Shown here: piece by piece, positions 1 to 55,436 of the stretch
How the letters are laid out: each line of letters begins with the position of its first letter
How positions within the stretch are numbered: position 1 is the stretch's first letter
From: a virus
Taxonomy: Duplodnaviria > Heunggongvirae > Uroviricota > Caudoviricetes
Virus record (IMG/VR): IMGVR_UViG_3300033153_012477
Span: 1-55,436 of that record
Direction: 5' to 3' (one strand)
DNA length: 55,436 bases
Position numbers and translations under genes: made by a program
The notes under the pieces: model-generated
Database searches by the model: none
What the model saw: the letters and a program-made list of their open reading frames with translations, nothing else
What the model was told of the DNA's origin: nothing

Positions 1-31
1 ATTTACTTAATATCTTTTTCTTCTGTTTCAT
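1..31 (-). CDS. Partial CDS (MKQKKKILSK...) running off the left edge
   Basis: ATG at 31 preceded by AGGA; open to the window edge. Confidence 0.4.
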   Translation of the reverse strand, partial: MKQKKKILSK

Positions 32-107
32 AAAAATTCCTGTGTAAAAATTAAAGTTAAACTAAAATTACAAACTAAGAACTTTCATAACAAACCTCTT
101 TTTATAT

Positions 108-193
108 TGGTGGGGATGGAGAGATTCGAACTCTCAAGCCAAACTAGGCACTGGTTTCTAAAACCAGCGTGTATACCATTCCACCACATCCCC
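108..193 (-). tRNA. tRNA-Leu(TAG)
   Basis: GGGGATG acceptor, CTGGT-TTTAGAA-ACCAG anticodon arm, long variable arm, GTTCGAATC, encoded CCA. Confidence 0.95.
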
Positions 194-198
194 AATTA

Positions 199-1392
199 TT
201 AACCTTTTAAAGTAGCAATAGGTCTTAGTTTATACTTAATAGAAACCAAATCTCTTTGTTCTTCCATAACAGTATCAATATTTTTATAAGCACCTGTTGC
301 TTCATCTAAATCTTTTTCAGTTCTAATGCTATGGATGATACCAAGATCTTCCATATGCTTTATTTCTTGGGCTAGGTCTAACTCTCTTTGAGCAGCTTTA
401 CGACCTAGTTTTCTACCCGCTCCATGAGAACAGGACATAAAGGAATCTCTATTACCTAAACCTTCTACAATATAAGAAGGTGTTCCTGGAGATCCAGGGA
501 TAATACCTAACTCTCCTGCAAAAGCTTTAGTAGCTCCTTTTCGATGAACATAAACATTCTTACCATAGTGTCTCTCTAAAGACGCATAGTTGTGATGTAT
601 ATTTATCATGTCATCATTACCAAACTTATCAAAAGAGACAGCTTTATCCTCATACTTAAGCATGCAGTTTTTCACCACTTCCATAGTCTCATACATCATC
701 TTCTGTCTGTTTTTAAAAGCAAAGTCTGTAGCATAAGTCATATCTTCAAAATAAGCTAAACCTTCCATAGTATCCATAGATAAAAAAGCTAACTCTTGCT
801 TATCGTCTACAGAAGAAAAATAAAGCTTATTTATCTCTCTAGCAATCTTGTTGTAATGATCGCATATCGACATACCAAATTTTCTACTCCCTGAATGAAG
901 CATAATCCATAAATTATTTTCTTCATCCCTTTGAAATTCCAAAAAATGATTTCCCGAACCTAAAGTTCCTAACTGATAACGAGCAGGATTTATAAGTGTC
1001 TTCAAAAAATCTGAGTGAGGAAGGTTTGGCATAGCTTCTTCTGCACAAGGATTTTTGTGATTTTTACCTACACCCATAGGAACAACTCTACGAGTAACCC
1101 CCATTATTTTTTTAAGAGTATCTTTAGGTATCTCATCCTTAAAAGATGTCTTCACAGCAGTCATACCACAACCTATATCAACTCCAACAGCATTAGGTAT
1201 AACGTAGTTATCACAAGCTATAACGCCTCCTATAGGCATACCATAACCTTGATGTACGTCGGGCATTAGAGCAACATGACCATGTATAAAAGGTAAAGCT
1301 GCTAAGTTTTTAGCTTGCTCTATAGCTCCTTCTTCTGGGTTATCACACCAACACTTAATTACTTTTTTTCCATCTTCTTTAAAATATTTCAT
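199..1392 (-). CDS. rtcB: RtcB RNA ligase (2',3'-cyclic phosphate/5'-OH), embedded in the tRNA operon
   Basis: MPDVHQGYGMPIGG, VGVDIGCG, GTLGSGNHF, HSGSR, HHNYA, HRKGAT, SHGAGR motifs. Confidence 0.96.
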   Translation of the reverse strand: MKYFKEDGKKVIKCWCDNPEEGAIEQAKNLAALPFIHGHVALMPDVHQGYGMPIGGVIACDNYVIPNAVGVDIGCGMTAVKTSFKDEIPKDTLKKIMGVTRRVVPMGVGKNHKNPCAEEAMPNLPHSDFLKTLINPARYQLGTLGSGNHFLEFQRDEENNLWIMLHSGSRKFGMSICDHYNKIAREINKLYFSSVDDKQELAFLSMDTMEGLAYFEDMTYATDFAFKNRQKMMYETMEVVKNCMLKYEDKAVSFDKFGNDDMINIHHNYASLERHYGKNVYVHRKGATKAFAGELGIIPGSPGTPSYIVEGLGNRDSFMSCSHGAGRKLGRKAAQRELDLAQEIKHMEDLGIIHSIRTEKDLDEATGAYKNIDTVMEEQRDLVSIKYKLRPIATLKG

Positions 1393-1415
1393 CTCTATCT
1401 CCTTGTCTAAAAAAT

Positions 1416-1503
1416 TGGCGGAAGCGGAGAGATTCGAACTCTCGGAGGTGTTACCCTCGGATCCTTAGCAAGGACCTGGTTTAGACCGCTCACCCACGCT
1501 TCC
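1416..1503 (-). tRNA. tRNA-Ser(GCT)
   Basis: GGAAGCG acceptor, CTTGCTAA loop region, long variable arm, CCA. Confidence 0.95.
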
Positions 1504-1512
1504 GTAAAAATA

Positions 1513-1589
1513 TGGGGAGAAGGACGGGAATTGAACCCGCAACAACCAGACCCACAATCTAGCGTTCTACCAATTGAACTACCTTCTCC
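1513..1589 (-). tRNA. tRNA-His(GTG)
   Basis: Encoded G-1:C73, CTAGA-TTGTGGG-TCTGG arm, CCA. Confidence 0.95.
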
Positions 1590-1594
1590 ATAAA

Positions 1595-1672
1595 TGGCTC
1601 TGGTGGCTGGATTCGAACCAGCGACCCCCTGATTAACAGTCAGAAGCTCTAAACCAACTGAGCTACACCAGA
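1595..1672 (-). tRNA. tRNA-Asn(GTT)
   Basis: U1-A72 acceptor, TCTGA-CTGTTAA-TCAGG arm, CCA. Confidence 0.95.
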
Positions 1673-1923
1673 ACAAAATCTTTTACACTTCTCCTATCAA
1701 TATTTTTGTAACGAGGTTTTTTACCACAGTTACGTTTCCACTTATTAGCCCTTCTAGGACCATAACCACATCTTCCCATGCAGACGATACAATCAACAGA
1801 ACCGTCTCTCTCAAACAGCCTAGCAATTTTGTAGGTTCTGTTATCAGTAGTATTCTTTACTTTACTCTTGCACTTTTTCAAGCCCCATTTATTGGGAGTG
1901 CTTCCTCTGTAGGCTTTGCTCAT
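1663..1923 (-). CDS. Small basic Cys-containing protein (86 aa) inside the tRNA operon
   Basis: GGAG RBS then ATG at 1923 (the track start at 2016 lies within tRNA-Gln); CxxCxxxC motif; TAG stop inside tRNA-Asn. Confidence 0.6.
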   Translation of the reverse strand: MSKAYRGSTPNKWGLKKCKSKVKNTTDNRTYKIARLFERDGSVDCIVCMGRCGYGPRRANKWKRNCGKKPRYKNIDRRSVKDFVLV

Positions 1924-1955
1924 ACTTATCTCCGAAGTTAACACTTCCTTATATT

Positions 1956-2030
1956 TGGCAGGGGTGGAAAGATTCGAACTTTCGGTACACAGAATCAAAA
2001 TCTGCTGCCTTACCACTTGGCTACACCCCT
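1956..2030 (-). tRNA. tRNA-Gln(TTG) copy 1
   Basis: AGGGGTG/CACCCCT acceptor, GCAGA-TTTTGAT-TCTGT arm, CCA. Confidence 0.93.
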
Positions 2031-2039
2031 ATAATTAGT

Positions 2040-2115
2040 TGGCAGGGACACTGGGATTCGAACCCAGATGGACGCTGTCAAAGAGCGTAATCCTAAACCG
2101 TTGGATGATGTCCCA
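2040..2115 (-). tRNA. tRNA-Gln(TTG) copy 2
   Basis: ACGCT-CTTTGAC-AGCGT arm, U1.U72 mismatch, CCA. Confidence 0.92.
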
Positions 2116-2131
2116 TCAATTTTCATACCCC

Positions 2132-2166
2132 AAAACGCAAAAAGCCCCAAAATTAATTTGGGGCTT
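2132..2166 (-). terminator. Intrinsic terminator (candidate attenuator) between the leader ORF and the first tRNA
   Basis: AAGCCCCAAA-N5-TTTGGGGCTT stem followed by a T-rich tail (TTTTTGCGTTTT). Confidence 0.8.
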
Positions 2167-2201
2167 CTATATTTGTTTAGTTAAATTTTAAGGTATTAGT
2201 A

Positions 2202-2279
2202 CTAAACAAACCTCCCCGACACAACTGTATTCAGTTGTTGACTTAAATTTAAATGGAGATTGCTCAATACTTTTTTCAT
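2202..2279 (-). CDS. Leader peptide MKKVLSNLHLNLSQQLNTVVSGRFV (25 aa)
   Basis: GAGGA RBS; codons 5-17 are all L/S/N/H/Q, matching the downstream tRNAs. Confidence 0.8.
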   Translation of the reverse strand: MKKVLSNLHLNLSQQLNTVVSGRFV

Positions 2280-2298
2280 TAATATTTCCTCTTGATAC

Positions 2299-2327
2299 AT
2301 ACTACCGCTATATTAGCAGATTATCAA
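2299..2327 (-). promoter_or_regulatory. Sigma70-like promoter of tRNA/rtcB operon
   Basis: TTGATA-17-TAGTAT. Confidence 0.7.
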
Positions 2328-2346
2328 GTAAAAAGATTATTTATTT

Positions 2347-3333
2347 TTAAGGAGCAAAAATCTTAGAAGACATACCTGTATCAGAAGCTGTCCAGTTAAG
2401 ATTCCATAAACCAGCTACATCTAAAGAGGTAGCTGAAGCATTCTCATCTATAACTACTTCACTGCAAGTCTGACCAACTTCTCCTACCAGATCTCTAACA
2501 CACCCAATGGTTTGTTTAGCATCCCCATCGGCAGTATTTTGAATAACAGTTGTGGATGTAGCACCAAGAGCTTCAGCCACACCGCTGAAGGTAGCCTTAG
2601 CATCTACTTCCTGAAAAACAACTGAAGTAATGTTAGTTGACCAGTTTCCTTTAGCTACTGTTCTGGTACCTCTGTAATCTCCTACTGTATTATTTTGAAA
2701 AGCAACAATATAGATAAAACTGAAAAAGTTTCCAGGCTCAGTCCTAAAAGAAGTAGAGAACCTCTCAGCATCATTTAAAACACCTGTATTAACCATATAA
2801 AAATCGGCATACATTTGATTAGCATCTTCATTGTCATAGAACATATTGATTGTTCTAGTGCTACCACCTTCTTTAAAAGAGAACCATCCTGCTTTTCTTG
2901 AACAATCAAACTCAACTGTCATTTCTTTAGAACCATCAATAGATATTTCTAATCTTTTTTGATAAGAGGTTCCTTCGTTTGGAAAACTTTGAGGCTTGAT
3001 TTTAAGACTAGTTCCAAGAACCAGACTTATATTAAAAATAGTTCCATCGCCATCATATGTTCCTGATAAAGTTCCAGTTGTGGGAATGGCTGCACAAGTA
3101 GCAACGCTGTTTTGAATGAGTATCTGATCTGAGATATCTAGATAGTCATTCACAAGACCAAGCATACCCCCAAGATGTACTCCTGGTTGTAGAGAATCTC
3201 TAGTAGCAGCATCTGGAAAACCTGCAATAAAAAAGTAAGTTCTTCTAACATGATCTCTCAAATTTTCAGGAGAGATAGCAAACGAATTAAAAGAAAACAA
3301 AATTACAAAAATAGATAGTATAAATTTTTTCAG
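2347..3333 (-). CDS. Secreted hypothetical protein
   Basis: Track ORF extends in frame to CTG at 3333, placed after AGGAGG, giving signal peptide MKKFILSIFVILFSFNSFA. Confidence 0.75.
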   Translation of the reverse strand: MKKFILSIFVILFSFNSFAISPENLRDHVRRTYFFIAGFPDAATRDSLQPGVHLGGMLGLVNDYLDISDQILIQNSVATCAAIPTTGTLSGTYDGDGTIFNISLVLGTSLKIKPQSFPNEGTSYQKRLEISIDGSKEMTVEFDCSRKAGWFSFKEGGSTRTINMFYDNEDANQMYADFYMVNTGVLNDAERFSTSFRTEPGNFFSFIYIVAFQNNTVGDYRGTRTVAKGNWSTNITSVVFQEVDAKATFSGVAEALGATSTTVIQNTADGDAKQTIGCVRDLVGEVGQTCSEVVIDENASATSLDVAGLWNLNWTASDTGMSSKIFAP

Positions 3334-3343
3334 GACAGTCCTC

Positions 3344-3502
3344 CTACTTCACACATTTCTGACCATCGCAGGTCATTTCTACTCTTGGAATAAGAGAAGT
3401 GTTTGGGTTAGGTTGAGGAGTAGTTTTACTCCCAAAAGTGTACACAAGCACTATAACAGCCACTACGACTATCACAGCTACAATCGTGGAAAGAGATTTC
3501 AT
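3344..3502 (-). CDS. Small membrane protein (52 aa)
   Basis: GGAGG RBS; MKSLSTIVAVIVVVAVIVLVYTFG... with C-terminal CDGQKC. Confidence 0.65.
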   Translation of the reverse strand: MKSLSTIVAVIVVVAVIVLVYTFGSKTTPQPNPNTSLIPRVEMTCDGQKCVK

Positions 3503-3572
3503 AAATCCTCCAGTTTAATATTATTAACAGACAATGTATTTTTATTATTCATAGATTATGACCTAAATTAAA

Positions 3573-3596
3573 GAGGGTTGATTTTACCCAACCCTC
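3573..3596 (-). terminator. Intrinsic terminator-like hairpin
   Basis: GAGGGTTG-N8-CAACCCTC followed by TTTAATTT. Confidence 0.55.
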
Positions 3597-3748
3597 CGAT
3601 AAGTCTTCTGTTTTTTAAGGATAAAACAGTTGTACTTCCTAAAAACCTGCTCTCCGCTTTTATGGGTAAAAGCACCTCGGCACAGAACCTAAAACCCCTG
3701 ACTCTAAACATTTAAAAGTACCGTTCCAGTCAAGTGGCTCCAGTCGCT

Positions 3749-3784
3749 TTATATAGGCTATATAGGTCTAGGGTTAATTGTCAA
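3749..3784 (-). promoter_or_regulatory. Sigma70-like promoter overlapped by a tandem CTRTAYAG motif
   Basis: TTGACA-18-TAGCCT; TTATATAG-G-CTATATAG. Confidence 0.55.
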
Positions 3785-3791
3785 ATTAATT

Positions 3792-4094
3792 TTAGATTTC
3801 TTCGCAGATAACGGTAGCATTTCTAATGAGGACTCTTTTGCCACCAATGTCAAAAGCCACCTGTCTTTCTGAAGGTTTGATATCAAAGTTGCCACGGTAT
3901 TGTTTAATCACCTTTCCCGATAAGGAATAGACAGTACAAGATCTAGTTAGACCCCCAAGCCACTCTGATTGAAAATCCTTAATCCCTCTCTTAGTAGATT
4001 CAGGAAAGAATAAGGGTACTGTGAAATATAGAAAAAAAGGGAGAATAATTAAGACAGTCCACTTTATCAATTTCTTTTTAGTTTCTTTTTTCAT
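3792..4094 (-). CDS. Membrane-anchored hypothetical protein
   Basis: ORF with N-terminal hydrophobic helix. Confidence 0.75.
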   Translation of the reverse strand: MKKETKKKLIKWTVLIILPFFLYFTVPLFFPESTKRGIKDFQSEWLGGLTRSCTVYSLSGKVIKQYRGNFDIKPSERQVAFDIGGKRVLIRNATVICEEI

Positions 4095-4113
4095 AATTAC
4101 TCTCCATATAAAA

Positions 4114-4548
4114 CTAAGCTTTACTTGGTATTTCCACTATCTCTTCAGCTTCTTCAACTGTATCAAAGATTTTAATGTCTCTAGGAATACCTTCCCAGAT
4201 ACCGTGCTTTGTGCAGTAAGCGTGAGCTACTAACCTAGCATCCTTTTCTAGTAGGACATTAAATGTCACAGAAGAATTAGCTTTCTTACCTTGACCCCCG
4301 TTTGCTCCTGCAAAATAAGTCATCTCAGCTAACTTCGTCTCTTTGTTATAAAGAGAAATAGTGCTGATGTAGTGATCTAGATCATCTGGGTGAGTATACT
4401 TATCTCCCACTTGAACAGTTACCTTAAAAGGTACTCCCTTAACTGCTTTTCCCTTACAGTTAACAAATGGGGAATGACGATCAATTAGATCTTTCTTGGC
4501 TTCTCTTTCAACTTCATCGATGTTTTCATACTTGTGAATCTTAGGCAT
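4114..4548 (-). CDS. Superoxide reductase-like (desulfoferrodoxin/class II SORL) protein
   Basis: HSP, HPDDLDHYI and HAYCTKHGIW metal-ligand motifs. Confidence 0.8.
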   Translation of the reverse strand: MPKIHKYENIDEVEREAKKDLIDRHSPFVNCKGKAVKGVPFKVTVQVGDKYTHPDDLDHYISTISLYNKETKLAEMTYFAGANGGQGKKANSSVTFNVLLEKDARLVAHAYCTKHGIWEGIPRDIKIFDTVEEAEEIVEIPSKA

Positions 4549-4791
4549 GCACCTTCTCCTTGTATTTAATGCTCATAAAATATTTAGTGTACACAGAATA
4601 AAAAAGGCAGCTCACACCCTCCATGTTATGAAGACTATAGAGTGCTGCTACCGAACTAAAAGTAAGCGGTGTTGCTTACTAAAAGTCTAACTGTCCTCTA
4701 CCTGAGACCATACATCTAATACCAACACCTGCTAGAGAGTGGGCACATCAGGTCCTCTAAAACAGAATTAGCATATAGCTAACCCCAAAGT

Positions 4792-5070
4792 CTACTCACA
4801 AATTAAACGATATTTTTTGCAGTCCATATAGCTACTGACATAGAAACTAGAGCCAATCATTCGGACGCTTGTACGTACACCTGACATAACAGAATCAAAA
4901 CAACCCATACTAGAAGTACCTGCGTAGTCTAACTGTAAATAACATCTAGAGGCTACATAAGCGGGTAGGTCTAAAAACTGTTGTTCTAAGGTAGTGACTC
5001 TTTCTTCAAGAGTTTGCTCTTGTGCAAAACAAGCACCTGAGAGCATTAGAAATAAGATAAGTGTTTTCAT
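4792..5070 (-). CDS. Secreted hypothetical protein
   Basis: Signal peptide MKTLILFLMLSGACFA; GGAG RBS. Confidence 0.7.
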   Translation of the reverse strand: MKTLILFLMLSGACFAQEQTLEERVTTLEQQFLDLPAYVASRCYLQLDYAGTSSMGCFDSVMSGVRTSVRMIGSSFYVSSYMDCKKYRLICE

Positions 5071-5112
5071 AAAATCTCCAAAATCCTTTTCGGACATAAA
5101 TTCGACTTAAAT

Positions 5113-5580
5113 TGGTGGAGCTGGGGGTAATCGAAACCCCGTCCGAAAGCTCTTCTTAGTCCTGATCTACGTGTGTAGTCTATTTCAACCTATAGACAGG
5201 CTGTGAGTTTTGGTTGTAGGTACACTGCCCGTATCACAACTTTATTTTGAGTCGCAGCTACCATTCGACTTGGGGGTGCTGTGACCTAAACCATAGCACC
5301 CTCCACCACTTACTTTTGAGAAAAGCAAGAAAACATGGGGAAAGTGTTATAACGCCCCTCCCACGTCTGCGGTCCTTCTCCTGTTTCTTGGCTAGGACAG
5401 CCTCATGGACTCAAAGCTATTAAGCTGCTAACCTTAGGCTAGGTGCTCTTTTCGCTCTGAATGCGTCCAAAGAAACTACATTTTCGTCAGTTACTTTTGT
5501 TTGAGTCTTTTAAAGAGTCCCGACTCACCTCTACACGCACAAAACTCGTCTGCTGCCCCCGTCGAAACCAGTGCAGCCCC
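5113..5580 (-). ncRNA. ssrA: tmRNA; tag (A)DENVVSLDAFRAKRAPSLRLAA at 5420-5488
   Basis: 5' GGGGCTGCACTGGTTTCGAC, 3' CAGCTCCACCA with G3.U70, T arm GGGGT-TTCGATT-ACCCC, tag ORF after AAAAGTAACT ending LAA-TAA-TAG. Confidence 0.95.
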
Positions 5581-5734
5581 ACAAAATTTTATAAATACAT
5601 CGTAGTCTATATAAGTCTAAAAAGTCAAAATATTTTTTTAAAAACTGGACCATAGGACTGACGTACTTATCATACGCTTACAAGCACCTGTCTAGCAGTG
5701 ACCCTACGTCTTACCCAGTAAAAAACAACCTATA

Positions 5735-5947
5735 TTAATCGATTATTCCTTTTTTATGCTCAACTATATCAAAAGCTTCTACAGTGTCTTTACCCATATC
5801 AAGAAGCTCTGCATAACGCACTCTCTTCCTACGACCCCAATTTCCCATAATAGGAGCACTCTCTACAGGAATAGGCTTGATCTTATCTTCACCATAAAGT
5901 TTCTTCATCTCTTCTTCAATACCGATATGTCCATTATCGATGTTCAT
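5735..5947 (-). CDS. Hypothetical protein
   Basis: AGGAG RBS, tight packing. Confidence 0.7.
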   Translation of the reverse strand: MNIDNGHIGIEEEMKKLYGEDKIKPIPVESAPIMGNWGRRKRVRYAELLDMGKDTVEAFDIVEHKKGIID

Positions 5948-5955
5948 AAACTCTC

Positions 5956-6390
5956 CTAGTTGTTTGTTCTCTCATGAGGATTTTTAAAAGTAATTACTCT
6001 AAATTTACCTTCGTATGTTATATAAGCTGGTAACTTAAGATTCTCTTTATCAAAAATAAGATGAGCACCGTCCCTGTGGGGAAGATCTAATCTATCAGCA
6101 TACTCTTTACTCACCCGAGTACTGCTTAAAGGTATAAAATCAATATGCTTCATCATATGCCTAATTACTAGCCCATAGTCCGCATAAGCATTGTAGTCGT
6201 CTACCCTATATCTAATCTCCATACGAGGGATGGGGAGATCCAGGTTCTCTTCTTCTGATAGCTGCCTGATCTGTCTCCAGTGCCAATCGTCACTATAAGA
6301 TTGATCTTCAAGCTTTTGTTCTAGTTTATTAATTTTATATTCTGCTTCGTTTAATGAATCGTGAAGTCTTTCTTCTAGTGTCATAGTCAT
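5956..6390 (-). CDS. Hypothetical protein
   Basis: ORF overlapping its neighbour by 4 nt. Confidence 0.75.
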   Translation of the reverse strand: MTMTLEERLHDSLNEAEYKINKLEQKLEDQSYSDDWHWRQIRQLSEEENLDLPIPRMEIRYRVDDYNAYADYGLVIRHMMKHIDFIPLSSTRVSKEYADRLDLPHRDGAHLIFDKENLKLPAYITYEGKFRVITFKNPHERTNN

Positions 6391-6581
6391 AATTTAACCC
6401 TCACCTTTTTTTCACAATTAGGGCACACAATGTAGTTGTAATAATCTTTATCACCAAGGTAATCAGAAGTGTAATCTTCTTTAACCTCTATAGGAACATA
6501 GGAAAGGGTAACCCCGCACTTATGACAGATATCTTCTTTTATGACTGACTTGTGCGGTTCTTTATTAACGATATGTACCAT
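6387..6581 (-). CDS. Small zinc-ribbon protein
   Basis: CHKC...CPNC. Confidence 0.75.
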   Translation of the reverse strand: MVHIVNKEPHKSVIKEDICHKCGVTLSYVPIEVKEDYTSDYLGDKDYYNYIVCPNCEKKVRVKL

Positions 6582-6582
6582 A

Positions 6583-6819
6583 TCAACTCCTTATAAACTT
6601 GATAGACTGAGGGGGATTTAAACAAGAATCACACACGTCGTCGGCTGTCTCGATATACCAGATCCTAGTAAGATTATCTCGACCCACTTCTCTAGTACAC
6701 CAAGAACAGTTATCTTCTTTTAGAGATAAGTGAAAATGTATAAAGAATTCTTTAATCTTCTTTAGGAAAGATATAAAAAACATTATAGTCTCCATTATCG
6801 CCAGAGGTATATCCATCAA
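6583..6819 (-). CDS. Small Cys-containing hypothetical protein (start uncertain)
   Basis: CSWC...CDSC; overlaps the upstream ORF. Confidence 0.55.
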   Translation of the reverse strand: MMDIPLAIMETIMFFISFLKKIKEFFIHFHLSLKEDNCSWCTREVGRDNLTRIWYIETADDVCDSCLNPPQSIKFIRS

Positions 6820-7234
6820 AGATAAGTTCCTTAAAAGAAGAAAGTTTTTCTAGCAACTTAGGTGCTTTCGTTTTTAAATGAAAAACAAAACCCTTATTAG
6901 GAGAAGTTTCTCCCACCTCTTTTATAAGAAATCCTAGACTTACCAAATGAGCAAAAAGTTCGTCTTGTAGAAGTCTCTCTTTAGATTTGAGACAGTATAA
7001 AACTAGATAGTCATCTTCAGCATTAAGAGTATAACCGTCATAAGCCAGCTCTCCGAAGTCCTGTAGCTTCTTTAATTTTTCTTCTACGCCCTCTTCTTTA
7101 GCAACTGTTATTTCAAAAGCAGTATCATCATTAATATTTTTACTACCCTCAACAGAAAGACTGAGAGAAGATAACTCTGCTATAAGACCATTAACGCTTT
7201 TTAAAAATCTTTGCCTAGCTTTAAACTTATTCAT
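6752..7234 (-). CDS. Hypothetical protein with internal duplication
   Basis: Repeated KL..F.EL..DGYT..D motif. Confidence 0.75.
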   Translation of the reverse strand: MNKFKARQRFLKSVNGLIAELSSLSLSVEGSKNINDDTAFEITVAKEEGVEEKLKKLQDFGELAYDGYTLNAEDDYLVLYCLKSKERLLQDELFAHLVSLGFLIKEVGETSPNKGFVFHLKTKAPKLLEKLSSFKELIFDGYTSGDNGDYNVFYIFPKED

Positions 7235-7791
7235 TACTTATCTCCTTCTAGTATATTTGGATCTTCTTGTTCCTTGTAATCTTTATAATCTTCACTCTCT
7301 GCTAAAACAGGCTCATTTGTATTGACCTCAGCCTTATATTCCTCTTGGCACCATTTTACCCAATCCCCATAAGGAATACGTTGGGGGAGGAAGTGGAGAG
7401 AATAGTCTCTAGCGGCACACGCTTCAGTATCCCTTAAAAGCAGTCCTTCCCAAACAATAGTATCTTCTTTATCAAAGACAGTTAAGTATTCACCACCTCT
7501 GAGAAAAACGCTCCATTCTAAAGACTTAAACTTAGTAAGAGGTCCATCCCATTTTTTTGTGTCATTGTTAAACTCAGGTGATTCGTGCCATCCTCTATCA
7601 TCGTGTAGATTAGAGGACATCCCCTCCATACCTGTTTCAAAATAGAATTCCAAAGTACCTTTGTAGGTGTGAGTATATTCTACTTCTATCTCGCCAGTTT
7701 TCTCATCAACAACTTTATAATTAGCAGCTTTAAGATCACGACCTAAAGACATTCTCTTCATTTCTTCTGGTTTTAGTTTCCAATTAATCAT
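7234..7791 (-). CDS. Hypothetical protein
   Basis: ORF in operon context. Confidence 0.75.
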   Translation of the reverse strand: MINWKLKPEEMKRMSLGRDLKAANYKVVDEKTGEIEVEYTHTYKGTLEFYFETGMEGMSSNLHDDRGWHESPEFNNDTKKWDGPLTKFKSLEWSVFLRGGEYLTVFDKEDTIVWEGLLLRDTEACAARDYSLHFLPQRIPYGDWVKWCQEEYKAEVNTNEPVLAESEDYKDYKEQEDPNILEGDK

Positions 7792-7798
7792 GTAGCCC

Positions 7799-8080
7799 TC
7801 ACACAGTGTGTTTTGAAGTTTTTATATGTTGAGTATACTGGGTTAACCTTTGTTTACTACTCTCTAGTAAGTCTACCCAGGATAGCTTGGTCATTATCTT
7901 AAAGTATCGTTTGTCTTCTAACACATCGATGAGATCACTGCGTCCATAAGGAACCATTCTTTCCTGATACCAATACTCATGTATGAAGTAGTCTCCCTCT
8001 TCTAAATGAGAGTGACCACATGAGAAGCAGGTACTAGAATAAAATCCTGCTGAATTAGAATCACACTTCTCACATTTCAC
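7799..8080 (-). CDS. Hypothetical protein with N-terminal CxxC...CxxC
   Basis: GGAG RBS, GTG start. Confidence 0.7.
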   Translation of the reverse strand: MKCEKCDSNSAGFYSSTCFSCGHSHLEEGDYFIHEYWYQERMVPYGRSDLIDVLEDKRYFKIMTKLSWVDLLESSKQRLTQYTQHIKTSKHTV

Positions 8081-8088
8081 AATAACTC

Positions 8089-8610
8089 CTAAAATAAATA
8101 ATTCTTCTTTTCTTCTTCGATAATCCTATCTCGAACTTGGGTTAATACTTCCCCAAGCCAATTCTTCCCTCTCCAAAATCGTTTACAAGTAGCTCCAAAC
8201 TCATTTTCTCGACAACCAATGCCCCAGATAGAATCATAGGGCGAAGCCTCTGCTAACTCTGTTCCTTTGGTAGCTAATAATAACTTTTTCAACTTTTCAT
8301 TCTGAGTATACTTAAGATAGTTGCCTTCAAACATTGCTTTCTTAGCAGGGTTATCATCAGCAAATTCTCCATACCATTTTTTCTCATCAAAGTCTTTAAC
8401 AGCTCTACCGAGCTTCTTCTGTTTCTTTGGGCTTTTCTCAGCCATGATTTGATAGCGAGTTGCAGTATCACCAAAAAACAGAGCTTTTCTAGCCATATAA
8501 AATTGTTCAGTACACGAGTACTTAACACCGCAGAAATCAATGAAGTAAGCTGTGTGGAAGTTACTAAAAGGTCCCCCCCAAAAAAATGTTATCTTTTCTT
8601 TCTCACTCAT
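8089..8610 (-). CDS. NADAR (YbiA-like) family protein
   Basis: FSNF, TEQFYMARKA, KKLGR, EASPYDSIWGIG, GKNWLGEVL motifs. Confidence 0.9.
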   Translation of the reverse strand: MSEKEKITFFWGGPFSNFHTAYFIDFCGVKYSCTEQFYMARKALFFGDTATRYQIMAEKSPKKQKKLGRAVKDFDEKKWYGEFADDNPAKKAMFEGNYLKYTQNEKLKKLLLATKGTELAEASPYDSIWGIGCRENEFGATCKRFWRGKNWLGEVLTQVRDRIIEEEKKNYLF

Positions 8611-8897
8611 TAAAACAAAAACCCTTGTTCTTTCTTCTTCTTTTTTAACCTATCTGGTTTTTTAGAAAAAGTAGTCTTAGTCTCATCAACTTCTACTTTA
8701 TTTTTTTTAGTTTTCTTTATTTTATTTTCTTTATCTAAAGCGTCTTGCTTTATACCTTCTTTATATTCTTTGAGCCTTTCCTCAGATTTAAAGTACTCGT
8801 CTAAAAAGTCAGGATAACGTACATGCTTACCGTCTCTGAATATCTTGATGATATACTGATTCCAAGTCTCATTATCTTTTTTAACTCTATACTTCAA
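8610..8897 (-). CDS. Basic hypothetical protein
   Basis: ORF with overlapping start/stop junctions. Confidence 0.7.
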   Translation of the reverse strand: MKYRVKKDNETWNQYIIKIFRDGKHVRYPDFLDEYFKSEERLKEYKEGIKQDALDKENKIKKTKKNKVEVDETKTTFSKKPDRLKKKKKEQGFLF

Positions 8898-9313
8898 AAC
8901 TCATATCCTAAACTAAAGAGTGTACTCCTATTTTCCAGTATCTCTGCAATACCATAATACGCACCGTATTGCATTTTAAATCCTAAACCAAAAGTATATC
9001 CTAAGTTACTGTTTAAAGAGGCTCCTATTAAACTTACACCGTATCTTATTTTTTCTGAATTAGAAGCGTAGACAATTTTATCTCTATATATAATTTTTTC
9101 TTTATAAATTAGCTTATCCTTATAAATAACTCGATCCTGGTACACAACTTTCTCTTTAACTTCTGGAGAGCATTCAGCAATAATTGGAGAAGTGTTATTA
9201 TGCCTAGCACGATTCTCTAACTCACTATAGAGTAACCCAAAGACGTACACTGCTGATACAAGAAGTGTGGTAAATAAACCGTAAATAACTAAGGGTAGGG
9301 TTCTATCTTTCAT
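8894..9313 (-). CDS. Membrane-anchored protein with hexapeptide repeats
   Basis: N-terminal TM helix; (K/R)-(V/L/I)-(V/I)-Y repeats; C-terminal beta-strand-like ...LGYEF. Confidence 0.7.
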   Translation of the reverse strand: MKDRTLPLVIYGLFTTLLVSAVYVFGLLYSELENRARHNNTSPIIAECSPEVKEKVVYQDRVIYKDKLIYKEKIIYRDKIVYASNSEKIRYGVSLIGASLNSNLGYTFGLGFKMQYGAYYGIAEILENRSTLFSLGYEF

Positions 9314-9801
9314 ACCTTTACCACCACATTCATTGAGTAATAATTAACAGCAATAACAGGTCTATACATGTATTCTATATTTACCATTGAACGGTCTTCT
9401 TCATAGTGATCTAAAACTACGGCTATTATCTTTGCGTCTTTCTCAATATTTTTAGAAGCTTTCTCTTGTGCTTCTTCCAAAGAACCGTTACATAAAAAAG
9501 TTTTTGTTTTTAGCTCTTCTTCACCTTTAATAAACTCAATAGAATTTAACTGAGTCTTATAAGTAACTTTGTACACAGGGATCTCTCCCATTGAAATTTT
9601 AAGGTCTCTGTTGAAATCAGGAGCAGCGATTACTCTTCGATTATCTAGTTTACCTAAAACGGCTTCCATAGTTTTCTTTAAACTCTCTACGGTTACTGGA
9701 GCAATATCTTGATCTATAGAAGCTATACTGGTACTAAGCTCTCCCTTTATTAGGGAAGCAACCTCATCAGCAGCGACTTGTCTTAGGTCATCATAACTCA
9801 T
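9310..9801 (-). CDS. Hypothetical protein
   Basis: ORF in operon context. Confidence 0.72.
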   Translation of the reverse strand: MSYDDLRQVAADEVASLIKGELSTSIASIDQDIAPVTVESLKKTMEAVLGKLDNRRVIAAPDFNRDLKISMGEIPVYKVTYKTQLNSIEFIKGEEELKTKTFLCNGSLEEAQEKASKNIEKDAKIIAVVLDHYEEDRSMVNIEYMYRPVIAVNYYSMNVVVKV

Positions 9802-10096
9802 CTTTGATAAACCTCACACTATTTGGGGTTATCTCAAATAACCATGACAAACTCGTATCAAAGGCTCCTACTAGTTTACGACCTTTAGATCTTTCGCTTT
9901 CAAGCCATTCTAAAATAATTTTCTGGGATTCAGGAGTATCAACACGCATACCGCTTAACTCTGCAGGACCCTTTATAAAAGCATAATTAGAAGATCTTGC
10001 TTCAGGAGCATCTTCAAGACCTGGCATTGCTCTAGAAGATATCCTAGACATGTGTATAGAAGAACCATCTGTATAAAGAGGTACAGATATTGCCAT
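9791..10096 (-). CDS. Hypothetical protein
   Basis: GGAAGG RBS. Confidence 0.7.
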   Translation of the reverse strand: MAISVPLYTDGSSIHMSRISSRAMPGLEDAPEARSSNYAFIKGPAELSGMRVDTPESQKIILEWLESERSKGRKLVGAFDTSLSWLFEITPNSVRFIKDEL

Positions 10097-10179
10097 AAAC
10101 CTTCCTTAGTTCTCAAGCCTGTGTAAATCTATATAAGTTTATAAAAAGGATTATGGAAAAGCAAGTATATTGAGGGGTG

Positions 10180-10575
10180 CTAAAACAAAATAAATTTTAG
10201 TGCATTGCCAGCGAAGTAGGTATATTTGAGGCTCTTGTACTCTATCAGAAATGTTTCTGCCATGAATAGTTTCATCCTAAAGGTCTCTAGTTTAAGCATA
10301 GTAACATCAGTGTTTAGTTCATCGTATATCAGTTGGTATTCTTCCACTAGGGAGTCTATACGTTTACTTGACCATTTCTTTTGGTGTAGGTTACGTGGAG
10401 CGTTGACCCGCTTTTCTCTATCAAGGTATATCGTGCCCCTACAAAGTTCGTCTCCGTCTTCTGTAGCAATATGCCAGGAATCTCCATAAGTACAAGCATA
10501 CCCAGCAATTGCTCCGTCTTGGTAGGTGTAAAAGACACCCTCAACTTCAAAGTAAGGCTCTTGTTTATGATCCAT
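10180..10575 (-). CDS. Hypothetical protein
   Basis: ORF of 131 aa. Confidence 0.65.
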   Translation of the reverse strand: MDHKQEPYFEVEGVFYTYQDGAIAGYACTYGDSWHIATEDGDELCRGTIYLDREKRVNAPRNLHQKKWSSKRIDSLVEEYQLIYDELNTDVTMLKLETFRMKLFMAETFLIEYKSLKYTYFAGNALKFILF

Positions 10576-10609
10576 AAAGAACTAATAAATTAGCAAAATA
10601 TAATATATG

Positions 10610-11488
10610 TCACTTAGGTATATAATCAGAAAGATATTTTATGGATGTAATCTTAGTAACCTCTTCACCCTTACATTCATTTACACCACAAACATTATTT
10701 ATGTAACATCCTCTCATACGATCATAAGCATAATCAGTTACTCCTCTAACTAAAATTCCTTCTACAAGACCAGTTTCTTGATTGATAACTGGAGAACCTG
10801 AATTTCCACCAAAAGTATCAAGATTAGCTACCAAATAATTTACAGCACTGTTGTCACGGACAATTGCTTGATCAGCTATTTTAGTAGGGAGTCCTGAAGG
10901 ATGCCCAATCACAATCAGGGGGGTATTATTTTGAACAGTTCCCGATGTACGGACTTGTAAATAATCCCTATCAACTACAGGTCTATCAAGTTCAACAACA
11001 GCATAATCGTTATCACTTTCTCGATCTAAAACATATTCTATTACTTTACATGAATAAACCTTATCTTCTGGTATAAATTGCTCACTTTCAATTATATTTT
11101 TTTGGTTATAATCAAATACCCACTTATACATAGAACAAGTATCTAAAACAGTCATGCAGTGTCCTGCAGTAACCAATATTGTTGGAGAAATTAAAAACCC
11201 AGTACACTCTCCAACACTGTTTTGCTCTAAAAAACGAGTATCTTTACAAAAACCTCTTTGGTGCTTTAATGGAGAATAACCAAGAGTGTATCCTTTTCTC
11301 TCTTTATCATAGGTCATGTTATCAAAATCTATTTGAGCTGCAGTCGCAAGTGCCATATCAACTACTTGATTATTAGGGTATTCATTCATGTTAAAACGAT
11401 TATCCTCACCGTAGATCACCTTATCAATAGCAAATGAACTAAAAGTAATTAAAATAGGGAGTAAAAAAGTAATTAAAAATAATCTCAT
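10610..11488 (-). CDS. Secreted trypsin-like serine protease
   Basis: Signal peptide, VIYGEDNR mature N-terminus, TAGHC, NDYA, GGNSGSPV catalytic triad. Confidence 0.9.
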   Translation of the reverse strand: MRLFLITFLLPILITFSSFAIDKVIYGEDNRFNMNEYPNNQVVDMALATAAQIDFDNMTYDKERKGYTLGYSPLKHQRGFCKDTRFLEQNSVGECTGFLISPTILVTAGHCMTVLDTCSMYKWVFDYNQKNIIESEQFIPEDKVYSCKVIEYVLDRESDNDYAVVELDRPVVDRDYLQVRTSGTVQNNTPLIVIGHPSGLPTKIADQAIVRDNSAVNYLVANLDTFGGNSGSPVINQETGLVEGILVRGVTDYAYDRMRGCYINNVCGVNECKGEEVTKITSIKYLSDYIPK

Positions 11489-11607
11489 AGATAACCTCTT
11501 CCTTGTTAATTTAAAAACTACACTAAAACAGAGTTCTTTTTAGGATTCACGACAGAGGAAATATATGAAGAGATTATGTCTTTTCTATAAAATTGAAGGT
11601 TGGATAA

Positions 11608-11682
11608 TGGTAGCAGTGGAGAGAATTGAACTCTCGACCCCATCTTTATCAGAGATGTGCTCTACCCCTGAGCTACACTGCT
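11608..11682 (-). tRNA. tRNA-Ile(GAT)
   Basis: CATCT-CTGATAA-AGATG arm, CCA. Confidence 0.95.
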
Positions 11683-11689
11683 ATAATTT

Positions 11690-11821
11690 TTAAGAAGGAC
11701 GGACACACCTAACATTATTTAGGAGCCATCTATTCTTCTTATATGATCTTTTTAATAATTTTTTCCTGAGCTTAAATCTTTCTTTCTCACTTAGCTCATG
11801 AAATTGTCTTACTCTTTTCAT
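11690..11821 (-). CDS. Small basic protein (43 aa)
   Basis: MKRVRQFHELSEKERFKLRKKLL...; ATG 3 nt after the upstream stop. Confidence 0.45.
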   Translation of the reverse strand: MKRVRQFHELSEKERFKLRKKLLKRSYKKNRWLLNNVRCVRPS

Positions 11822-11823
11822 AA

Positions 11824-12051
11824 CTATTTCAATTGGTGTTTAAGTCTTCGTACTTCACTCAAAGACCTAAGATTTAATTTTTTAAGTTTCTCCATTTCAG
11901 ATAATTTATCATCGTGAAGAATTTCTTTCATTTTTTCTCTACGTTCTATTTTAGCAATAAGCTCATCTGTCACTTGAAAGTCTTCAGGATTAACAGTAAC
12001 CCCTTTATCCATATCTATTTCTTCTTTAATTAAATCTCTCTTGCTCATCAC
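11824..12051 (-). CDS. Hypothetical protein inside the Pro/Tyr/Ile tRNA operon
   Basis: AAGGAG RBS. Confidence 0.7.
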   Translation of the reverse strand: MMSKRDLIKEEIDMDKGVTVNPEDFQVTDELIAKIERREKMKEILHDDKLSEMEKLKKLNLRSLSEVRRLKHQLK

Positions 12052-12064
12052 AATCTCCTTAAAA

Positions 12065-12150
12065 TGGTGGTAGCGGAAGGATTTGAACCTTCGAACCCCG
12101 AAGAGAACAGATTTACAATCTGCATGCTTTAACCCCTTGCATACGCTACC
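12065..12150 (-). tRNA. tRNA-Tyr(GTA)
   Basis: GCAGA-TTGTAAA-TCTGT arm, long variable arm, CCA. Confidence 0.95.
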
Positions 12151-12158
12151 TAAATTTA

Positions 12159-12235
12159 TGGTCTCGGCGGCAAGATTTGAACTTGCGACCCTCTGCTCCC
12201 AAAGCAGATACCCTACCAGACTGGGCTACGCCGAG
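12159..12235 (-). tRNA. tRNA-Pro(TGG)
   Basis: CTGCT-TTGGGAG-CAG region with anticodon TGG, CTCGGCG/CGCCGAG acceptor, CCA. Confidence 0.95.
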
Positions 12236-12323
12236 ATATACTTATACAAATCTTTCGATTTATACTTTAAAAATGAATGTTTGTATTTTACGTGCCTGAT
12301 TAACGCCGACACACACTGATGTA

Positions 12324-12386
12324 TTATCCCCTGTAGGGGATATAGATCGGATAGAAAGGAATGTAGATTGTCATAAATTTTTTCAT
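12324..12386 (-). CDS. Leader peptide MKKFMTIYIPFYPIYIPYRG (20 aa)
   Basis: AGGA RBS; 11 of 12 core residues are I/Y/P, matching the downstream tRNA-Pro, -Tyr and -Ile. Confidence 0.8.
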   Translation of the reverse strand: MKKFMTIYIPFYPIYIPYRG

Positions 12387-12408
12387 AATAATTCCTACTT
12401 AGTACCCT

Positions 12409-12437
12409 ATATTAATGGAATATTAAAATTAAGTCAA
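12409..12437 (-). promoter_or_regulatory. Sigma70-like promoter of Pro/Tyr/Ile tRNA operon
   Basis: TTGACT-17-TAATAT. Confidence 0.7.
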
Positions 12438-12480
12438 CTTTTTTCTACTAATATTTTAAATAAAGTACAAGGAGGACAAC

Positions 12481-12627
12481 ATGGTAACATACACAACTAC
12501 AGCTTATTTTATTTCACCTAGTGGAAAAATGGTTAAACAAACGTATACTTTTGTGCAGGCAAATGTTGATGAAGAAGCAGAAACTGTCGCAGCAACTACC
12601 CCACATGTGGAAGTAGAAATTTCTTAA
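12481..12627 (+). CDS. Small hypothetical protein (48 aa)
   Basis: AGGAGG RBS; followed by hairpin GCCTCT-N4-AGAGGC and a T-rich tail. Confidence 0.65.
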   Translation: MVTYTTTAYFISPSGKMVKQTYTFVQANVDEEAETVAATTPHVEVEIS

Positions 12628-12638
12628 GGATGTAGCCT

Positions 12639-12803
12639 CTACCTAGAGGCTCTTCTTTTCTTTTCTTTTAAATGTATTTTATATATCCAAGTTTTCCAAT
12701 CATCCCCTAACTGATCATACACTTCTTGGATAGCTTCTAGAACACTGTTTAAGTGCTCATTAGAATAGGTCCGTACATAATCTTTCCAGAACTTAGGGTC
12801 CAT
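12639..12803 (-). CDS. Small hypothetical protein (54 aa)
   Basis: MDPKFWKDYVRTY...; GGAG RBS. Confidence 0.5.
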   Translation of the reverse strand: MDPKFWKDYVRTYSNEHLNSVLEAIQEVYDQLGDDWKTWIYKIHLKEKKRRASR

Positions 12804-12805
12804 GT

Positions 12806-13048
12806 TTACTCCAGATAAACATTAACAGAAACTTTCTCGAAATTATACTCACTAGCATAGTGATCCATGTATACTTGAGCTTTACTAGGGGTAAACAAGT
12901 AAGCTTTTTCTTTATCAACGGGTTTAGGTAGTGAAAACGTCTGGTGAGAAGTTAAAGAAACATACTTTCCGTCAGGATACTTAATTAGAAAAAAGTTCCT
13001 CTGCCACTTCACTTTTTGGTTTGATTTCTTTTGTGTCATCTTTCTCAA
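12806..13048 (-). CDS. Hypothetical protein (start uncertain)
   Basis: Track ORF. Confidence 0.55.
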   Translation of the reverse strand: MRKMTQKKSNQKVKWQRNFFLIKYPDGKYVSLTSHQTFSLPKPVDKEKAYLFTPSKAQVYMDHYASEYNFEKVSVNVYLE

Positions 13049-13532
13049 TTTTTTCTCCTTCGTCTGGTTGCACTACTAGAAAATAAAGTACGCCAGCACC
13101 ATGTCTTCTAGCAGCGTAAGCTCTCTTTCTCCCACTAAAACCCCAATAGCTTCCATCTTTAAATTTAACTACAATAGGAGCTTCTAAAAGGACATCACCT
13201 CTTTCCAGTTTGTTCTCTATCTCTTTATAGGATTGGGAGTATGTTTGGTCTTTTAATTTTTCCTCTACTTCTTTAGTCGAAGCAGCAAAGTTCTCTACTT
13301 TAGATAAGATGTCTTCGGTAAGAGAAACGAGTCTTCCTTTAGATAAAAACTTCCTTAGCTCCTTCTCATCTGAAAATCTTAGACCGTGTTTACCAAATAC
13401 AGAACAAGCTTCAGGATTATCAAAATAGCTTTCTATCTCATTACCTATAACTGGGTTTTCCCACTTAACACTGTAACGAGCTAGGAACATTCTAAGTATA
13501 TTATCAACGCTAGATTTTTTCATTTTTATCAA
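12981..13532 (-). CDS. Hypothetical protein, possible ParB/Srx-like domain
   Basis: APIVV...FSGRKRAYAA resembles the ParB-N G-x-x-R motif. Confidence 0.4.
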   Translation of the reverse strand: MIKMKKSSVDNILRMFLARYSVKWENPVIGNEIESYFDNPEACSVFGKHGLRFSDEKELRKFLSKGRLVSLTEDILSKVENFAASTKEVEEKLKDQTYSQSYKEIENKLERGDVLLEAPIVVKFKDGSYWGFSGRKRAYAARRHGAGVLYFLVVQPDEGEKIEKDDTKEIKPKSEVAEELFSN

Positions 13533-14223
13533 ACTCTTTTAGGTTTTTTTCAATTTCTTTATAACGTTCTAAAGTGTATTCCCTGTGGACATATATACTC
13601 TCCCCCTCATAGTTATTTAATTTGGATGGATAGATCCTACTATGTCCTGCTTGGTCTGAAGTGAATTTTAACTCCAAAGGATATTTAACATCATTAACTT
13701 TTCGTAAGTTATAACTACTCATTGCTTTAATATCATCAATAAGAACTTTATTCATTTCTTCTTGAGATCTATTTTGTTTCACTTTTTTAATAGTGTCTTT
13801 AGTAAGTTTAAATTTTCCAAGTAACTTAGCGTCTTCCAACACCTTTTCTCGTTGAATAATGTCTTGCTTAACAAGTTTATCATAGGCAGCTTCCTTAGAA
13901 TACATGTTACCTAATATCGAAATCATAGCTACAAGTATTGCTAGATTCCTAACGAAACCAGCAGGAAAGATTCTTCCAGCGGGAAGACTTGGTACATCAG
14001 CCTTTTTACTTTTTAAAAAGTTTATCATCTTAGGCATAGCAGAGTATACCTCTTCAAGATCCTTCTTAGATTTAATATGCTTCTTAATTAGTTTTATGGC
14101 TTTTTCTTTTGAAGGAAGATCAAAATTTTTCTTAATCCAATCCCCTATAAAATTTCCAGCTATTTTTTCATGATACCTGTCTATAGACGCTATTAACAAC
14201 GTATTCATATGTACCTCAGACAC
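13510..14223 (-). CDS. Hypothetical protein
   Basis: 237-aa ORF. Confidence 0.7.
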   Translation of the reverse strand: MSEVHMNTLLIASIDRYHEKIAGNFIGDWIKKNFDLPSKEKAIKLIKKHIKSKKDLEEVYSAMPKMINFLKSKKADVPSLPAGRIFPAGFVRNLAILVAMISILGNMYSKEAAYDKLVKQDIIQREKVLEDAKLLGKFKLTKDTIKKVKQNRSQEEMNKVLIDDIKAMSSYNLRKVNDVKYPLELKFTSDQAGHSRIYPSKLNNYEGESIYVHREYTLERYKEIEKNLKEFDKNEKI

Positions 14224-14515
14224 TCTTATTGTAGGTTAAGTCATCGTTAATAGGGGTCAGTTTCACTCTTCTAAACTCTCTTAAGGACTGTTTCTCTAGA
14301 ATAGTTCCAATAGTCAGATGCTCACTAGTAACAACCTCCAAATCTGCAGAGAAGTCATCGTACTTAGTGATTATCCTACAGATAGGATCTAGAACGTACT
14401 CCCCAAAAGGATAACGTATCCAAGCAACGTGCTCTCCTTCACCTACCTCTAGATTATAATCCCAGTGTGTTATGTTATGATACAGTCCCATATTATATTC
14501 CTTAGTATAAAGCAT
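14216..14515 (-). CDS. Hypothetical protein
   Basis: Track ORF. Confidence 0.6.
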   Translation of the reverse strand: MLYTKEYNMGLYHNITHWDYNLEVGEGEHVAWIRYPFGEYVLDPICRIITKYDDFSADLEVVTSEHLTIGTILEKQSLREFRRVKLTPINDDLTYNKSV

Positions 14516-14748
14516 GGAATAATTAATTGATTATTCAGGATTTCATAAACTTGAGTAAAAAAGTAGGGTTTATCAAAAACTAATTAAGTGACATCTGAGA
14601 ATTTATTTAATTAAAAGAAGTTGATAACTAAAGGCAGTAGGGAGCATTCACTCCCTACCTGTGACTGCGAATATAGAGACTTGAGACTTCCTCTATAGAC
14701 AATAATCCTGTTTCAGAGTTGTTATATTACAACACTAAGAACTAATAT

Positions 14749-15771
14749 TTAAACTTTTACTTTAACCCATTCGCATTTTTTCTTTAACCAAAACCAGTAC
14801 CACATTCGCTTACACTTCTTAACCCACTTATACTCGACAGGATCTGCAGGACCAGGAATTTCTCCACCTAGTTTGTTCACAACAGTCTTAAACTCCCACA
14901 TAATACAATAGCCGTCACTTCTTTTACATATGTGAAAAGGGAGATACTGGTAACCATAGTCTCCGCAATCAGCTCCCCAACTATTCTTGATAATAAAGTA
15001 GCCGCCACCTTTAATAGAATTGTCTACCTTGTAACCTACAATAGAGATAGCGTGACCCCCGCTAGAAAACCCTGTAGTCGTCCTAATAACGCTTCTACAA
15101 TAGAGCATGTCTTTAGGAGTAGACAGACCAAGATAAACCACAGAACCATTGTCAAGAGCGTCTAAAGCTGCTTCAACATTGTCGCTGAGGTAAACAGAAT
15201 CACCAAGTCTCCATTTCCTATTAGATGCACAAGTTTCTTTTGGGTATGTTTCATTTTGACCCCAATCTTGCTCTCTGCAAACCTCATTACCGTCTTTAGA
15301 TAGAGCATTAACAAAAACTCTACTAGAGTATTGTTTGTACTTGCTCCATGTATCTCTTTCTGAAAGATCAATAGTACTTGGTTGATTAATCAAGTTTTCT
15401 AATCCAGCAACCCCACCAAAAGCAGTACAAGTCCCGTTCCATTGACTCTTAACAGAGGTGTCTCTATTTCTAAAGTCTACACCAAACCTAGCTCTTTCCC
15501 CTTGCCCACCACCTACAGGTGTGCCTTTCTTTTTCTTTTTCTTTTTGAGAGCAGCAAAGTCCTCCCCAAAAAGATCTTCCAGAGGCACAAGGTTTGCTTT
15601 TCTCCTCATTTCTTCAGGATCAATGGAACCTCTTTCCTCAGTTCCTTCGGGATCTTCAACCATCTGTGCGACAATTTCTTCATGAGATAAATAGTCTACG
15701 GATGTTGTAGAGCATCCTGTAACAAGGGCTACCATAACTAAGGTAAACCACAAAATAATGATATTCTTCAT
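14749..15771 (-). CDS. Papain-like (C1 family) cysteine protease, lipoprotein
   Basis: Lipobox LVTGC; QWNGTCTAF, GHAISIVGY, IKNSWG. Confidence 0.88.
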   Translation of the reverse strand: MKNIIILWFTLVMVALVTGCSTTSVDYLSHEEIVAQMVEDPEGTEERGSIDPEEMRRKANLVPLEDLFGEDFAALKKKKKKKGTPVGGGQGERARFGVDFRNRDTSVKSQWNGTCTAFGGVAGLENLINQPSTIDLSERDTWSKYKQYSSRVFVNALSKDGNEVCREQDWGQNETYPKETCASNRKWRLGDSVYLSDNVEAALDALDNGSVVYLGLSTPKDMLYCRSVIRTTTGFSSGGHAISIVGYKVDNSIKGGGYFIIKNSWGADCGDYGYQYLPFHICKRSDGYCIMWEFKTVVNKLGGEIPGPADPVEYKWVKKCKRMWYWFWLKKKCEWVKVKV

Positions 15772-15830
15772 TCAATTCTCCTATTCTGAGATTCTAATAA
15801 ATCATTTTTTCTTAATATACGTAGATTATT

Positions 15831-16787
15831 CTACACAAACAACGTGCTAACTGAGGTGTTAGAGCACACTCTTTTTATTACTTCTGCAAAAATGGGGGAC
15901 ACATCCAGAATTTCCAATTTTTCCCCGTATTTTTCCCTATAGTATTCTACAGTTTCCATATCAATAGGTATCGTATTTGATACTATTGTTCTCTCAAAAG
16001 GTGATGCTGGGTTTAAAAGCTTATGGTAAGCCTTCCCAGAAAGAACCCCATGAGTAGCATAAGCATAAACTTTTTTAGCTCCTCTTTCTTTGAGAAGATT
16101 TCCTGCTTTAACCAAAGTTCCACCTGTGTCTATAATATCGTCAATTATGAGAGCTGTCTTACCTTCAACATCCCCTATAATAGTCATTGAAGATATTTGA
16201 TTTGGCTTAGTACGACGTTTGTCAATCATCGCCATAGGAAGGTTTAGCTTATTAGCTACATTATATACTCTAACAGTACTCCCTGCATCTGGGGAGACTA
16301 TGACAAGATCCTCGTTTGCTAATTCTTTTTTAATGTAATCTAGCACAACAGGTTTAGAGTACAAGTGATCAAATGGAATATCAAAAAATCCCTGAATCTG
16401 ATCTGCATGTAGATCAATGGTAGCAACTCTATCCACTCCCGCTGTGACAATTAGGTTAGCAACTAATTTAGCCGAGATAGGTTGTCGGGGTTGTGCTTTT
16501 CTATCCTGACGACTGTATCCAAAATATGGAATAACTACTCCCACACTTTTAGCAGAAGCTCTCCTTAGAGCATCTACTATAATTAACAGTTCCATAATAC
16601 TTTCATTAACAGGGGCACACGTAGATTGTATAACAAAACAATCTTCACCACGAACAGTCTCTTGTATCTCCACACTGACTTCACCGTCTGAAAATCTTTG
16701 TAGAGTACAATCGGTTAGCTTAACGTCTAGATTTTTTGAGATTAACTCGGCTAAAGCAATGTTTGAGCTTCCTGAAAAAAGTTTCAC
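15831..16787 (-). CDS. prs: Ribose-phosphate pyrophosphokinase
   Basis: FSDGE, PYFGYSRQDR, DLHADQIQGFF, SPDAG, DDIIDTGGT. Confidence 0.95.
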   Translation of the reverse strand: MKLFSGSSNIALAELISKNLDVKLTDCTLQRFSDGEVSVEIQETVRGEDCFVIQSTCAPVNESIMELLIIVDALRRASAKSVGVVIPYFGYSRQDRKAQPRQPISAKLVANLIVTAGVDRVATIDLHADQIQGFFDIPFDHLYSKPVVLDYIKKELANEDLVIVSPDAGSTVRVYNVANKLNLPMAMIDKRRTKPNQISSMTIIGDVEGKTALIIDDIIDTGGTLVKAGNLLKERGAKKVYAYATHGVLSGKAYHKLLNPASPFERTIVSNTIPIDMETVEYYREKYGEKLEILDVSPIFAEVIKRVCSNTSVSTLFV

Positions 16788-16938
16788 GGTGTTTTCTCCT
16801 GTTAGTGTTCCAAGTAGTATCCTCTACAGTTCTCTTGTAGATTCTATCCCACTCTTTATCTTGATTAATAAAAGTAAACAAATCATACAAGATGAAAAGG
16901 ATAAAAGCACCAATAATGTAGTAGTCTTTATGGTCCAT
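16720..16938 (-). CDS. Small membrane protein
   Basis: N-terminal hydrophobic helix. Confidence 0.55.
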   Translation of the reverse strand: MDHKDYYIIGAFILFILYDLFTFINQDKEWDRIYKRTVEDTTWNTNRRKHRETFFRKLKHCFSRVNLKKSRR

Positions 16939-17420
16939 TATACATCCAAACTGTTTTCCATAATTTTGAGAATATCCTCTGACATTTTAAATCTCTTTGC
17001 ATTTATAGGAAGACTTTTATCAAGGGAACCTGTACCAATTTTCTTTCTTGACGCAGCTTTCCAATCGAAAAACATCTCCGTTAAATCAAGCAAATTCATC
17101 CCCGAGTAACCTTCTTTAAAGTGTTGAGGGTGGTGTCGGTTATAGGAGTAGTGATGATCTATAGCAGGTTGAAACTTTTCAAGTATAGCATTGTATTCAG
17201 GGGTGCCGTATTTAACGGTCTTAAACTCAGGAAGATGTTTCCCATAACTCTTACCTTCAAATAAAGTAAACTTAGAGTAGTCATGAATAACTCCTCTCCA
17301 AATAAGCTTAATACAAAATCTTAGGATATACCCAAGAACTAAAGCTTTGTGTTTTAATGTGTGCCACCAAAAAGGAAACATAGTCTTATTCTCCACTTTT
17401 TTTTCTTTTCTTAAATTCAT
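16938..17420 (-). CDS. DUF5662-like (HD-type) protein
   Basis: HDYSK, HHYSYNRHHP, EMFFDWKAA. Confidence 0.7.
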   Translation of the reverse strand: MNLRKEKKVENKTMFPFWWHTLKHKALVLGYILRFCIKLIWRGVIHDYSKFTLFEGKSYGKHLPEFKTVKYGTPEYNAILEKFQPAIDHHYSYNRHHPQHFKEGYSGMNLLDLTEMFFDWKAASRKKIGTGSLDKSLPINAKRFKMSEDILKIMENSLDV

Positions 17421-17703
17421 TGAAATCTAAAACTGTAGCAGTAGGTTCTTCCTCCACCAACTGAACTACATTATCTTTTTGAGTACCATACTTATTCTTA
17501 ACATAAGCGTGGTATCCTCTTGAGTCTTCGCAGTGAGAACATATCGATACTGTGACTGTTCCCTCATCCCCATCTTCTCCACCACCATAAAAGGAATGTT
17601 TTACGTAACCTTTATAATTACAGTGTTTACAACCTATTCTCTCGCTCATCTTTATCCTCGATCCTTGATTTTTTCCATCGTTTAGAGTCCCATTCTTGGA
17701 CAA
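17386..17703 (-). CDS. Zn-finger hypothetical protein
   Basis: CKHC...CSHC. Confidence 0.6.
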   Translation of the reverse strand: MSKNGTLNDGKNQGSRIKMSERIGCKHCNYKGYVKHSFYGGGEDGDEGTVTVSICSHCEDSRGYHAYVKNKYGTQKDNVVQLVEEEPTATVLDFNEFKKRKKSGE

Positions 17704-17911
17704 CCAATTTATCTCCTACATCAATATACCGAAAATTTTCTACAATCTTAACTACAGGAGCATTTAAATAATGCTCATTGTAAAAGACTCTTATGATATC
17801 CCCAACTTCCCCAAACTTGTATAAGTCATCAGCAGGTAACCTGTTTCCTTTGCTTTTACTAAAGATAGGGTTGGCAAGCTTTTGACGATTATCTTTCAAA
17901 CCAAGCCCCAT
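17627..17911 (-). CDS. Hypothetical protein (start uncertain)
   Basis: Track ORF trimmed to reduce overlap with thyX. Confidence 0.55.
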   Translation of the reverse strand: MGLGLKDNRQKLANPIFSKSKGNRLPADDLYKFGEVGDIIRVFYNEHYLNAPVVKIVENFRYIDVGDKLVVQEWDSKRWKKSRIEDKDERENRL

Positions 17912-18575
17912 ACGTTTCAGGGAAAGTAGCTTTAACCAAGTCACCTAAGATAATGGCATATTCTCTTATTTCTAACTGAGCGTGATCGTGATCTCTTAGC
18001 TCAATAAAGTTTGCTACCGCTTGAAAAGATGCGGTCCAGTATACTTCAGTGTATTGGTTGAGAGGAAGTAGAATACGTGCTTGCTCTTTAGCGACACCTA
18101 AAGCTAGTAAATCTCTATAAGCTTTTAAAATGGATTCCATAGCATTATTAAAAGTAGCGTTAGCTCCTATGTGGTCTTTGACTAATCCTTCAGAAGCTTG
18201 CTTATTGTCATCAGACTGTGCTCGCCATTCAGTTGGAAAATAATAATCTTCCACAGGTTTATAGCGTCCACTGATCTCGTTCCAAGCATGGTCTTTAGTA
18301 GGATAAGATGATGTCGTTTCTGCTCCCACAACGTGCTTATACCATTGTCTCAGTACAAATTCAGGAGCCTTAACTCTAAACTGAAGCATAATATGTCTAA
18401 AAGGAGAATGGTGCTTATGTTCTGCTAAGTAGTTCATAAGACCTTTATCTTTTTTATCAAATTCTGTTTTACGATTTCCAAAAGAAACTCTAGCTGAATT
18501 TACGACAGTCAGATCTGTCCCCAGAGTATCAATTAATTCCACTTCGCCCTTGTCTAATACCTTGACAATATCCAT
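17889..18575 (-). CDS. thyX: Flavin-dependent thymidylate synthase
   Basis: HHSPF, RQWYKH, WNEISGRY, EQARILLP, LRDHDHAQLEIR. Confidence 0.93.
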   Translation of the reverse strand: MDIVKVLDKGEVELIDTLGTDLTVVNSARVSFGNRKTEFDKKDKGLMNYLAEHKHHSPFRHIMLQFRVKAPEFVLRQWYKHVVGAETTSSYPTKDHAWNEISGRYKPVEDYYFPTEWRAQSDDNKQASEGLVKDHIGANATFNNAMESILKAYRDLLALGVAKEQARILLPLNQYTEVYWTASFQAVANFIELRDHDHAQLEIREYAIILGDLVKATFPETYGAWFER

Positions 18576-18603
18576 TACCTTTCCTTGGTTAAAAACTATA
18601 ATA

Positions 18604-19713
18604 TTAGTATCCTAAAATCTCTTTATCTTTGTCAAATAGATAAGCTATTAAAGCTACCCTAGTCCACATACCGTTTCGACACTGTCTCCAGTACATTGCT
18701 CTAGGATCCTCATCTATCTCTATAGCTACTTCATCTCTTCTTGGTAAGGGGTGCATAATAATAGAATTTGGCTTCATCAAGTTAATGTTCTCTTTAGTTA
18801 ATTTGAATCCATCGTAACTCTTTTGAGATTCACCTTTTTCGGTATCGTGTTCATCCTGGATACGAGTCATGTATACAGCGTCGGCTTCAGGAAGACACTC
18901 TTCTAGATTATCAGAATAAGAAACCTTTAAATTGCTTGATAGTAAGATAGAGGTCGTATCTATTGCGTATCCTTCTGGTAAAGTAAACAAAGCAGAACCT
19001 TTTCCTTTTGATACAAAGGAATCTAAGTATTCTTCTCTCTCTTTTTCCAAGCAATTTAATTGAAAAGCTTTAGGAGCACAAAGTGTGACCTTAACCCCTT
19101 TGTAATGGGCAAGAAGTTTAAGAAGACTCTTAACAGTTCTACCTCTCTTCAGATCTCCACAAAAAAGAATGGTCTTTCCTTCCAGACCGTCGTTATTCTT
19201 GAAGGATCTTTGAAGAGTATACATATCTAACAATGCTTGAGTGGGGTGTTCCTTTGCTCCTGAACCTGCGTTAATTATAGGTACAGGTCTTCTTGTTTTA
19301 TCAAGAAAGTCAGCACTTTCTTCTGCAAAATTTTCATCAGAAGTTCTCATAATAATCAAGTCCACATAACTAGAAAGTGTTCTTAAAGAATCTAGTTTGG
19401 ATTCCCCTTTCACTTCTGAAGACGTTGAGGTGTCTCGAACCTCTGAAGTAGACATACCTAATACCTGGCAAGCATTTTGAAAAGACATAAAAGTACGTGT
19501 AGAAGGTTGATCAAAGTACAACATAGCTCTTTTATTACCTAGTACTTTTTTTAGGTATTCAGAACCTACTGTGGTCTTAGATATAGTTCTCACTTTATTT
19601 GTTACTTTATAGAGATGCTCTAAGAAACCTATATCAAACTGATCGGCATTAAGAATGTTGTTAAGTCTGGCTTGAATATAACTAGTTGTTGTCTCCTCAT
19701 ACCGTGTCCACAT
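18604..19713 (-). CDS. pyrB: Aspartate carbamoyltransferase catalytic subunit
   Basis: PSTRT, INAGSG..EHPTQALLD, GDLKRGRTV, YMTRIQ, HPLPR. Confidence 0.92.
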   Translation of the reverse strand: MWTRYEETTTSYIQARLNNILNADQFDIGFLEHLYKVTNKVRTISKTTVGSEYLKKVLGNKRAMLYFDQPSTRTFMSFQNACQVLGMSTSEVRDTSTSSEVKGESKLDSLRTLSSYVDLIIMRTSDENFAEESADFLDKTRRPVPIINAGSGAKEHPTQALLDMYTLQRSFKNNDGLEGKTILFCGDLKRGRTVKSLLKLLAHYKGVKVTLCAPKAFQLNCLEKEREEYLDSFVSKGKGSALFTLPEGYAIDTTSILLSSNLKVSYSDNLEECLPEADAVYMTRIQDEHDTEKGESQKSYDGFKLTKENINLMKPNSIIMHPLPRRDEVAIEIDEDPRAMYWRQCRNGMWTRVALIAYLFDKDKEILGY

Positions 19714-19723
19714 AAAATCTCCT

Positions 19724-20632
19724 TTATATATTTAAAATACGCTGTTTCCGAACATCAATCTCACTGGTACACTCGTCTGATTTACAGATTAAACCCCGAC
19801 CCAACACTTCTCGCAAAGCTCTTCCATAAGAATCGTGTACGCTAAAGAATTTTCCTAAACCTTTCTTCTTGTAGTCTAAGCAGGGGTAAACATCTCCTTG
19901 AGATGATATATAAAAACAACTTTTACCGCAGTCACATCTGTAATACTTAAAGTTATTTATATTATTTGCCCATAAAAAACCTGGAGTAGTATCTTTCTCT
20001 TGAATGATACCTTCCTTCTCATACTTCAAATATATTTTTCTTGTTTTGTTTTTGTTCTGATTTAAAAACCACTTCACTTCTTCAGTTGTGAATCCTTGAT
20101 CCTTGTAATCTATTTTAAAAGGAGTGACATCTGAGCACACACTGCATATCTCTTCGTATACCTCTTGCAACATATTATAGGGAGTGTCATACATAAAAGC
20201 CACAGACACCTTAACGTTTTTAGACACCAGATATTCAATAGTCTCCAAATATTTTTTAAGATCTGTCTGACTTGGATGATAAGATGTTTCGAATTTTAGG
20301 TCAGGTCTTATCTCTAAAACTTTTTCAAAATAGCTCAACCCTTTACTCAAGTTAGTGAAAACTCCCAAGTCAATTTTAGGATCCAACTCTTCTAGTATTC
20401 TTAAAAAATCGGGATGAAGAGTAGGCTCCCCACCAAAGAGCGTTAGTATAATGTTTTTATTTTTACTAAGATCATTAATGAGCTTAAGGGTTTCCAGAGG
20501 ATAGTGGTAAGGCTCCTTGTAATGTAAAGTACAATACCTGCAATCATAGGTACAATTCCCAGTCACTTCCCAAGTAATCCCAAAGTCATTTGATTTAAGT
20601 GCTGGGCATTTATTTACTTCTAACACTTTCAT
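19724..20632 (-). CDS. Radical SAM protein with C-terminal SPASM/twitch-like Cys
   Basis: CTYDCRYC, GGEPTLHP, GDVYPC. Confidence 0.88.
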   Translation of the reverse strand: MKVLEVNKCPALKSNDFGITWEVTGNCTYDCRYCTLHYKEPYHYPLETLKLINDLSKNKNIILTLFGGEPTLHPDFLRILEELDPKIDLGVFTNLSKGLSYFEKVLEIRPDLKFETSYHPSQTDLKKYLETIEYLVSKNVKVSVAFMYDTPYNMLQEVYEEICSVCSDVTPFKIDYKDQGFTTEEVKWFLNQNKNKTRKIYLKYEKEGIIQEKDTTPGFLWANNINNFKYYRCDCGKSCFYISSQGDVYPCLDYKKKGLGKFFSVHDSYGRALREVLGRGLICKSDECTSEIDVRKQRILNI

Positions 20633-21510
20633 CGTACAACACTCATATTATCATCATAGTCACATGACGCATAGGTACATCTGGTATAACCCAATTTATA
20701 CAAGAAGTTCTTTTTAGTACCTTTGGAGAATAGGATATCTTTATGAGCATAAGCACTCATACAAGCATACAAATTTCCTGACAAATCCATTACGGCGTGG
20801 TTTTTAGTATCACAATAAAAATTCTTAAAATTATTATACCCTCTGACAATAATTTCCTGATAGCTTACTTTTTGAACAACATCCAAATCCTCAATAATCT
20901 GATGACTTGGGGTAGTGTTTTCTAAGGATCCTATCCTACTGGTGTAGAAAAAATACTCCTCACCTTGTTTGGGAGTTGGGTATATCGAAGCTTTAGGAAA
21001 CTTTTTAATAAGTGTTTCGTAGATATGCTTATCTAAGGATTTATTTGCTTCACTGATAATAAAAGAGGTTATACCTAAACAATCAGACTTTTGGATAAAC
21101 TCAAAGTTTCTCATAAATAACACTAAATCTTTCATAGAAGTTTCTGAATAAAACTCTGGAGTAAATTTCCATGAAAACTTGGTTTTAAAAGGGATCAAAG
21201 AATAGACAATATCTTTAAAAGAATCATGAGGAACCAATAGATCTGAATATATCTCAATATTAAGCTTATCTTTAAAAATACTATTAAGAGATAAAAACAA
21301 TTTTCCTAAGTTATCTGGAAGAACATGACTTCCAAATTCTGGAACCATCGGCTCTCCGCAAAATAAAATAACGTTAACTTTCCTGCCCCCTGTGTGTTCT
21401 TTTAACCAAGAAAGCTTTTTAGATAGCTCACCCGTTTTTTGGGGAGTGTTTAGGAATAGTGTTAAACCAAAACCGTCTTCATTAAGTTTAGTACATTTAA
21501 TGATATCCAA
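20629..21510 (-). CDS. Degenerate radical SAM-like protein lacking CxxxCxxC
   Basis: LFCGEP, GNLYAC and terminal CTYASC retained; no N-terminal Cys triad. Confidence 0.6.
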   Translation of the reverse strand: MDIIKCTKLNEDGFGLTLFLNTPQKTGELSKKLSWLKEHTGGRKVNVILFCGEPMVPEFGSHVLPDNLGKLFLSLNSIFKDKLNIEIYSDLLVPHDSFKDIVYSLIPFKTKFSWKFTPEFYSETSMKDLVLFMRNFEFIQKSDCLGITSFIISEANKSLDKHIYETLIKKFPKASIYPTPKQGEEYFFYTSRIGSLENTTPSHQIIEDLDVVQKVSYQEIIVRGYNNFKNFYCDTKNHAVMDLSGNLYACMSAYAHKDILFSKGTKKNFLYKLGYTRCTYASCDYDDNMSVVR

Positions 21511-21599
21511 AATGGAATCTCCTAAAAAATTCTTGATATAACGCTACCCTAACATTATTCTGTATAGGCTGTATAAATGTAAAGTTAAAAAGGATTTTT

Positions 21600-22865
21600 A
21601 TGAACAAATTTGATGTGGTAATTATAGGAACTGGTCCTGCAGGATTAGGGGCAGCTTTCCAACTAATCGAAAATGACCCAAGTCTAAAAATATTAATCTT
21701 AGATCAAGAAAAAATATGTTCTGGAGGACTATTAAACGACTGCAAACAAAACTACACCTACCCTGTTGGTTTCCCCACAGAGTATTGGGAGAAAGACGAA
21801 GCTGACGGTATGTTGCAGATAGTCAGAAAACACTTGAATCCTAAGATACTCCCTAAAGCTAATTTAGACCTGTATCAAAAAAGAGCTGAAAAAGTCAAAG
21901 TCTCTCTAATCAATATAGAGCAGGCACATGTTGGAACAGATAAAAGTAGATTTCTTATACTGGATCTAGTGACTCAGCTTATTGATAAAGGAGTCTATGT
22001 TCGACTTAATATTAAGGTTGAGTTTGTGAATAATGAAGTGAAGTATATAGACACCACTAAGATGAGCCGCATCTATTATAAAAACCTCATCATTGCTCCT
22101 GGACGTAAAGGGTTCAGCTTCTTACAAGAAGTGATGAATGAGTGTGGCGTAGAGTACATCGACAACACAGTGGATGTGGGGATTAGGATAGAAACCAAAC
22201 TTGAGAATTATCCTATTGTAAAAGACTACTATGACCCCAAGTTCTATTTCCCAAGGGGTGTAAGAACTTTCTGCACCAACTCTGGTAGAGCTTTGGTTAC
22301 AAGAGAGAAGTATAAAGACTTTGACATCGTAAACGGTCATTCCCTTTCTGATAAAGGGGATGGAGGAAATGGTTTAGTCAACTTTGCTATGTTGAAAACA
22401 ATAGGACTCAAAGACCCTGTGAGAAGCGGTCAACAAATGGCAAGCTTTTTAGCTAGACTCGCTAATGAAATTGGTGGAGGTAAACCCCTAATGCAAAGAG
22501 TGGGTGACTTCAGAGCGGGTAAAAGGTCTAAGAAGATAGATTTCAATGAGGACCTCTATGACTTCAAACCAACTTGTCCTGCCTGTCCAGGAGATCTTGG
22601 GTTAGCTGTACCCTCAAAGGTCATGAGAGATCTGTGGGCTTCTTTAAAACTGTTAGACACTATTATTCCAGGAATACTGCATCCTTCAACAATTCTTTAT
22701 TATCCAGAGATAAAAATGTATGCTAATAAACCAAAGTTCATCGACAAATATTTTAAAGTTGCTAAGAATCTTTATATGATAGGAGATGGAGCAGGAACGT
22801 CTCGTGGAATCACAGGTGCCTGGTCAAGCGGAATAAGAGCAGCAAACGGTATTATAGGGAAGTAA
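21600..22865 (+). CDS. FAD-dependent oxidoreductase
   Basis: GTGPAG Rossmann motif, VRTFCTN, VNGHS, GDGAGTSRGI. Confidence 0.85.
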   Translation: MNKFDVVIIGTGPAGLGAAFQLIENDPSLKILILDQEKICSGGLLNDCKQNYTYPVGFPTEYWEKDEADGMLQIVRKHLNPKILPKANLDLYQKRAEKVKVSLINIEQAHVGTDKSRFLILDLVTQLIDKGVYVRLNIKVEFVNNEVKYIDTTKMSRIYYKNLIIAPGRKGFSFLQEVMNECGVEYIDNTVDVGIRIETKLENYPIVKDYYDPKFYFPRGVRTFCTNSGRALVTREKYKDFDIVNGHSLSDKGDGGNGLVNFAMLKTIGLKDPVRSGQQMASFLARLANEIGGGKPLMQRVGDFRAGKRSKKIDFNEDLYDFKPTCPACPGDLGLAVPSKVMRDLWASLKLLDTIIPGILHPSTILYYPEIKMYANKPKFIDKYFKVAKNLYMIGDGAGTSRGITGAWSSGIRAANGIIGK

Positions 22866-22867
22866 TT

Positions 22868-23611
22868 ATGTACGTGATAGGAGATGTGCATGGGTGTTTT
22901 AAAACGCTCATGGCTTTAATTGATAAACTACCGACAGATGAGCAAATAATATTCACAGGAGATCTTATTGATCGAGGTCCTATGTCTAAAGAAGTTGTTC
23001 AGTGGGTAATTGATAACTCAGATAGATGTAGGAGTGTTGTTGGAAACCATGAGCAAATGTTACTGAATGCTCGCAAAAAACCAACCATGTCTAATGTTTC
23101 AATGTGGACCTGGAATGGAGGAGACGCAGCACTAAATAGTTACTTTCCCGAAACTGTTTCAAAAACTGTTTTTGACGAAACCGATGAGGAAATAGAAAAT
23201 AAGGAAGCACTCCGAATAGCTCGGAGAAGAATAGATATTCCTCAAGAACATCTTGATTTTTTTGAAAGTCTACCACAATACATAATTGAAGATAAATTAT
23301 TTATCTCTCACACCAGTTGGAACACTAAGATACCTTGGGAAAATGTTTTAGAACTTGATGACTCAAATGGGTACTTCAAAGGACTAACTTGGTACAGAGG
23401 AGTTCCTGGTAAATTACCTGACGAACTATTTCATGTGTTTGGACACACGCCTGTAGAAGAACCAGAAATATCTGATTACTACGCCAACATTGATACAGGT
23501 GCTGTTTTTGTAGATTGGGATAAGGGCGGTCAATTAACCGCCCTTCACTACCCAACTATGCAAACTTACCAACAGGAGAACCTAGATTTTCCTGATAGGT
23601 TAGTTAGCTAA
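22868..23611 (+). CDS. Metallophosphoesterase (PrpA/lambda-phosphatase-like)
   Basis: GDVHG, GDLIDRG, GNHE, GHT, DTG. Confidence 0.9.
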   Translation: MYVIGDVHGCFKTLMALIDKLPTDEQIIFTGDLIDRGPMSKEVVQWVIDNSDRCRSVVGNHEQMLLNARKKPTMSNVSMWTWNGGDAALNSYFPETVSKTVFDETDEEIENKEALRIARRRIDIPQEHLDFFESLPQYIIEDKLFISHTSWNTKIPWENVLELDDSNGYFKGLTWYRGVPGKLPDELFHVFGHTPVEEPEISDYYANIDTGAVFVDWDKGGQLTALHYPTMQTYQQENLDFPDRLVS

Positions 23612-24006
23612 TAGCTGTTGCTTCCCCAATTCTTTTTGCTTCTAGGTTTAGAATCATAATCTTGAAAACTATCATTATTATAATTACTACCCCCATTACC
23701 ATTACCGCTACGATCATTATAGCTGTTGTTATTATCTCGGCTATAATTATTATTGCTTGGCTTTTTTTTGTCTTCTGCCAAATTAACTTTCAAGTTACGA
23801 CCTTCAATTTCTTGACCGTCTAATTCAGATACAGCTTTGTTTGCGTCTTCTACAGACATTTCAACAAAACCGAAACCTCTTGATCTACCAGTCTCTCGAT
23901 CTGTGATCACTCTTGAAGAACTAACTGTTCCGACTTTTTCAAAAACTTCCTGAAGTTGCTCACTGCTCATTCCCCAGTTTAGGTTACCCACGTAGATGCT
24001 TTGCAT
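23608..24006 (-). CDS. RRM (RNP-1) RNA-binding protein with Asn/Ser-rich tail
   Basis: IYVGNL and RGFGFVEM. Confidence 0.92.
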   Translation of the reverse strand: MQSIYVGNLNWGMSSEQLQEVFEKVGTVSSSRVITDRETGRSRGFGFVEMSVEDANKAVSELDGQEIEGRNLKVNLAEDKKKPSNNNYSRDNNNSYNDRSGNGNGGSNYNNDSFQDYDSKPRSKKNWGSNSY

Positions 24007-24052
24007 TCCTTTCTCCTTGTAAAAATTTACTTTGTTGGGATTAAATTCATAT

Positions 24053-24454
24053 TTATGATAACTTTGATTTAACCAAAGTACTCACTAATCTTCCATCGAA
24101 TGGACCAACTATGTCTGCCTTAACAGCTTTCATAACCGCCCCCATATTACCTAATGCGAGGTGCTTATCCACTAGAGCAGAAATCTCTTCCTCACTCATA
24201 GCTTTAGGAATAAACTCCTCAATAATAGCTATTTCTTTTTTTAGATCTTCTAAAGCTTGATCTTTATATAAGTCCAGAGTCTTAGACATTTTTTTATGGT
24301 GACCCATAACAACTTCTAATTCTGGACTTGGTTTTTCGTTAATGTCGTTGTTCTGAAGAAGGGATTTGATATACTTTAGAGAATTTATTCTAAAACGGTC
24401 TTTACTCTTCATTGCTGACTTTATTTCTTCATTTATTCTTTCTTTAACTGACAC
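24053..24454 (-). CDS. GatB/YqeY domain protein
   Basis: IKSAMKSKD..., P..MSEEEI, MGAVMK, DGRLVS. Confidence 0.85.
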   Translation of the reverse strand: MSVKERINEEIKSAMKSKDRFRINSLKYIKSLLQNNDINEKPSPELEVVMGHHKKMSKTLDLYKDQALEDLKKEIAIIEEFIPKAMSEEEISALVDKHLALGNMGAVMKAVKADIVGPFDGRLVSTLVKSKLS

Positions 24455-24694
24455 GATTCTTCCTATTGAAATTTTTAATGTATAAATACCTTATACTAAG
24501 GTTTACAGGTATGCAAATATTTTTTTATGAAGTGCTTGCGTTTGTAACTCACTAATATGATGGGTGTTTATGGATAATAAATATGACTCTATACAGCCTA
24601 TAATTACTTTTTTGCTGATTATTCTTACCTCAATTGTACTTGGATTTTCTTATTATGCGGGATTGATCTTGTATTGCCTCGTTAAGCCTTTTAT

Positions 24695-25081
24695 TTAGCT
24701 TCCTTGAATAGAATAGAACTCATTGAAATGTTTTTCAATAGGATTTCCTTCACCTTTAAAATATATTTTAGGAACTTTCGCAGATATCTCTTCTCGATAA
24801 GTAGGTACTCTAAAAATAACATCACTCAATTCACTGAGTACCTCTGGATAAGTAATTACCTGGTTTGAAGAAAATTTATTTCTAGGGATAACGTATTTAA
24901 CAATAACGCTCTTGTTGTTCTGAGTAGCTGTTTTTATTTTTTTAACGATAGGTTCAGGATCAGACATAAGATAATTCCAACCCACTACAACACAATTAAC
25001 TTTTCCAAGTTTGTCTATTAAATGATCTGTGAGTGTTAGAATACCTAGATTTCTCTCATGTCCTATTAAACTTATAATCAT
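24695..25081 (-). CDS. Hypothetical protein
   Basis: Track ORF. Confidence 0.7.
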   Translation of the reverse strand: MIISLIGHERNLGILTLTDHLIDKLGKVNCVVVGWNYLMSDPEPIVKKIKTATQNNKSVIVKYVIPRNKFSSNQVITYPEVLSELSDVIFRVPTYREEISAKVPKIYFKGEGNPIEKHFNEFYSIQGS

Positions 25082-25103
25082 AATTCTCGCTCGTCCTATT
25101 AAG

Positions 25104-25215
25104 AAGGGGAACAGTCACTAAGGGTAAGTATTTTAAGTGCTCGTCATAGACAAACACTAGATGTCAAACCGAAGTCAGACAGAAGCATAGAAGTAACCCT
25201 TAGCTACACCACCTT
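25104..25215 (-). ncRNA. Candidate divergent Y-like RNA
   Basis: AAGG-TGGTGTA-GCTAAGGG-TTACTTC ... CCCTTAGT-GACTGTTCC-CCTT, parallel to the Y motifs at 28.6-31.1 kb; two internal hairpins, one UUCG-capped. Confidence 0.45.
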
Positions 25216-25231
25216 GTTTAAAACCCTTATA

Positions 25232-25786
25232 TTAGTTGATTATGATATAATCATTGGCTGAAAAGTGATGGTTTACTCGTAGAGTAGTGTGTTTATCTAT
25301 CTCATGCAACCTTTGAATAAAGATACCAACGGCGGCATGTTGAGTGCCTTCTTTATCAAAAATACCCGTATTTCTAGAGTCATACCAGAAGCCTTTATGC
25401 TTCTTCCACATATGACTTAAGAACTCTGGGGAGGCTTTAAAACACTGCCCAGTACCAGAAAAAAGACGCTCACTAGCAACACTCTTAGCAATAGTGTCGT
25501 GTATGAAGATAAAATTAAAGTCTAAGGTATTCACGAGATCAAAAAAAGAATCTTTTTTAATGGAGATGTCATCTTGCATAAAAAGTACTGAGCTTTTTTT
25601 ATCCCAATGATTCTTTAGGAAGTAATCATAGGCTCCCCACTCTAATCCTTCATTAGGAATCAAATAAAAAGGGACACCTTGAGTGTCCCCTTTTTTGTGC
25701 ATAATTGTAACAGCGTCGTAGTTAGCTTTAGTTAAAGAAGCATATAGAGACTTACTATAGTCCCATCCCACAACACATATTTGCAT
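25232..25786 (-). CDS. Glycosyltransferase-like protein
   Basis: NEGLEWGAY, FMQDD (DxD-like). Confidence 0.55.
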   Translation of the reverse strand: MQICVVGWDYSKSLYASLTKANYDAVTIMHKKGDTQGVPFYLIPNEGLEWGAYDYFLKNHWDKKSSVLFMQDDISIKKDSFFDLVNTLDFNFIFIHDTIAKSVASERLFSGTGQCFKASPEFLSHMWKKHKGFWYDSRNTGIFDKEGTQHAAVGIFIQRLHEIDKHTTLRVNHHFSANDYIIIN

Positions 25787-26151
25787 TACTCAGTAGCTTG
25801 TTCTTTTAGCACATCACAGAGCTTGTTAGCACCGCTTAGATCTGCTCTAACTTTCACAGGATCACAAGCAAATCTCTTAACGATTTCTGCTTCACCTAAG
25901 TCAACTAAGAAACCTGTAGCGATTGGACAAACAAAATCCAATGCCCCTTGCTCTCCAGTCTCCTCTTTACAGACACCTTTAGACGTTGGCTGAATCATAA
26001 AATCATACAACAAAGTTTTGTCACACGCCCATCTATCCGTAATCTTTTGGGCTACGATGTCAGTCCCTGTTTTCGCAAAATCACAAATTGGATTACAACC
26101 TACTAAAACAATAGACATTGCAACAATAACAACCATAAATAAATTTTTCAT
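25786..26151 (-). CDS. Cys-rich lipoprotein
   Basis: Lipobox IVLVGC plus six further Cys. Confidence 0.7.
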   Translation of the reverse strand: MKNLFMVVIVAMSIVLVGCNPICDFAKTGTDIVAQKITDRWACDKTLLYDFMIQPTSKGVCKEETGEQGALDFVCPIATGFLVDLGEAEIVKRFACDPVKVRADLSGANKLCDVLKEQATE

Positions 26152-26212
26152 TTTACACTCCTTAGAAAAATTGGTTAATAAAATCAAAGCAAAAAACCTT
26201 AAAATTAGTTGA

Positions 26213-26521
26213 TTATCTTTTTCCTATTTTGTCAACTAGTATAAAGATGAGAATCAATAAGTTAAGTGGAAAGAACATCAAGTCCCTCACTAGTTTCAGT
26301 ACTGGTTTAGTATCAATTTTCTTTTTAATCTCATCCAAATCTGTGTCGTCTAGAATTTCTCGTATACGAGGATCATACGGGTTTCTACGCTTCAGTTCTT
26401 CTATAACAGTATAAAAAGAATCTTTTAAATATTCAAAGACTTTCTCTTCCATATTAAAAATGTAATATGGGATATTAAATATACAGGAAATGATTATGTA
26501 GTTAAGCAATAGGTCGAGCAT
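26213..26521 (-). CDS. Membrane protein
   Basis: Hydrophobic termini. Confidence 0.6.
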   Translation of the reverse strand: MLDLLLNYIIISCIFNIPYYIFNMEEKVFEYLKDSFYTVIEELKRRNPYDPRIREILDDTDLDEIKKKIDTKPVLKLVRDLMFFPLNLLILIFILVDKIGKR

Positions 26522-26774
26522 GACTCACCGCCTTAGTCTCTTTGAAAGTTAAACATTTTGCTTTAAATAGAGATTTAATGAATTCTTTTTTTAATTGAGC
26601 TTCCTCCCGACTAACCGTTTGAGCTACATATACTAGGCTAAAAGGTGACTCAATTTTCACGCTATCAATCCCCTCTCTATGATCATTCATCTTTCTCCTA
26701 ATGTCCTTACAGGTTATACCGACGTATACTGTACTTTTAGGTCCCTTTATTATGTAAACATAACACATCCCCAA
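26502..26774 (-). CDS. GIY-YIG nuclease family protein
   Basis: YVYII...VYVGIT, REEAQLKE-like motif. Confidence 0.7.
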   Translation of the reverse strand: MGMCYVYIIKGPKSTVYVGITCKDIRRKMNDHREGIDSVKIESPFSLVYVAQTVSREEAQLKKEFIKSLFKAKCLTFKETKAVSHARPIA

Positions 26775-26809
26775 CTCCTTAGAGTTTTTGTCAGATAAAC
26801 CTACACAGA

Positions 26810-27595
26810 CTATATAGGTTTGGAGAAAGATCTGTAAACCTTTTTTCCAGGAAACTTAACAGCCGCTAAAGGTCTGTCAGATCTAGCCCCACATCCCACA
26901 TCGATGAAGGCTCTGTGTTTAAAGAGCCTAGGTTGTCTATGATGCTTGAATTGATGACCGCAGATATGATACTTCTCCATATGCTTTATCTTACAAAGCT
27001 TGGAGTCTTCCATTGTAAATCCCCATCGCAAATCATATAGCATAGTTTCTAAGAAATAATCTTGACTTATTTTTTTACCAAAATCTAAATGATAAGATTC
27101 CAATCCTGAACAAAGAGATCTATCTAAAGGAGCGTGAGTGCATATGTATGCATCATTCTCATAGTAGGGGATAAGTCCATCAAGAAAATCTACCACCCCT
27201 CTAGCTAGACACTCTTGAGCCAACTCTTGCACAGACAGCATAGGAACACCCCAGTGAGCTTGCATGCTGTCCCAAGTACTAAAGGTATACTTAGTCCACC
27301 AGTTCTCGCCCTGAAGAGTAGTTATAAGCATTTCTTCATGATTACCCATAATAAAAAAAGCTTGATTAGGGTATTTATTTTTAAGTTCAATAAGAAGTTC
27401 AAAAACCCTAGCTGAATTAGGACCCCTATTGCAAAGATCTCCACAAAAAACAATATGGCACTTAGGGTTATTATCTAAAAAAGGAATAACCTGTTTTAAA
27501 ATATCCTCTAGTTTTTTATCTTCACCATGAATATCTCCGACAGCTATTAATTCCTCTGCGTGGTATAATTCTTTTTCACCATATCTGAATTCCAT
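26810..27595 (-). CDS. Metallophosphoesterase
   Basis: GDIHG, GDLCNRG, GNHE, GHQ. Confidence 0.88.
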   Translation of the reverse strand: MEFRYGEKELYHAEELIAVGDIHGEDKKLEDILKQVIPFLDNNPKCHIVFCGDLCNRGPNSARVFELLIELKNKYPNQAFFIMGNHEEMLITTLQGENWWTKYTFSTWDSMQAHWGVPMLSVQELAQECLARGVVDFLDGLIPYYENDAYICTHAPLDRSLCSGLESYHLDFGKKISQDYFLETMLYDLRWGFTMEDSKLCKIKHMEKYHICGHQFKHHRQPRLFKHRAFIDVGCGARSDRPLAAVKFPGKKVYRSFSKPI

Positions 27596-27601
27596 TTCAT
27601 C

Positions 27602-28513
27602 CTACTTTAGCACTCTCTTTTTAGGAACTCCTAGCTCACTAGAACAACTGTTCATTTTGCAAACTACTCCCTTAGTGCTTAATTCTTCAAATTCCTTCTT
27701 GAAGTCTCCCGTGTTTAGATCAAAGTATGGATCTGAATCCCGTCTTCGATAATCCAAGCAAGGATAGACTAAACCATCATATGCTACAAATATGTTGTGT
27801 ATTCCACAATCACACTTAAAGTATTTAAACTGATTCAAACTATTAGCGAATAAATAATTTGAGATAGTTTCTTTACTTCTTATCTCACCGTCCTCTTCAA
27901 AGGTTATTGTGAGATCTTCACCTTTTTGCTCACGCATGTACCAAGCTTCATCGTACTCAGACAAAGACTTTTGGTCAGTGTGTTCTACCTTAGCTATTAT
28001 TGAGGTAACACTTTCTGAACAGAGTTCTTTTATCTTTAGGTAGTCTTTTTTATATGTTGGAAAATTTGTGTCCAGCATATAAACTACCTCAAGCTTAGGT
28101 ACTTTATTAGATAAGTATTTCACCTTGTTGTAGAACGTGTCAAATTTTTCTCTACTAGGATGGAAGGATGTCTCTAACTCAATATCAGGTTTCACCTTTA
28201 TAACTTTATCATAAAAATCTAAACTCTTGCTGAGATTAGTATACATCTCTACTTTAACTTTAAGATTTTTAAGAACAGTTAATATCTCTGGGTGAAGAGA
28301 AGGCTCTCCTCCAAAAAGAGTAAGCTTCACATTTCTCAGAGTACCTACATAATTAATGAACTCCACTACCTTGTCCTGATTGGTAGACACCTCTAAACCA
28401 TAGAGGTCACAGTACTTGCAGGAGTAATTACAAAGGGTATTGATCTCCCAAGTAATGGCGTACCTATTAATTGGGGGCATGTGGTTGTGATCTTTTACTT
28501 CCAATATCTTCAT
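27602..28513 (-). CDS. Radical SAM protein, paralog of 19724-20632
   Basis: CNYSCKYC, GGEPSLHP, VYPCLDY. Confidence 0.88.
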   Translation of the reverse strand: MKILEVKDHNHMPPINRYAITWEINTLCNYSCKYCDLYGLEVSTNQDKVVEFINYVGTLRNVKLTLFGGEPSLHPEILTVLKNLKVKVEMYTNLSKSLDFYDKVIKVKPDIELETSFHPSREKFDTFYNKVKYLSNKVPKLEVVYMLDTNFPTYKKDYLKIKELCSESVTSIIAKVEHTDQKSLSEYDEAWYMREQKGEDLTITFEEDGEIRSKETISNYLFANSLNQFKYFKCDCGIHNIFVAYDGLVYPCLDYRRRDSDPYFDLNTGDFKKEFEELSTKGVVCKMNSCSSELGVPKKRVLK

Positions 28514-28548
28514 AGGTAATAATACAGTGGGAAGAATAGAATATAAAA

Positions 28549-28649
28549 TGGAGCGTGAGATAGGATTTGAACCTATAACCTTCCTAGATCTTCTTTCGCT
28601 TTAACACGAGATTCTTCCTAGACTGCTGACCAGACTCAGCTTCACACGC
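28549..28649 (-). ncRNA. tRNA-like RNA with CCA and a 30-nt expanded anticodon region
   Basis: GCGTGTG/CTCACGC acceptor, D arm, ATAGG-TTCAAAT-CCTAT T arm; no 7-nt anticodon loop. Confidence 0.7.
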
Positions 28650-28654
28650 ATATA

Positions 28655-28793
28655 TGGTGGAGAGGGCAAGGATTTGAACCTGCGACACCCTGGTTTACCA
28701 CGAAGTATGTCTAATCTACGCCACGCTTTTAACAGCGGGTTCAAACGATAAGACTCTTTTCTCCAGGTGCTCTACCAACTGAGCTACCTCTCC
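28655..28793 (-). ncRNA. CCA-ended tRNA-like RNA carrying the Y RNA (Ro-binding) helix in place of the anticodon loop
   Basis: GGAGAGG/CCTCTCC-A-CCA, D and T arms, CCTGG/CCAGG stem enclosing 69 nt with ATCGTTTGAACC then GTGGCGTAGA. Confidence 0.8.
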
Positions 28794-28794
28794 A

Positions 28795-29118
28795 TTAAAT
28801 ATCTTCTATAGTACTTATCAAATCTTCTAAAGATTGTCCACCAACCTTAGTGTTTTCTATTTTACCATCCTTAAAGAAAAGTAAAGTAGGGATTCCTCTG
28901 ATGCCATATTTAGCAGCAGAAGTAGGATTATTATCTACGTCAATTTTCCTAACACTGATCTCAGGTTTTTTCTCAGCAAGTTCCTCAAGAACAGGAGCCA
29001 TCACCTTACAAGGTCCACACCAGTCAGCATAGAAATCTACAACGATAATTCCTTCTTTCTTTAAAACTTCTGATTCAAATTCCTTATCTGAGACGGGTAA
29101 AGCTGACGACATAAACAC
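28795..29118 (-). CDS. trxA: Thioredoxin
   Basis: WCGPC, GIPTL. Confidence 0.93.
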   Translation of the reverse strand: MFMSSALPVSDKEFESEVLKKEGIIVVDFYADWCGPCKVMAPVLEELAEKKPEISVRKIDVDNNPTSAAKYGIRGIPTLLFFKDGKIENTKVGGQSLEDLISTIEDI

Positions 29119-29182
29119 TCCCTTGTCATGTGTTAAAATATAAGGCTTCTCCTAAAATTGCTTCCAAGAGAAGCCCTAAAAT

Positions 29183-29312
29183 GAGGGTTCAAACGATTAG
29201 ACAGTTTTTCGTGCTCTAACCAACTGAGCTACCCATCCCCGAAGGGATATAGTGGGACTCGAACCCACGCCACGTCGTTACAAGCGATGAAAGTCTAAAA
29301 TCTACGCCACTC
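29183..29312 (-). ncRNA. YrlA-type Y RNA 1 (permuted tRNA mimic)
   Basis: 5' GTGGCGTAGA; T arm; UUCG-capped acceptor-like stem; D arm; 3' ATCGTTTGAACC; next to a Ro60 gene. Confidence 0.85.
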
Positions 29313-29346
29313 ACATTCATTTTTTTTTAAAATAAAGATATAGAAA

Positions 29347-29478
29347 GACGGGTTCAAACGAACAGACAAATTTTAGTGCTTTATCCAGTTAAGCTACAAA
29401 ATCCCGAAGGAGATTGAGGGGATTCGAACCCACTATCACTCGTTTAGCATACGAAGTAAGCCTACTCTACGCCACGTC
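29347..29478 (-). ncRNA. YrlA-type Y RNA 2
   Basis: Same architecture; termini extended by AAGATATAGAA/TTCTATATCTT pairing. Confidence 0.85.
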
Positions 29479-29497
29479 CGTTCTATATCTTCATAAA

Positions 29498-30397
29498 TTA
29501 AATTTCAATGTTCTTGATAAAGTCAATAGCATTGCTACCGTTCTCTATCGCTTCCATAACCTCGAAGACCTTTTCAGACCAACCTGAGATTAGGTGAACA
29601 TTTTTCTCAGCAATAACATCCAGAGGAGCTGTTCCATAACCACTTAAATCGAATAAATACAATTTAGAGTTAGGGAATCTATTTCTGTACTTCTGCCACT
29701 CAGAGTTCATAGTTGCGTTTCCACCTCTAGAATTCCAAAGTTGACAATCAGTAAAGATCATTACTTTATCTACTTCGATGTTCCTTTTATTCAACCACTC
29801 TAGTACTTTGTACCCGTTAGTAGAATAACCAACCTCTCCCTCTCTCTTATAAAGATTAAGGGTATTAGCTAGAACATCTCCAGAGCTAAAGTCTGTAACT
29901 TTCCAAGTATCTCCAAAAAAACCTGTAACAACATTCTTACATTTTGTTTGAAGAAGTTGCCCAAGAAGTAACCCAATATCATATAACTGAACTTGGGACT
30001 TTGGAGAAATAGGTTGTTGCATAGATCCTGACACGTCACTTGCTATCAGCACTCTAGTATCCTCACCAAAACCTTTAAGATTTTCCACAGAAGCTTTCAC
30101 TGCTTTTTCAATAGCTTTGTTAAGCTGTTTAGTAGCAAAAGGATCTAGGTTAGTTGTCACTGTTTCTGTGTAAGAACTTCCCCAAAACCCTCTCCTGTGT
30201 GAAGGTTCATTACCTTCTAAGTTTCTGTAAGCAGACCAAAACCTAAAAGGCAATTGCTTAGATCTTTGAACTGCTTTAGGATCAGAAAGTTTTTCACAAA
30301 CAAGATTAACTAAATCTTTTGAAGCACCATACTTAAGAATATTTCTCAAGTTACGCAACAACGCCGAAAGCTTTGTTCTTAGCTTCTTCCGAAGCAT
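29498..30397 (-). pseudogene. rsr: Ro60/Rsr (TROVE) C-terminal fragment with vWA domain
   Basis: ALLRNLRNI, LPFRFWSAY, MIDAS DVSGSM, IFTDCQ; out of frame with the N-terminal part. Confidence 0.85.
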
Positions 30398-31064
30398 AAG
30401 TTTGCTGCCCTAATTTTGAGAATTCAACTTCCCAAGTATAAGGTTCAGCCAAATCATCCTCAACAAGTTTCTTGAAAAGATCTTTCTGCTTATCATCCAT
30501 TGGTTTTGGATGAGTCAAGAAGAGTGCATCCCTAAGCTTGATTGCTCCGTCTCTGTTGTACTTTGCTAACTGATACTCATCAAACTTATGAAAAGACTCC
30601 GCTACTGCTTTTTTAAGAGCATTAGGAAGTTTTCCTAGTTTTTTTGTTTCAGTTCTCTCATTTGCATGAGCAAAGTATGACAAGATTTCAGTGATCTCAT
30701 CAGCTCTTTGAATAACTCTAGTTGTAGATTTCTTCAAAGTTTTAGGATTACGTTGTCCTTTTTGATTCCCCTCATTGAAGTTCTTCAAAAGCTCCACCAT
30801 TAATACTAAAGGCACTGATCTTAGATACATCTTCTCTCTTGCATACACCGCCAGTTTACAAACTAGTTCAGGATCAACCTTAGAGATTGTATCTCGTAAA
30901 CGAGATAACTGGTCGTCTGCCTTAGGTGAATAAAACTTAGGTTGCAAAGACGCAGTACAAACCTGAGAATACAAATCCATTTCGGGGGTCATGGTGTAAG
31001 CCACAGCTCCTTCGTGGTTTGAAGTTTTTCTAGGGTTAGTACGTTGTTGATTGAAACGTGACAT
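30351..31064 (-). pseudogene. rsr: Ro60/Rsr (TROVE) N-terminal fragment
   Basis: NHEGAVAY, AVYAREKMYLRS, FDEYQLAKY, LRDALFLTHPKP, TWEVE; start after GGAGG. Confidence 0.88.
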
Positions 31065-31081
31065 TTCATCCTCCATAATAA

Positions 31082-31148
31082 AAAATAGGGTTCAAATGAT
31101 AAGAGGTTTATTTCCCCAAGAAGTATCTCTTATCTACGCCACTATTTT
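31082..31148 (-). ncRNA. Minimal Y-like hairpin in the rsr 5' leader
   Basis: AAAATAG-TGGCGTA-GATAAGAG-ATACTTC...CTCTTATC-ATTTGAACC-CTATTTT. Confidence 0.75.
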
Positions 31149-31151
31149 GTT

Positions 31152-31190
31152 GACCTGTACAAATTTATACAGGTCTAATAACACTGTCAA
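31152..31190 (-). promoter_or_regulatory. rsr promoter with an operator-like inverted repeat over the -10 box
   Basis: TTGACA-17-TAAATT; GACCTGTA-N8-TACAGGTC. Confidence 0.7.
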
Positions 31191-31299
31191 CACTTTTTTA
31201 ATTTTTTTTAACAATTAAAAAAAATTAGACAACATCTACTGCATAAAGTTACAATCAAAAAGGATCATATTAGAAGATTATTAGGAAAGCTTATATTTT

Positions 31300-32025
31300 A
31301 TGGAAGGATACGACATATCTAAATTAGATCTCTTTGAGATTAAAAACTTAAAGAGAATGGAGCTTTGCCGCATACACTCGGTACTCTTGTTCTTATATAA
31401 CAAACTACACCAAGAGCCTAGAATAGCTTTTAAATACACTGAGCTTGAAGATATGATGAACTATAATCTAGCACACCTAACACTGCTTAAGATTGAAAAG
31501 TTGGGTCTAATTGACATAGTTCAGGAGCCTAACAACAAGAGACCTGTCATTGTCGGATTGAAGAGTAATGCTGAAATACAAGATCTCCTTAATGGGGATA
31601 AAAGAGTAGAGTTTGAAAGATATAATGAAAAGAACAAGCTCTCAGTTATAGATTTTAAGGAAGCTATAGGTTGCAAGCACCTATATGTCCACTTCGATAC
31701 AAAACAGATAGACTCGTGGATGAGAAATATCAATAAAGGGGCATGGAATAGGTACAAATTCTTAGCTACAGCTAAGATAATAACTTTCTTTAATAGCAGT
31801 CCTGATATAAAAACTGGAACACTTAATAAGAGAAATGCTCAAAATAACAAAAAAAATATAAAAACAATTGTATCTGAAATATATGAAAAAGTTCCAAGGA
31901 GCCGACAAGAGATCCTTAAAAAACAGTTTAGAAACACTGTAGAGCACCACGCTATCCAAACTGATGGGACTTTCCCAAACATGGTTGCTGGTTATTTACA
32001 TAAATTGGGTTATAGGGATTTTTAA
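31300..32025 (+). CDS. Hypothetical protein, possible winged-helix DNA-binding domain
   Basis: Divergent from rsr; L..IEKLGLI.I..E pattern resembles a wHTH wing. Confidence 0.6.
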   Translation: MEGYDISKLDLFEIKNLKRMELCRIHSVLLFLYNKLHQEPRIAFKYTELEDMMNYNLAHLTLLKIEKLGLIDIVQEPNNKRPVIVGLKSNAEIQDLLNGDKRVEFERYNEKNKLSVIDFKEAIGCKHLYVHFDTKQIDSWMRNINKGAWNRYKFLATAKIITFFNSSPDIKTGTLNKRNAQNNKKNIKTIVSEIYEKVPRSRQEILKKQFRNTVEHHAIQTDGTFPNMVAGYLHKLGYRDF

Positions 32026-32059
32026 TAAAAAAAGAGCACGTCCTTGTGCTCCTCTTTTA
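32025..32059. terminator. Bidirectional terminator
   Basis: A-run, GAGCAC-N6-GTGCTC, T-run between convergent genes. Confidence 0.6.
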
Positions 32060-32084
32060 AATAAATGTAGTTAAAATTACTTTA

Positions 32085-32309
32085 TTACTTATCTTTAATG
32101 TTGAAAGGACTAAATCTAGCCAATGCGTGTAACAGATCTCCAACAACAGGGATAGCAAAAGCTTTTTTCATAAAACCTTTGTCTTTCTCATCAGGTATTA
32201 CAGAATCTACAAATGTCCCAATGACAACTACGCCTCCAAGACCCATAAACGCATTACTTACCCAAGGTGCTAAAGTAATAAAAAAATCCAATACTGGTGC
32301 CCAATCCAT
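32085..32309 (-). CDS. Small membrane protein (holin-like)
   Basis: GGAGGA RBS before MDWAPV; hydrophobic segments, basic C-terminus. Confidence 0.55.
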   Translation of the reverse strand: MDWAPVLDFFITLAPWVSNAFMGLGGVVVIGTFVDSVIPDEKDKGFMKKAFAIPVVGDLLHALARFSPFNIKDK

Positions 32310-32459
32310 AAAATCCTCCTTATAAGGGGTTTGAGTTTTCCTAAGTTCGAAAAACAACTCCGTCATGACGATAAACGTAAAAATTAGTAAATTAACAGAA
32401 GTCAATGATAATAAGTGTTTGGAGGTTTTATGGGAGCTGTGTAAGCCCCCAATAAACCA

Positions 32460-32696
32460 TTAAACTTCGACGAGTTCTTCAGCAATAAGTTGAGCTTTCT
32501 CTTCTAAACTTAGCTCTCTTGATAGGATATCCTCTACCTTATCTCTAATCATCTCAATTCTAAGATGCATACCCATATCTGTAACTAGAGCAAGTTCTTG
32601 AGCAGCTCCACCATTGTTAAGTACCTCAAGTGTTTTCTTACGGTACATCTTAATACGTTGTACCAATTCCCATTCCTGGTTTGACATTTCGCTCAT
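32460..32696 (-). CDS. Hypothetical protein, paralog of the C-terminus of 32752-33162
   Basis: Shared MGM.LR and LEEKAQ.IA motifs. Confidence 0.75.
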   Translation of the reverse strand: MSEMSNQEWELVQRIKMYRKKTLEVLNNGGAAQELALVTDMGMHLRIEMIRDKVEDILSRELSLEEKAQLIAEELVEV

Positions 32697-32751
32697 AAAC
32701 TATCCTCCATTTAAGAGTAGATAATGCCCTTAAAAATTAGTAAATTACTTT

Positions 32752-33162
32752 CTATATCTCTAAGAGATCTTTAGCAATCCACTGAGCTTTTTCTTCTAGC
32801 ACTAGATTTTTTAACAGTATTTGAACTACAGAATCTTTTCTGTTAGTAACTCTCAGCCCCATACCCATAGAGGTGATTGCTATGAGATCATTAATCCCAC
32901 CCCCGAGAGTAAGAACATCTATGGTATTCTGTTTGTATGTCTTATATCTCTCCTGTTTTTCCCATTCTAGATTAGATAGATAATCCTCTTCATTGAGAGA
33001 CTCATCTTTATTATCTACTGCCTCCTTCAAAAGATTAGCGATAGTTTTCATTCTTTCTTCGAATCTATTACGCTCCTCTACCTTCCACTTAATTATAGAA
33101 CCCACAATGGTATAAACCAATTTAAGAGATATAACTATCAACTCAAGTATTGTACTAGCCAT
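32752..33162 (-). CDS. Hypothetical protein with N-terminal TM helix
   Basis: Hydrophobic N-terminus; paralogous C-domain. Confidence 0.75.
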   Translation of the reverse strand: MASTILELIVISLKLVYTIVGSIIKWKVEERNRFEERMKTIANLLKEAVDNKDESLNEEDYLSNLEWEKQERYKTYKQNTIDVLTLGGGINDLIAITSMGMGLRVTNRKDSVVQILLKNLVLEEKAQWIAKDLLEI

Positions 33163-33168
33163 TATTTA

Positions 33169-34209
33169 TTACTCCTTCCAAATAACAGTGCCGTTCTTAA
33201 TAGCATAGACACTCTTTCTGGCATTAGTGGTGATAGCTCGTACCCAATAAATTTTATCTGACTTATATTTATAAGAACATTTTTTCTTAGTCTTAACTTT
33301 ATAATTGATGGAACAAGCTACAATATGGTCACCGCCCCAGACATAGATCTTTTTTCTTCCCCAACTCTTTTTTATTTTCCACTCTAGAGCTTCTAGCTTA
33401 ACAACCTCTGCTCCAAAAATGTTAACAGAGAACCTAGCTAAATAAGTCTCCAATACCTCATTTGGAATAATGATTATTTCAAAATCACAGGTATCCTCTC
33501 GGGCAAGATAGTCTCGGGCATATAAACTTTTTAAACTCACATCAAATGAGGATTGCTTAAAAGTGTCTGTTAAAGTATTACCACAACCCGCAATTCTATA
33601 GTGACCTCCTTGGGTTAAATTGGTTTTTACTTTAAATTTTTCAAAGCTAGTGAGGTCGCCTTCCTGTCTTTGAATAGAACCTTGACCTGCGTATGTGTAA
33701 GTACGGTACAAACTTCTAACAGAAGAGTTAGTACGAGAGTACTCTATAGATAATGGTTCTGATTTTTCAGGGATAACATTTAGTTTAATAATCCCCGATT
33801 CTACAATATTGTGCTCTCTATTTTTTATCTTGTCTGTTTCAGCAATAATCTTAATAGAACACTTGGTAGGATACTGAATAAAATCTTCAAGTTTAAAAGT
33901 AGATATGCCATCAAATCGTGTGGAGAAGTTAATACCACAAGCATCACTCTTCATGTGAAGAGTTCCTTTGTATAAGCCATAAATCTTAAAGAACACTCCA
34001 GCAAGCTCTTGATTTTCTTTAAGATAAATATTACCTATACCTATTTCTTTTTTAATTACACTGCCTTTACCAATATCGAACTCCATTCGATGGTAACCAT
34101 GTAGGGAAGGGTTGGGGTAAGGGTCTTTGGGTAAATGGCTCCCACAAGAGGACAAAGCTAAGAAGATAGCTATCATTACTAAAGCACGAAACCCTTTAGG
34201 GTACTTCAT
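33169..34209 (-). CDS. Lipoprotein, beta-rich
   Basis: Lipobox LALSSC. Confidence 0.75.
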   Translation of the reverse strand: MKYPKGFRALVMIAIFLALSSCGSHLPKDPYPNPSLHGYHRMEFDIGKGSVIKKEIGIGNIYLKENQELAGVFFKIYGLYKGTLHMKSDACGINFSTRFDGISTFKLEDFIQYPTKCSIKIIAETDKIKNREHNIVESGIIKLNVIPEKSEPLSIEYSRTNSSVRSLYRTYTYAGQGSIQRQEGDLTSFEKFKVKTNLTQGGHYRIAGCGNTLTDTFKQSSFDVSLKSLYARDYLAREDTCDFEIIIIPNEVLETYLARFSVNIFGAEVVKLEALEWKIKKSWGRKKIYVWGGDHIVACSINYKVKTKKKCSYKYKSDKIYWVRAITTNARKSVYAIKNGTVIWKE

Positions 34210-34256
34210 ACAGTCTCCTGGTTTAAGGTTTATGTTTTAACGTATAAATGAATAAA

Positions 34257-34823
34257 TTATTCTGGCTTTTTTTCTACCTTAAAACCAAAATGCTCAAGTG
34301 TCATACTCCAAGGCTTACCCATTTCCAGGTATTGCTCTTGAGTTAGATCTGGGCTAACTTCTCTAAGATAAATACCGATTTCATAGGGATTTTGATTCAG
34401 ATCTTTAATTGGATTAATCTCCAGTTTCTCATATCCTGGAAGATCGGGATCCTCTTTCACAGCTTCTAAATACTCAGATAAAGATAAATCCTGCTCTAAC
34501 AGAACTTTAACCTTCTCTTGCTTTTTAGTTTCCTTCTGAGCATAAAGAGACTCTGTCTCATTGACATCAGTCCAACCCAGTATGTTTTTTCTATCTAATG
34601 TTTCAACCAGCATCCAAACATGGTTGTCTACAAGCTTAGAATAGTTCAATACCTTCTGCATATCTTGAACAAGAAGTTTCATTTCTTTTCTTGTTATAAA
34701 ATCTGCATCAGCAGGGTCTTGTTTAGTCTGAGGTGTTATGGGTGTTTTAGAAAGCTTACCTTGCTGTTTTTTCAAATCTCTCTCCATCTTACGTCGCTGT
34801 TGTCTCGATGCACTTTGTGACAT
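34257..34823 (-). CDS. Hypothetical protein
   Basis: GGAG RBS before MSQSASRQQRR. Confidence 0.72.
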   Translation of the reverse strand: MSQSASRQQRRKMERDLKKQQGKLSKTPITPQTKQDPADADFITRKEMKLLVQDMQKVLNYSKLVDNHVWMLVETLDRKNILGWTDVNETESLYAQKETKKQEKVKVLLEQDLSLSEYLEAVKEDPDLPGYEKLEINPIKDLNQNPYEIGIYLREVSPDLTQEQYLEMGKPWSMTLEHFGFKVEKKPE

Positions 34824-34836
34824 ATTACTCTCCAAG

Positions 34837-35319
34837 TTACTTCGTTGTAATCTCCCGTCCATTGTAATCATAGATCACACCCTCATCTTTTAAATCATCT
34901 AAGATTAAAAGCATTGAGGCTTTATCTAATTTTACTGCTTTGGAAAGCTCTTCTAAACTAATTTCTTCATTGGATCCATAATTCTGCAGTTCTTTCATAA
35001 CTCTTGCAGATCTTGAATCTAATTCTTTTTTTATTTTAGATATAGTCGATTGTATTTTGGATTTGAATAAATCATCGGTATGAAGAAATTTTAAATCTTT
35101 TTCATTATTAAGAGATGTGTCAGCATATAGAGGTTGAGCCACAAACTCTTTAACAGCATTAAAAAGAATATTAATATATTCTTTATTGAGATCTTTTGGA
35201 AGAATATACATCTTCTTCAATACCTCAGTAACCCCTGATAGATCAAATATCTTCTCATAGGTAAAGGCATCTTCTGCCACTTTAAGAAAATCATCTAAAT
35301 GTTTCAACAAATAGTTCAT
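34837..35319 (-). CDS. Hypothetical protein with C-terminal winged-helix-like segment
   Basis: SLEELSKAVKLDK...LDDLKDEGVI. Confidence 0.6.
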   Translation of the reverse strand: MNYLLKHLDDFLKVAEDAFTYEKIFDLSGVTEVLKKMYILPKDLNKEYINILFNAVKEFVAQPLYADTSLNNEKDLKFLHTDDLFKSKIQSTISKIKKELDSRSARVMKELQNYGSNEEISLEELSKAVKLDKASMLLILDDLKDEGVIYDYNGREITTK

Positions 35320-35774
35320 GATAACTTCTCTTTCCTCGCTAAAACAGATACTCTCTTAGCTCGGTGTGCTAGTTCAATTCCCTTAAATATATAAGCTACT
35401 GCATACAAAGTGTTGGCGATAGCTGCTCCATTCTTCTGTATGATATCTTTAGTTGCGTTCAAGGATTTTAGCTGGTGCTCATCAAAACCATCTTCATCAA
35501 TCATAAATATTGTTTTATCAGGTTTTTTGTTAGAAGCATCCACTGCCTCAGCAATAGAGAAAACACCCTTCATATCTTTAGTAATGACATACACTTCAAC
35601 CGTGGTAGAAGAGTTTTTAATTTGAAACTCTTTCTCCCTAGCTGTATCATCCCAGTCATCGACTACGGGATTAAAATATTGCAAAGCTTCATGCTCTAAC
35701 AAAGGTATGAGATCGTCTCTCCACTTGGAGCTGCCTACCGTTCCCCCTAAAAAAAGAGTCAAACACGATGACAT
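35316..35774 (-). CDS. Nucleoside 2-deoxyribosyltransferase-like protein
   Basis: FLGGT...WR, YFNPVVDDW, SIAE. Confidence 0.75.
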   Translation of the reverse strand: MSSCLTLFLGGTVGSSKWRDDLIPLLEHEALQYFNPVVDDWDDTAREKEFQIKNSSTTVEVYVITKDMKGVFSIAEAVDASNKKPDKTIFMIDEDGFDEHQLKSLNATKDIIQKNGAAIANTLYAVAYIFKGIELAHRAKRVSVLARKEKLS

Positions 35775-35777
35775 AGA

Positions 35778-36065
35778 CTATTTATCTCCTTCATCCAGAT
35801 CTACAAATACCATTTTTTTCTTTTTGCCTGCTAATTTAGACATCACTACTCTAAGAGCTTTTATAGTGGATCCGCCTTTACCAACAAGTAAGGAAAACTC
35901 TTCTGGTTTTACTTTTATGGTGAAATGGAGTGTTTCTTTTCCGTGCATGACTTGATGACCGTTTTTCTCATTAACTATCACAGCTTCTTCAGTCTGAACG
36001 ATACCTTTTACTAATTCTTCTAAAATTTCTTTCAAAGTCATAATTCTGTCTCCCAAGACTATCAA
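35778..36065 (-). CDS. KH-domain RNA-binding protein (KhpA-like)
   Basis: LVGKGGSTIKALR (GxxG). Confidence 0.85.
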   Translation of the reverse strand: MIVLGDRIMTLKEILEELVKGIVQTEEAVIVNEKNGHQVMHGKETLHFTIKVKPEEFSLLVGKGGSTIKALRVVMSKLAGKKKKMVFVDLDEGDK

Positions 36066-36134
36066 TTCGTTATGTTACGTATTCTCATTTTTACACAAAA
36101 ATAGTAAAATTAATTGATTATTGTCTCAGGCATT

Positions 36135-36566
36135 CTAGAAGATACCCCTAAAAAACCATAAAATCCTATGAAACCACCTTATCCTCTCAGGAAAATCATC
36201 AAATTTAAGCTCTGGGTAAGCCCAGTATAGCGTATTTATGTCTTTAAACTTAGTTGCCCTGGTCTGGTCGTTTTTTAACTCATCTACAAAATCAATGTAT
36301 AGCTCTTCTTTTGATTTCCTTGCACAGAAAGCATTACAGTCTTTTGCATGGTCTGGCTTATAACAAAGGTCTACATCATAAGAATCCTCAAAGTTAAAAC
36401 CACAAACATTGAGTCTTGTTTTATTAGGGAGCCTTATTTCTTTGTTATATTTGCAATTTTCAGGCAATCTACTAAGATTTTTTGCATAAATCTTCTTCAA
36501 ATGCTGATATTTGCATTGTTTAAATTTATTTTTAATCTTTTTTGCGTCCATTAACAGTAATCTCAC
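36135..36566 (-). CDS. Cys-rich hypothetical protein
   Basis: Track ORF. Confidence 0.65.
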   Translation of the reverse strand: MRLLLMDAKKIKNKFKQCKYQHLKKIYAKNLSRLPENCKYNKEIRLPNKTRLNVCGFNFEDSYDVDLCYKPDHAKDCNAFCARKSKEELYIDFVDELKNDQTRATKFKDINTLYWAYPELKFDDFPERIRWFHRILWFFRGIF

Positions 36567-37185
36567 TCAGTTTCAATTTATTTTTAACACTGGAAGCTTT
36601 GTAAATTTTATCAGCATTATTGAGCATATCTTCCTTATGAGTAATTAAAGCTATAGTTAAACCTAATTGCTCACACACATTACTTAACAAAGCACTAGTG
36701 TTTTCAACATACTCCCCACTCACATGGGAGAAGGTTTCATCTAAAAATAAAAAGGGAGTTAATTTTGTCTGGAAAAGTGTAATAATCCTTAACAAAAAAC
36801 TCTCAATGTTAACAACTCCGCCACCGAAGCTATCTAAAACATCTCCCTCTGCAACACCAACTTGCTCTGTCTTAAAATTAGTGTATATAGTATTATACTT
36901 GGGTTCTATATTTATATGAAATCTTAAATCTTGGTCCGTGAAGACAGTTTTTAAACCATATGTAACTAGTTTCTGTATTTCCTGTTTTTTCTCTTCTAAT
37001 AAACTGTCAAGCAGATGTTTAAATAGACTGGATACCTTATCTAGCAACCCAATCTCACTTTCTAAAGATATGATTTCTGACTCTACAGAGGCTATTTGAC
37101 TCATGTTTTCTTTTCTCATGAAAGTTAACTCATTAACTTTCATGTCCAGATCAGATAATTGTGTTTCTAAATTTTCATAAGTCAT
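36532..37185 (-). CDS. Rad50/SbcC C-terminal half (ABC signature, Walker B)
   Basis: FGGGV signature, LFLDETF, LITH. Confidence 0.8.
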   Translation of the reverse strand: MTYENLETQLSDLDMKVNELTFMRKENMSQIASVESEIISLESEIGLLDKVSSLFKHLLDSLLEEKKQEIQKLVTYGLKTVFTDQDLRFHINIEPKYNTIYTNFKTEQVGVAEGDVLDSFGGGVVNIESFLLRIITLFQTKLTPFLFLDETFSHVSGEYVENTSALLSNVCEQLGLTIALITHKEDMLNNADKIYKASSVKNKLKLSEITVNGRKKD

Positions 37186-37408
37186 CTACAATTCCCTCTA
37201 GTTCTGAAGAATCCACTTCATCCATTATCATATTACAGAAGTCTTCCTTACTATATCCAAAAACTTCCTCTATGTAGGCATTAGGAACGTCATCTATGTT
37301 GAGGTACACCCCATCCACAGGAATCATTATGTTACCAACATTGGTAGCGTTACACTCCTGCATAAATACCCAGTAGATCTCTTTAGCTAACCTCATGAGA
37401 TCTAACAT
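37175..37408 (-). CDS. Acidic hypothetical protein
   Basis: Track ORF. Confidence 0.65.
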   Translation of the reverse strand: MLDLMRLAKEIYWVFMQECNATNVGNIMIPVDGVYLNIDDVPNAYIEEVFGYSKEDFCNMIMDEVDSSELEGIVDDL

Positions 37409-37670
37409 TCCTCTCTATGCCTTCCAGGGTCGTCTTTATCCCCGAAACCTCTTGCTCCTTAGCACTAATCTGAGCTTCCATGTCTTGTTCCATCTTTTCT
37501 AAATCTTGTTTTAAAGTTTTTGGCTCAAAACCGAGATCCTTTATCTCTTTAACAATATCTCGTAGTATCTCTTCTTCTTTTTTTGCAGAAGTTTTAAGCT
37601 CAATACTAAGAGATTTAACGGACTCTATTTCTTTTTTAAGATTTTCTAAACGAGTTACTAAATCTGACAT
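37383..37670 (-). CDS. Coiled-coil protein
   Basis: Heptad-rich 95 aa. Confidence 0.7.
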   Translation of the reverse strand: MSDLVTRLENLKKEIESVKSLSIELKTSAKKEEEILRDIVKEIKDLGFEPKTLKQDLEKMEQDMEAQISAKEQEVSGIKTTLEGIERNVRSHEVS

Positions 37671-37679
37671 AATTTTCTC

Positions 37680-38540
37680 CTATATAAACGAATCTAAATC
37701 ATTTTGTGAAATATCTTCTGCCTTTGCTGCAGCTCTCTCATTTTGATGCTTAATCTTGTCAATACACTCGTCTTGATAATTACAAAAAAGACAAGCTGAG
37801 TATTCTGGAGTAGCATCAAACTTTTTCTTATAAATTTTATATAAAACATCTTTCATGTCTTCTTGAAGGGCTTGTATATCGCTGTCGTCGAAATCAACAT
37901 ACTTAATTTCACCAGTTCTATAGAACCAGTACCCTATCTTGTCAGGATATTTTTTATACTGAAACTTGTACATCATGGCATAGAAGAATAACTGAGCAGG
38001 GTTCTTCATGTAGGTGCTCTTGTTGCTTGTAGCTTTCCCGTCAAGAATCTGCATACCTAAGTGGTTGTGTATCAGAAAATCGATCTTTGAGGTTAACACG
38101 ACGTGTTTGTTACTGCCGAAGTATTGCTTGATCTTGAACTCACTCTTAGCAAACTTACCTAAGAGTTTGTGCTCCTTGATAACATCGAGGTTAAGTCCAA
38201 TCATCTCAAGAAACTCATCATAAACATCATGCTTCGTCTTCTTAGATATTCTTGCGTTCCAATCAATAGTCATCCACCCAAGAGTCTTTTGAAAAATCTC
38301 TGGAGCTTGATTATACATAAACTCTCTACAAGCACCTCTTTTTCTAAACCACTCTCTATTATAGAAGTACTCAAATATTTTCTGAACTACTACTCCTGGA
38401 AGAGCATAATAAAAATTAGGAGGAGTTTTAGGCTTCCTTTGATCCACGTATTTCCACTTGAAGGATTGAGGACATTTTTTAAATAGGTCGTATCTACTGA
38501 AATCAAACTTGGTTATATTCTTATCATCTTTTATATACAT
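37680..38540 (-). CDS. PD-(D/E)XK nuclease (Cas4/AddB-like)
   Basis: CPQSF, KIDFL, ILDGKAT, QLFFYA, CLFCNYQDEC. Confidence 0.82.
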   Translation of the reverse strand: MYIKDDKNITKFDFSRYDLFKKCPQSFKWKYVDQRKPKTPPNFYYALPGVVVQKIFEYFYNREWFRKRGACREFMYNQAPEIFQKTLGWMTIDWNARISKKTKHDVYDEFLEMIGLNLDVIKEHKLLGKFAKSEFKIKQYFGSNKHVVLTSKIDFLIHNHLGMQILDGKATSNKSTYMKNPAQLFFYAMMYKFQYKKYPDKIGYWFYRTGEIKYVDFDDSDIQALQEDMKDVLYKIYKKKFDATPEYSACLFCNYQDECIDKIKHQNERAAAKAEDISQNDLDSFI

Positions 38541-38541
38541 C

Positions 38542-39483
38542 TTAATCGCCTTTCTCTAAGTAGTAGTGCATCGCTTTGTCTATAATTGATTTTTCAAAAT
38601 TAAGGGATCTAATCTTCTCCCCGATATCATCTGTTTTACTCACGCTAATCTTATCTTTCATTTCGGTTATAAACTTCTCAATCTCTTCCTGCTCTTTTTC
38701 TTCTTTGTCTTTCATCTCAAGATCAAAAATCTTATCTGCCATTAAAACATTTAAGGGTATTTTCTCACAAGTAATGGAATAGTCATCAGCTATTTCGATA
38801 TAACCGAGATTAGGAATTCTGTTCAGCTCATCCTTCTTTAAAGAACCTCTGCTCAAAGATCCAACATTTATGAAGTGTTTGTTGTTATGTATTTCTATTC
38901 CTTGATCAGGATGATAGTGACCAAACACAAAGACACTAGGAGAAGTGTGTTGAAGATCTTGGTAACGATATACTTTCTCTCCAAACAAATCGGAAAAATT
39001 TGAACTAGCATTCACATGAGCTACACAAATTTGTACTTTCTCACCCTTATTTTCTTTATTGAACTCTTCTTCTGTAGGAAAAGAACAATAGTCCATACCA
39101 AAAATTCGGACTGCCCCATTATCAAACATCTCATCGTGGAGATAAGTTAAAGCTCCTGACTTCACTAAGGTGTAGAAGGGTTGCTTTGGTAAAGTTGATA
39201 TATTATCCTGTCTCAAATCATGATTTCCGTAAATAGAATAGATTGGGCAAGGAAAACTCTTAAATATATCAATAGTTCTCGAAACTAGATAATGACTATT
39301 TTTAGTAGGAGTTTTTATATGAAATATATCCCCACCGCACAACGCCACATCTATTTTTCTCTCTATACAGATATCCCGAGCTTGCTCCAGCTTATTAAGA
39401 ATAGATTCCATGTAATCGTCTATTCTAGAAGATGGGTTTTTATCAGCTAAGTGAATGTCTGTAAAAGTTATTGCTTTAAACAT
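38542..39483 (-). CDS. Mre11/SbcD nuclease
   Basis: TDIH, GGDIFH, GNHD, GHYH. Confidence 0.88.
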   Translation of the reverse strand: MFKAITFTDIHLADKNPSSRIDDYMESILNKLEQARDICIERKIDVALCGGDIFHIKTPTKNSHYLVSRTIDIFKSFPCPIYSIYGNHDLRQDNISTLPKQPFYTLVKSGALTYLHDEMFDNGAVRIFGMDYCSFPTEEEFNKENKGEKVQICVAHVNASSNFSDLFGEKVYRYQDLQHTSPSVFVFGHYHPDQGIEIHNNKHFINVGSLSRGSLKKDELNRIPNLGYIEIADDYSITCEKIPLNVLMADKIFDLEMKDKEEKEQEEIEKFITEMKDKISVSKTDDIGEKIRSLNFEKSIIDKAMHYYLEKGD

Positions 39484-40752
39484 TTAAAATTCCTTATCGC
39501 ACAGAGGACAAACTCCCAAAGACTTATGAAGAGTGTCTCTCTCCTCTTGCCATTTCGTCAATCTTGATTCTGCATCTTTTGCCTGCTCTCTAAAACTAAT
39601 AACTTTATTTTTAGTTTCCAATAATCTCTTATACAGATCCCGTAATTTTCCAACTTTAGAAACATCAAAATCTTCTAAAGAAGTGACCTTATCAGGGAGA
39701 TTTCGATATAGTCTTATTTTATTTTTAGCTATCTCCAGTTTATTAGAGTATCCTAATATCTTAAGGTATTTTTCATATTCTTCTTTAAGATTAAACTCAA
39801 TATCTGAAACACTTGAAAGGTTAGAGTAGTGTGTTTGTTTCTCTTCGTAAGAAGTATATTTTGTAAGTAAAGATTTAAGAGCTATCAAAGTTGCCGCAGA
39901 GATACCTAACTCAAGCTCACCTACCTTTGCGATAGGAGCATAGGCATTCACCATGTTTTTGGAATGAGATACCTTTCTCAACAAAGTTTTTAAAGTAGTG
40001 ACCTTATTAAGATCAAGATCAAAAGAAGTAACATTTACTTCTCTAGCAGGACGTAGAATCTTTACCAAAGACACAGCTTTGTTAAGAGAGGATTCAACCA
40101 CCCTCAACTTACTCAAAGTGTCTCTAGACTCTTTTATTTCTTTTAAATTAGTTTTAAGAATATCAACGAGATGTCTCTGCTCATCTAGACCTACATAACT
40201 TTTAAGTTTTTCTTTAGCTGAAACACGGTCTTCTCTTCTTATGTTTAATCTACTTTTATTATTCTTTAAATCAGACAGACACGCTTTATTAGATTTGATA
40301 ATCCTGTTTAAATTACCAAGATTTGAAAGTACCTCAGTAACCTTTCCCCCAGTTTGATTTAATAAAAAGATGTTATTAAACTGAGAGGCAACTTGAACTT
40401 GGTATTTATCTTTATTAACGACTAATTCTTTAAAGCCTCTATCTGTCAAAACCTCAGGAACAGATCCAGCTAACTTAGTAAAATCATCTCCGTTGATCAC
40501 GTACCCTGCCGTTTTTTTATCTCGATACCATTTAACAGAAGTCCCGTCTGCAAAGGTAACCTCAACGCTACAGGTTTTAGTACCGTTTCGGATATAGGAT
40601 GCTTCTGATTTGTTATAGATCAAACACTCTAAAGCTCTCCTTAAAGCACTCTTTCCGATATTACTAGGTCCAACAATACAGGTAAACGCATTCTCTGGAA
40701 TCTCAAAAGAAACATCTTCTATTGATTGGAAATTTTTTATATGAACCTTCAC
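39484..40752 (-). CDS. Rad50/SbcC N-terminal half ending at the zinc hook
   Basis: IKNFQSI, Walker A GPSNIGKS, Q-loop SQF, coiled coil, terminal CPLC. Confidence 0.82.
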   Translation of the reverse strand: MKVHIKNFQSIEDVSFEIPENAFTCIVGPSNIGKSALRRALECLIYNKSEASYIRNGTKTCSVEVTFADGTSVKWYRDKKTAGYVINGDDFTKLAGSVPEVLTDRGFKELVVNKDKYQVQVASQFNNIFLLNQTGGKVTEVLSNLGNLNRIIKSNKACLSDLKNNKSRLNIRREDRVSAKEKLKSYVGLDEQRHLVDILKTNLKEIKESRDTLSKLRVVESSLNKAVSLVKILRPAREVNVTSFDLDLNKVTTLKTLLRKVSHSKNMVNAYAPIAKVGELELGISAATLIALKSLLTKYTSYEEKQTHYSNLSSVSDIEFNLKEEYEKYLKILGYSNKLEIAKNKIRLYRNLPDKVTSLEDFDVSKVGKLRDLYKRLLETKNKVISFREQAKDAESRLTKWQEERDTLHKSLGVCPLCDKEF

Positions 40753-40796
40753 TCATACCCCTAGTAAAACGGGGAGGGAATACCTCCCCATATTTT

Positions 40797-41996
40797 TTAA
40801 ACTTGACCTTCTAATTCGGTAACGGGTGGTTTTTCAACCTTTGGCTTTGCAGCCTTTGCAGTTTTGCTTAATTTCCGAGCAGATTTTTCTTCCTGCTTTT
40901 CCATTTCTTGTACTTCAGCTTTGATGTCAGCATCTTGTTTAAAGATTAGCTTATTAGCAATTTCCTTAAGCAGTCCTGGGTTATCGAGCACGATCTCTCG
41001 CATCTTGTCCTCACCTTGAACTTTAAATCCGCCCTCATCTTGCTTGTAAGATAGCCAAGACCCCGCCTTATTAATGATATTGTGGCTTACCGCCATATCG
41101 ATAATAGAGCGTTTGTTGTCGATCCCACCACCATACTTAATGAAGAACTCTGCCTTTCTATAAGGAGTACCTATCTTGTTTTTCACAATGGTAGCTCGCA
41201 CCTTATTACAAGAAGGAATGTCTTCCTCTACATTAGTTATAGGGTTAATACCTTTAGCAGTCTCTTTAGTTACTAATTTAAGCATGATCCTTTGAGTAGC
41301 ATAAAAGCGAATAGCTAACCCACCTGGAGTTTCAAATTCCCCACCAGCAGAAAAAGGATTAGTCTTGATGTTTTTACTCATCTGATTAAGAAGAACTAAA
41401 ATAGTTCCCGTGTCCTTAATCTTCTTAGTGACTTTACCTAACCACTGTCCAATTCTTCTAGCTTGAAGTGCCATAGGAGGTTCATCTCCCATAAGTCCTT
41501 CCATAACTACCTTTGGGAGCATCGCTTTAACAGAATCCATAACAGCAATATCTATCTTAGATTCTGAATGATTCTCAAGTAGAGTGTTTAAAATGTTACA
41601 ACCCTCTTCCATGTTCTCTGGTCTTAACCATGCAAATCTTTCAGGAGAGGTATCCACGCCAGTAGCTTCTGCAGCGTAATCAATATCTAGAGCGGCTTCA
41701 TAGTCAACAAAGCAAACATTACCGCCTCTCTTTTGAACTTCTCTACAAATTCCTAGAGCTAGTGTAGTTTTTCCAGAAGATTCTAATCCAAAGATTTCGA
41801 TCATCCTCCCTTTACCTACTCCACCTATTATTTCTTTCTTACCTAAGAGCTTATCTACAATGATAGAACCAGTGCTAACATACTCAATAACCTCATCACC
41901 TGTAACTAGAGTATCTTGACCGATACCTAATTTTTTGTCACCTCTAATGGTGTCTAAAACTCCTAAGAGTCCTCCACCAGTTTTTTTCTTAGCCAT
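40797..41996 (-). CDS. recA: RecA recombinase
   Basis: STGS, GLESSGKTT, DSV, NQ, PGGLAIRFYA, VKNK. Confidence 0.93.
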   Translation of the reverse strand: MAKKKTGGGLLGVLDTIRGDKKLGIGQDTLVTGDEVIEYVSTGSIIVDKLLGKKEIIGGVGKGRMIEIFGLESSGKTTLALGICREVQKRGGNVCFVDYEAALDIDYAAEATGVDTSPERFAWLRPENMEEGCNILNTLLENHSESKIDIAVMDSVKAMLPKVVMEGLMGDEPPMALQARRIGQWLGKVTKKIKDTGTILVLLNQMSKNIKTNPFSAGGEFETPGGLAIRFYATQRIMLKLVTKETAKGINPITNVEEDIPSCNKVRATIVKNKIGTPYRKAEFFIKYGGGIDNKRSIIDMAVSHNIINKAGSWLSYKQDEGGFKVQGEDKMREIVLDNPGLLKEIANKLIFKQDADIKAEVQEMEKQEEKSARKLSKTAKAAKPKVEKPPVTELEGQV

Positions 41997-42014
41997 AATA
42001 TGACCTCCACTTTT

Positions 42015-42593
42015 TTAAAATATAAAAAAAGATTCATTCTTTTTATAAAAAATTCCAGGTTTCTTTGATTTATTTTTAATAAAAATAAATTTCTCGGCTT
42101 CTGTTAAATCACTTTCTTGGATCTCTCCATAGTATAGTTGCCAAAATTTTTGTGCAAGGATACCCACCCAATAAGCATCAGCTTCATCATTGTTGATTTT
42201 CTCACGGGTATAGCCTAAAACTTTTTTTGTTTTAAAAACAATTTCGTTCTTTTCGGCTCTAGCGTTTCCTGTAGCGTATTGTTTAATTTGAGCTGGAGTA
42301 ATGTATACTATTTTGATATGACGAGTGTAGCATGCCTCTAACATGAATTGGTGTAAGGCGTATAGCTTTTCAGTATTGAATGATTTTAGAAAAGGTTGTT
42401 CGATACCTATATGATCAATTTTGTAATCATTGATTAAATTTACAAAACGATCTCTTTGGATCATCAGTCTTCTAATATCAATCCCATCTTTAGGTGCTGT
42501 TTTAAACCTACCAAAAGTATGTTTTTTCTTACCGTCGTGTAAAAACCATCCGAAGCTTGTCATAGACAAGTCGCATCCAAGTGTGTTTCGCAT
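42015..42593 (-). CDS. RuvC-like Holliday junction resolvase
   Basis: LGCDLS, IEQP, IK...TG..RAEK, DEADA. Confidence 0.8.
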   Translation of the reverse strand: MRNTLGCDLSMTSFGWFLHDGKKKHTFGRFKTAPKDGIDIRRLMIQRDRFVNLINDYKIDHIGIEQPFLKSFNTEKLYALHQFMLEACYTRHIKIVYITPAQIKQYATGNARAEKNEIVFKTKKVLGYTREKINNDEADAYWVGILAQKFWQLYYGEIQESDLTEAEKFIFIKNKSKKPGIFYKKNESFFIF

Positions 42594-42660
42594 AATCCCT
42601 CAAAGTCCACGTTATAATGAGGAGGAGTATCCTTACTCCTCCTCTCTATTTAAAAAAAAA

Positions 42661-43305
42661 TTAAACTGTTTCAAGAATATCAGTTAATTCTTCATCGCTA
42701 GATATAACGTCAGAAGCTTGAGTGACTTCCATTCCTAGAATTTCTTTAAGCTCATCACCCGTCACTTCTTGCCCTAGTGATCTAGCAAGATTGGGACGTG
42801 CCGCTTCACTTTCTCCGTGAACAGCCTCTTTTATCTCTTGCTTTAATTGCCACAAAGACTCTTTACAAGGAACGAACTCTAAGTTTTGAAATTGATTACC
42901 TGTGCAAGTAACCATTAAATCGTGTTGTTTAAGATCCCACTCAGCGTGAAGACTCTTAAGTTGATTGAATTTCTTCTCAGTGAATACCCACTCAAGAACT
43001 TCAAATTCAAAAGGAACTGGTTGACCCTCATTTTTAATAAGAGATCCGTCTTTCTTGGTTTTGTATTTTACTACAAGACAACCAAGTCTAGTCTTAGAAG
43101 GTCCGAGCTTATCGGAAAAAGCTTCATGACCGTCTGATACAATATACTTGTCTACATACCAAGTATTTCTCATAACAAAAGGACCTTTCCCTCCTTCTTT
43201 AGGCCAAAGAAGACCAATACGGTGCTTCTCGCCTTCGATTCCCTTGTACTTCTCTTTGTACTTAGGTTTAATGTCTACATCACCAAAATCTAAAAAATCT
43301 GACAT
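42661..43305 (-). CDS. Probable ssDNA-binding protein (gp32-like)
   Basis: Position in the recombination block, aromatic-rich core, acidic C-terminus; GGAGG RBS. Confidence 0.5.
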   Translation of the reverse strand: MSDFLDFGDVDIKPKYKEKYKGIEGEKHRIGLLWPKEGGKGPFVMRNTWYVDKYIVSDGHEAFSDKLGPSKTRLGCLVVKYKTKKDGSLIKNEGQPVPFEFEVLEWVFTEKKFNQLKSLHAEWDLKQHDLMVTCTGNQFQNLEFVPCKESLWQLKQEIKEAVHGESEAARPNLARSLGQEVTGDELKEILGMEVTQASDVISSDEELTDILETV

Positions 43306-43637
43306 AACTTCCTCCCGTGGAGTTATAGGTTTATAGCTTCGAGTCATCACAAAAGCATAAGCTGTTTCGGCAGTGCATAAGTGTTTTCTCTTGCTTATTA
43401 CAAGTATAACAAGTCTGTACAGGCTATGTTAAAATCTATACAGCCCATATAGGTTACAAATAAATTTCTGTCTATGTCAATAATAAAAGATACATATTTT
43501 AAAAAATCCATTTTTAGCTCTACGTCTGTTGCATATTAAGCGGGACTATGAGCACCTATATTCTTATACAAGTAGATTATTTCTTATTAAAAAAATAATT
43601 TACTTATCTTTCTAATAAAGTGTGGAGGATAAAATTT

Positions 43638-43775
43638 ATGTATTTTTTAATGGCATTTATAATACATCTGTTTGGAGGGCACATGGAATACCCCTATAGT
43701 AACTCCGAAACAGAAGCACCAGAAGGATACTACAAATGTTGTATCTGTAAGAAGAACATTAAAAAAGAAAAGTGA
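43638..43775 (+). CDS. Small hypothetical protein (45 aa)
   Basis: GGAGG RBS; KCCIC motif. Confidence 0.35.
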   Translation: MYFLMAFIIHLFGGHMEYPYSNSETEAPEGYYKCCICKKNIKKEK

Positions 43776-43959
43776 GTTTTCAAAGATATGGATGACGTTC
43801 CGCTTAGTTTAAAAGGAAATAAAAGTAATGACCACTTGGGATGCAGTCAAAATAGCACTCTTGACGCAGTTACTAGATATTGTAAAGCTAGTCTTAGTGT
43901 TCTATGGCTTAAAGTGGTTCGAGAATTGGTGGAAAACCAAGAAAAAATAAAAACCTTAG

Positions 43960-44784
43960 TTATTCTATCGTGATAGTAAACCCCAGCTTACCTGACAGTC
44001 CCCCCGCCTCATCTACCTTTGGTCGCACAACACCTCTCACTGAGGGATCAGCATCAAATCCAGCATCTTGAATTAAACTACCTATATAGTTGGGTATTCT
44101 ATTTTTTAATAATTCAGTAACTTTAAAACTAGCCCTCTCTGGATCTGTCTCAGTCATCATTTTAAATGCAGATTTATATTCTTCAGGTTTAGCATCAGTA
44201 GCGAATAACTTTAGATAGATAACACCCACATTAGGATCTTTCATTGGTGTCATCTTCCAGTTCAAGTGTTTATAATCTCCAAAAAACTTACTAAGGATAC
44301 TTTCTTTAATCTTGTCGTATTTTGCTTTACCTTTGAATAAAGCTTTATACATCTCTTCTTGATCTTTATCTAAGCTTTCTTCCCCACTATCAATTTTTTC
44401 TAAGATAGCTTTAATCTTAGATATAGATCTTAGTTTTTTCTTGTACCCGTGAGATATCCCATCCTCAAAATCTAAATAGTAATTATGAGAGTTATCCCCA
44501 TACACTACTTTAAAAGTAAAAGGTCGGTCTTTTATTTCACCTTTAATAAGTATATCAATAGGAAGCTTTCTTCTTGCTCCAGTGCTGAAAAAATAGTCAT
44601 CTTCTGTTGTTTCATTTGGTTTTTTACCATTTATAAGGACAAACTGGTCATCCCATTTCACTGGCAGATCTAAAAGAATTTTTTTAGTATTTCTAGGAAA
44701 GTGTTCTTCGATCACCCCTGAGTGTAGAAGAAAAAAAGCAATTCTCCCTAACTCTTCATTTACATATTTAGCTAGTCTATCCAT
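43960..44784 (-). CDS. Hypothetical protein
   Basis: 274-aa ORF. Confidence 0.72.
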   Translation of the reverse strand: MDRLAKYVNEELGRIAFFLLHSGVIEEHFPRNTKKILLDLPVKWDDQFVLINGKKPNETTEDDYFFSTGARRKLPIDILIKGEIKDRPFTFKVVYGDNSHNYYLDFEDGISHGYKKKLRSISKIKAILEKIDSGEESLDKDQEEMYKALFKGKAKYDKIKESILSKFFGDYKHLNWKMTPMKDPNVGVIYLKLFATDAKPEEYKSAFKMMTETDPERASFKVTELLKNRIPNYIGSLIQDAGFDADPSVRGVVRPKVDEAGGLSGKLGFTITIE

Positions 44785-44858
44785 TATATCTATCTCCAGA
44801 AAATAAGTATTCCCTAGAAATATACAAAAATACTGAATTATTCTGCAACAAACTGATA

Positions 44859-45197
44859 TTAGCCCTCTCTTATAAATCTCACAGAATTGTTTAATTCATA
44901 TGGAAATATTTGCTGAAAAGTGGTCAAATTACGTTTATTTATTTTAACAAGTAAGAAATCACAACCCTCTCTAAAAAGACCCTCCAATGTTTCCAACTCA
45001 TCTGTTAAAAATACCTCTTTAACGTCTGATAAGCTTTTGCATGCTTTAAAAGGGTCAATCCCTGGTTTGCCCGTAACAATATTATGTTTATATATTCCTC
45101 TAGTAGATGTTTGCTCATGTATCTGATCTCGAAACATAAGATATGTCATTTTCCTAATAATCTTATCTTTAGTTGTGGACAAAGCGACCTCCCCCAT
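44859..45197 (-). CDS. Hypothetical protein
   Basis: Track ORF with upstream TTGCCA-17-TAGACT promoter. Confidence 0.7.
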   Translation of the reverse strand: MGEVALSTTKDKIIRKMTYLMFRDQIHEQTSTRGIYKHNIVTGKPGIDPFKACKSLSDVKEVFLTDELETLEGLFREGCDFLLVKINKRNLTTFQQIFPYELNNSVRFIREG

Positions 45198-45248
45198 TTA
45201 TATGATGAGACACCAGTCTATATAGGCTATACCTTTTTGGCAATAGAC

Positions 45249-45473
45249 CTACCTAAATATTTTCTGAAGAGCACCTCGCACAGATTTCCACCCCTCATCT
45301 TCACTCTTAACTACCTTTTTACGTACCAAATACTTAACACAGTCTGCAGCAGTCATATTGCCCAGAGAAGCGAGTTTAGTATTATAGAGGTAATCCTTGG
45401 CGTAACTGGTCGAGTGACCTTTTTTGATGATAAAGTTGAAGCAACCTTCTTCAGCGGAGACAGAATTAGACAT
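45249..45473 (-). CDS. Hypothetical protein
   Basis: AGGAG RBS. Confidence 0.65.
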   Translation of the reverse strand: MSNSVSAEEGCFNFIIKKGHSTSYAKDYLYNTKLASLGNMTAADCVKYLVRKKVVKSEDEGWKSVRGALQKIFR

Positions 45474-45519
45474 AAATTCTCCTAATTTAATTCTAGTCTA
45501 TTATTAAATTAGGAGAATA

Positions 45520-46272
45520 TTAATTAATATTTTTTTCTATTAAACTGACCAGTTTTTCTAAATGCTCATCCTTATATAAAAGAAATCTTCCAAAATTAGC
45601 ACAATCGTCTAAACTAACCCCCATGGGGATCTCAAGAACCTCGGTATAGTCGTGTCTTTTATACTTCTTGTCTTTAAAAAAATTTCCTCTAGCAGTTTCG
45701 ATATATAATGAAGCATAATACGCTTTAGTCTTATAACGTAGCTTAATATCTAATCCTTTCTCATAATCCTGCTTTAAAGAGTACCCCTGCTTTGTAAATA
45801 GACCACTTTCTAAACAAATAGTGTAAAAATGAAGATCTCTCAAAAGGGAAGGATATGCTCTCAACACTCTTGGGAGAAGAGCATAACCGTCAAAGGTATG
45901 ACTATATCTCCTTGGGTCTTGATACTCTTTTTTCAGAATAAAGATAGATTTTGATTCTTTAACGAAAAAAGTATTTAAATATTTTTTTGATAATTGAGAT
46001 TCAGAAGGGACCTCCCCTTGTTCAAAAATAAAATCATAAAAGGAAGCTATCATTGGGGGAAGCTCATAGTGCTCCACAAAAGTACTCACTTTTTTATTAT
46101 TACCCGAATACTTAAACCCACTAAGAGTATCTTCAATACTTTTTCTTGTTAGATTAAAATCTTTCTTTTCAGTATTTCCATCCGAAAAAACTTTCAAGAT
46201 AGACTTCTGAACGATAACTATATCATTAATTCTGGGACCAAAGAGGTTGTCTTTAAGCATATTATCCCCCAT
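45520..46272 (-). CDS. Putative restriction endonuclease-like protein (TaqI-family resemblance)
   Basis: RAYPSLLRDLHF...D...GLDI..., recalled similarity only. Confidence 0.4.
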   Translation of the reverse strand: MGDNMLKDNLFGPRINDIVIVQKSILKVFSDGNTEKKDFNLTRKSIEDTLSGFKYSGNNKKVSTFVEHYELPPMIASFYDFIFEQGEVPSESQLSKKYLNTFFVKESKSIFILKKEYQDPRRYSHTFDGYALLPRVLRAYPSLLRDLHFYTICLESGLFTKQGYSLKQDYEKGLDIKLRYKTKAYYASLYIETARGNFFKDKKYKRHDYTEVLEIPMGVSLDDCANFGRFLLYKDEHLEKLVSLIEKNIN

Positions 46273-48166
46273 TAGCCTTTAAATAGATCATCTGTTTATA
46301 ATTGTCCTCATCTTCTACGTCTAAAACTCTCAAGGAAAAGTACTTCTCTTGATGAACTCGATATACTTCTTTTATGAAACGACTCATTTTATTAGGTTTT
46401 GCCCAATCGTGTTGACCATTCATAAACTGCATATACATTCTTAACTTTTTTCTAGCTCTAGTTATTGCCACATAAGCAAGACAAAATTCTTCTTCAAGAC
46501 GAGCAACATCCCCCTCATCTTCTGCTTTTAAGAAGGGTATGCCAAACTCATTCATATTCATTATATGAACACTATCCCACTCAAGTCCTTTAGACTGATG
46601 TATAGTAGAGATAATAACCTTCCCCTTATCAGCGTCAACATCATCCTCGTTAATATAAAGACTGTCTATACCTTCGGAAACAGTTTTAAATCCTAGAAGA
46701 TAGTCATATAGTACGTCAAAAATAATATTTTTTTTGTTACTAGGTTCAGAAGGATCTTTTTTACCATAGCGAGTAACAAGATGATGGTCATGTAGAAAAT
46801 CTAACCCTCTTAGAAGTAGTTCTTTGTTGTCATCTTTTACTGAATCTAAATGTAAATAGTCCTTAAATGCTTTAGTTTGAGCATACCTTGCTTGTGCCCC
46901 GTGAAGAATGCCAAAGTCGTTCCCGTTCTGCACAACAGTCTCTGCCAGCTTCATAGCTGTCTTAGGACCTACTGCGGGGAGGATGCCCATAGCATTCACT
47001 AAAGAAACTTTTGTAGGTTTAACAATACTTTTTAGAACTGATAGATAGTTTTGAATAAAAGGAGCGTTTAACTTATCGGTCCCCCCTCTAACAGTATAAG
47101 GTATATTGTCTCGTCTAAGTAAAACTTGAAGACTTTGCATAGAAACAGGTTTAACAGACCTCGCTAAAACAGCTATCTCATCTAAAGGTACTCCATTTCG
47201 GATGTCATCTTTGATAGCTCGGAAACATTGAAAAGCAGCATTATCACAGATAGTATACACGGGTTTCACACCGTTTGAAGCAGTAGCTATTAGATCTTGA
47301 CCTTCAAAGCTAGGAACTTGTTTCAAAAGAACATTGGCAAAATTAATTATCTGTGGAGTAGATCTATAATTATAGGCAAGAGGATACACAATATCTGCTG
47401 TTTTTGCCATCTCCTTAAAAAGATGAGGAGCAGCTCCCCTAAATAAGTAGATAGACTGTTTGGAGTCACCTACAAATACAGCGTTCTTATTTGATAAGAG
47501 ATTAGCTATCTCGATTTGTTTAGCATTATTATCTTGAGATTCGTCAACAAAAATCCAAGTAAATTTTGAACTAAACATCGGGTCTATACTTAGTTGGGAA
47601 GCAAACATATAGAGTATATCATTAAAGTCTACTAGGTCTTGCTCTGTTTTTTCTTTTTGATAAATATTATGCACCTTCTCGCAAATCTCAGGAAAAGGTG
47701 AAGCTTGCTCCCAAGTGCAGTGTGTGTTTCTTTTTTTCTCAATGCTATCTACTATATCTTTAAACACCACTATATTCTCTTCTTCACCTTCATCCTTAAT
47801 TACCTGGCGGTAGATGTTCTTTAAGTAATGAGTTGCCTCTACTGGAAGAATAATATTAAGTTTCATTTTTTTAATCTGAGTTAAGTAGCGAAACCCCAAA
47901 CTATGAAAAGTACCTATCCACAATCTTTCCAGGTCATCTTGACCAACACCTATTTGACGACTAAGTTTAGACTTCAGATCTCTACCTGCCTTATTGGTGA
48001 AGGTGGATATAAACATCTTCTCTAAAGGCACTCCGTCCTCTATGTGCAGCTTTCTAATCAACTCTATGGTTGTTGTTGTTTTACCACTGCCTGCACCAGC
48101 GACTACTGCTACTTTACCACCAAGTGTCGCCACTATTGCTTTCTGTTGTCCATTTAATTGCATCAT
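46262..48166 (-). CDS. UvrD/PcrA/Rep SF1 helicase
   Basis: AGAGSGKT, TFH, DESQD, VGDSKQSIY, NYRS, STIHQSKGLE, YVAITRA. Confidence 0.93.
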   Translation of the reverse strand: MMQLNGQQKAIVATLGGKVAVVAGAGSGKTTTTIELIRKLHIEDGVPLEKMFISTFTNKAGRDLKSKLSRQIGVGQDDLERLWIGTFHSLGFRYLTQIKKMKLNIILPVEATHYLKNIYRQVIKDEGEEENIVVFKDIVDSIEKKRNTHCTWEQASPFPEICEKVHNIYQKEKTEQDLVDFNDILYMFASQLSIDPMFSSKFTWIFVDESQDNNAKQIEIANLLSNKNAVFVGDSKQSIYLFRGAAPHLFKEMAKTADIVYPLAYNYRSTPQIINFANVLLKQVPSFEGQDLIATASNGVKPVYTICDNAAFQCFRAIKDDIRNGVPLDEIAVLARSVKPVSMQSLQVLLRRDNIPYTVRGGTDKLNAPFIQNYLSVLKSIVKPTKVSLVNAMGILPAVGPKTAMKLAETVVQNGNDFGILHGAQARYAQTKAFKDYLHLDSVKDDNKELLLRGLDFLHDHHLVTRYGKKDPSEPSNKKNIIFDVLYDYLLGFKTVSEGIDSLYINEDDVDADKGKVIISTIHQSKGLEWDSVHIMNMNEFGIPFLKAEDEGDVARLEEEFCLAYVAITRARKKLRMYMQFMNGQHDWAKPNKMSRFIKEVYRVHQEKYFSLRVLDVEDEDNYKQMIYLKANGG

Positions 48167-48549
48167 TAATCCTTATCAAAGTCGTGAACTTCATCCCAAG
48201 ACACACTGTGTTTATCACAATAACGAGGGTCTACCTTAGACCAAGTATCGTCACACATTACAGCGTGTCGGAGGTGACCTCGAACCCTTGGTCTATCCGC
48301 ACTCTGATATATCTCTTTTAGTTTACTGAACTGTTTGTCTGTTAAAAATGTTTTTCCTTCTATCGACCTCACAAAAGTAGATTCCCACTTGGTAGTGTGT
48401 TTTCTCTGAGCACAATCTTTGTACATACGAGAAATATCTCGCTTCCTACGGTCAGCAGTATAATACTTGTTACCTGGAATTTTCTTAAGCATAATCTCTA
48501 AAAAACTCATCTTCTGCTTGCTGCCTTTGATATTCTCTTTTGTTTTCAA
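48166..48549 (-). CDS. Hypothetical protein (start may be 48510)
   Basis: Track ORF. Confidence 0.65.
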   Translation of the reverse strand: MKTKENIKGSKQKMSFLEIMLKKIPGNKYYTADRRKRDISRMYKDCAQRKHTTKWESTFVRSIEGKTFLTDKQFSKLKEIYQSADRPRVRGHLRHAVMCDDTWSKVDPRYCDKHSVSWDEVHDFDKD

Positions 48550-49630
48550 AGAAACCTCTATCTTTCTTAAGCTTACTGAAGATATCCACTATATTGTTAT
48601 TTTCTTCTTGTAAAAACTTAGTTACTTTTTTCTTTGGTTCATACAGGTTACTCTCGTCCCAAACAGTTTGCTCGTCACACTCTATCATCACCTTCATGTT
48701 TAGAACATGGTCCGTGGGAGGGCACTCCTTTGGAGCTGTATGAATGCATAGCTCTTTTATAAACTTACCTTTATCATATACTCTCAAATGTTTTTGCTTA
48801 TTAAATACTTGATACCACCTACCAGAATCTCCTTGAACCATCACAAATCCGTTAGTGATGTACTTACGGTACTCCTTCTCAGAGATCATATCTCGGAGTG
48901 TAGCACGAGCTTTAATCTCAGCAACCGTAGCTTGAATAGTTAGGATATCTTGTCGAGAAGGAAGAACTGAGATAGTTAAATTTTTCTTCAATGTTTCTCG
49001 GATAACTTCTTTTATAGCTCTGCTGGTATAATTGGGAACCTCTATAAAAGAATCACACAGAATCTCAAATTCCAAGTCAATCATCTCAAGGTTAGTGCCT
49101 CTGTAGTAATCTGGGGTATCTTCTCTAAGAAATGGAAAGTTAGTTCTCTCATACCTTCTATCTAGCCGAGTTATCACAGGATTTATTAATTTCATCCTTT
49201 GAGAATATTCAGGATTACCCATGTTAGCGTACATGGTATAATTTCTACTCTGAAGATAATAAAGAATGTCGTCAGGGTGATACCTGATTTGCTCTCGGTG
49301 TCTCAATCCTGTAGGAAGATTATGTCTCTCTAAAAAAATATCATCTAATGGTACTAATCTTCCTTTTTCATCTTCCAGTTCAAGCTGATCGTGTATTTTT
49401 CTATGTAACCAGGAATCCTCATTATGGTTCCTTCGGTGATCCCTCGCTTCAAGAGGATCTCTGGGTATACGGATTCTAAAGGTGAAGGCTGTTTTACTTA
49501 TTGTTGGGTCATAGGCAGGTTCCATAACATCAAGAGAGTCCCCAATACAGTGTACTGGCATAGCAAACATGCTTGGAGATCGCATTGGATCTAACATCTC
49601 TCTTGTTTCAACGCCACGCAGAATTGCCAT
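48485..49630 (-). CDS. Hypothetical protein
   Basis: GGAAGG RBS before MAILRG. Confidence 0.75.
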   Translation of the reverse strand: MAILRGVETREMLDPMRSPSMFAMPVHCIGDSLDVMEPAYDPTISKTAFTFRIRIPRDPLEARDHRRNHNEDSWLHRKIHDQLELEDEKGRLVPLDDIFLERHNLPTGLRHREQIRYHPDDILYYLQSRNYTMYANMGNPEYSQRMKLINPVITRLDRRYERTNFPFLREDTPDYYRGTNLEMIDLEFEILCDSFIEVPNYTSRAIKEVIRETLKKNLTISVLPSRQDILTIQATVAEIKARATLRDMISEKEYRKYITNGFVMVQGDSGRWYQVFNKQKHLRVYDKGKFIKELCIHTAPKECPPTDHVLNMKVMIECDEQTVWDESNLYEPKKKVTKFLQEENNNIVDIFSKLKKDRGFFENKREYQRQQAEDEFFRDYA

Positions 49631-49689
49631 AAATAACCTTCCTTGATTTTGACACAGTAACAAAATAATCTCAATCTGTAAATGTTAAA

Positions 49690-49718
49690 TTGACGAAGCC
49701 TGTAGATCTATATAAACT
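49690..49718 (+). promoter_or_regulatory. Sigma70-like promoter
   Basis: TTGACG-17-TAAACT with CTGTAGAT-CTATATAA in the spacer. Confidence 0.6.
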
Positions 49719-49750
49719 ATATTTTCTTTATTGAAATTATCGGAGGAATC

Positions 49751-50017
49751 ATGAAAGCAAAAGCGATCTTATCAATTATCCTATCAGCGATTTATTTATT
49801 TGTAATAAATCTTTACTCTTCTTTTCAAGGAAGCATTGAATCACAAATTGCAGTAAAACAATTAGACGATAGTATGTTATCCTATGGGGCATCAAACTTT
49901 GTGATAAGCAGCAATGTCTATTCAGTAATTCATTTTATTTTTTGGGCATCGATGGCATACATGTGGAGTCACACAATTATAAATATTATTAAAAAACAAA
50001 TGAACGAGGAGAAGTAA
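49751..50017 (+). CDS. Two-TM membrane protein
   Basis: Two hydrophobic helices; GGAGG RBS. Confidence 0.75.
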   Translation: MKAKAILSIILSAIYLFVINLYSSFQGSIESQIAVKQLDDSMLSYGASNFVISSNVYSVIHFIFWASMAYMWSHTIINIIKKQMNEEK

Positions 50018-50019
50018 GC

Positions 50020-50988
50020 ATGAAATTTTTATTACCTTTATTAATGATGAGTATGTTAGCAGTAATGACAGGATGTGGTCCTGCTAAGGTTATCCCTTAT
50101 GAAACAATTAACACTAACGAAACAGCTTTTGTGGTTCCGCTAGAGGGAGCTACTAAGGAAAATCAAGGGAAGTTTATGTCTCTGGATTATTTGAAAGAAG
50201 CTAAGGTCGCTACTAAAAGAGTTATGATTCCAGTAAAGGAATATACTACAGGTAGAGGTCCAGGAGCTTACAAATGGATCCCAACTGTCCGAGTCATTAA
50301 GGTCGATAGAACTCCTGTTACAAGAGAGTGGACTTCTGATGAATCCACAGGAACTACATCTAAGAATGAAGCTATAGAAGTAGAGTCCTTAGATTCAATT
50401 GGATTTAAGCTAGGTGTGAATATCACGGCAATGATTCAAGAAAATGACGCTTCACTTTTTCTTTACACCTACGCAGGTAAAAGTCTTTCTAGTGTAGTTG
50501 ATCAGGATGTACGTGGTAAAGTGCTATCTATTCTAAGTAGAGAGTTTGGAAGTAGAGATCTTGCTAAATGTAAAAAAGAAAAGAAAGTAATTTTTGATCT
50601 TGCTCGTAAAGAAGTAGGAGAACACTTTAAGAATTATGGTGTAACTATTTCTAACTTAGGGCATTCTAAAGGTCTAACTTATGTTGATAAAGAGATTCAA
50701 GATTCCATCAATCAAGCTTATGTTGAAGAAATGAACATTCAAGCTCAATCAAAGAAAAATGAAGCTCAAACAAAAATCAATGAAAGAAATGTAAGTATTG
50801 CAAGAGCAGAGAAAGACGCTGCTGTTGAATTTGCTAAAGCTAGAGTAGCTAGAACACAGATGGTCGAACTAGAGATCAAGAAAATAAAAGCAGAGGCTTT
50901 TAAAGAGTTGGCAAATAAGTGGGACGGTAAATATCCAGAAAAGATGATGCCAGCTAATGCTAATATGTTATATAATTTAGGAAATTAA
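50020..50988 (+). CDS. SPFH/band-7 family lipoprotein
   Basis: Lipobox VMTGC, SPFH-like core, C-terminal coiled coil ending KWDG..P. Confidence 0.75.
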   Translation: MKFLLPLLMMSMLAVMTGCGPAKVIPYETINTNETAFVVPLEGATKENQGKFMSLDYLKEAKVATKRVMIPVKEYTTGRGPGAYKWIPTVRVIKVDRTPVTREWTSDESTGTTSKNEAIEVESLDSIGFKLGVNITAMIQENDASLFLYTYAGKSLSSVVDQDVRGKVLSILSREFGSRDLAKCKKEKKVIFDLARKEVGEHFKNYGVTISNLGHSKGLTYVDKEIQDSINQAYVEEMNIQAQSKKNEAQTKINERNVSIARAEKDAAVEFAKARVARTQMVELEIKKIKAEAFKELANKWDGKYPEKMMPANANMLYNLGN

Positions 50989-51084
50989 ATTAATAAAGGG
51001 AAAATCTATATAGGTTTTCCCTTGACACTTTGCTAGTTAAAATTAGATTATTGTAAAACGATATAATTCACAAGGAGAATTTAC

Positions 51085-51357
51085 ATGAATTTTAGTCCCA
51101 CAGGTGACAGAGTGCTCATTGAAAGAGCAGAAGTAGAGAGTAAGACCGCAGGAGGTCTAATTATTCCTGATACTCAGGATAAAGAAAAACCTACACAAGG
51201 TAGGATCATTTCAGTAGGTGATTTGTCTGTAAAGGATGAATTGTTTAAGGTGGGTAACGTAGCTCTTTTTACAAAATGCTATGAAGTAACAATTGAAGAT
51301 AAGGATTTTGCTGTAGTCAACAGTGAAGATATTCTTGGTATTTTTAAAGAACAATAA
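51085..51357 (+). CDS. groES: Co-chaperonin GroES
   Basis: [22 protein letters not shown]. Confidence 0.93.
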
Positions 51358-51364
51358 GGAGTAA

Positions 51365-52981
<1,617 letters not shown>

Positions 52982-52991
52982 TTTAAATTTA

Positions 52992-53020
52992 CAAGGGGGC
53001 TTTTTGCCCCCTTTTTTTTG
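52992..53020 (+). terminator. Intrinsic terminator after groEL
   Basis: AGGGGGC-TTTTT-GCCCC stem followed by a T run. Confidence 0.8.
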
Positions 53021-53028
53021 GTTTTAAT

Positions 53029-53790
53029 ATGGAAGTTAAGATAAATTTATCCTCAGAGGACATACCCTATATAATACGTCTTGCCTTAGCTGGATGCTCA
53101 GAGCTGTTAAATTATCCCAAGCTATGTTCTTTAGTAAACGAAGATTGGGAACCTGATCGAAGTGAATATGATCACAGAAGATGGGCGTGGTATAGAAAAG
53201 CCACCCCTGTACACGCCCTAGCTTTTAATGGGCATTCTAAAATTTTAGATTATCCTCAGTATCTAACATTAAAAAACGAAGATGGTGACACCCCTCTCCA
53301 TTTCCTAGCTCAATCCTGTCTCCCTCGGGGTTGGAATGATGAAATAGTAGTTACTCCAGAAATAGCAGAAGTCTTTGATAAGATTCTTAAAATAAAAGAT
53401 TTAGATAAAAACACAGGATATGAAGGAGTCACCCCTTTACACTTTATTGCTCAAATGGGGTATCTTCCTGTTTTAGATTATCCAGGAATTGAAAAGATTG
53501 AAACTCCTGGATGGAATGCTCAGGGAACTCCCATGACCTTCCTTTATGAATCGGCAACAACAGGACTAGGAAAACTATTAAGACATCCTCATATCTTCAC
53601 AGAATATGAAAGCCATGGATCCCCTCTTGAATCCTTAGCCCATAATAAAGAATTAAGACCAACTGTTAAAATTCTCAAAAGGTATGGTTTTAAATTCAAC
53701 CGAAAATGGCACCCCTCAAAGAAATTAGATAGGGAAGTTGTAAGTGATATGCTGTCTATACCAAAATCCATAAGATTTATGATTTATTAA
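53029..53790 (+). CDS. Ankyrin-repeat-like protein
   Basis: TPVHALA, GDTPLHFLA, GVTPLHFIA, GTPMTFL, GSPLESLA. Confidence 0.7.
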   Translation: MEVKINLSSEDIPYIIRLALAGCSELLNYPKLCSLVNEDWEPDRSEYDHRRWAWYRKATPVHALAFNGHSKILDYPQYLTLKNEDGDTPLHFLAQSCLPRGWNDEIVVTPEIAEVFDKILKIKDLDKNTGYEGVTPLHFIAQMGYLPVLDYPGIEKIETPGWNAQGTPMTFLYESATTGLGKLLRHPHIFTEYESHGSPLESLAHNKELRPTVKILKRYGFKFNRKWHPSKKLDREVVSDMLSIPKSIRFMIY

Positions 53791-53962
53791 TTTTCTACCC
53801 TTGACGTTCAATAATATGATATTATCTTGTATATTGTAAGGACAACAATAACTATTGGAGAAGGAAATGCACGAAATATAGGTTAGATTAATAAAACCAC
53901 CTTGACCCATCTTTTTAAGATTCAGTTTAATTTTCAAAAAAACTACTTAAAAGGATGTAAAA

Positions 53963-54262
53963 ATGACTAATGTAAAATTAGAAATCAAAAAAGAACTAAA
54001 ACAACTTGCTCAGGATCTTAGGATCCAAAAAAGACTATTTAAATCTAAACAAAGAGAAGGAACAGATACCTACGCTGACCTATGTAATAAAGATTCACTT
54101 AAATGGGAATTCAGGCACAAACACATAGCTAGATGTCTTTTAAGAGGGACTCCTTATGAACGCATAGAGCCTAAAGTGGGCTACGGTAATGAGCCTGATA
54201 TGGATCTTGTAGAGAAGTATGAAAAAGAGTACCTCGCTCGTTTTGAGGTGTCTCATGAGTAG
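53963..54262 (+). CDS. Hypothetical protein
   Basis: AAGGA RBS; FRHKHIARCLLRG. Confidence 0.72.
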   Translation: MTNVKLEIKKELKQLAQDLRIQKRLFKSKQREGTDTYADLCNKDSLKWEFRHKHIARCLLRGTPYERIEPKVGYGNEPDMDLVEKYEKEYLARFEVSHE

Positions 54263-54587
54263 GAATAACAAATTGTACAACTATCTAGTCAATACTTTTG
54301 GTATAAGCAGAGCCGTTGTTATGGAGTATGTAGAGTCCCGCTTGGAAGAGCTTATCGATAAAAATGTAGGAGATCTCCTCACATCTAATAAAGTAGAGAA
54401 GATGATATTAGATAGGGTTTCTTACTATATAAAAAACGGTACTGTAGGACGATGGCGAAACAATAACACTTTCGAAGACATGATTAAACAGCAAGTTAAA
54501 AGTGTTGTAGAAGATCAACTGCAGAAGAATTGTGAAGTTAAATTTCAGTTCCTCCCCAATAGCATCCAGTTCATTAAGGAGGACTAA
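54255..54587 (+). CDS. Hypothetical protein
   Basis: GAGGTG RBS before MSRNNK. Confidence 0.7.
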   Translation: MSRNNKLYNYLVNTFGISRAVVMEYVESRLEELIDKNVGDLLTSNKVEKMILDRVSYYIKNGTVGRWRNNNTFEDMIKQQVKSVVEDQLQKNCEVKFQFLPNSIQFIKED

Positions 54588-54588
54588 C

Positions 54589-54885
54589 ATGAAAAATAAT
54601 CTTTATGTTATAATCAGGAATGACCTAACAAGATCTCAAAAAGTAGTGCAAGCTGTACACGCATCTGCAGAGTTTCTCCTACATGAGAATAGTCATGTTT
54701 GGGATAATGGCACTGTGGTTTGTTTAAAAGTTAGAGATGAGCAAGAACTTTTAAATATTGAACAAAGTTTAAAAAAGATGTCTCTACCTTATAGGAGTTT
54801 TAGGGAACCTGATACAGGAAATGATATGACAGCTTTAGCTTTAGTGGGAGAAAGGAATCTATTTAGAGATTTGACATTAGCATAA
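54589..54885 (+). CDS. Pth2-like peptidyl-tRNA hydrolase
   Basis: YVIIRNDL, QAVHA, VVCLKV, FREPD..N..TALA. Confidence 0.75.
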   Translation: MKNNLYVIIRNDLTRSQKVVQAVHASAEFLLHENSHVWDNGTVVCLKVRDEQELLNIEQSLKKMSLPYRSFREPDTGNDMTALALVGERNLFRDLTLA

Positions 54886-54922
54886 TAGAAACTGTAACCT
54901 TTATGCAATAAGCTAAACTAGT

Positions 54923-54998
54923 GCTCCTATAGCTCAGTTGGCAGAGCAGCATTTTCTAAAAATGTTTGTCGCCAGTTCGACCCTGGCTAGGAGCACCA
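54923..54998 (+). tRNA. Amber suppressor tRNA, anticodon CTA
   Basis: 76-nt cloverleaf; GCATT-TTCTAAA-AATGT places CTA at 34-36 (54956-54958); CCA end. Confidence 0.88.
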
Positions 54999-55070
54999 TT
55001 ATCCCTTATATAATAATCGTCTAATATACGAGTTAGGTACACCGAACTAACCCTATATCAAGGACGAGTT

Positions 55071-55436
55071 ATGAGTAATTTTTTTAAAGGATTATGGGAA
55101 GCCATCTCTAGTCTATTTAAAGCTAAAGAAGATCCAAAACCCCAACCAGTAGAACCTATCATAGAGCCAGTTATAGAACCTGTGGAACCTATAGATGACA
55201 ACCCTGACGATGATAATGAGGATCCTGAGAAACCAGATGATGGGGGAGACTATAAAGTTTATCCTGAAGATGAGGAAAAGTTATACTTTCCAGACGCTAT
55301 AAGAACTAGCAGCAAACTAAGAACTAGAGGAACTTACAAAAAGAAATATCCTCAAGGAGCTATCGTTCACTTCACTGCTGGAAGAGGTAGAACCAAAGAA
55401 GAGGGTGGTAGGAAAAACGCTGACACTCACTTAGCT
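55071..55436 (+). CDS. Partial N-acetylmuramoyl-L-alanine amidase-like protein (possible endolysin)
   Basis: Pro/Asp-rich linker then YPQGAIVHFTAG; open to the window edge. Confidence 0.6.
   Translation, partial: MSNFFKGLWEAISSLFKAKEDPKPQPVEPIIEPVIEPVEPIDDNPDDDNEDPEKPDDGGDYKVYPEDEEKLYFPDAIRTSSKLRTRGTYKKKYPQGAIVHFTAGRGRTKEEGGRKNADTHLA

Follow-up and report, generated by a model that had tools for sequence, protein, structure and literature searches.

Codon-matched leader ORFs precede two phage tRNA operons, one of which is very probably controlled by a ribosome-mediated attenuator

To our knowledge, phage tRNA genes are usually seen either as a constitutive supplement to codon usage or as decoys that counter tRNA-cleaving defences, and their regulation is essentially unknown. 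The DNA studied here (the window, a stretch of 55,436 nucleotides at the start of a 192.7 kb contig from an uncultured large phage) raises the question of whether such genes can be switched on according to need. ARAGORN identified nine elongator tRNAs, all on the minus strand and in two groups. Downstream of a short leader ORF, operon 1 reads tRNA-Gln, Gln, Asn, His, Ser, rtcB and tRNA-Leu, and operon 2, behind a leader of its own, reads tRNA-Pro, Tyr and Ile. The contents of the two operons are as follows (all tRNA calls by ARAGORN).

2040-2115, minus strand: tRNA-Gln, anticodon UUG, group 1
1956-2030, minus strand: tRNA-Gln, anticodon UUG, group 1
1663-1923, minus strand: small basic Cys-rich protein (MSKAYRGS...), operon 1
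1595-1672, minus strand: tRNA-Asn(GUU), group 1
1513-1588, minus strand: tRNA-His(GUG), group 1
1416-1503, minus strand: tRNA-Ser(GCU), group 1
199-1392, minus strand: RtcB RNA ligase of 397 aa, within operon 1
108-193, minus strand: tRNA-Leu(UAG), group 1
12159-12235, minus strand: tRNA-Pro(UGG), group 2
12065-12150, minus strand: tRNA-Tyr(GUA), group 2
12051-11824 and 11821-11690, minus strand: two small ORFs of operon 2, between tRNA-Tyr and tRNA-Ile
11608-11682, minus strand: tRNA-Ile(GAU), group 2

The original prediction held that both operons share the layout promoter, ribosome-binding site, tiny ORF and tRNAs, and that the core of each ORF is built from the amino acids of the tRNAs downstream. 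The sequence, the ARAGORN calls and the Shine-Dalgarno and promoter motifs bear out the layout: in both operons a short ORF with a ribosome-binding site directly follows a predicted promoter. The operon 2 promoter lies in the intergenic region between divergent genes and is also present in the relative L020.

2327-2299, minus strand: predicted operon 1 promoter, sigma-70-like, TTGATA-17-TAGTAT
2292-2287, minus strand: leader 1 Shine-Dalgarno AGAGGA, 7 nt 5' of the ATG
2279-2202, minus strand: leader ORF 1, 25 codons, MKKVLSNLHLNLSQQLNTVVSGRFV and stop
2267-2229, minus strand: leader 1 core, codons 5-17, 13 of 13 codons for L/S/N/H/Q
12437-12409, minus strand: predicted operon 2 promoter, sigma-70-like, TTGACT-17-TAATAT
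12397-12393, minus strand: leader 2 Shine-Dalgarno TAGGA, 6 nt 5' of the ATG
12386-12324, minus strand: leader ORF 2, 20 codons, MKKFMTIYIPFYPIYIPYRG and stop
12368-12333, minus strand: leader 2 core, codons 7-18, 11 of 12 codons for I/Y/P

The match of the cores to the downstream tRNAs is likewise a direct observation, and neither core contains a residue of the other operon's set. Across all six frames of the whole contig (about 175,000 stop-free 13-residue windows in the scan for leader 1), the leader 1 core is the only 13-residue window composed purely of L/S/N/H/Q, and no 12-residue window apart from the leader 2 core reaches 11 I/Y/P residues. With binomial probabilities of ~2e-8 for leader 1 and ~8e-9 to 9e-9 for leader 2, a chance origin of the codon matches is excluded. 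Correspondence extends to the choice of codons: the Ser codons of the leader 1 core are AGC and AGU, matching tRNA-Ser(GCU), although AGY makes up only 34% of Ser codons in the phage genes, and all four Ile codons of leader 2 are AUY, matching tRNA-Ile(GAU), although AUA makes up 39% of Ile codons. For leader 1 the match holds at the amino-acid level but fails for three of the five Leu codons, which are UUR (UUG, UUA, UUA) and have no cognate tRNA-Leu(UAA) on the contig. The contig ends 107 nt past tRNA-Leu(UAG), and solely from synteny with L011 and L013 we infer that a tRNA-Leu(UAA) gene may lie beyond that end.

Other metagenomes yielded five distinct leader 1 homologues besides the sequence in the window. 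Two (L013, L014) came from a protein search and four (L016-L019) from a DNA pattern search, L016 repeating L014. All have 25 codons, end in GRFV before the stop codon and precede the same tRNA set; the promoter layout TTGAT(A/T)-17-TAnTAT, the Shine-Dalgarno sequence and the reading frame are kept throughout. Over the 13 core columns the homologues add seven residue states (S/N, L/Q/N, Q/L, L/H and N/Q/S), every one within L/S/N/H/Q, including the chemically radical changes from L to Q and from L to H. As to the suggested covariation of leader and tRNA content, core substitutions stay within the set, but the tRNA set is the same throughout and offers no contrast within the family.

Within leader 1 and downstream of it, the RNA could fold in competing ways, for which four elements matter.

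2255-2271, minus strand: region 1, 5' arm of the 1:2 hairpin, codons 4-9, overlapping the regulatory codons
2198-2218, minus strand: region 2, GGGGAGGUUUGUUUAGUACU, holding the UAG stop codon of leader 1
2171-2181, minus strand: region 3, ACUAAACAAAU, antiterminator partner of region 2
2168-2133, minus strand: predicted intrinsic terminator, 12-bp stem AGAAGCCCCAAA/UUUGGGGCUUUU, 5-nt loop and U-tract, -17.6 kcal/mol

Region 2 has two alternative partners, either region 1 or region 3 together with the CCCC of the terminator, and the terminator ends 22 nt 5' of the first tRNA-Gln. From the six leader 1 sequences RNAalifold recovers the terminator and the 1:2 hairpin, the latter with 16 pairs of which 14 form in six of six sequences, and all changes in its 5' arm keep pairing. 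A terminator is present in every homologue, each of different sequence. When region 1 is masked and the 3' arm of the terminator is absent, the minimum free energy structure joins region 2 to region 3 and CCCC in all six sequences; this antiterminator duplex reaches -17 to -23 kcal/mol. Shuffled sequences average -9 +/- 2.5, and 0-8 in 1000 of them attain the real score. The pair adjoining GGGG:CCCC covaries, being C-G in L018 and L019 and U-A in L013, L014 and L017. Mutually exclusive helices were thus found in silico for operon 1. The segment GGGGAGGUUUGUUUAGU in region 2 is unchanged across all homologues, four of which were retrieved with a pattern containing GGGGAGGTTTGTTTAG. Since that pattern, matched by four of the five distinct homologues (L014 = L016 included), spans regions 1 and 2, the apparent conservation of these two regions is inflated, whereas region 3 and the terminator are unaffected. 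In the sequence of the window only four G-C pairs, followed by a C.A mismatch, make up the upper helix of the antiterminator, and antiterminator and terminator overlap only in the 4-bp CCCC. The equilibrium fold of the window contains the terminator and the lower 2:3 helix side by side, so antitermination would have to be kinetic. In trp the decision is likewise kinetic, since there the antiterminator is thermodynamically weaker than the terminator.

Because the homologues keep the 25-codon frame, substitutions within the set and the three-helix structure, operon 1 is very probably, as judged from sequence, a ribosome-mediated attenuator of the trp/ilv type that controls the tRNA genes and RtcB. 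Transcription would start at the conserved promoter and a ribosome would load on the leader. Provided that it decoded the Leu, Ser, Asn, His and Gln codons fast, the ribosome would reach the UAG in region 2 and mask that region, the terminator would form, and polymerase would halt 22 nt short of the first tRNA gene. In the absence of translation region 1 would pair with region 2 and the terminator would form as well, which makes off the presumed default state. Slow decoding of any codon of the set, however, would stall the ribosome over region 1, leaving region 2 free to pair with region 3 and the CCCC of the terminator 5' arm as an antiterminator. Read-through would then deliver both tRNA-Gln, the Cys-rich protein, tRNA-Asn, His and Ser, RtcB and tRNA-Leu, giving a negative-feedback supply of tRNAs and an RNA ligase. 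The operon 1 tRNAs are thus probably made only when ribosomes read the leader codons slowly. Leader translation, stalling and the switch are what we infer from the codon match, the conserved ORFs, the terminator and the covarying exclusive helices; overall, we consider it likely that both ORFs are translated sensors of decoding capacity and that operon 1 is a three-helix transcription attenuator operated by ribosomes.

Beyond the family, comparison with other phages gave a divided answer. An unrelated, cultured Caulobacter phage, CcrRogue, carries two leaders matched to different tRNA sets; one core, QFVQIQVV, precedes Phe, Val, Ile, Ile, Val, Gln and Gln and is followed by a terminator. By contrast, no such leader was found at 35 other phage tRNA block starts, where the best score was 2e-3 compared with 2e-8 and 8e-9 for the leaders of the window. 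A rival idea is that the ORFs specify small functional peptides or go untranslated, their likeness to the tRNA sets being a coincidence or a by-product of RNA structure. The hydrophobic and aromatic composition of leader 2 resembles that of a small membrane peptide, part of leader 1 is constrained by the RNA helices of regions 1 and 2, and leader translation is itself deduced from sequence. Yet each match has a probability of about 1e-8 and neither run recurs in the genome, the cores are fully disjoint and specific to their own sets, and the same logic recurs with other amino acids in CcrRogue. Tolerance of radical L to Q and L to H changes within the set is the reverse of the pattern expected for a functional peptide, and we regard this explanation as highly improbable.

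Operon 2 would carry the same type of sensor, with Ile, Tyr and Pro codons ahead of tRNA-Pro, Tyr and Ile, but its leader region differs. Two hairpins stand out.

12325-12342, minus strand: hairpin H1, AUCCCC-UACA-GGGGAU, over the last codons and stop of leader 2
12244-12265, minus strand: hairpin H3, AU-rich with a GAAA loop, directly 5' of tRNA-Pro

L020 retains H1, though its loop differs. H3, which has a U-rich tail in L020 and no U-tract in the window, does not qualify as a canonical terminator. The interval 12323-12236 contains no G+C-rich hairpin followed by a U-tract, and in folds with a ribosome placed on the leader 2 core codons no helix swaps its partner. Ribosome-mediated attenuation, originally predicted for both operons, is supported for operon 1, with its leader, strong terminator and conserved exclusive helices. 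For operon 2, whose codon match is equally strong, neither the sequence nor the folds revealed a switchable terminator. A homologue of leader 2 in L020/L022 (MKNFKNIYIPFYPIYIPVAG and stop) precedes Pro and Tyr and retains the promoter, Shine-Dalgarno sequence and frame. Between the window and L020 the 59 nt after the leader 2 stop are ~95% identical and the ORF ~84%, a comparison of only two distinct sequences in which conservation has little power.

The leaders might sense decoding speed with RNA stability or processing rather than termination as the output, at least in operon 2, although we consider this unlikely. A stalled ribosome near the 5' end might shield the precursor from 5'-end-dependent decay or alter the access of RNase P or RNase E. 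Such shielding is how ribosomes stalled by erythromycin stabilise ermC mRNA in Bacillus subtilis, and a Gram-positive-like host would be in keeping with the low G+C content and the strong Shine-Dalgarno sites. Operon 2 combines a perfectly matched leader, preceded by a strong promoter and a Shine-Dalgarno sequence, with the lack of a terminator or switching helix, and the higher identity after the leader 2 stop than within the ORF suggests a conserved RNA element, albeit from the two sequences just mentioned. In operon 1, however, the switch is complete, conserved and covarying, so that a stability mechanism would be superfluous there, and no nuclease site or stabiliser element is identifiable from sequence. 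Transcription attenuation remains our preferred reading for operon 1.

The gene for RtcB was expected to belong to the controlled unit, and its position agrees: rtcB lies in operon 1, and no terminator is predicted in the interval between tRNA-Ser and rtcB. The protein matches PF01139 over its full length (Pfam E = 1.5e-108) and keeps every column that is invariant across 15 aligned homologues, including the invariant metal-binding and His residues and the SCSHGAGR motif. Homologues of the Cys-rich protein sit in the same tRNA operon, directly 3' of tRNA-Gln, in four of four related contigs examined. Between the two operons the phage encodes a tmRNA, found by an Rfam scan of positions 1-13000 that at E <= 1 returned only tRNAs, the tmRNA and two sub-threshold matches, as well as a NADAR domain protein.

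In the reading originally proposed the circuit is a counter-defence alarm, a sub-case of the decoding-sensor explanation and not exclusive with it: host anticodon nucleases would cut particular tRNAs, ribosomes would stall on the leaders, and nuclease-resistant tRNAs would be induced along with RtcB, which would reseal 2',3'-cyclic-phosphate and 5'-OH ends. The presence of RtcB inside the putatively attenuator-controlled tRNA operon, here and in the relatives L011, L013 and L014, is consistent with this, as are the tmRNA and NADAR protein between the operons and an additional Tpt1-type RNA 2'-phosphotransferase in L020. His, Asn and Tyr tRNAs are targets of colicin E5, and phage tRNAs have been reported to counter tRNA-cleaving defences. 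Against this, codon-supply homeostasis during host shut-off explains the same circuit equally well, and our analysis identified no nuclease, target or tRNA resistance feature. In L007, moreover, a close RtcB homologue (75% identical) is encoded away from the tRNAs, which there have no leaders. We thus hold the alarm function to be possible, though on balance doubtful.

With similar reserve we suggest that phages may carry a new class of sensor, in which leader peptides written in the codons of the tRNAs they gate detect when particular tRNAs are lost, whether to host anticodon nucleases, to host shut-off or in some other way, and reply with replacement tRNAs and RtcB as needed, with independent origins in a low-GC lineage and in phiCbK-like Caulobacter phages. 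If so, a virus would gauge the decoding capacity of the cell codon by codon and top it up by feedback, and in this phage an RNA repair ligase would be wired into the tRNA-supply circuit. Textbook attenuation of amino-acid operons would extend to new controlled genes and to viruses, the leaders would offer a sequence-only readout of the tRNAs that a phage handles as one functional unit, and synthetic biology would gain compact, programmable sensors of tRNA availability.

In the literature searched we found no description of codon-matched leaders before phage tRNA genes, although related designs exist. T-box riboswitches also sense tRNA status and control a terminator ahead of translation-related genes in low-GC bacteria, but they bind uncharged tRNA directly and need no ORF, whereas the phage design has a leader ORF. 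The Rfam scan (1-13000, E <= 1) contained no T-box or other leader family. In pheM, the leader of pheST, a leader-peptide attenuator likewise governs the translation machinery; it is chromosomal, responds to one amino acid and controls a synthetase, whereas the phage leaders precede tRNAs. T4 Pnkp/Rnl1, which act against PrrC, and bacterial rsr-yrlBA-rtcBA similarly set an RNA ligase beside tRNA genes; RtcR regulates rtcBA, and we know of no control of these repair sets by a codon-matched leader peptide, while the phage RtcB lies inside a tRNA operon that is putatively gated by an attenuator. The trpL and hisL leaders follow the same switch logic as that proposed for operon 1, but each senses a single amino acid, whereas five (or three) would be sensed here, equal to the downstream tRNA set, and the phage leaders contain no tandem repeats of one codon. 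Closest in design are ilvL of ilvGMEDA (Ile/Val/Leu) and thrL of thr (Thr/Ile), which resemble the phage leaders in being short, promoter-proximal ORFs in which codons for several amino acids form a run, and resemble operon 1 in their 1:2, 2:3 and 3:4 helices, their intrinsic terminator and a stop codon at which a ribosome that has finished the leader prevents the antiterminator. They control biosynthetic enzymes, whereas the phage-encoded element, to which they show no sequence relationship, would control tRNA genes and an RNA ligase and thereby feed back on decoding capacity.

The window spans the first 55 kb of an IMG/VR phage contig of 192.7 kb (35.7% G+C; 44% complete by CheckV), and every one of the contig's ten tRNA genes falls within it. 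Nine of them form two minus-strand groups in the ARAGORN calls. Group 1 reads tRNA-Gln(UUG) twice, an 86-aa Cys-rich ORF, tRNA-Asn(GUU), His(GUG), Ser(GCU), RtcB and tRNA-Leu(UAG); group 2 reads tRNA-Pro(UGG), Tyr(GUA), two small ORFs and tRNA-Ile(GAU). A short leader ORF heads each operon, and operon 2 needs its own promoter because the gene upstream of its leader is divergent.

199-1392, minus strand, RtcB (Pfam E = 1.5e-108)
1663-1923, minus strand, small basic Cys-rich protein (CxxC...CG...NCG); homologues at 184-450 of L011, 7079-7348 of L013 and 3595-3861 of L014, all related metagenome contigs
2327-2299, minus strand, operon 1 promoter, upstream of group 1 and followed by a Shine-Dalgarno sequence
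2279-2202, minus strand, leader ORF 1, peptide MKKVLSNLHLNLSQQLNTVVSGRFV and stop codon
12437-12409, minus strand, operon 2 promoter, TTGACT-17-TAATAT, followed by a Shine-Dalgarno sequence
12386-12324, minus strand, leader ORF 2, peptide MKKFMTIYIPFYPIYIPYRG and stop codon
54589-54998, plus strand, 98-aa ORF matching phage hydrolase families phrog_3668 and phrog_1866, with tRNA(CUA)

The original prediction held that the core of each leader is built from the amino acids of the tRNAs downstream, and this match is confirmed. The leader 1 core (codons 5-17; L/S/N/H/Q) is the sole 13-residue window composed entirely of its set in six frames of the 192.7-kb contig, and the leader 2 core (codons 7-18; I/Y/P) is the sole 12-residue window there with at least 11 residues from its own. 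Each core contains every amino acid of its set and none from that of the other operon, and the match exceeds chance (binomial estimates of ~2e-8 for leader 1 and ~9e-9 for leader 2). Codon choice points the same way for two of the tRNAs: the Ser codons of the leader 1 core are AGC and AGU, fitting tRNA-Ser(GCU), while in phage genes AGY accounts for 34% of Ser codons; in leader 2 every one of the four Ile codons is AUY, fitting tRNA-Ile(GAU), while AUA makes up 39% of Ile codons. The exception is three leader 1 Leu codons that are UUR, tRNA-Leu(UAA) being absent from the contig. The contig ends 107 nt past tRNA-Leu(UAG), within an ORF beginning MKQKKKILSK. In L013 two tRNA-Leu(UAA) genes come after a homologue of this ORF (MKQIKKILST...), and in L011 tRNA-Leu(UAA) directly follows Leu(UAG). 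Since both contigs carry it there, the tRNA-Leu(UAA) of the window phage probably lies beyond the contig end. Directly after tRNA-Leu(UAG) the window also has a six-codon mini-ORF with a Shine-Dalgarno sequence (MKVLSL and stop; 68-88, minus strand), and L013 has a mini-ORF at the equivalent position (MKVAC and stop; ~9703-9720). Alignment of the two leaders shows likeness limited to the promoter, Shine-Dalgarno sequence and MKK. An 8-mer common to both, TGTGTCGG (2 matches vs 0.3 expected), was dismissed as a functional motif because leader 1 homologues do not keep it.

All relatives of the operons come from metagenome contigs. No GenBank phage matched positions 1-12700 by Megablast, so no close relative was found there; in IMG/VR, neither a single-protein RtcB scan nor the DNA patterns of leaders 1 and 2 returned one. 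A look-up of sequencing runs for positions 1-2400 listed none. Metagenome contigs sharing operon 1 were reached through homologues of RtcB and of the Cys-rich protein, and a DNA pattern search added four more. The Cys-rich protein, which has no family in Pfam or PHROG, is 60-94% identical among homologues and lies directly 3' of tRNA-Gln within the tRNA operon in the four contigs examined. Leader 1 was found in L013, L014, L016, L017, L018 and L019, of which L016 repeats L014 and L018 overlaps L011. All copies have 25 codons, a GRFV end before the stop codon, a TTGAT(A/T)-17-TAnTAT promoter and an AGGA Shine-Dalgarno sequence.

Leader 1 peptides of related metagenome contigs
L013, MKNLLSNLHLNLSQQLNTVALGRFV
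L014, MKNLLNNLHLNQSLQHNSVKLGRFV
L017, MKKLLSNLHLNNSQQLQRVVLGRFV
L018, MKKILSNLHLNQSLQLNTVVSGRFV
L019, MKKVLNNLHLNQSLQLSSVVSGRFV

Across the 13 core columns, the additional residue states (7/7) stay within L/S/N/H/Q, radical L/Q and L/H changes included, while the flanking columns vary freely (V/L/I, T/S/R, V/A/K). This pattern argues that selection acts on the tRNA used and not on the peptide, in a family whose tRNA set is identical throughout and which hence offers no test of changed sets. Two gene-level peculiarities were seen in these contigs: L013 has a 150-aa HisRS-like fragment (PF13393; 7609-8061) between tRNA-Asn and tRNA-His, and the RtcB gene of L014 (4535-6730) encodes 731 aa, a length that an inserted element may explain.

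The leader 1 RNA is unusually stable (-52.3 kcal/mol; z = -5.5 vs shuffles). In the minimum-energy folds of all six sequences, codons 4-9 (region 1) form a long hairpin with the UAG-containing end of the ORF (region 2), and a terminator stands near the first tRNA, 22 nt from it in the window. RNAalifold recovers both elements; changes in the 5' arm of the 1:2 hairpin all preserve pairing, and the terminator sequence differs between phages. Conservation of regions 1 and 2 is partly by construction, as L016-L019 were retrieved with a pattern containing them; L013 and L014 were found independently of it, and region 3 and the terminator lie outside it. A ribosome was also modelled on core codons 5-13. 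In five of the six sequences the partner of region 2 (GGUUUGUUUAGU) is then region 3 (ACUAAACAAAU); the equilibrium fold of L014 has a different local hairpin instead. When only the nascent RNA preceding the terminator 3' arm is folded, the best structure extends the 2:3 helix in 6/6 sequences: after an internal loop, GGGG pairs with CCCC of the terminator 5' arm. This upper helix has 4 bp in the window, 6-7 bp in L013, L017, L018 and L019, and 13 bp in L014. The antiterminator duplex scores between -17 and -23 kcal/mol; shuffled partners give -9 ± 2.5, and 0-8 of 1000 shuffles are as stable as the duplex. The pair beside GGGG:CCCC covaries, being C-G in L018 and L019 and U-A in L013, L014 and L017, with a C.A mismatch in the window.

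In equilibrium folds a stalled ribosome leaves the terminator in place, and antitermination appears only in the nascent-RNA (kinetic) view. Since the terminator wins at equilibrium, the antitermination decision must be kinetic; in the trp attenuator the terminator likewise wins at equilibrium. A ribosome finishing the leader would cover region 2 and thereby block the antiterminator, because the stop codon lies inside that region. No terminator is predicted from the attenuator to the contig end, and the RtcB gene is inside the attenuator-controlled unit. Overall, these models make it likely that operon 1, RtcB included, is governed by a trp/ilv-type attenuator with the full predicted anatomy.

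Leader 2 has a homologue in L020/L022, MKNFKNIYIPFYPIYIPVAG and stop codon, ahead of tRNA-Pro and Tyr, and L024 and L025 have the order Tyr-ORF-Ile. A hairpin (AUCCCC/GGGGAU) over the last leader 2 codons and the stop codon is kept in the relative, as is an AU-rich GAAA-loop hairpin adjoining tRNA-Pro, which has a U-rich tail in L020 only. In the window, the operon 2 leader region contains no G+C-rich hairpin with a U-tract; no helix switches partner with a ribosome modelled on the core, and no terminator appears with or without stalling. Of the idea that leaders sense tRNA depletion or cleavage and release replacement tRNAs plus RtcB on demand, the on-demand control is supported in silico for operon 1, by its conserved attenuator anatomy enclosing RtcB, and falls short for operon 2, where no switchable terminator was found. 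As a putative sensor judged from sequence, leader 2 is as convincing as that of operon 1; its output could be that stalling stabilises the RNA or alters its processing, or it could be a stop that depends on a factor or a weak terminator of non-canonical type. Between the window and L020, identity is ~95% over the 59 nt that follow the stop codon of leader 2 (12266-12323, minus strand), above that of the ORF itself; this stretch may act as an RNA element or contain a second promoter (TACAAA-N16-TATAAA). At the place of the window's tRNA-Ile(GAU), L020 (~1590-1650) has a tRNA-like start through anticodon GAU with the T arm lost; ARAGORN does not call this remnant, and the L020 leader still has Ile codons.

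The tenth tRNA, with anticodon CUA, is an amber suppressor (labelled Pyl by ARAGORN) and has no leader ORF ahead of it. The 98-aa ORF ends 37 nt before it and by eye resembles a PTH2-type peptidyl-tRNA hydrolase. Stop-codon recoding, suggested by this tRNA, was rejected: the genome otherwise uses the standard code, under which long ORFs already cover 93% and 31 of the 155 long ORFs stop at TAG.

The distribution of such leaders was surveyed with a routine that takes a tRNA block, picks the best ORF window ahead of it and scores this against the amino-acid set of the block, with random sets as control. It returned 2e-8 and 8e-9 for the window leaders and 6e-6 to 1e-9 for leader 1 relatives. At 35 tRNA block starts in 80 RtcB-bearing IMG/VR contigs the best score was 2e-3, no better than random sets score, and L007, whose RtcB is 75% identical, has single tRNAs without leaders. 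Phage tRNA genes therefore do not generally have codon-matched leaders, nor does the scoring method invent them. Caulobacter phage CcrRogue (L031, JX100814.1), a cultured and unrelated phage, shows the design again, with leader ORFs at 2746-2883 and 4650-4745:

gp083, annotated hypothetical protein, MFALSHLSLSTKAASPATLSLALLATAAKPSTKPTTSASHSTETH, preceding Pro, Pro, Thr, Lys, Lys, Leu (three), His, Ala
unannotated ORF with core QFVQIQVV, then a terminator, preceding Phe, Val, Ile, Ile, Val, Gln, Gln

Each core of the four leader-and-set pairs, two from the window and two from CcrRogue, fits its own set far better than the others. The RtcB neighbourhood of CcrRogue has no tRNAs, its tRNA array being elsewhere in the genome. 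Homologous leaders occur in relatives of operons 1 and 2; matched leaders occur also in CcrRogue, and at none of the 35 other block starts scored.

Three further genes lie between the two tRNA operons:

4114-4548, minus strand, desulfoferrodoxin-type protein (E = 1e-23)
5113-5580, minus strand, tmRNA (Rfam RF00023, 127.5 bits, E = 3.5e-50, full model), missed by ARAGORN
8089-8610, minus strand, NADAR domain protein (E = 3e-43)

NADAR is also found beside the tRNA operons in L013, L014 and L020, the last of which additionally encodes a Tpt1-type RNA 2'-phosphotransferase (PF01885). Anticodon nuclease as the trigger is a tentative and rather doubtful candidate, plausible because RtcB is in the operon and tmRNA and the NADAR protein are nearby.

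Rfam identifies no T-box or other known leader family in the operon region, and full-text literature searches, with subscription journals incompletely covered, found no paper on leader peptides or attenuators before phage or bacterial tRNA genes. The mechanism itself is classical; what appears new is that it would act on tRNA genes and an RNA ligase, that the feedback would bear on decoding capacity itself, and that the setting is viral. Operon 1 shares its predicted anatomy with trp/ilv-type attenuators but would differ from them in controlling tRNAs and RtcB, and in doing so in a virus.

Follow-up and report, generated by a model that had tools for sequence, protein, structure and literature searches.

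The DNA analysed here, a window of 55,436 nucleotides, comprises the first 55 kb of a single 192.7-kb contig (35.7% G+C) from a large uncultured phage, whose genome encodes RecA, UvrD, GroEL, thioredoxin and a tmRNA in addition to scattered tRNA genes. Near one end of the window, the minus strand carries, in this order, a sigma-70-like promoter, a Shine-Dalgarno site, a 25-codon open reading frame (ORF) and an intrinsic terminator, followed by an operon of tRNA genes and rtcB (108-2115) that is putatively controlled by these upstream elements. The tRNA genes were identified using ARAGORN and Rfam, and rtcB was identified using Pfam (RtcB, E 1.5e-108). Two tRNA-Gln(TTG) genes (2115-2040 and 2030-1956) come first, the foremost of them 24 nt beyond the end of the terminator; these are followed by a Cys-rich ORF of 86 amino acids (1923-1663), by the genes for tRNA-Asn(GTT) (1672-1595), tRNA-His(GTG) (1588-1513) and tRNA-Ser(GCT) (1503-1416), by rtcB (1392-199) and by the gene for tRNA-Leu(TAG) (193-108), all on the minus strand. 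A preliminary description, prepared without database searches, had given the downstream genes as Gln-Gln-Asn-His-Ser-rtcB-Leu; this order held, and the 86-aa ORF between the Gln and Asn genes, previously unannotated, is now added to it.

The 86-aa ORF is conserved and basic and terminates in a stop codon overlapping the tRNA-Asn gene at its 5′ end. It has 13 metagenomic homologs, which are always found in such a tRNA context where the surrounding DNA can be seen, and a 94%-identical copy (P0124) is located on a 31-kb contig; a Pfam search assigned it to no family. Directly after tRNA-Leu(TAG) lies a mini-ORF of six codons, MKVLSL, whose ribosome-binding site is strong (68-88, minus strand). 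Other RNA genes in the window include the phage-encoded tmRNA (5113-5580, minus strand; Rfam RF00023, 127.5 bits) and a tRNA-like gene whose anticodon region is interrupted by an insertion of 62 nt (28655-28793, minus strand; Rfam tRNA, 45 bits; ARAGORN with the intron option), which is followed by a second tRNA-like stretch just past a thioredoxin-like ORF. A suppressor-type tRNA with the anticodon CTA is also present (54923-54998, plus strand), despite the use of TAG as an ordinary stop codon in this genome. The presence of this tRNA prompted consideration of TAG recoding, which was rejected: coding is already dense under code 11, and TAG terminates 47 of the 206 long ORFs.

The promoter (2299-2327, minus strand) consists of TTGATA (2327-2322) and TAGTAT (2304-2299) separated by a 17-nt spacer, with 9 of 12 positions matching in a consensus scan, and transcription is predicted to start at approximately 2292 on the minus strand. 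A Shine-Dalgarno site, AAGAGGA (2287-2293), was read from the sequence 7 nt before the ATG at 2279, from which the leader ORF (2202-2279, minus strand) extends through 25 codons to a TAG (2204-2202) and reads MKKVLSNLHLNLSQQLNTVVSGRFV. An alternative 32-codon ORF beginning at an ATG at 2300 was rejected, because this ATG overlaps the -10 box and should therefore fall outside the transcript. Codons 5-17 (2229-2267) form the putative regulatory run, which consists exclusively of Leu (five codons), Asn (three), Ser (two), Gln (two) and His (one), i.e., the residues carried by the tRNAs encoded downstream. The codons previously listed for this run were confirmed exactly, as were the observations that both Ser codons are AGY, the type read by the encoded tRNA-Ser(GCT), and that both Gln codons are CAA. 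No tRNA in the assembly reads the Leu codons TTG, TTA and TTA, which make up three of the five; tRNA-Leu(TAA) was seen downstream only in related loci. When all 3,029 ORFs in the whole 192.7-kb genome with a length of 12-45 codons were ranked, together with all 8,970 open segments of its six frames, this run of 13 was the longest composed of L/S/N/H/Q, the next best being 11 among the small ORFs and 12 among all segments. Fourteen of the 24 post-start codons of the leader belong to this set, as compared with a genome background of 25.6% (p = 7e-4).

A second leader in the same genome shows the same relationship with a different set of residues. Leader 2 (12324-12437, minus strand) has a promoter (TTGACT-17-TAATAT) and an ORF reading MKKFMTIYIPFYPIYIPYRG, is located directly upstream of genes for tRNA-Pro(TGG), tRNA-Tyr(GTA) and tRNA-Ile(GAT), and represents the genome-wide maximum for I/Y/P, with 11 such residues in a 12-residue window (next best among small ORFs, 8). 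Neither leader contains any residue of the other's set; thus, the two most extreme ORFs for two residue sets each directly precede the matching tRNA genes, and leaders 1 and 2 constitute an internal replicate. A hairpin covers the last codons and the stop codon of leader 2, whereas a canonical terminator was found neither in its fold nor in a terminator scan, and an exact-match search of IMG/VR with leader 2 gave no match.

Comparison of the region with 50,697 phage records by megablast and blastn returned no match, and a related-locus search of IMG/VR with RtcB, the upstream 317-aa protein and an alignment of the 86-aa ORF returned no relatives. Relatives were reached first by protein searches with RtcB and the 86-aa ORF, and then by an exact pattern search with an invariant 18-mer, GGGGAGGTTTGTTTAGTA. 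Two of the relatives found by protein search, L009 and L010, include the upstream region and a homologous leader; the 18-mer, which is common to these two loci and the window, recovered L015, L021, L022, L023 and L024. Since L015 encodes the same leader peptide as L010, seven distinct loci were compared, namely the window and six metagenomic homologs. Further matches to the 18-mer (L012-L014, L016-L020, L025 and three in genome contigs) contained neither tRNAs nor a leader and were treated as chance occurrences. Six loci possessing rtcB without this tRNA context (L001-L005 and L008) were set aside, and the closer RtcB relatives L006 and L007 are truncated before the leader, L006 starting inside what appears to be the 3′ arm of the terminator.

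The gene order of the operon is also found in L006, L009, L010 and L021, and L024 has the same tRNA order without rtcB. Several peculiarities were observed in these relatives: L009 contains, between the genes for tRNA-Asn and tRNA-His, a 150-aa fragment of a class II (His-type) synthetase core (4531-4983, minus strand), and also a mini-ORF, MKVAC, at the position equivalent to the MKVLSL mini-ORF of the window; the RtcB of L010 comprises 731 amino acids (4535-6730, minus strand), approximately twice the usual length; and in L024 the tRNA-Leu gene is followed by an ORF (2-535, minus strand) with a weak, sub-threshold match to RNA_ligase.

The relatives also bear on the earlier prediction that a tRNA-Leu(TAA) lies further along the operon, past the left edge of the window. 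This gene was not found in the assembly, where the contig ends 107 nt after tRNA-Leu(TAG) without a terminal repeat. It is supported by synteny with three relatives: in L006, tRNA-Leu(TAA) follows tRNA-Leu(TAG) after 13 nt; in L009, tRNA-Leu(TAG) is followed by a 94-aa ORF and then by two tRNA-Leu(TAA) genes; and in L010, tRNA-Leu(TAA) follows rtcB. The last bases of the window, with the mini-ORF and then ATGAAACAGAAGAAAAAG, align with the beginning of the 94-aa ORF that precedes tRNA-Leu(TAA) in L009; the match to that ORF covers the final 40 nt, in which an ORF begins at position 32. The TTR Leu codons of the run match a tRNA-Leu(TAA) found downstream in relatives, and by analogy with these loci the gene probably lies just beyond the contig edge.

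The seven loci all retain the -35 and -10 boxes, at the same distance from each other, and the AGGA core before the ATG. The leader frame is open in all seven, spans 25-27 codons and ends at the same TAG, and the +1 frame contains 3-5 stops in each; the run has a single indel, an inserted Ser codon (AGC, 3 nt) in L021. Across the loci, codons 5-17 show the states S6N, L12Q, L12N, Q14L, L16H, N17Q, N17S and the inserted Ser. All eight of these replacement or insertion states remain within L/S/N/H/Q (p ~2e-5 to 6e-5), most of them needing two base changes, as compared with four of the 10 replacement states in the flanking codons (Fisher p = 0.011). In three loci, Leu and Gln have exchanged positions (LSQ to QSL), such that the composition is kept and the sequence is not, and the Ser codons of the run are always AGY. 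These patterns of conservation make it probable that the leader ORF is read and that its amino-acid composition is what is kept, an inference that rests on sequence alone. The seven loci represent one ancestor and one tRNA set; they show that the match has been maintained, and not that it has originated independently.

The fold of the full leader RNA is strongly non-random (z = -5.0 versus dinucleotide shuffles), and in all seven loci the minimum-energy fold contains a long helix, designated P1, and the terminator. In P1, the putative anti-antiterminator, region 1 (2255-2271, codons 3-9) is the 5′ strand and forms 17 bp as 2271-2255 with the stop-codon segment 2215-2198 (GGAGG-TTGTTTAGTACT). 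Pairs were counted by script across the seven sequences: the 15 core pairs of P1 contain no mispair, with six positions varying on one side only. P1 encloses an inner hairpin, ACAACTG/CAGTTGT (2221-2238, codons 15-20), found in the folds of the window and the relatives, in which two pairs are changed on both sides in L010 (U-A to A-U and G-C to C-G). The terminator (2140-2168), detected by a terminator scan, has arms at 2168-2157 and 2151-2140, a TTAAT loop and a T-run at 2143-2139, and its 12-bp stem with five G-C pairs has a predicted stability of -16.6 kcal/mol. It is present in all seven loci, and several of its stem positions are changed on both sides in a compensatory manner.

Region 2, the switch segment GGGGAGGTTTGTTTAGTACT (2198-2217), contains the TAG of the leader and has two possible partners: region 1, or region 3 together with the CCCC of the terminator. 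Region 3, ACTAAACAAAT (2171-2181), is the 3′ strand of the 2:3 helix, which comprises 11 bp with 2211-2201; within this helix, the hairpin TTTGTTTAGT/ACTAAACAAA (2210-2201 with 2181-2172) spans the stop codon. The first 18 nt of region 2 are invariant in the seven loci despite divergent flanks and are composed of rare codons (NNG at codon 21, then GGG and AGG). Region 2 must pair with two partners and also encode the tail of the peptide and the stop, which fits its complete invariance. Region 3 is likewise conserved, with a preceding loop that varies in length and sequence; its three substitutions are all one-sided and all retain pairing as G-U. Region 3 and the terminator are present in all seven loci, and the tRNA-Gln gene begins 4-30 nt past the terminator, a distance too short to accommodate a further promoter for the tRNA genes.

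The part common to the two structures is the CCCC of the terminator (2163-2160). Until the 3′ arm of the terminator has been made, the GGGG-to-CCCC segment of every locus has as its minimum-energy fold the 2:3 helix closed by GGGG:CCCC, with energies of -12.7 to -14.3 kcal/mol, of which the four G-C pairs contribute -5.6 to -8.7 kcal/mol. The first two G residues of the GGGG are unpaired in P1 yet invariant, and one of the two occupies the wobble position of codon 21, where it is kept via the rare codons TCG, TTG and CTG in a genome where only 14% of third positions are G. This invariance points to selection for the GGGG:CCCC contact. The preliminary description had recognized the inner, stop-codon and terminator hairpins, all of which held; it had also proposed by eye that GGGG extends the second stem onto CCCC, and in every locus the isolated segment includes this extension when folded at minimum energy. 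It had missed P1.

One further pairing was noted: the loop between regions 2 and 3 (TACCTTAAAA, 2186-2195) can pair with TTTTGGGGTA (2126-2135, minus strand), just past the terminator. In a readthrough transcript, this outer helix would surround region 3 and the terminator; it appears in the folds of the window, L009 and L023, less clearly in L021, and might conceivably represent a processing structure.

All parts are in the order of a classical attenuator, and with P1 included the classical 1:2 / 2:3 / 3:4 scheme is complete, its switching being inferred and not shown. The locus is thus most readily interpreted as a ribosome-mediated (leader-peptide) transcription attenuator that gates the phage tRNA/RtcB operon. 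What the sequences show is the anatomy, the correspondence between the residues of the leader and the encoded tRNAs, the conservation, and the existence of alternative pairings. Translation of the leader, ribosome stalling, termination and the readthrough switch are all inferred in the absence of expression or 3′-end data, which limits confidence in the mechanism, probable as it appears. Four criteria for membership in this class are satisfied: a short ORF with a ribosome-binding site lies in a 5′ leader transcribed from the operon's own promoter; the ORF is enriched in codons cognate to the downstream tRNAs (Gln, Asn, His, Ser and Leu); a Rho-independent terminator lies between the leader ORF and the first structural gene; and the geometry of the ribosome is compatible with switching. 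For the last of these, a ribosome was assumed to cover ~12 nt on the trailing side of the decoding site and 12-15 nt on the leading side, and its placement by coordinates indicates that stalls at codons 5-13 would cover 2271-2255 and leave 2217-2198 free, and that the stop codon falls inside region 2. Stalls at codons 14-17 are ambiguous, in that they would expose region 1 and partly cover the GGGG.

According to this model, host RNA polymerase would start at the promoter (2327-2299), and a ribosome would then translate the 25-codon leader. When codons 5-17 are read quickly, the ribosome would reach the TAG and cover region 2, the terminator (2168-2140) would fold and transcription would stop before the first tRNA gene; when the leader is not translated, region 1 would pair with region 2 in P1, and the terminator would again fold. 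When charged tRNAs for the codons of the run are scarce, the stalled ribosome would cover region 1 and free region 2, which would pair with region 3, while the GGGG would pair with the CCCC of the terminator. The polymerase would then continue into the genes for the two Gln tRNAs, the 86-aa ORF, the Asn, His and Ser tRNAs, rtcB where present, and tRNA-Leu. Because the operon supplies the same tRNAs whose availability the leader would test, the circuit would constitute a negative feedback on decoding capacity, in which the tRNA set and the RNA-repair ligase are made on demand.

The weakest element of this scheme is the antiterminator. Folding did reveal the competing structure that the attenuator reading calls for, but its overlap with the terminator is only 4 nt (four G-C pairs), and equilibrium energies favour termination. 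When region 1 is masked in a transcript that includes the complete terminator, the window and four of the six relatives still fold at equilibrium into the 2:3 helix plus the terminator, a state favoured by 2-7 kcal/mol. Only L010 and L022, in which the antiterminator pairing reaches beyond the four G-C pairs, clearly favour the antiterminated fold at several stall positions, and L021 does so at two. The switch would have to be kinetic; the barrier from the antiterminated to the terminated fold is estimated at only 4.7-8 kcal/mol, and nearest-neighbour energies do not establish a clean kinetic trap. No covariation was found in the seven loci for the 2:3 or GGGG:CCCC pairs, because region 2 and the CCCC never vary and the only changes are one-sided and compatible with wobble pairing. 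Overall, the attenuator reading put forward in the preliminary description is supported, in that every element at the sequence level holds and is conserved in six other loci, with termination and readthrough remaining inferred.

Three other explanations were considered. The one that survives best is that the leader does sense the decoding speed of the matched codons and that the output is not a switch between the 2:3 helix and the terminator: a stalled or absent ribosome might instead alter Rho access, RNase processing of the precursor or transcript stability, with the terminator acting as a constant partial stop. In its favour, a role in sensing is required to account for the conserved match in composition, but the antiterminator is energetically weak, and in the same genome leader 2 has a matched ORF without a detectable canonical terminator. 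Against it, region 3 and the wobble position within GGGG are conserved without another evident role, the stop codon lies exactly inside the switch segment in all seven loci, and the terminator is strong and conserved via compensatory changes. We regard this explanation as unlikely.

Much less plausible is the possibility that the unit from promoter to terminator is a self-contained small gene, specifying an sRNA of ~150 nt or a functional 25-aa peptide, with the tRNAs expressed by leaky readthrough and the codon match a by-product. Such a unit would be consistent with the presence of its own promoter and terminator, and there is precedent in Sinorhizobium for trans functions of a terminated attenuator RNA, rnTrpL, and of a leader peptide, peTrpL (PMC6614838, PMC7968998). 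However, a functional peptide would be expected to keep its sequence and not merely its composition, whereas here residues swap positions and are replaced only within the tRNA set; in addition, the two top ORFs of the genome for two residue sets each precede the matching tRNAs, and no other promoter is available for the tRNAs. That RNA structure alone matters (a 5′ hairpin plus terminator acting, for example, in precursor processing) and the ORF is fortuitous agrees with the non-random, conserved fold, but is very improbable given that the Shine-Dalgarno site and ATG are conserved, that a sole frame is open to the same stop in all seven loci with an in-run indel of 3 nt, and that substitutions respect the residue set even in codons 10-14, which are unpaired in the fold.

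The leader-peptide attenuator therefore remains the preferred reading, and it bears on the function of phage tRNA genes, which are usually viewed as a compensation for codon usage or as a means of replacing host tRNAs that defence nucleases have destroyed, the control of their expression being largely unknown. If the reading is correct, a leader written in the codons of the downstream tRNAs would give the phage a direct, self-correcting read-out of its decoding capacity, and attenuation, a textbook mechanism of amino-acid operons, would extend to genes that supply tRNAs and an RNA-repair ligase. Since sequence alone suffices to recognize the design, it could assist the annotation of tRNA operons in uncultured phages and the prediction of the codons that limit a phage in its host. 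A bolder and more speculative possibility is that the attenuator serves as the sensor through which the phage counters a loss of host tRNAs. In that case, the cutting or depletion of host Asn, His, Gln, Ser and Leu tRNAs during infection, for example by host anticodon nucleases, would stall translation of the leader, and the stalls would switch on both replacement tRNAs and an RtcB ligase able to reseal cut tRNAs; the second leader would handle Tyr, Ile and Pro alike. If true, this arrangement would detect damage through translation and connect its detection with both the replacement and the repair of tRNAs.

The full-text literature searched yielded no account of tRNA genes, whether of phages or of other origin, being controlled by a leader peptide. 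At gathering thresholds, no Rfam family matched the phage leader, including the models for the His, Phe, Thr, Leu and Trp leaders and the T-box; the best sub-threshold scores, in bits relative to threshold, were 19.4/55 for Phe_leader, 17.4/49 for His_leader and 12.8/55 for Thr_leader (E 0.45-5.5).

The classical enterobacterial attenuators are trpL, hisL, pheL, leuL, thrL and the multivalent leader of ilvGMEDA. The phage leader resembles them in its short ORF rich in regulatory codons, in its predicted helices 1:2, 2:3 and 3:4, the mutual exclusion of which is inferred, in the intrinsic terminator before the first structural gene and in the predicted blocking of region 2 by a ribosome at the stop codon, and it resembles the thr and ilv leaders in being multivalent. 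Unlike them, it is encoded by a phage, would sense five amino acids at once and would control tRNA genes and an RNA ligase in place of biosynthetic enzymes, such that the tRNA product would feed back directly on the sensor; furthermore, its stop codon lies inside region 2, and its antiterminator and terminator overlap by only 4 nt. An overlap of similar size is known from the trp leader of Bacillus subtilis, in which the antiterminator and terminator are mutually exclusive through only about four shared nucleotides; there, however, the switch is set by the TRAP protein and not by a translating ribosome. T-box riboswitches likewise bring about antitermination in response to tRNA charging and act on translation-related genes, but they bind the uncharged tRNA directly, without a ribosome or an ORF. 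The pheM leader of Escherichia coli pheST, which encodes phenylalanyl-tRNA synthetase, is also a leader-peptide attenuator acting on a component of the decoding apparatus and not on amino-acid synthesis. It is cellular, senses a single amino acid and controls a synthetase, whereas the phage leader would control the tRNA genes themselves. The locus described here thus probably works in the manner of a multivalent leader-peptide attenuator, its switching being inferred, and would add a new class of controlled genes to those governed by such leaders.

Follow-up and report, generated by a model that had tools for sequence, protein, structure and literature searches.

A predicted leader peptide matched in codon content to the phage tRNA-Pro, tRNA-Tyr and tRNA-Ile genes that follow it

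Short translated leader ORFs are used by bacteria in several ways to couple decoding to the fate of the downstream RNA. In the multivalent transcription attenuators of enterobacterial amino acid operons (thrL with Thr/Ile, ilvL with Ile/Leu/Val, and also hisL, trpL, and pheL) and in pheM of pheST, an ORF with its own Shine-Dalgarno (SD) site lies at the 5′ end of the transcript and carries a dense run of codons for several amino acids tied to the downstream products, with a stop codon in or next to structured RNA and an SD that can be closed after the first round of reading. In tnaC of the tna operon and mgtL of mgtA, the latter sensing Pro decoding through its Pro codons, there is no intrinsic terminator, and the position of the ribosome decides whether a termination factor can load. 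In the ermC and ermA leaders of Bacillus, a drug-stalled ribosome stabilizes the downstream mRNA without a terminator, while T-box riboswitches control translation-supply genes according to tRNA status. The cargo of the enterobacterial attenuators is biosynthetic or synthetase genes. We found no publication describing codon-matched leaders before tRNA operons.

Here we examined a candidate leader of this kind in the genome (192.7 kb) of a large uncultured phage, within an analyzed stretch of 55,436 nucleotides (hereafter “the window”). The initial annotation had noted a 20-aa ORF rich in Ile, Tyr, and Pro upstream of tRNA-Pro, tRNA-Tyr, and tRNA-Ile, and this observation is confirmed. The unit comprises the following features, all on the minus strand:

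12437–12409 (−), sigma-70-type promoter, TTGACT (12437–12432), 17-nt spacer, TAATAT (12414–12409)
12396–12391 (−), SD AGGAAU, 6 nt before the ATG, able to pair with codons 9–10
12386–12324 (−), leader ORF of 20 codons plus TAA, MKKFMTIYIPFYPIYIPYRG, reading ATG AAA AAA TTT ATG ACA ATC TAC ATT CCT TTC TAT CCG ATC TAT ATC CCC TAC AGG GGA TAA
12368–12333 (−), candidate regulatory core, codons 7–18, IYIPFYPIYIPY
12362–12357 (−), AUUCCU (codons 9–10), complementary to the SD
12348–12318 (−), hairpin H1, core UAUCCCC/GGGGAUA at 12342–12325 with outer pairs GAU/AUC, containing codons 15–17 in its 5′ arm and the stop codon in its 3′ arm
12314–12290 (−), hairpin H2, GUGUGUC ... GGCACGU, with an 11-nt loop containing AUCA
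12290–12266 (−), G-free A/C/U spacer ending in a U run (12273–12269)
12264–12244 (−), AU-rich hairpin H3 with a GAAA loop, not followed by a U tract
12235–12159 (−), tRNA-Pro (UGG), CCA encoded
12150–12065 (−), tRNA-Tyr (GUA), CCA encoded
12051–11824 (−), 75-aa ORF inside the operon, no known family, with homologs only in relatives and at the same place
11821–11690 (−), 43-aa basic ORF inside the operon, no family hit
11682–11608 (−), tRNA-Ile (GAU), CCA encoded

The three tRNA genes were identified with both ARAGORN and Rfam, and are the only tRNAs downstream in the unit. The H1 core lies 2 nt off the coordinates implied by the initial annotation, while the TCGGCG segment that it highlighted is at 12309–12304 as given.

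We next evaluated whether this match could arise by chance. Codons 7–18 include 4 Ile, 4 Tyr, 3 Pro, and one Phe, i.e., 11 of 12 codons are Ile/Tyr/Pro, whereas these three amino acids make up 15.1% of codons in the long ORFs of the genome. Across 183,929 12-codon windows in all six frames of the genome, a single one reached 11/12 for these residues, and it is this ORF. About 120 loci have 11/12 residues drawn from any three amino acids, and the chance that these three would be exactly those of the adjacent tRNAs is of the order of 1 in 1140 (20 choose 3). The Ile codons of the core are ATC (three) and ATT (one) with no ATA, i.e., the codons read by GAU, against a genome usage of 38% ATA, 44% ATT, and 18% ATC.

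To assess conservation, which had been set beforehand as a test of the proposal, we identified nine further distinct relatives in metagenomes (designated L001, L003, L004, L005, L011, L012, L014, L015, and L020), giving ten versions including the window. By contrast, scans of a collection of viral contigs with the 75-aa, a 183-aa, and the protease ORFs taken singly, and with three DNA patterns (the back-translated core, the 3′ half of tRNA-Tyr, and the H1 region), returned nothing. All ten versions carry the promoter, SD, ATG, ORF (17–20 codons), stop codon, and H1. The −10 element is identical in all ten, the −35 element is TTGACT in nine and TTTACT in L003, and the SD region reads TAGGAAT in nine and AAGGAAT in L020. 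The core IYIPFYPIYIP is identical in eight of the ten versions, one further version has a single substitution, and one (L001) is degenerate. Leaving L001 aside, core changes are TAC/TAT, CCT/CCA, TTC/TTT, CCG/CCA, ATC/ATT, and CCC/CCT, plus one P10S, i.e., at least 7 synonymous events against 1 non-synonymous, while codons 3–6 and 18–19 vary freely. The two ORF indels are whole codons, one of which removes the only non-Ile/Tyr/Pro core residue, whereas indels in the flanking non-coding parts are 1–5 nt. In L020, the ORF stops right after the core.

The tRNAs behind the leader retained their identity rather than their sequence. In six relatives, the leader element is 83–93% identical to the window, while the tRNAs are 60–87% identical and the flanking coding DNA 66–72% identical. 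The ORF is always followed by tRNA-Pro (UGG), by tRNA-Ile (GAU) in all seven relatives whose contig reaches that far, and by tRNA-Tyr (GUA) in every relative that reaches that far except one lineage. Inserts inside the operon differ (none in L004, where the unit is the leader plus three tRNAs only, an S4-domain ORF in L005, a 90-aa ORF in L020, and the 75-aa ORF in the window), so that the tRNAs are the only constant cargo. Taken together, this indicates that the frame is under selection at the codon or amino acid level, and that its tie to these tRNAs is not chance. The exceptional lineage (L001 and L002), which lacks tRNA-Tyr at this locus (on a 138-kb contig for L001), did not, however, lose Tyr codons specifically: its core is generally degraded (I7K, P10S, Y12N, I14T), and a Tyr was gained at codon 4.

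Part of this conservation could also reflect constraints on the RNA, since the core includes the anti-SD at codons 9–10 and the H1 arm at codons 13–17. The helix between the SD and codons 9–10 appears in both consensus and single-sequence folds, and both CCT to TCT changes (L011 and L001) maintain the pairing as G–U. This helix fits single-round, co-transcriptional reading of the leader. H1 (−11.8 kcal/mol in the window) has a conserved stem and a variable loop, with compensatory changes at two outer pairs. In H2, the closing C–G pair becomes U–A in L004 and L001, and the stem is longer in L004. The non-coding part after the stop codon is as conserved as the ORF, and the H1 half-sites are invariant with a variable 4–6-nt spacer, as expected of a protein-binding palindrome as well as of a hairpin. 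The element may thus function as RNA or DNA without codon-specific information, for instance as a structured 5′ leader guiding precursor processing or stability, or as a palindromic operator, with a frame that merely keeps a ribosome behind RNA polymerase, and the absence of a terminator to gate would be consistent with this view. We consider it unlikely, because third-position changes in codons 8, 10, 11, 13, 14, and 17 show that nucleotides are free where the amino acid is kept, whole-codon indels occur only inside the ORF, the start, SD, and stop are kept in all ten versions, and this view does not explain why the residues equal the tRNA set.

The interpretation given in the initial annotation, i.e., control of these tRNAs through translation of the ORF, is partly supported. 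The lack of a canonical poly-U terminator, which it had been unable to find, is correct: no intrinsic terminator was detected on this strand between the ORF and tRNA-Pro, neither H1 nor H2 is followed by a U tract, and the U run lies 16 nt after H2 and, in L005, L004, and L001, only 1–7 nt before tRNA-Pro. Among the ten versions, nine have no terminator and L014 has only a weak hairpin with a U-rich tail. H3 is present in six of ten versions and absent from L005, L003, L004, and L001. Folds with the ribosome footprint blocked at codons 7–21, and consensus folds with arms blocked, showed only H1, H2, and the SD helix, the sole alternative being GGGGAU paired with UAUCC of codons 12–13, and no conserved alternative pairing that creates or removes a terminator. 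A long-range stem AGUGUGUGU/ACAAACAUU ending at the U run was rejected, since the L003-type changes (U to C, A to G) do not fall opposite each other and weaken it. Pairing between the A tract and U run is too weak, and pairing of the start-codon region with UUCAU appears only in some constrained folds. The speculative pairing of TCGGCG with the tRNA-Pro 3′ acceptor strand, also proposed in the initial annotation, is not supported: the segment is conserved while the acceptor stem differs between relatives (CTCGGCG, CTGAGCG, CGGAGTG, CGGGGTG, CGGAGAT, CGGGGCG), so that the pairing does not covary, and the 7-nt identity exists only in the window and in L011, which have the same tRNA-Pro.

Compared with the classical attenuators, this locus has the short ORF with SD and start codon and the cluster of cognate codons, but its cargo is tRNA genes, it is carried by a phage, and it has no detectable intrinsic terminator or mutually exclusive terminator/antiterminator pair. 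With regard to the Rho-dependent leaders tnaC and mgtL, the ORF core here is C-rich and G-poor and a G-free spacer follows (24–54 nt in every relative), but Rho-type features are weak: the core has 14 C and 1 G over 40 nt (99.8th percentile of C-over-G excess for 40-nt windows) but falls to the 90th percentile at 78 nt, and the RNA next to the stop codon is G-rich and folded. In contrast to the erm leaders, where the stall is drug-induced and the cargo is an mRNA, the cargo here is tRNA precursors, which RNase P releases quickly. No Stem I platform or T-box sequence was found, and no Rfam match at E ≤ 1 was obtained in 11400–12700 apart from the three tRNAs. Any sensing here would be by a translating ribosome. 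The H2 loop does display AUCA, an Ile codon plus A, in all versions, with 5–7 nt of complementarity to the tRNA-Ile anticodon loop in most of them. However, the motif lies partly inside the stem in L004, there is no analog for Pro or Tyr, and a codon-plus-A match to one of three tRNAs has a chance of about 25%.

A second leader in the same genome (leader 1, at about 2279–2202, MKKVLSNLHLNLSQQLNTVVSGRFV) precedes two tRNA-Gln, tRNA-Asn, tRNA-His, tRNA-Ser (GCU), RtcB, and tRNA-Leu, matches its own tRNA set, and has a canonical terminator. In L003, its codons 12 and 14 are swapped (TTA..CAA to CAA..TTA), which keeps composition but not order. The two leaders share their layout and align better than shuffled sequences (score of 81 against 40 ± 7), and H3 sits where leader 1 has its GC-rich terminator, although H3 is missing in four relatives. 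This raises the possibility that the leader described here is a decayed copy of a leader-1-type attenuator that has lost its terminator, so that the operon is now constitutive and the ORF a relic. The L001 version shows that the core can degrade. This appears very unlikely, as a relic would neither stay 83–93% identical while the tRNAs and neighboring genes drift to 60–87%, nor change in a way that is synonymous with one exception. The paralogy itself is weak, since a profile of the leader retrieved only itself and not leader 1, with one weak hit (genome 130883–130978) inside a protein gene. A spot check of two cultured phages was not convincing, and we draw no conclusion from it: Erwinia phage pEa_SNUABM_55 has an ordinary 80-aa gene and a hairpin before its 16 tRNAs, and Sulfitobacter phage vB_SupP_AX has a 37-aa ORF plus a terminator before Pro-Gln-Ile-Tyr, with only a mild P/Q/I/Y patch.

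The invariant order of core residues in eight versions would equally fit a functional peptide, for example a membrane-active or type-I-toxin-like micropeptide whose composition is unrelated to the tRNAs. Consistent with this, core changes are mostly synonymous, the SD is sequestered by an internal helix as in type I toxin mRNAs, and a weak antisense promoter-like site (TTAACG-16-TATTAT) lies at 12300–12327 on the plus strand. We nevertheless find this improbable: the enriched residues are exactly the three downstream tRNA identities, leader 1, unrelated in sequence, matches its own tRNA set, the C-terminus is variable and can be truncated (17–20 aa), an internal residue can be deleted, three prolines within the 14-residue hydrophobic stretch argue against a membrane helix, the antisense −35 is not conserved in L003, L014, or L020, and the L004 unit comprises nothing beyond the leader and tRNAs.

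Overall, the ORF is probably (probability of about 0.6) a leader peptide acting as a ribosome-operated gauge of Ile, Tyr, and Pro decoding. In this view, an early-type promoter would start the transcript, and one ribosome would load on the exposed SD during transcription, after which pairing with codons 9–10 would close the SD, so that the leader would be read about once per transcript. If Ile-, Tyr-, or Pro-tRNA is short, through phage demand or host tRNA loss, the ribosome would dwell on codons 7–17 and cover the C-rich, G-poor core, whereas under good supply it would run into H1, stop at UAA, and leave. The ORF, its signals, its codon-level conservation, and its fixed association with these three tRNA identities are established by the sequence comparisons, while all of these steps, including any effect of ribosome dwell time on tRNA output and any dependence on Rho, are inferred, as the data include no evidence for a regulatory output. 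Rho-dependent, processing-based, and irregular-hairpin control, as suggested in the initial annotation, all remain conjecture. Without an intrinsic terminator, the most likely output is factor-dependent premature termination (tnaC/mgtL-like, with the stalled ribosome masking the C-rich core) or altered decay or processing of the precursor in the conserved H1–H2–G-free spacer region, although we hold neither strongly. A more far-reaching and tentative possibility is that a ribosome slowed on these codons masks a C-rich loading or cleavage region and so raises output of the phage’s own Pro, Tyr, and Ile tRNAs. This would let the phage replace host tRNAs on demand, for example after attack by anticodon nucleases, together with the tmRNA, RtcB, PTH2, and suppressor tRNA encoded in the same window.

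Phage tRNA genes are usually discussed as a fixed supplement, either for codon compensation or to escape tRNA-cleaving defenses (PMC10264068, PMC11555353). The comparative evidence for selection on the test frame is strong at this locus, and because it lacks the standard terminator, it could reveal a second way of coupling ribosome speed to RNA output. A translated test frame written in the codons of the tRNAs behind it would mean that phages measure decoding capacity and adjust their own tRNA supply, which would extend leader-peptide sensing from amino acid and synthetase genes to tRNA genes.

The window represents the first 55 kb of a single 192.7-kb contig with about 35% G+C, and it encodes T4-like replication genes (UvsX-like recombinase, Dda-like helicase) as well as a GroEL, indicating that it derives from a large phage. 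All ten tRNA genes of the genome are found in the window. No close relative was identified in the phage databases, in which only the tRNAs themselves matched other phages. The leader under study lies on the minus strand and includes, in order:
12437-12409 (-), promoter, TTGACT-17-TAATAT
12396-12391 (-), Shine-Dalgarno (SD) site, AGGAAU
12386-12324 (-), 20-codon open reading frame (ORF), MKKFMTIYIPFYPIYIPYRG
12342-12325 (-), hairpin UAUCCCC-UACA-GGGGAUA, with codons 15-17 in one arm and the stop codon in the other

Codons 7-18 of this ORF correspond to four Ile (ATC, ATT, ATC, ATC), four Tyr, three Pro, and one Phe. Downstream are tRNA-Pro(UGG), tRNA-Tyr(GUA), a 75-aa ORF, a 43-aa ORF, and tRNA-Ile(GAU), and no intrinsic terminator was detected on this strand. 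The observation made in the initial annotation, namely an Ile-, Tyr-, and Pro-rich ORF with a hairpin over its stop codon ahead of these three tRNAs and without a canonical terminator, was thus confirmed in every factual element, except for a 2-nt offset in the hairpin coordinates.

We next evaluated whether this composition could have arisen by chance. Among 183,929 12-codon windows across all six frames of the genome, exactly one contained 11 I/Y/P residues, and it corresponded to this ORF, while the next classes (9-10 residues) included ten windows in total. For comparison, I+Y+P represent 15.1% of codons in long ORFs. Roughly 120 loci in the six-frame translation are dominated by some three residues, and the chance that these three would be those of the adjacent tRNAs is about 1/1140. 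A second small ORF in the window, MKKVLSNLHLNLSQQLNTVVSGRFV (about 2279-2202; "leader 1", within 2132-2300 on the minus strand), precedes tRNA-Gln, Gln, Asn, His, Ser(GCU), RtcB, and tRNA-Leu, and is followed by a canonical terminator in a strongly structured leader (z = -5.5). Two independent matches in one genome cannot reasonably be coincidence. In folds of leader 1 constrained by ribosome position, the terminator formed in every ribosome state, and what changed was instead an 11-bp helix between the end of the ORF and CUAAACAAAU, just upstream of the terminator. In the same unit, an 86-aa basic, Cys-rich ORF without Pfam hit (1663-1923, -) is located between tRNA-Gln and tRNA-Asn.

To identify relatives of the locus, we started from the 183-aa protein encoded upstream (12981-13532), which has metagenomic homologues at 59-83% identity. 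The contigs encoding these homologues, together with a profile scan of JGI metagenomes and a homologue of the 75-aa operon ORF, yielded nine further distinct versions of the locus, designated L001 (=L002), L003, L004 (=L010), L005 (=L006=L008), L011, L012 (=L016), L014, L015, and L020. Synteny is kept, with the 183-aa gene, two small ORFs, a divergent 48-aa ORF, the leader, the tRNAs, and a 131-aa gene, although the upstream context differs in L020, in which promoter, leader, and tRNAs nevertheless stay together. The 48-aa ORF (MVTYTTTAYFISPSGK...; 12481-12627, +) diverges from the leader promoter, has its own terminator at 12634-12651, and is conserved in eight of the nine relatives (61-82% identity; absent from L020), without any family assignment. 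Some relatives (L001:4455-4994, L003:1456-1848, L004:186-503) also encode RRM_1-domain RNA-binding proteins a few kb upstream of the leader locus, and L001 and L004 carry TnpB/Cas12f-like genes nearby.

All ten versions retain the -10 box, the SD, the ATG, an ORF of 17-20 codons, and the stop-codon hairpin, while the -35 box is TTGACT in nine versions and TTTACT in L003. Conservation of the ORF, the absence of which had been set beforehand as grounds for refutation, was therefore verified. The core IYIPFYPIYIP is identical in eight versions. L011 displays P10S, L015 has lost exactly the Phe codon, i.e., the only non-I/Y/P residue of the core, L012 and L011 lack codon 6, and in L020 the ORF stops immediately after Pro17. 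Within the core, the differences among the nine versions other than L001 are TAC/TAT, CCT/CCA, TTC/TTT, CCG/CCA, ATC/ATT, and CCC/CCT, along with the single P10S, whereas codons 3-6 and 18-19 change amino acid freely. Indels inside the ORF are whole codons, while those in the untranslated parts are 1-5 nt. This is the signature of a translated frame in which the identity of the core codons is what matters.

The leader element, taken from the -35 box to the U run, is 83-93% identical to the window in six relatives. In contrast, tRNA-Pro, Tyr, and Ile of these relatives are 60-87% identical (mostly 65-73%), with different acceptor stems, and the flanking coding DNA is 66-72% identical. The tRNA sequences therefore drift or are replaced. 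Genes are also inserted between them, including the 75-aa ORF here, a 90-aa ORF in L020, and a 57-aa stand-alone S4 domain similar to the TyrRS C-terminal domain (PF22421, E 1.2e-08; PF01479) between tRNA-Pro and tRNA-Tyr in L005 (3753-3926), while L004 has no insert. The pairing of an I/Y/P leader with Pro/Tyr/Ile anticodons persists throughout, with L001 as the exception (see below). The Ile codons used are those read by GAU, and ATC, the rarest Ile codon of the genome (18%), is used three times out of four.

L001/L002 carry tRNA-Pro and tRNA-Ile but no tRNA-Tyr at this locus. Their leader retains the SD, the frame, and both downstream hairpins (H1 and H2, described below; H2 with compensatory changes), but its core reads NIKYISFNPTYIP, i.e., one Tyr, one Pro, and two Ile are lost, and a Tyr is gained at codon 4. 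This is a general relaxation rather than a Tyr-specific adjustment, and so does not provide the clean co-variation that would be predicted for a sensor. Likewise, L003 has lost both tRNA-Gln genes behind leader 1 (L003:17975-18130) yet keeps two Gln codons. By visual inspection of the sequence only, L003 also retains a reading frame similar to the 86-aa ORF at the same place (L003:18140-18345). On the other hand, leader 1 in L003 has codons 12 and 14 exchanged (TTA..CAA to CAA..TTA), which preserves composition but not order, as would be expected of regulatory codons rather than of a functional peptide.

Consensus and single-sequence folds of the leader RNA revealed four features. First, a helix is predicted between the SD (AGGAAU) and codons 9-10 (AUUCCU), and both CCT-to-TCT changes maintain it as G-U. 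Second, the stop-codon hairpin (H1) has an invariant core, a variable loop, and outer GAU/AUC pairs that show two compensatory changes. Third, a second hairpin (H2, GUGUC/GGCAC; 12290-12314, -) has a closing C-G that becomes U-A in L004 and L001, and a longer stem in L004. The loop of H2 carries AUCA (an Ile codon plus A) in all ten versions, and in L003, L014, and L020 the 7-nt UUAUCAG is the exact complement of the tRNA-Ile(GAU) anticodon loop CUGAUAA. This could however be due to chance, as there is no analogue for Pro or Tyr, and the motif is partly in the stem in L004. Fourth, a G-free A/C/U spacer of 24-54 nt ends in a U run. In L005, L004, and L001 this U run lies 1-7 nt before tRNA-Pro, and thus looks like part of the tRNA 5' leader rather than a terminator tail. 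An AU-rich GAAA hairpin (H3) is inserted after the U run in six versions, and is followed by a U-rich tail only in L014. When a ribosome footprint was placed at successive codons, and individual arms were blocked in the consensus fold, no conserved alternative structure was obtained near the U run, the only conserved alternative being GGGGAU pairing with UAUCC of codons 12-13. Rfam includes no family for the leader. We also evaluated the suggestion of the initial annotation that a TCGGCG segment could pair with the tRNA-Pro 3' acceptor strand. The segment is conserved (GUGUCGGCG in eight versions), but the acceptor strand reads CTCGGCG, CTGAGCG, CGGAGTG, CGGGGTG, CGGAGAT, CGGAGCG, or CGGGGCG in different relatives, and the pairing is good only in the window and L011, which share the same tRNA-Pro. 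Hence, it is not a conserved feature.

Taken together, the sensor half of a possible mechanism is well supported by these comparisons, in which a frame under selection for I/Y/P codons, read by a ribosome that would load before the SD is closed, sits at the head of a unit whose only constant cargo is the three cognate tRNAs. The output half is in contrast inferred, and in the absence of an intrinsic terminator two known principles fit best. One is factor-dependent termination set by ribosome position, as in tnaC and mgtL: the ORF core is the most C-over-G-rich 40-nt stretch of the transcript (14 C, 1 G; 99.8th percentile) and is followed by a G-free spacer, although this bias fades at the 60-80 nt scale typical of Rho sites, and the RNA next to the stop codon is G-rich and folded. 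The other is an effect of the stalled ribosome on precursor decay or processing, as in erm leaders. The present data do not separate these two options, nor do they exclude that this copy no longer gates anything. Leaders 1 and 2 (the latter being the I/Y/P leader) share their layout and a modest sequence similarity (score 81 against 40 +/- 7 for shuffles), but a profile of leader 2 did not retrieve leader 1, hence common descent is only suggested.

Full-text literature searches returned no paper describing leader-peptide control of tRNA genes in phages or bacteria, and phage tRNAs are instead treated as codon compensation or as escape from tRNA-cleaving defences (PMC10264068, PMC11555353). Leader-peptide attenuation is established for amino-acid operons and pheST, with Rho-dependent variants for tna and mgtA, but is not known for tRNA genes. 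In Sulfitobacter phage vB_SupP_AX (L018:2830-3002), a 37-aa annotated ORF followed by a GC-rich hairpin plus U tract lies immediately before tRNA-Pro-Gln-Ile-Tyr, and its stretch LPQPAWVQNLYI holds 6 of 12 P/Q/I/Y residues, which is suggestive only.

Other genes in the window are also linked to translation. These include a tmRNA (5113-5580, -; Rfam RF00023, 127.5 bits, E 1.5e-49) that was not reported by ARAGORN, and for which the syntenic relative L003 (16290-16880) has a similar sequence with a tag frame that appears to end in LAA. A PTH2-type peptidyl-tRNA hydrolase ORF (54589-54998, +; Pfam PF01981, E 3.8e-06), ending in TAATAG, is located directly upstream of a tRNA with anticodon CUA, which reads the amber stop codon and is labelled "Pyl" by ARAGORN. 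In addition, a 136-nt stretch (28658-28793, -) is scored as tRNA by Rfam (45 bits) but is not called by ARAGORN. Together with RtcB and the two leaders, the tmRNA and the hydrolase-tRNA pair give the window a translation-maintenance gene set. Overall, the interpretation proposed in the initial annotation was partly supported: one speculative detail (the TCGGCG pairing) is rejected, one relative argues against simple co-evolution, and the regulatory output remains inferred, while the reading as a codon-matched leader is supported at the level of the sensor. We estimate a probability of about 0.6 that this leader is a ribosome-operated sensor tied to the phage tRNA operon.

What the first reader, a model, noticed from the sequence alone, without database searches (positions are those of the whole stretch)
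28655..28793. A CCA-ended tRNA whose anticodon loop is replaced by the Ro-binding helix (an un-permuted Y RNA)
This is a full tRNA frame with a 7-bp acceptor, A73-CCA, and D and T arms. Its anticodon stem encloses 69 nt containing the same two strands that form the termini of the neighbouring YrlAs, but in reversed order (ATCGTTTGAACC, loop GCTGTTAAAAGC, GTGGCGTAGA). Known YrlA RNAs are circular permutations with a closed acceptor stem and free ends at the Ro helix. This is the opposite permutation, so it could be processed by RNase P, possibly aminoacylated or EF-Tu bound, and tethered to Ro60. It may be an intermediate between tRNA and Y RNA.
Basis: partly seen in the sequence, partly recalled or inferred. 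Interest (0 to 1): 0.85.

Follow-up and report, generated by a model that had tools for sequence, protein, structure and literature searches.

The report
tRNA-ended Y RNA beside phage Ro60
A large uncultured phage and its relatives encode, next to their Ro60 gene and ordinary Y RNAs, a conserved 139-nt RNA with the ends and shape of a normal tRNA that carries the Ro60-docking helix where the anticodon loop should be. I did not find this wiring of the Y RNA family described in print.

Summary
Window 28655-28793 (minus strand) is a full tRNA frame: 7-bp acceptor, A73-CCA, and canonical D and T arms (Rfam tRNA 45.2 bits). Its 5-bp anticodon stem encloses 69 nt. These 69 nt hold both strands of the Ro60-binding helix of the two neighbouring YrlA Y RNAs, in reversed order and closed by a hairpin.

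When the sequence is rotated in silico it aligns end to end with the YrlAs (z 8-16, against 1-6 unrotated).

Homologues occur in six further phage contigs (six distinct sequences), always between rsr or its Y RNAs and a conserved radical-SAM or metallophosphoesterase gene. 22 of 34 base pairs show compensatory changes and 97.5% of pair cells are kept. The CGUAG core of the Ro motif is invariant. The closing hairpin differs in sequence between copies.

An intron is unlikely. No conserved anticodon remains after removal, and no splicing endonuclease was found in the 192 kb held.

Best reading: a circularly permuted YrlA paralogue with tRNA connectivity. It is probably matured like a tRNA and bound by the phage Rsr. 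It looks like a derived form rather than a tRNA-to-Y intermediate. Ro60 binding, expression and charging are untested.

Earlier unpublished notes of this scan report similar tRNA-shaped Y-like RNAs in other phages. I found none in the papers I could search.

The parts
28655..28793 (-). Whole tRNA-ordered Y RNA ('tRNA-Y'), 139 nt, ending in A73-CCA
   Evidence: Rfam tRNA 45.2 bits with a 69-nt insert. Model R1 scores 181.7 bits here and 92-124 bits on six homologous contigs. It is the only copy in the 192.7-kb record.
28787..28793 (-). Acceptor stem, 5' strand (positions 1-7)
   Evidence: Seven pairs, 100% paired in six sequences, 3 with compensatory changes. U at -1 in 6 of 6 copies.
28655..28665 (-). 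Acceptor stem 3' strand, discriminator A73 and encoded CCA
   Evidence: ACCA is encoded in 5 of 6 homologues; L231 has ACCU.
28769..28784 (-). D arm (GCUC, 8-nt loop with G18G19, GAGC)
   Evidence: The stem is invariant in six sequences. The arm differs by one inserted base from the D arm of the neighbouring YrlA-2.
28763..28767 (-). Anticodon-stem 5' strand (positions 27-31)
   Evidence: Pairs with 28689-28693. Five pairs, 100% paired, 4 with compensatory changes.
28694..28762 (-). 69-nt insert replacing the anticodon loop: a complete Ro-binding module in permuted order, closed by a hairpin
28740..28754 (-). Inner helix strand (positions 40-47) and the 3'-strand loop GUUUGAA of the Ro module
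   Evidence: The inner helix is 4+3 bp around a U.U mismatch, with 4 compensatory pairs. RNAalifold chose the same register independently on a MAFFT alignment.
28721..28739 (-). CC/GG pairs, bulged U and the closing hairpin (CGCU, loop GUUAAA, AGCG) that replaces the open 5'/3' termini of YrlA
   Evidence: All 6 pairs show compensatory changes. The closing stem-loop differs in sequence between homologues.
28709..28720 (-). Ro motif core CGUAG (GNCGAAN0-1G type, with A changed to U) and the return strand of the inner helix
   Evidence: CGUAG is invariant in six homologues and in the neighbouring YrlAs. Motif definition from PMC4201824.
28701..28707 (-). UACUUCG, the clade-specific conserved element that follows the Ro helix
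   Evidence: Present in the clade's YrlAs, minimal Y RNAs and tRNA-Y. CUUCG is invariant in six tRNA-Y copies.
28689..28693 (-). Anticodon-stem 3' strand (positions 101-105)
28666..28683 (-). T arm (5-bp stem with one bulged U in this copy; loop UUCAAAU)
   Evidence: All 5 pairs show compensatory changes. The stem is perfect in L226, L230 and L231.
29349..29476 (-). YrlA-like Y RNA 1 (ordinary permuted topology)
   Evidence: Rfam YrlA 23.1 bits, below the gathering score of 69. Sequence, colinear alignment.
29183..29312 (-). YrlA-like Y RNA 2, followed by a terminator-like hairpin at 29141-29178
   Evidence: Rfam YrlA 26.9 bits.
30351..31076 (-). rsr (Ro60) N-terminal half, 241 aa
   Evidence: TROVE domain, E 2.5e-13. 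Alignment to intact homologues.
29498..30397 (-). rsr (Ro60) C-terminal half, 299 aa (end of TROVE plus the Ro60 vWA domain)
28549..28649 (-). Second CCA-ended tRNA-like RNA, 5 nt downstream, with a 42-nt non-Ro insert
   Evidence: Rfam tRNA 32.2 bits. Homologues at L092:3614-3719, L226:791-893 and L228:1364-1464.
26810..27595 (-). Calcineurin-like metallophosphoesterase, the conserved downstream neighbour of the RNA cluster
   Evidence: Pfam Metallophos, PHROG hits. Syntenic in L092, L218, L226, L229, L230 and L231.

Best explanation
This is a Y RNA of the YrlA kind whose chain has been circularly permuted back into tRNA order.

Shown:
- It folds as an L-shaped tRNA body: acceptor, D arm, a 5-bp anticodon stem and a T arm.
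- The distal end of the anticodon stem opens into the same Ro60-binding module that the neighbouring YrlAs form with their 5' and 3' termini. Going outward from the anticodon stem, the module has an A-rich linker, an inner helix, an internal loop holding the invariant CGUAG motif, two G-C/C-G pairs and a bulged U.
- Here that helix is closed by a short, freely varying hairpin, and the free ends sit at the acceptor stem.
- The RNA is conserved in a clade of phages, always beside rsr.

Inferred:
- It is cut out of a longer transcript like a tRNA. In this phage it starts one base after the thioredoxin stop codon. RNase P would cut at the conserved U(-1)/G1, and the 3' end is an encoded CCA kept in repair by the host CCA-adding enzyme.
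- It is not spliced.
- The phage Rsr binds the closed helix as it binds YrlA. The tRNA body then serves as the effector or tether domain of the particle.
- Compared with YrlA, the new wiring gives tRNA-type ends, which resist exonucleases. It also exposes a real acceptor/CCA end to whatever tRNA-end-recognising factor the phage's RNA-repair or RNA-turnover set uses (RtcB and a 2',3'-phosphoesterase-like gene are in the window).
- It most likely arose from adjacent YrlA units, or from a YrlA plus a tRNA, by keeping the D-arm half of one unit, the spacer, and the T-arm half of the next.
For: Anatomy: Rfam tRNA hit with a 69-nt insert. Sequence and fold.

Permutation:
- The rotated sequence aligns colinearly with six YrlAs at 57-71% identity.
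- Alignment z is 8-16 for the rotated form, against 1-6 for the native order.
- Simple insertion of a Y hairpin into a tRNA would give the opposite strand order.

Conservation:
- Homologues at 92-124 bits in L226/L229, L092, L218, L230 and L231.
- Each lies between rsr or its Y RNAs and the rSAM/Metallophos genes.
- Pairwise identity is only 70-76%, about the same as the flanking coding DNA.
- 97.5% of pair cells are kept and 22 of 34 pairs show compensatory changes. Slid-partner controls give at most 3, and 0 of 500 shuffles reach the observed values.
- RNAalifold on an independent MAFFT alignment of three copies recovers the same helices.

Ro module:
- CGUAG and CUUCG are invariant. The variable N of the GNCG.. 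motif covaries with its partner on the other strand.
- The same module is seen in the clade's YrlAs and minimal Y RNAs.
- Motif definition from PMC4201824.

rsr: it is adjacent and intact in L229, L230 and L231.

Processing signals: U(-1) in 6 of 6 copies, encoded CCA in 5 of 6.

Precedents:
- M. smegmatis YrlA is cut by RNase P in its acceptor loop and receives CCA (PMC4201824).
- YrlA is described as lacking a free CCA end and resembling a circularly permuted tRNA (10.1101/312249).

Origin:
- L216 has a second YrlA where tRNA-Y sits in the other loci.
- In tandem YrlA arrays the model aligns weakly across unit junctions.
Against: - No expression, end-mapping or binding data.
- Ro60 binding rests on motif homology. 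The motif differs from the published consensus at one position (U for A).
- The helix end is closed, whereas all characterised Y RNAs have free ends there. One paper's introduction says Ro60 pries the Y RNA stem apart (PMC12135203), which a closed end might hinder.
- In this phage and in L092, Rsr is in two pieces, so a working Ro60 is not certain here.
- The T stem is imperfect in the window copy and in L092.
- The variable-loop plus T-arm segment resembles the phage's tRNA-Pro and tRNA-Tyr (16 of 23) more than the YrlAs do (7-14 of 23). The evolutionary route is therefore unresolved.
- The covariation alignment was fitted to my model, which biases pair counts upward.
Confidence: 0.62

Rival explanations
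1. It is a decoding tRNA gene interrupted by a 62-69-nt intron. The intron is removed and the halves are joined by the phage RtcB, giving a working tRNA. The Y-like sequence is only the intron.
For: The phage encodes RtcB, the ligase of protein-dependent tRNA splicing. In L226 and L218 the first six insert bases plus the last base could be read as anticodon loops with U33 (my reading of the rows printed). An earlier scan note on another phage left splicing unresolved.
Against: The implied anticodon is not conserved. ARAGORN gives Tyr, Tyr and Phe with different intron positions for three homologues. The window and L092 copies have no U33 at either possible junction. Bacterial tRNA-Tyr has a long variable arm (established knowledge); this RNA has a 5-nt variable loop. 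The 'intron' is the most constrained part: invariant CGUAG and CUUCG, and 10 of its 13 pairs covary. It is too short for a group I intron (established knowledge), and I see no bulge-helix-bulge at the junctions. No tRNA splicing endonuclease (PF01974) was found in the 192 kb held, though the record is only about 44% complete.
Confidence: 0.07
2. It is a tRNA-shaped decoy or sponge that acts without Ro60. For example, it could soak up host tRNA-targeting defence nucleases or tRNA-modifying enzymes. The Ro-like helix would then be an inherited scaffold with another partner.
For: The phage carries many tRNAs, a tmRNA and RtcB, which is typical of counter-measures to tRNA attack. A second CCA-ended tRNA-like RNA without a Ro motif sits 5 nt downstream and is conserved. 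L228 keeps that RNA although rsr is gone. Rsr is split in this phage.
Against: The Ro motif core is invariant in all six copies, and the flanking pairs covary to keep the same bulged helix as in the YrlAs. That constraint is hard to explain without the shared partner. The RNA lacks the anticodon loop that most known tRNA-directed defence nucleases cut (established knowledge). In L228, the one locus without rsr, tRNA-Y has lost its 5' half. This is co-loss with rsr.
Confidence: 0.15
3. It is a precursor that is re-cut. The closing hairpin is opened, and possibly the acceptor ends are joined by RtcB, so that the mature RNA is a two-piece or YrlA-order molecule with free ends at the Ro helix.
For: Permuted tRNA genes of algae mature through circular intermediates, and the YrlA structure paper raises such processing as a possibility for YrlA (10.1101/312249). 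M. smegmatis YrlA exists as two base-paired pieces (PMC4201824). RtcB is present.
Against: The closing hairpin has no conserved sequence or size that a nuclease could recognise (tetraloops to hexaloops, and a GNRA type in L218). The encoded CCA and the conserved U(-1) point to ordinary tRNA-type ends as the mature ends.
Confidence: 0.06
4. It is a decaying recombination product of the repeated Y RNA genes and has no function.
For: Repeated Y modules do recombine. L228 carries a fusion that keeps only the 3' half.
Against: Six diverged copies keep all six helices, with 22 compensatory pairs and 97.5% pairing, at 70-76% sequence identity.
Confidence: 0.03

Closest known systems
YrlA Y RNAs of bacteria and phages (Rfam RF02553; Chen et al. 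2014, PMC4201824; Wang et al. 2018, bioRxiv 10.1101/312249)
   Same: Encoded beside rsr. Same two modules: a bulged Ro60-binding helix with the GNCGAA(N)G-type motif, and an L-shaped tRNA-like body with canonical D and T loops, joined through the anticodon-stem position. Two ordinary members lie 390-680 nt upstream in the same locus and align colinearly with the rotated sequence.
   Different: Chain connectivity. YrlA runs Ro 5' strand, T arm, closed acceptor hairpin, D arm, Ro 3' strand, and 'lacks a free CCA end'. This RNA runs acceptor 5' strand, D arm, Ro 3' strand, closing hairpin, Ro 5' strand, T arm, acceptor 3' strand, ACCA. It also has a true 5-bp anticodon stem. Rfam's YrlA model does not match it at all.
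[quoted passage not shown]
   Same: A Ro60-bound Y RNA that ends up with a 7-bp acceptor stem and a free CCA end.
   Different: There the free end is made after transcription, by cutting the closed acceptor loop. The result is two base-paired pieces that still have open ends at the Ro helix. Here the tRNA ends are encoded, the molecule is one chain and the Ro helix is closed.
Deinococcus radiodurans Yrn1 (PMC4201824)
   Same: A Y RNA in which the order of the D-like and T-like arms relative to the 5' end differs from YrlA. Alternative wirings of tRNA-like Y RNAs are therefore known.
   Different: In Yrn1 the Ro helix takes the place of the acceptor stem and the termini are at the Ro helix. There is no acceptor stem and no CCA.
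Intron-containing and permuted tRNA genes (archaeal and eukaryal bulge-helix-bulge introns; permuted tRNA genes of Cyanidioschyzon, as discussed in 10.1101/312249)
   Same: A tRNA gene frame with extra sequence at the anticodon loop, which gene finders label as an intron. Circular permutation of tRNA-type genes is a known phenomenon.
   Different: No conserved anticodon, no splice motif and no endonuclease were found. The insert is the conserved functional module.
b7a-tRNA (band-7-associated tRNA-like RNA; Burroughs and Aravind 2016, as cited in 10.1101/312249)
   Same: A predicted tRNA-order ncRNA of RNA-repair loci, said to lie occasionally beside Rsr.
   Different: I could not compare them: the paper is not held. 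As summarised, b7a-tRNA strongly resembles an authentic tRNA and is not said to carry a Ro-binding helix. The downstream tRNA-like RNA at 28549-28649 may be the nearer match.

Membership tests
YrlA (Rfam RF02553) | Encoded next to an rsr (Ro60) gene | tested here: met
   TROVE and Ro60-vWA ORFs lie at 31076-29498, about 700 nt upstream on the same strand. The same linkage holds in six other contigs.
YrlA (Rfam RF02553) | Ro60-binding module: bulged helix carrying GNCGAAN0-1G | tested here: inconclusive
   The helix and loop are present and covary. The motif reads GGCGUAG, with one change from the consensus. The same variant occurs in the locus's own YrlAs. Binding itself was not tested.
YrlA (Rfam RF02553) | Ro helix formed by the RNA's 5' and 3' termini; acceptor-like stem closed by a loop; T arm 5' of the D arm | tested here: not met
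   The Ro helix is closed by a hairpin, the acceptor is open with ACCA, and the D arm precedes the T arm.
YrlA (Rfam RF02553) | Score at or above the family's gathering threshold (69 bits) | tested here: not met
   No YrlA match on 28655-28793 even at E up to 10. The two neighbouring ordinary YrlAs reach only 23-27 bits, so the model is weak for this clade in any case.
YrlA (Rfam RF02553) | tRNA-like L-shaped domain with conserved D-loop/T-loop tertiary nucleotides | tested here: met
   U8, A14, G15:C48, G18G19 and U54U55C56A58 are present (read from the sequence). The D stem is invariant.
tRNA (Rfam RF00005) | Cloverleaf with 7-bp acceptor, D and T arms, discriminator and CCA; score above the gathering threshold (29 bits) | tested here: met
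   45.2 bits over model positions 1-71.
tRNA (Rfam RF00005) | 7-nt anticodon loop with U33 and an anticodon conserved among orthologues | tested here: not met
   69 nt stand in place of the loop. The residual 'anticodons' differ between homologues (Tyr, Tyr, Phe), and the window copy has no U33.
tRNA (Rfam RF00005) | Aminoacylation and use in translation | not testable with these tools
   Read from the sequence, it has no G3:U70, no G-1 and no long variable arm. By established identity rules no anticodon-independent synthetase is predicted to charge it.
Intron-containing tRNA gene | Removable intron (group I fold, or bulge-helix-bulge with a splicing endonuclease) leaving a canonical anticodon loop | tested here: not met
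   The insert is 62-69 nt. No PF01974 endonuclease in the 192 kb held (the record is incomplete). No conserved loop remains after removal. The insert is under structural selection.

The most novel reading that the evidence does not exclude
The free, encoded CCA end is used. The RNA would be charged, or at least bound by a CCA-end or acceptor-recognising factor such as EF-Tu, a synthetase, the CCA-adding enzyme or RtcB, while Ro60 sits on the anticodon-side arm. The phage would then physically couple Ro60-based RNA surveillance to the tRNA or translation machinery. More broadly, Y RNAs and tRNA-shaped RNAs would interconvert by circular permutation within phage rsr loci, giving a living example of the proposed tRNA-dimer origin of Y RNAs.
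Probability: 0.12. Interest if true: 0.9.

Novelty: new variant of a known kind. Interest (0 to 1): 0.7.

Why it matters
Two questions about bacterial Y RNAs remain open: what the tRNA-like domain is for, and how these RNAs arose from tRNA. In this locus ordinary YrlAs and a tRNA-ordered paralogue sit side by side, with the same Ro module, and are conserved across a phage clade.

This offers a natural comparison for the first question. If both forms bind Rsr, any difference in their partners must come from the free acceptor/CCA end.

It also bears on origin. The two topologies can be reached from each other by recombination between repeated units, which is the kind of event the tRNA-dimer origin model needs.

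There is a practical point too. Gene finders report such genes as intron-bearing tRNAs of inconsistent isotype, so phage tRNA inventories may be miscounted.

Tried and rejected
Searches that found no further copies:
- Exact-pattern scans for 'Ro 3' strand, short spacer, Ro 5' strand' in IMG/VR and JGI metagenomes returned about 200 loci. All but my own L092 were chance hits or tandem Y RNA arrays. A first script filter was too crude and even missed the true cases, so it was replaced by the covariance model.
- Rsr-based locus search in IMG/VR gave only two distant relatives without the form. The Metallophos-based search there gave nothing.
- A pattern specific to tRNA-Y found nothing in 185,579 prokaryote genomes. 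In IMG/VR it found only a tandem YrlA array.
- blastn against cultured phages gave no relative of the RNA.

Structure:
- My first register for the inner Ro helix (GUUUG/UAGAU) was dropped. The AUC/GAU register has compensatory changes in L218 and L231 and was chosen independently by RNAalifold.
- The small UACU..GGUA hairpin predicted by RNAfold is not supported in L092 and was left unpaired.

Other:
- The attempt to decide whether the tRNA body comes from a YrlA or from a true tRNA was inconclusive.
- The sigma-70 promoter scan is uninformative for a phage whose closest Rsr relatives are in Bacteroidota.
- Burroughs and Aravind 2016 and the two Sim/Wolin reviews are not held, so b7a-tRNA could not be compared.

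Full report
**What is there.** The window is the first 55 kb of a 192.7-kb IMG/VR phage record. CheckV rates it about 44% complete and its GC content is 35.7%. It holds ten tRNA genes, a tmRNA and RtcB.

On the minus strand, from 31076 down to 26810, the order is as follows:
- rsr (Ro60), present as two overlapping ORFs;
- two YrlA-like Y RNAs (29476-29349 and 29312-29183);
- a terminator-like hairpin;
- thioredoxin;
- the element in question (28793-28655);
- a second CCA-ended tRNA-like RNA, 5 nt further on (28649-28549);
- a radical-SAM gene;
- a calcineurin-like phosphoesterase.

**Checking the observation.** Rfam's tRNA model matches 28793-28658 end to end at 45.2 bits (gathering score 29), with 69 nt where the 7-nt anticodon loop should be. 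Read directly from the sequence, the RNA has a perfect 7-bp acceptor stem, A73 and an encoded CCA. It has the canonical D arm, a 5-bp anticodon stem (CCUGG/CCAGG), the variable loop GUGUC and a T arm with one bulged U. All the usual tertiary nucleotides are present.

The insert contains first the strand that ends the neighbouring YrlAs, then a 4-bp hairpin with a 6-nt loop, then the strand that begins the YrlAs.

**It is a circular permutation of YrlA.** I cut the RNA in the closing loop, dropped ACCA and joined the acceptor strands. The rotated sequence aligns colinearly with six YrlAs from this and related phages at 57-71% identity. Global alignment scores lie 8-16 standard deviations above shuffles for the rotated form, against 1-6 for the native order.

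Every conserved piece of this clade's Y RNA module is kept. These are the A-rich linker after the D arm, the inner helix, the 3'-strand loop, two G-C/C-G pairs with a bulged U, the CGUAG motif and the UACUUCG element. The same pieces occur in YrlAs and in minimal, tRNA-less Y RNAs of relatives.

The motif matches the published GNCGAAN0-1G Ro60-binding motif with one change (PMC4201824).

A plain insertion of a Y RNA hairpin into a tRNA gene would put the 5' strand first. The observed order is what results from reading across the junction of two adjacent units.

**Conservation.** A covariance model built from the window copy found full-length homologues at 92-124 bits in these loci:
- L092:3472-3609;
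- L218:1132-1265;
- L226:651-787, identical to L229:2300-2436;
- L230:2411-2545;
- L231:3350-3487.

I reached these loci through the closest Rsr and Metallophos homologues. In each, the RNA lies after rsr and its ordinary Y RNAs and before the rSAM or Metallophos gene.

The copies are only 70-76% identical, about the same as the flanking coding DNA. Even so, 97.5% of pair cells form standard pairs and 22 of 34 pairs carry compensatory double changes. With slid partners the count is at most 3, and no shuffle out of 500 reaches the observed values.

That alignment was fitted to my model, which favours it. RNAalifold on an independent MAFFT alignment of three copies gave the same six helices, with 10 compensatory pairs. 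It also corrected my register for the inner Ro helix.

The closing hairpin differs in sequence between copies, as expected if its only job is to close what are open termini in YrlA. CGUAG and CUUCG are invariant. The free N of the motif covaries with its partner.

About 160 other Y RNA loci contained only ordinary or tandem YrlAs. The more distant relative L216 has a second YrlA at the position of tRNA-Y.

**Not an intron.** ARAGORN with introns allowed labels three homologues Tyr, Tyr and Phe, with different intron positions. The window copy has no U33 at either junction. The RNA lacks the long variable arm of bacterial tRNA-Tyr. The insert is too short for a group I intron. No splicing endonuclease is found in the 192 kb held. 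The 'intron' is the part under the strongest constraint.

**Likely mechanism.** The RNA keeps what RNase P and the tRNA end-repair system use: a 12-bp acceptor/T stack, an intact elbow, U at -1 in all six copies, and an encoded CCA in five of six. In this phage it begins one base after the thioredoxin stop codon, so it has to be cut out of a longer transcript.

I therefore read it as a Y RNA matured like a tRNA. The phage Rsr would dock on the closed helix, and the tRNA body would act as the effector domain, now with a real acceptor end.

Precedent comes from M. smegmatis YrlA, which RNase P cuts and which then receives CCA. [quoted passage not shown]

Binding, expression and charging are all untested here.

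**Origin.** The form is confined to a narrow clade, and neighbouring lineages have tandem YrlAs. It is therefore more likely derived from YrlA units than an intermediate on the way from tRNA to Y RNA.

The variable-loop plus T-arm segment looks somewhat more like the phage's own tRNAs, so a YrlA-tRNA recombinant cannot be excluded.

L228 shows that such recombination happens. There rsr and the 5' half of tRNA-Y are gone, and a Ro 5' strand is fused directly to the 3' half.

**Novelty.** I found no description of a tRNA-ordered, CCA-encoding Y RNA in the searchable literature. The b7a-tRNA paper could not be read. Earlier unpublished notes of this scan describe similar tRNA-shaped Y-like RNAs beside Ro60 genes in other phages. 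I did not test those. This locus adds the clearest case, because canonical and permuted forms share one module in one operon.

Noticed in passing
window 28549-28649 (-); L092:3614-3719; L226:791-893; L228:1364-1464: A second CCA-ended tRNA-like RNA lies 4-5 nt after tRNA-Y. It has acceptor, D and T arms and a 5-bp anticodon-type stem. That stem encloses a 25-43-nt insert without a Ro motif, and the insert differs between phages. It is conserved in four loci and is retained in L228, where rsr is absent. It may be the nearer match to the 'b7a-tRNA' idea.
   Followed up: partly
window 29498-31076 (-); L092:800-3187: Rsr is split at the same site in this phage and in L092. In L092 a 258-aa ORF with ROS/MucR and NUMOD3 motifs, like a homing endonuclease, sits between the halves. 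Here the halves overlap by 47 nt out of frame and about 10 residues are missing. Close relatives (L229, L230, L231) have intact proteins of 529-540 aa. This looks like the scar of a mobile endonuclease gene. Whether the two pieces assemble is unknown.
   Followed up: partly
L228:1125-1516: A relative with a 79%-identical Metallophos has no rsr in front of it. It keeps only a Ro 5' strand fused to the 3' half of tRNA-Y, followed by the second tRNA-like RNA. This is apparently a deletion by recombination between repeated Y modules.
   Followed up: partly
window 29183-29476 (-); L092:3278-3412; L218:924-1058: The clade's ordinary YrlAs carry an anticodon-arm-like hairpin between the Ro 5' strand and the T arm, with 7-nt loops such as CUUGUAA or CUGUUAA. 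Its 5' strand is the conserved UACUUCG element. In tRNA-Y the matching 3' strand pairs instead with a new strand after the D arm.
   Followed up: partly
window about 31085-31150 (-): A minimal Y RNA-type hairpin (GGCGUAGA..UACUUC, no tRNA domain) lies in the leader just upstream of rsr. A similar one precedes rsr in L092.
   Followed up: no
window 24053-24454 (-); L092:5926-6327; L228:3954-4355; L231:5679-6212: A YqeY/GatB-tail-like protein recurs a few kb downstream of the RNA cluster. RRM proteins recur in L092, L216 and L228, and a KH-domain protein in L216. The YqeY domain is tRNA-associated, so it is a candidate partner for the tRNA-like bodies.
   Followed up: no
L221:180-1130 (IMG/VR 3300043172_001415): Another phage has at least five tandem YrlA-like units with a variant motif (GUGUUGCAG..UUACUUCG) and 7-8-bp closed acceptor stems. 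The tRNA-Y model aligns across each unit junction, which shows how a junction-spanning permutant could arise.
   Followed up: partly
window 54923-54998 (+): A tRNA with anticodon CUA, called 'Pyl' by ARAGORN, is a possible amber suppressor.
   Followed up: no

What the first reader, a model, noticed from the sequence alone, without database searches (positions are those of the whole stretch)
31082..31190. Minimal Y-RNA hairpin as the 5' leader of rsr: candidate Ro60 autoregulation
The predicted transcript starts about 7 nt before a 67-nt hairpin that holds only the Ro-binding motif pair (TGGCGTA-G / ATTTGAACC, plus ATACTTC). It ends about 8 nt before the rsr RBS, and there is no tRNA domain. 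Inference: Rsr binds its own mRNA leader, titrated by the downstream Y RNAs, or the hairpin is released as a mini Y RNA.
Basis: partly seen in the sequence, partly recalled or inferred. Interest (0 to 1): 0.7.

Follow-up and report, generated by a model that had tools for sequence, protein, structure and literature searches.

The report
Mini Y RNA heading phage rsr operon
The hairpin in front of this phage's Ro60 (rsr) gene is a genuine small Y RNA of a kind already known from bacteria and one Thermus phage; a Y RNA directly ahead of rsr is the usual layout in phages, so self-regulation of Ro60 is possible but not needed to explain it.

Summary
On the minus strand a conserved promoter (-35 at 31190-31185, -10/-7 at 31167-31160) sits about 7 nt before a 67-nt hairpin (31148-31082). 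The hairpin carries the same Ro60-binding stem as the locus's other Y RNAs, has no tRNA-like part, and ends 7 nt before the GGAGG of rsr (ATG at 31064).

A covariance model seeded on this hairpin finds about 200 same-strand modules in 80 phage rsr loci and 204 in 80 Bacteroidota loci. Covariation is strong: 93.8% of cells paired, and 18 of 19 pairs change on both sides.

- In phages, Y arrays usually lie directly upstream of rsr. In 48 of 65 loci the last module ends 70 nt or less before the start codon.
- In Bacteroidota genomes the arrays lie downstream of rsr.
- In mixed arrays the mini form is enriched at the promoter end (26 of 33), not next to rsr (16 of 33).
- Two close relatives keep the leader hairpin with compensatory changes. 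A third has the same promoter and an intact rsr but no hairpin.

My best reading is a YrlB/Yrl2-class mini Y RNA that is the first element of the operon. Autoregulation is untested (about 0.2). In this record rsr carries a 47-nt frameshifting deletion. The scan has noted similar "Y-like hairpin before Ro60" cases on other DNA.

The parts
31160..31190 (-). Promoter of the rsr/Y RNA operon: TTGACA at 31190-31185, then TAAATT(TG) at 31167-31160. The predicted transcript start is near 31155.
   Evidence: Consensus scan, 10 of 12 matches. GTTGACAG and the -10/-7 box are conserved in the three close relatives L283-L285. Similar promoters lie 3-15 nt before the first Y module in many phage loci.
31152..31175 (.). 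Perfect 8-bp inverted repeat, GACCTGTA, 8 nt, TACAGGTC, bracketing the -10/-7 box. It is a candidate operator for a DNA-binding regulator.
   Evidence: Single exact match in the window. The repeat is kept in L284, and in L285 it is kept through paired changes (CTGTA/TACAG to CTATA/TATAG). The function is inferred.
31082..31148 (-). Mini Y RNA (YrlB/Yrl2-class): Ro60-binding stem, AUACUUC, a short apical region and no tRNA-like domain.
   Evidence: Model R2 scores it 70.1 bits, E 7e-19, the top hit. Covariation of the family structure is shown. Orthologues with compensatory changes occur in L284 and L283.
31065..31081 (-). A 17-nt linker: a U-rich tail (UUAUUAU), Shine-Dalgarno GGAGG at 31074-31070, and a 5-nt spacer.
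   Evidence: Sequence. The linker is nearly identical in L284 and L283. U-runs follow 24% of phage Y modules, against 4% in background sequence.
30351..31064 (-). rsr N-terminal fragment (237 aa, TROVE domain). It ends at a stop codon created by a 47-nt deletion.
29498..30397 (-). rsr C-terminal fragment (rest of the TROVE domain plus the Ro60 vWA domain), in the +1 frame.
29344..29483 (-). Long Y RNA 1, with a permuted tRNA-like domain (YrlA-like).
   Evidence: R2 37.9 bits. Rfam YrlA matches below threshold at 23.1 bits.
29179..29318 (-). Long Y RNA 2 (YrlA-like), followed by a terminator-like hairpin at 29178-29141.
   Evidence: R2 27.5 bits. Rfam YrlA matches at 26.9 bits. Terminator scan.
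28655..28793 (-). tRNA-shaped RNA with the Ro60-binding stem in place of the anticodon loop.
Evidence: The Rfam tRNA model matches at 45.2 bits with a 69-nt insert. The TGGCGTAGA and TTTGAACCC motifs lie inside it.
25101..25220 (-). A further Y-type module, about 2.4 kb downstream of the locus's last rsr-linked gene (the radical-SAM gene ending at 27602).
   Evidence: R2 48.3 bits, E 7e-12.

Best explanation
The hairpin is a bona fide mini Y RNA: the Ro60/Rsr-binding stem capped by a short loop, like YrlB, Yrn2 and phiLo Yrl2. It is the first element of the phage's rsr/Y RNA operon.

A conserved promoter starts transcription about 7 nt before it, so every rsr transcript is born with this Y RNA as its 5' end. 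That much is shown from the sequence layout.

The rest is inferred. Rsr, from the phage where the gene is intact or otherwise from the host, binds the stem. Cleavage in the U-rich linker, or ordinary 3'-to-5' decay of the mRNA body, then stops at the protein-bound stem. This leaves a stable RNA of about 65-70 nt that acts in trans like the other Y RNAs of the locus. The layout mainly guarantees that a Y RNA is made together with Rsr. It is the normal layout of phage rsr loci, not a special regulatory device of this gene.
For: **Module identity**
- The motifs are identical to those of the locus's other Y RNAs.
- The hairpin is the top hit (70.1 bits) of a model built from 52 relatives.
- The family structure is 93.8% paired, and 18 of 19 pairs change on both sides. 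Slid controls give 36-52%.

**Layout**
- All of about 200 modules in phage loci lie on the rsr strand.
- In 48 of 65 distinct loci the last module ends 70 nt or less before the start codon (median 36 nt). The proximal module is a mini in 30 loci and a long tRNA-like form in 18.
- In mixed arrays the mini is the first module in 26 of 33 (19.1 expected, permutation P 0.009). It is rsr-proximal in only 16 of 33.
- Promoters lie a few nt before the first module in many loci.

**Close relatives**
- L284 and L283 keep the promoter, the mini Y RNA and a 16-17-nt linker before rsr, with compensatory stem changes.
- L285 keeps the promoter and an intact rsr, lacks the hairpin, and has two minis downstream.

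**Literature**
- M. smegmatis YrlA and YrlB lie upstream of rsr and come from one precursor. Hairpin-type Y RNAs exist in three bacteria, and D. radiodurans Yrn2 needs Rsr for stable accumulation (PMC4201824).
- The phiLo Yrl1 and Yrl2 hairpins lie upstream of the phage Ro60 gene and bind it in gel-shift assays (PMC12135203).
Against: - There are no expression data. Neither a discrete small RNA nor binding by Rsr is shown for this sequence.
- Only 7 nt separate the stem from the Shine-Dalgarno sequence. Release would therefore leave an rsr mRNA with almost no leader, and an Rsr bound to the unprocessed transcript could well interfere with ribosome loading.
- rsr is frameshifted in this record, so the partner protein may be missing here.
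- The array-order statistic is not corrected for relatedness among loci.
Confidence: 0.6

Rival explanations
1. The hairpin is a cis-acting autogenous operator. Rsr that is not occupied by free Y RNAs binds the Y stem on its own mRNA, 7 nt from the Shine-Dalgarno sequence, and blocks 30S loading (or changes mRNA stability). Rsr synthesis would then be tuned to the Y RNA pool. This could coexist with release of the hairpin as a Y RNA.
For: - The leader carries the complete, best-scoring binding module.
- It spans about -84 to -18 relative to the AUG. From general knowledge, a bound 60-kDa ring there would lie within the region a 30S subunit contacts.
- Tight stem-to-start spacing of 14-20 nt recurs in about 17 phage loci and is conserved in L284 and L283.
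- Earlier notes of this scan report Y-like hairpins at the ribosome-binding site of other rsr genes (unchecked).
Against: - L285 drives an intact rsr from the same promoter and ribosome-binding site without the hairpin.
- The closest cellular rsr genes (Bacteroidota, 50-58% identity) place 192 of 204 modules downstream.
- The rsr-proximal position is filled equally by mini and long forms, and the mini is not enriched there.
- U-rich tails and tight packing occur equally between Y modules, so they are not specific to the rsr junction.
- I found no publication on Rsr autoregulation.
Confidence: 0.2
2. The element works through structure alone. The stem followed by U6 acts as a leaky terminator that yields many short Y transcripts per read-through rsr mRNA, and/or as a 5' stem-loop that stabilises the mRNA. 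Neither role depends on Rsr binding.
For: - A run of U6 directly follows the stem.
- U-runs of 4 or more follow 24% of phage Y modules, against 4% in background sequence.
- The transcript begins only about 7 nt before the stem.
Against: - The terminator scan did not call it.
- The stem next to the U-run is AU-rich (AAAAUAG/CUAUUUU) and the predicted fold is weak (-13.9 kcal/mol, z -0.29).
- This reading does not explain why the exact Ro60-binding motifs are conserved.
Confidence: 0.1
3. The hairpin is a functionless leftover in a locus that is decaying after loss of rsr.
For: rsr carries a 47-nt frameshifting deletion in this record.
Against: - The hairpin is the best-scoring module of about 400 found.
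- All four other Y modules of the record are also intact.
- Relatives with an intact rsr keep the hairpin.
- The deletion may be very recent or an assembly artefact.
Confidence: 0.05

Closest known systems
Hairpin-type bacterial Y RNAs: S. Typhimurium YrlB, M. smegmatis YrlB and D. radiodurans Yrn2 (Chen et al. 2014, PMC4201824)
   Same: - A long stem formed by the 5' and 3' ends carries the Rsr-binding motif (GNCGAAN0-1G; here GGCGUAG).
- The loop is small and there is no full tRNA-like domain.
- They are encoded next to rsr on the same strand.
- In M. smegmatis they lie upstream of rsr and are cut from a common precursor.
   Different: - This element is phage-encoded.
- It sits only 17 nt from the rsr start codon and about 7 nt from the promoter.
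- The 5' motif has U where the published consensus has A.
- WUACUUC follows the inner stem almost invariantly.
- Nothing has been tested experimentally.
Thermus phage phiLo Yrl1/Yrl2 with phiRo60 (PMC12135203)
   Same: Y RNA-like hairpins lie in the non-coding region directly upstream of a phage Ro60 gene. Yrl2 is a single hairpin. Binding to the phage Ro60 was shown by gel shift and cryo-EM.
   Different: - The phage and host lineages differ (Thermus against a probable Bacteroidota host).
- I did not compare the sequences directly.
- The present locus also has long tRNA-like Y RNAs downstream of rsr.
YrlA (Rfam RF02553)
   Same: It has the same kind of Ro60-binding stem. The two long Y RNAs downstream of this rsr match its tRNA-like core below threshold (23-27 bits).
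   Different: The leader hairpin has no T or D arms and gives no RF02553 match. Even the long modules of 18 related phage and Bacteroidota loci stay below the 69-bit gathering score.
Autogenous translational operators that copy the protein's RNA target (E. coli thrS leader, ribosomal-protein leaders such as S15, the pnp leader); from general knowledge
   Same: An RNA-binding protein's own mRNA leader carries a copy of its natural RNA ligand next to the ribosome-binding site.
   Different: Here the leader element is the ligand itself, not a mimic. It is absent from a close relative, and no repression has been shown.

Membership tests
Bacterial/phage Y RNA, hairpin (YrlB/Yrn2/Yrl2) type | Encoded within a few kb of rsr on the same strand | tested here: met
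   The hairpin ends 17 nt before the rsr ATG on the same strand. All of about 400 related modules are on the rsr strand.
Bacterial/phage Y RNA, hairpin (YrlB/Yrn2/Yrl2) type | Terminal stem carrying the conserved Rsr-binding motif (GNCGAAN0-1G-like 5' strand opposite a conserved 3' strand with a bulge) | tested here: met
   GGCGUAG lies opposite UUUGAACCC with an AA bulge. GGCGUAG and GGYGAAG are the common forms in the family alignment. Position 5 is U rather than the published A.
Bacterial/phage Y RNA, hairpin (YrlB/Yrn2/Yrl2) type | Helices maintained by compensatory change across relatives | tested here: met
   93.8% of cells are paired and 18 of 19 pairs change on both sides; slid controls give 36-52%. 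The alignment was fitted to the model, so it leans towards this structure. An independent MAFFT alignment of close relatives also shows paired changes.
Bacterial/phage Y RNA, hairpin (YrlB/Yrn2/Yrl2) type | Small apical loop and no tRNA-like domain | tested here: met
   21 nt lie between the strands of the inner stem. There is no ARAGORN, Rfam tRNA or YrlA hit.
Bacterial/phage Y RNA, hairpin (YrlB/Yrn2/Yrl2) type | Accumulates as a discrete small RNA that is bound by Rsr and depends on it | not testable with these tools
   This needs a Northern blot or RNA-seq plus immunoprecipitation or gel shift.
YrlA (Rfam RF02553) | Permuted tRNA-like domain (T arm, acceptor-like stem, D arm) inside the Y stem | tested here: not met
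   RF02553 does not match 31082-31150 even at E up to 10. The apical region is too short to hold the arms.
Autogenous translational operator (target mimicry) | A copy of the protein's RNA ligand in its own 5' UTR, next to the ribosome-binding site | tested here: met
   The complete binding module lies 7 nt before GGAGG. The promoter is upstream of it.
Autogenous translational operator (target mimicry) | Operator position conserved with the gene among orthologues | tested here: inconclusive
   - Kept in L284 and L283.
- Absent in L285, which has the same promoter.
- Common in phages.
- Abuts the rsr start in only 2 of the 80 nearest Bacteroidota loci (L212, L264); three more have distant upstream modules.
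- The mini form is not enriched at the rsr-proximal position.
Autogenous translational operator (target mimicry) | The protein represses translation or stability of its own mRNA through the element | not testable with these tools
   This needs reporter and toeprint assays.
Intrinsic terminator / attenuator | A GC-rich stem directly followed by a U-run | tested here: inconclusive
   U6 follows the stem, but the adjacent 7 bp are AU-rich. The consensus scan did not call it, and the fold energy is weak.

The most novel reading that the evidence does not exclude
In phages generally, the Y RNA that abuts the rsr ribosome-binding site (14-20 nt from the start codon in about 17 loci) doubles as an operator. 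Free Ro60/Rsr would bind the unprocessed leader and shut off its own translation, and the pool of mature Y RNAs would titrate this. That would give Ro60 a ribosomal-protein-style feedback loop that has never been described.
Probability: 0.2. Interest if true: 0.6.

Novelty: new member of a known kind. Interest (0 to 1): 0.3.

Why it matters
For this window, the result settles what the hairpin is: an unannotated but canonical mini Y RNA that no Rfam family covers. It also shows that the "leader" position is the standard phage layout rather than an oddity.

The survey gives three reusable things:
- a covariance-supported model of the Ro60-binding stem, which finds about 400 modules;
- the observation that phages mostly put Y arrays before rsr, whereas the nearest Bacteroidota genomes put them after it;
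- a natural pair of close relatives with and without the leader hairpin (L284 and L285), which makes the autoregulation idea cheaply testable.

If feedback were shown, it would add a control loop to Ro60 biology.

Tried and rejected
- **Exact-motif scan of IMG/VR.** The pattern TGGCGTAGA, 25-55 nt, TTTGAACC returned only chance matches: 110 loci, none near an rsr and none with a stem. One scan was wasted.
- **Thermodynamic significance.** The z-score was -0.29 for the hairpin and -0.50 for the whole leader. Folding energy is uninformative here and the support comes from covariation. An alternative pairing of the Shine-Dalgarno sequence with the CCC of the 3' strand appears in the minimum-energy fold of the long leader but is not significant, so I dropped it.
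- **Rfam.** No family covers the hairpin. RF02553 also fails at its gathering score on the long modules of 18 related loci.
- **GenBank phage collection (blastn).** No match.
- **MAFFT alignment of hand-picked minis.** It misaligned the 3' strands. I replaced it by iterating a covariance model from a single seed.
- **Pfam and PHROGs for the divergent ORF 31300-32025 and its neighbours.** No hits, so whether it is the regulator that binds the promoter palindrome is unknown.
- **Literature on Rsr autoregulation.** The search returned only papers on PNPase autoregulation. The review PMC10870794 is not held.

Full report
**What is there**

The window is the first 55 kb of a 192.7-kb uncultured virus record that CheckV estimates to be 44% complete. 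All features below are on the minus strand.

- rsr and a conserved ORF of unknown function (31300-32025, plus strand) diverge from a 223-bp intergenic region.
- That region holds TTGACA (31190-31185), a 17-nt spacer and TAAATT (31167-31162). The octamer TAAATTTG (31167-31160) also fits the Bacteroidota -7 box.
- About 7 nt after the predicted start comes a 67-nt hairpin (31148-31082). It has an outer stem AAAAUAG/CUAUUUU, a helix U-GGCG-UA over UG-AA-CC, an inner stem GAUAAGAG/CUCUUAUC, then AUACUUC and a short apical region.
- Next come UUAUUAU, GGAGG (31074-31070) and the rsr ATG (31064). This ATG aligns with the N-termini of homologues.

The gap to the Shine-Dalgarno sequence is 7 nt rather than 8.

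**Is it more than chance?**

Folding energy says nothing (z -0.29). The motifs do.

- TGGCGTAGA and TTTGAACCC each occur exactly four times on this strand, always paired within one element. The paired pattern has no other match in the whole record.
- The four elements are the leader hairpin, two long Y RNAs just after rsr (29483-29344 and 29318-29179), and a tRNA-shaped RNA that carries the stem in place of its anticodon loop (28793-28655).
- The two long Y RNAs match the tRNA-like core of Rfam YrlA below threshold.
- Both stems differ between the four copies by paired changes: outer AUAG/CUAU, GACG/CGUC, GAG/CUC and GCG/CGC; inner GAUAAGAG/CUCUUAUC against GAGUAGGC/GUCUGUUC, and so on.

**Family survey**

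I collected 80 phage rsr loci from IMG/VR using an alignment of Rsr N-termini.

- A covariance model built from the window hairpin alone found 82 matches, all on the rsr strand.
- The 52 best matches give a structure with 93.8% of cells paired and 18 of 19 pairs changing on both sides. Partner-slid controls give 36-52%.
- A second model, R2, built from those 52 found 203 matches, again all on the rsr strand. The window hairpin was the top hit (70.1 bits, E 7e-19).
- In the window R2 also finds the two long Y RNAs and a further module at 25220-25101 (48.3 bits). These are the only four matches R2 finds in the 192.7-kb record. R2 does not detect the strand-permuted module inside the tRNA-shaped RNA.
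- The conserved core is G-UGGCG-U-AG, a stem, WUACUUC, then the return stem and C-G-yUUGUUCCC.
- No Rfam family covers the hairpin. The long modules of 18 related loci do not reach the YrlA gathering score either.

**Layout**

- In 65 distinct phage loci with upstream modules, the last module ends 70 nt or less before the rsr start in 48 loci and 50 nt or less in 44. The median is 36 nt, and about 17 loci have 14-20 nt, like the window's 17.
- The rsr-proximal module is a mini (110 nt or less) in 30 loci and a long tRNA-like form in 18.
- In 33 arrays holding both kinds, the promoter-end module is a mini in 26 (19.1 expected, permutation P 0.009, not corrected for relatedness). The rsr-end module is a mini in 16, which is no enrichment.
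- Sigma-70-like promoters lie 3-15 nt before the first module in many loci.
- U-runs of 4 or more follow 24% of modules, whether or not rsr comes next, against 4% in background sequence.
- The best cellular relatives of this Rsr are Bacteroidota (Chitinophaga, Saprospiraceae, Flavobacterium and Chryseobacterium; 50-58% identity). There R2 finds 204 modules, all on the rsr strand, and 192 of them lie downstream of rsr. Only two loci have a module abutting the start.

So the window combines the phage habit (a mini at the promoter end, before rsr) with the host-like habit (long Y RNAs after rsr). The contrast between phages and bacteria may be partly confounded by host lineage, because the more distant phage loci probably infect other phyla.

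**Close relatives**

A metagenome scan gave three close relatives.

| Locus | Rsr identity | Arrangement |
|---|---|---|
| L284 | 88% | promoter, mini Y (3413-3483), 17 nt, intact rsr of 536 aa, then one mini and two long Y RNAs |
| L283 | 84% | promoter, mini Y (1715-1791), 16 nt, rsr |
| L285 | 81% | same promoter and ribosome-binding site, intact rsr of 533 aa, no leader hairpin; two minis and one long Y RNA after rsr |

- In the MAFFT alignment the promoter and the U-rich linker plus Shine-Dalgarno sequence are nearly invariant. The hairpin changes by structure-preserving substitutions.
- In L283 the outer stem is AUAA/UUAU and the inner stem GGUAAGA/UCUUACC. In L284 the inner stem has an A-to-G change that gives a G-U pair.
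- The hairpin is cleanly absent from the L285 alignment.

The leader hairpin is therefore under selection for its structure where it is present, yet rsr can do without it.

**State of rsr here**

Relative to L284, the window lacks 47 nt encoding residues 234-249 (the conserved W-x-E-L-I...G-Y-M segment). This splits rsr into a 237-aa ORF and a 299-aa ORF in different frames. Either the gene was lost recently or the assembly is wrong. All five Y modules are intact. In L283 an insertion of about 816 nt with its own ORF interrupts rsr at the same spot.

**Mechanism**

- *Shown from sequence:* the hairpin is a canonical Ro60-binding module, and it must be the 5' end of any rsr transcript from this promoter.
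- *Inferred:* Rsr binds it. Cleavage in the AU-rich linker, or ordinary 3'-to-5' decay of the mRNA, halts at the protected stem. This leaves a mini Y RNA of about 65-70 nt that acts in trans.

This matches published cases. M. smegmatis YrlA and YrlB lie upstream of rsr and come from one precursor, hairpin-type Y RNAs occur in three bacteria, and Yrn2 depends on Rsr for stable accumulation (PMC4201824). The phiLo Yrl1 and Yrl2 hairpins lie upstream of the phage Ro60 gene and bind it in vitro (PMC12135203).

**Autoregulation**

Autoregulation remains possible. A bound ring 7 nt from the Shine-Dalgarno sequence could hinder ribosome loading. Against it are four points:
- the L285 variant without the hairpin;
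- the downstream arrays of Bacteroidota genomes;
- the lack of mini enrichment next to rsr;
- the absence of any published report.

I put it at about 0.2. Other windows of this scan carry similar notes about Y-like hairpins before Ro60 genes. I did not check those notes.

**Verdict**

The hairpin is a new member of a known kind, of modest interest.

Noticed in passing
window 30351-30397 (-); L283:2537-3352: The window's rsr has a 47-nt frameshifting deletion (residues 234-249 of the intact L284 protein). In relative L283 the same site carries an insertion of about 816 nt with its own ORF, which has a Cys..Cys..His..His finger-like motif. This may be a mobile intron or homing-endonuclease element, and the deletion could be a repair scar at a homing site.
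   Followed up: partly
window 31152-31175: A perfect inverted repeat (GACCTGTA, 8 nt, TACAGGTC) brackets the -10/-7 box of the rsr promoter. It is kept in L284, and in L285 it is kept through paired changes. It is a candidate operator, so the operon may be controlled at transcription. The divergent ORF 31300-32025 is 73% identical to its L284 counterpart but has no Pfam or PHROG match.
   Followed up: partly
L119-L198 (phage) versus L203-L282 (Bacteroidota genomes): The two sets show mirror-image layouts. About 187 of 199 Y modules in phage loci lie upstream of rsr, whereas 192 of 204 in the nearest Bacteroidota genomes lie downstream. All are on the rsr strand, and arrays reach 8 modules (for example L184).
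   Followed up: yes
alignments A4-A7 (for example window 31125-31119): The heptamer WUACUUC directly after the inner stem is almost invariant across about 400 mini and long modules. Mini loops often continue UUnnGGA. A U-rich 3' tail follows 24% of modules. No Rfam family models this stem, and RF02553 stays below its gathering score on this lineage's long Y RNAs.
   Followed up: partly
window 25101-25220 (-): A fifth Y-type module (R2 48.3 bits) lies several kb from rsr, beyond the radical-SAM and phosphatase genes. It is about 120 nt long, between the mini and long forms.
   Followed up: partly
window 28655-28793 (-) and 28552-28649 (-): One tRNA-shaped RNA has the Ro60-binding stem in place of its anticodon loop. 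It is followed by a second tRNA-like RNA with a 42-nt insert in place of the anticodon arm. Both lie after a thioredoxin gene downstream of the Y RNAs.
   Followed up: no
window 31200-31226: A perfect 12-bp AT-only inverted repeat (AATTTTTTTTAA, TTG, TTAAAAAAAATT) lies between the divergent promoters. It is not conserved in L284 or L285.
   Followed up: no
window 5113-5580 (-), 54923-54998 (+): The phage encodes a tmRNA and a CUA-anticodon (amber-reading) tRNA, which ARAGORN calls tRNA-Pyl, besides nine ordinary tRNAs.
   Followed up: no
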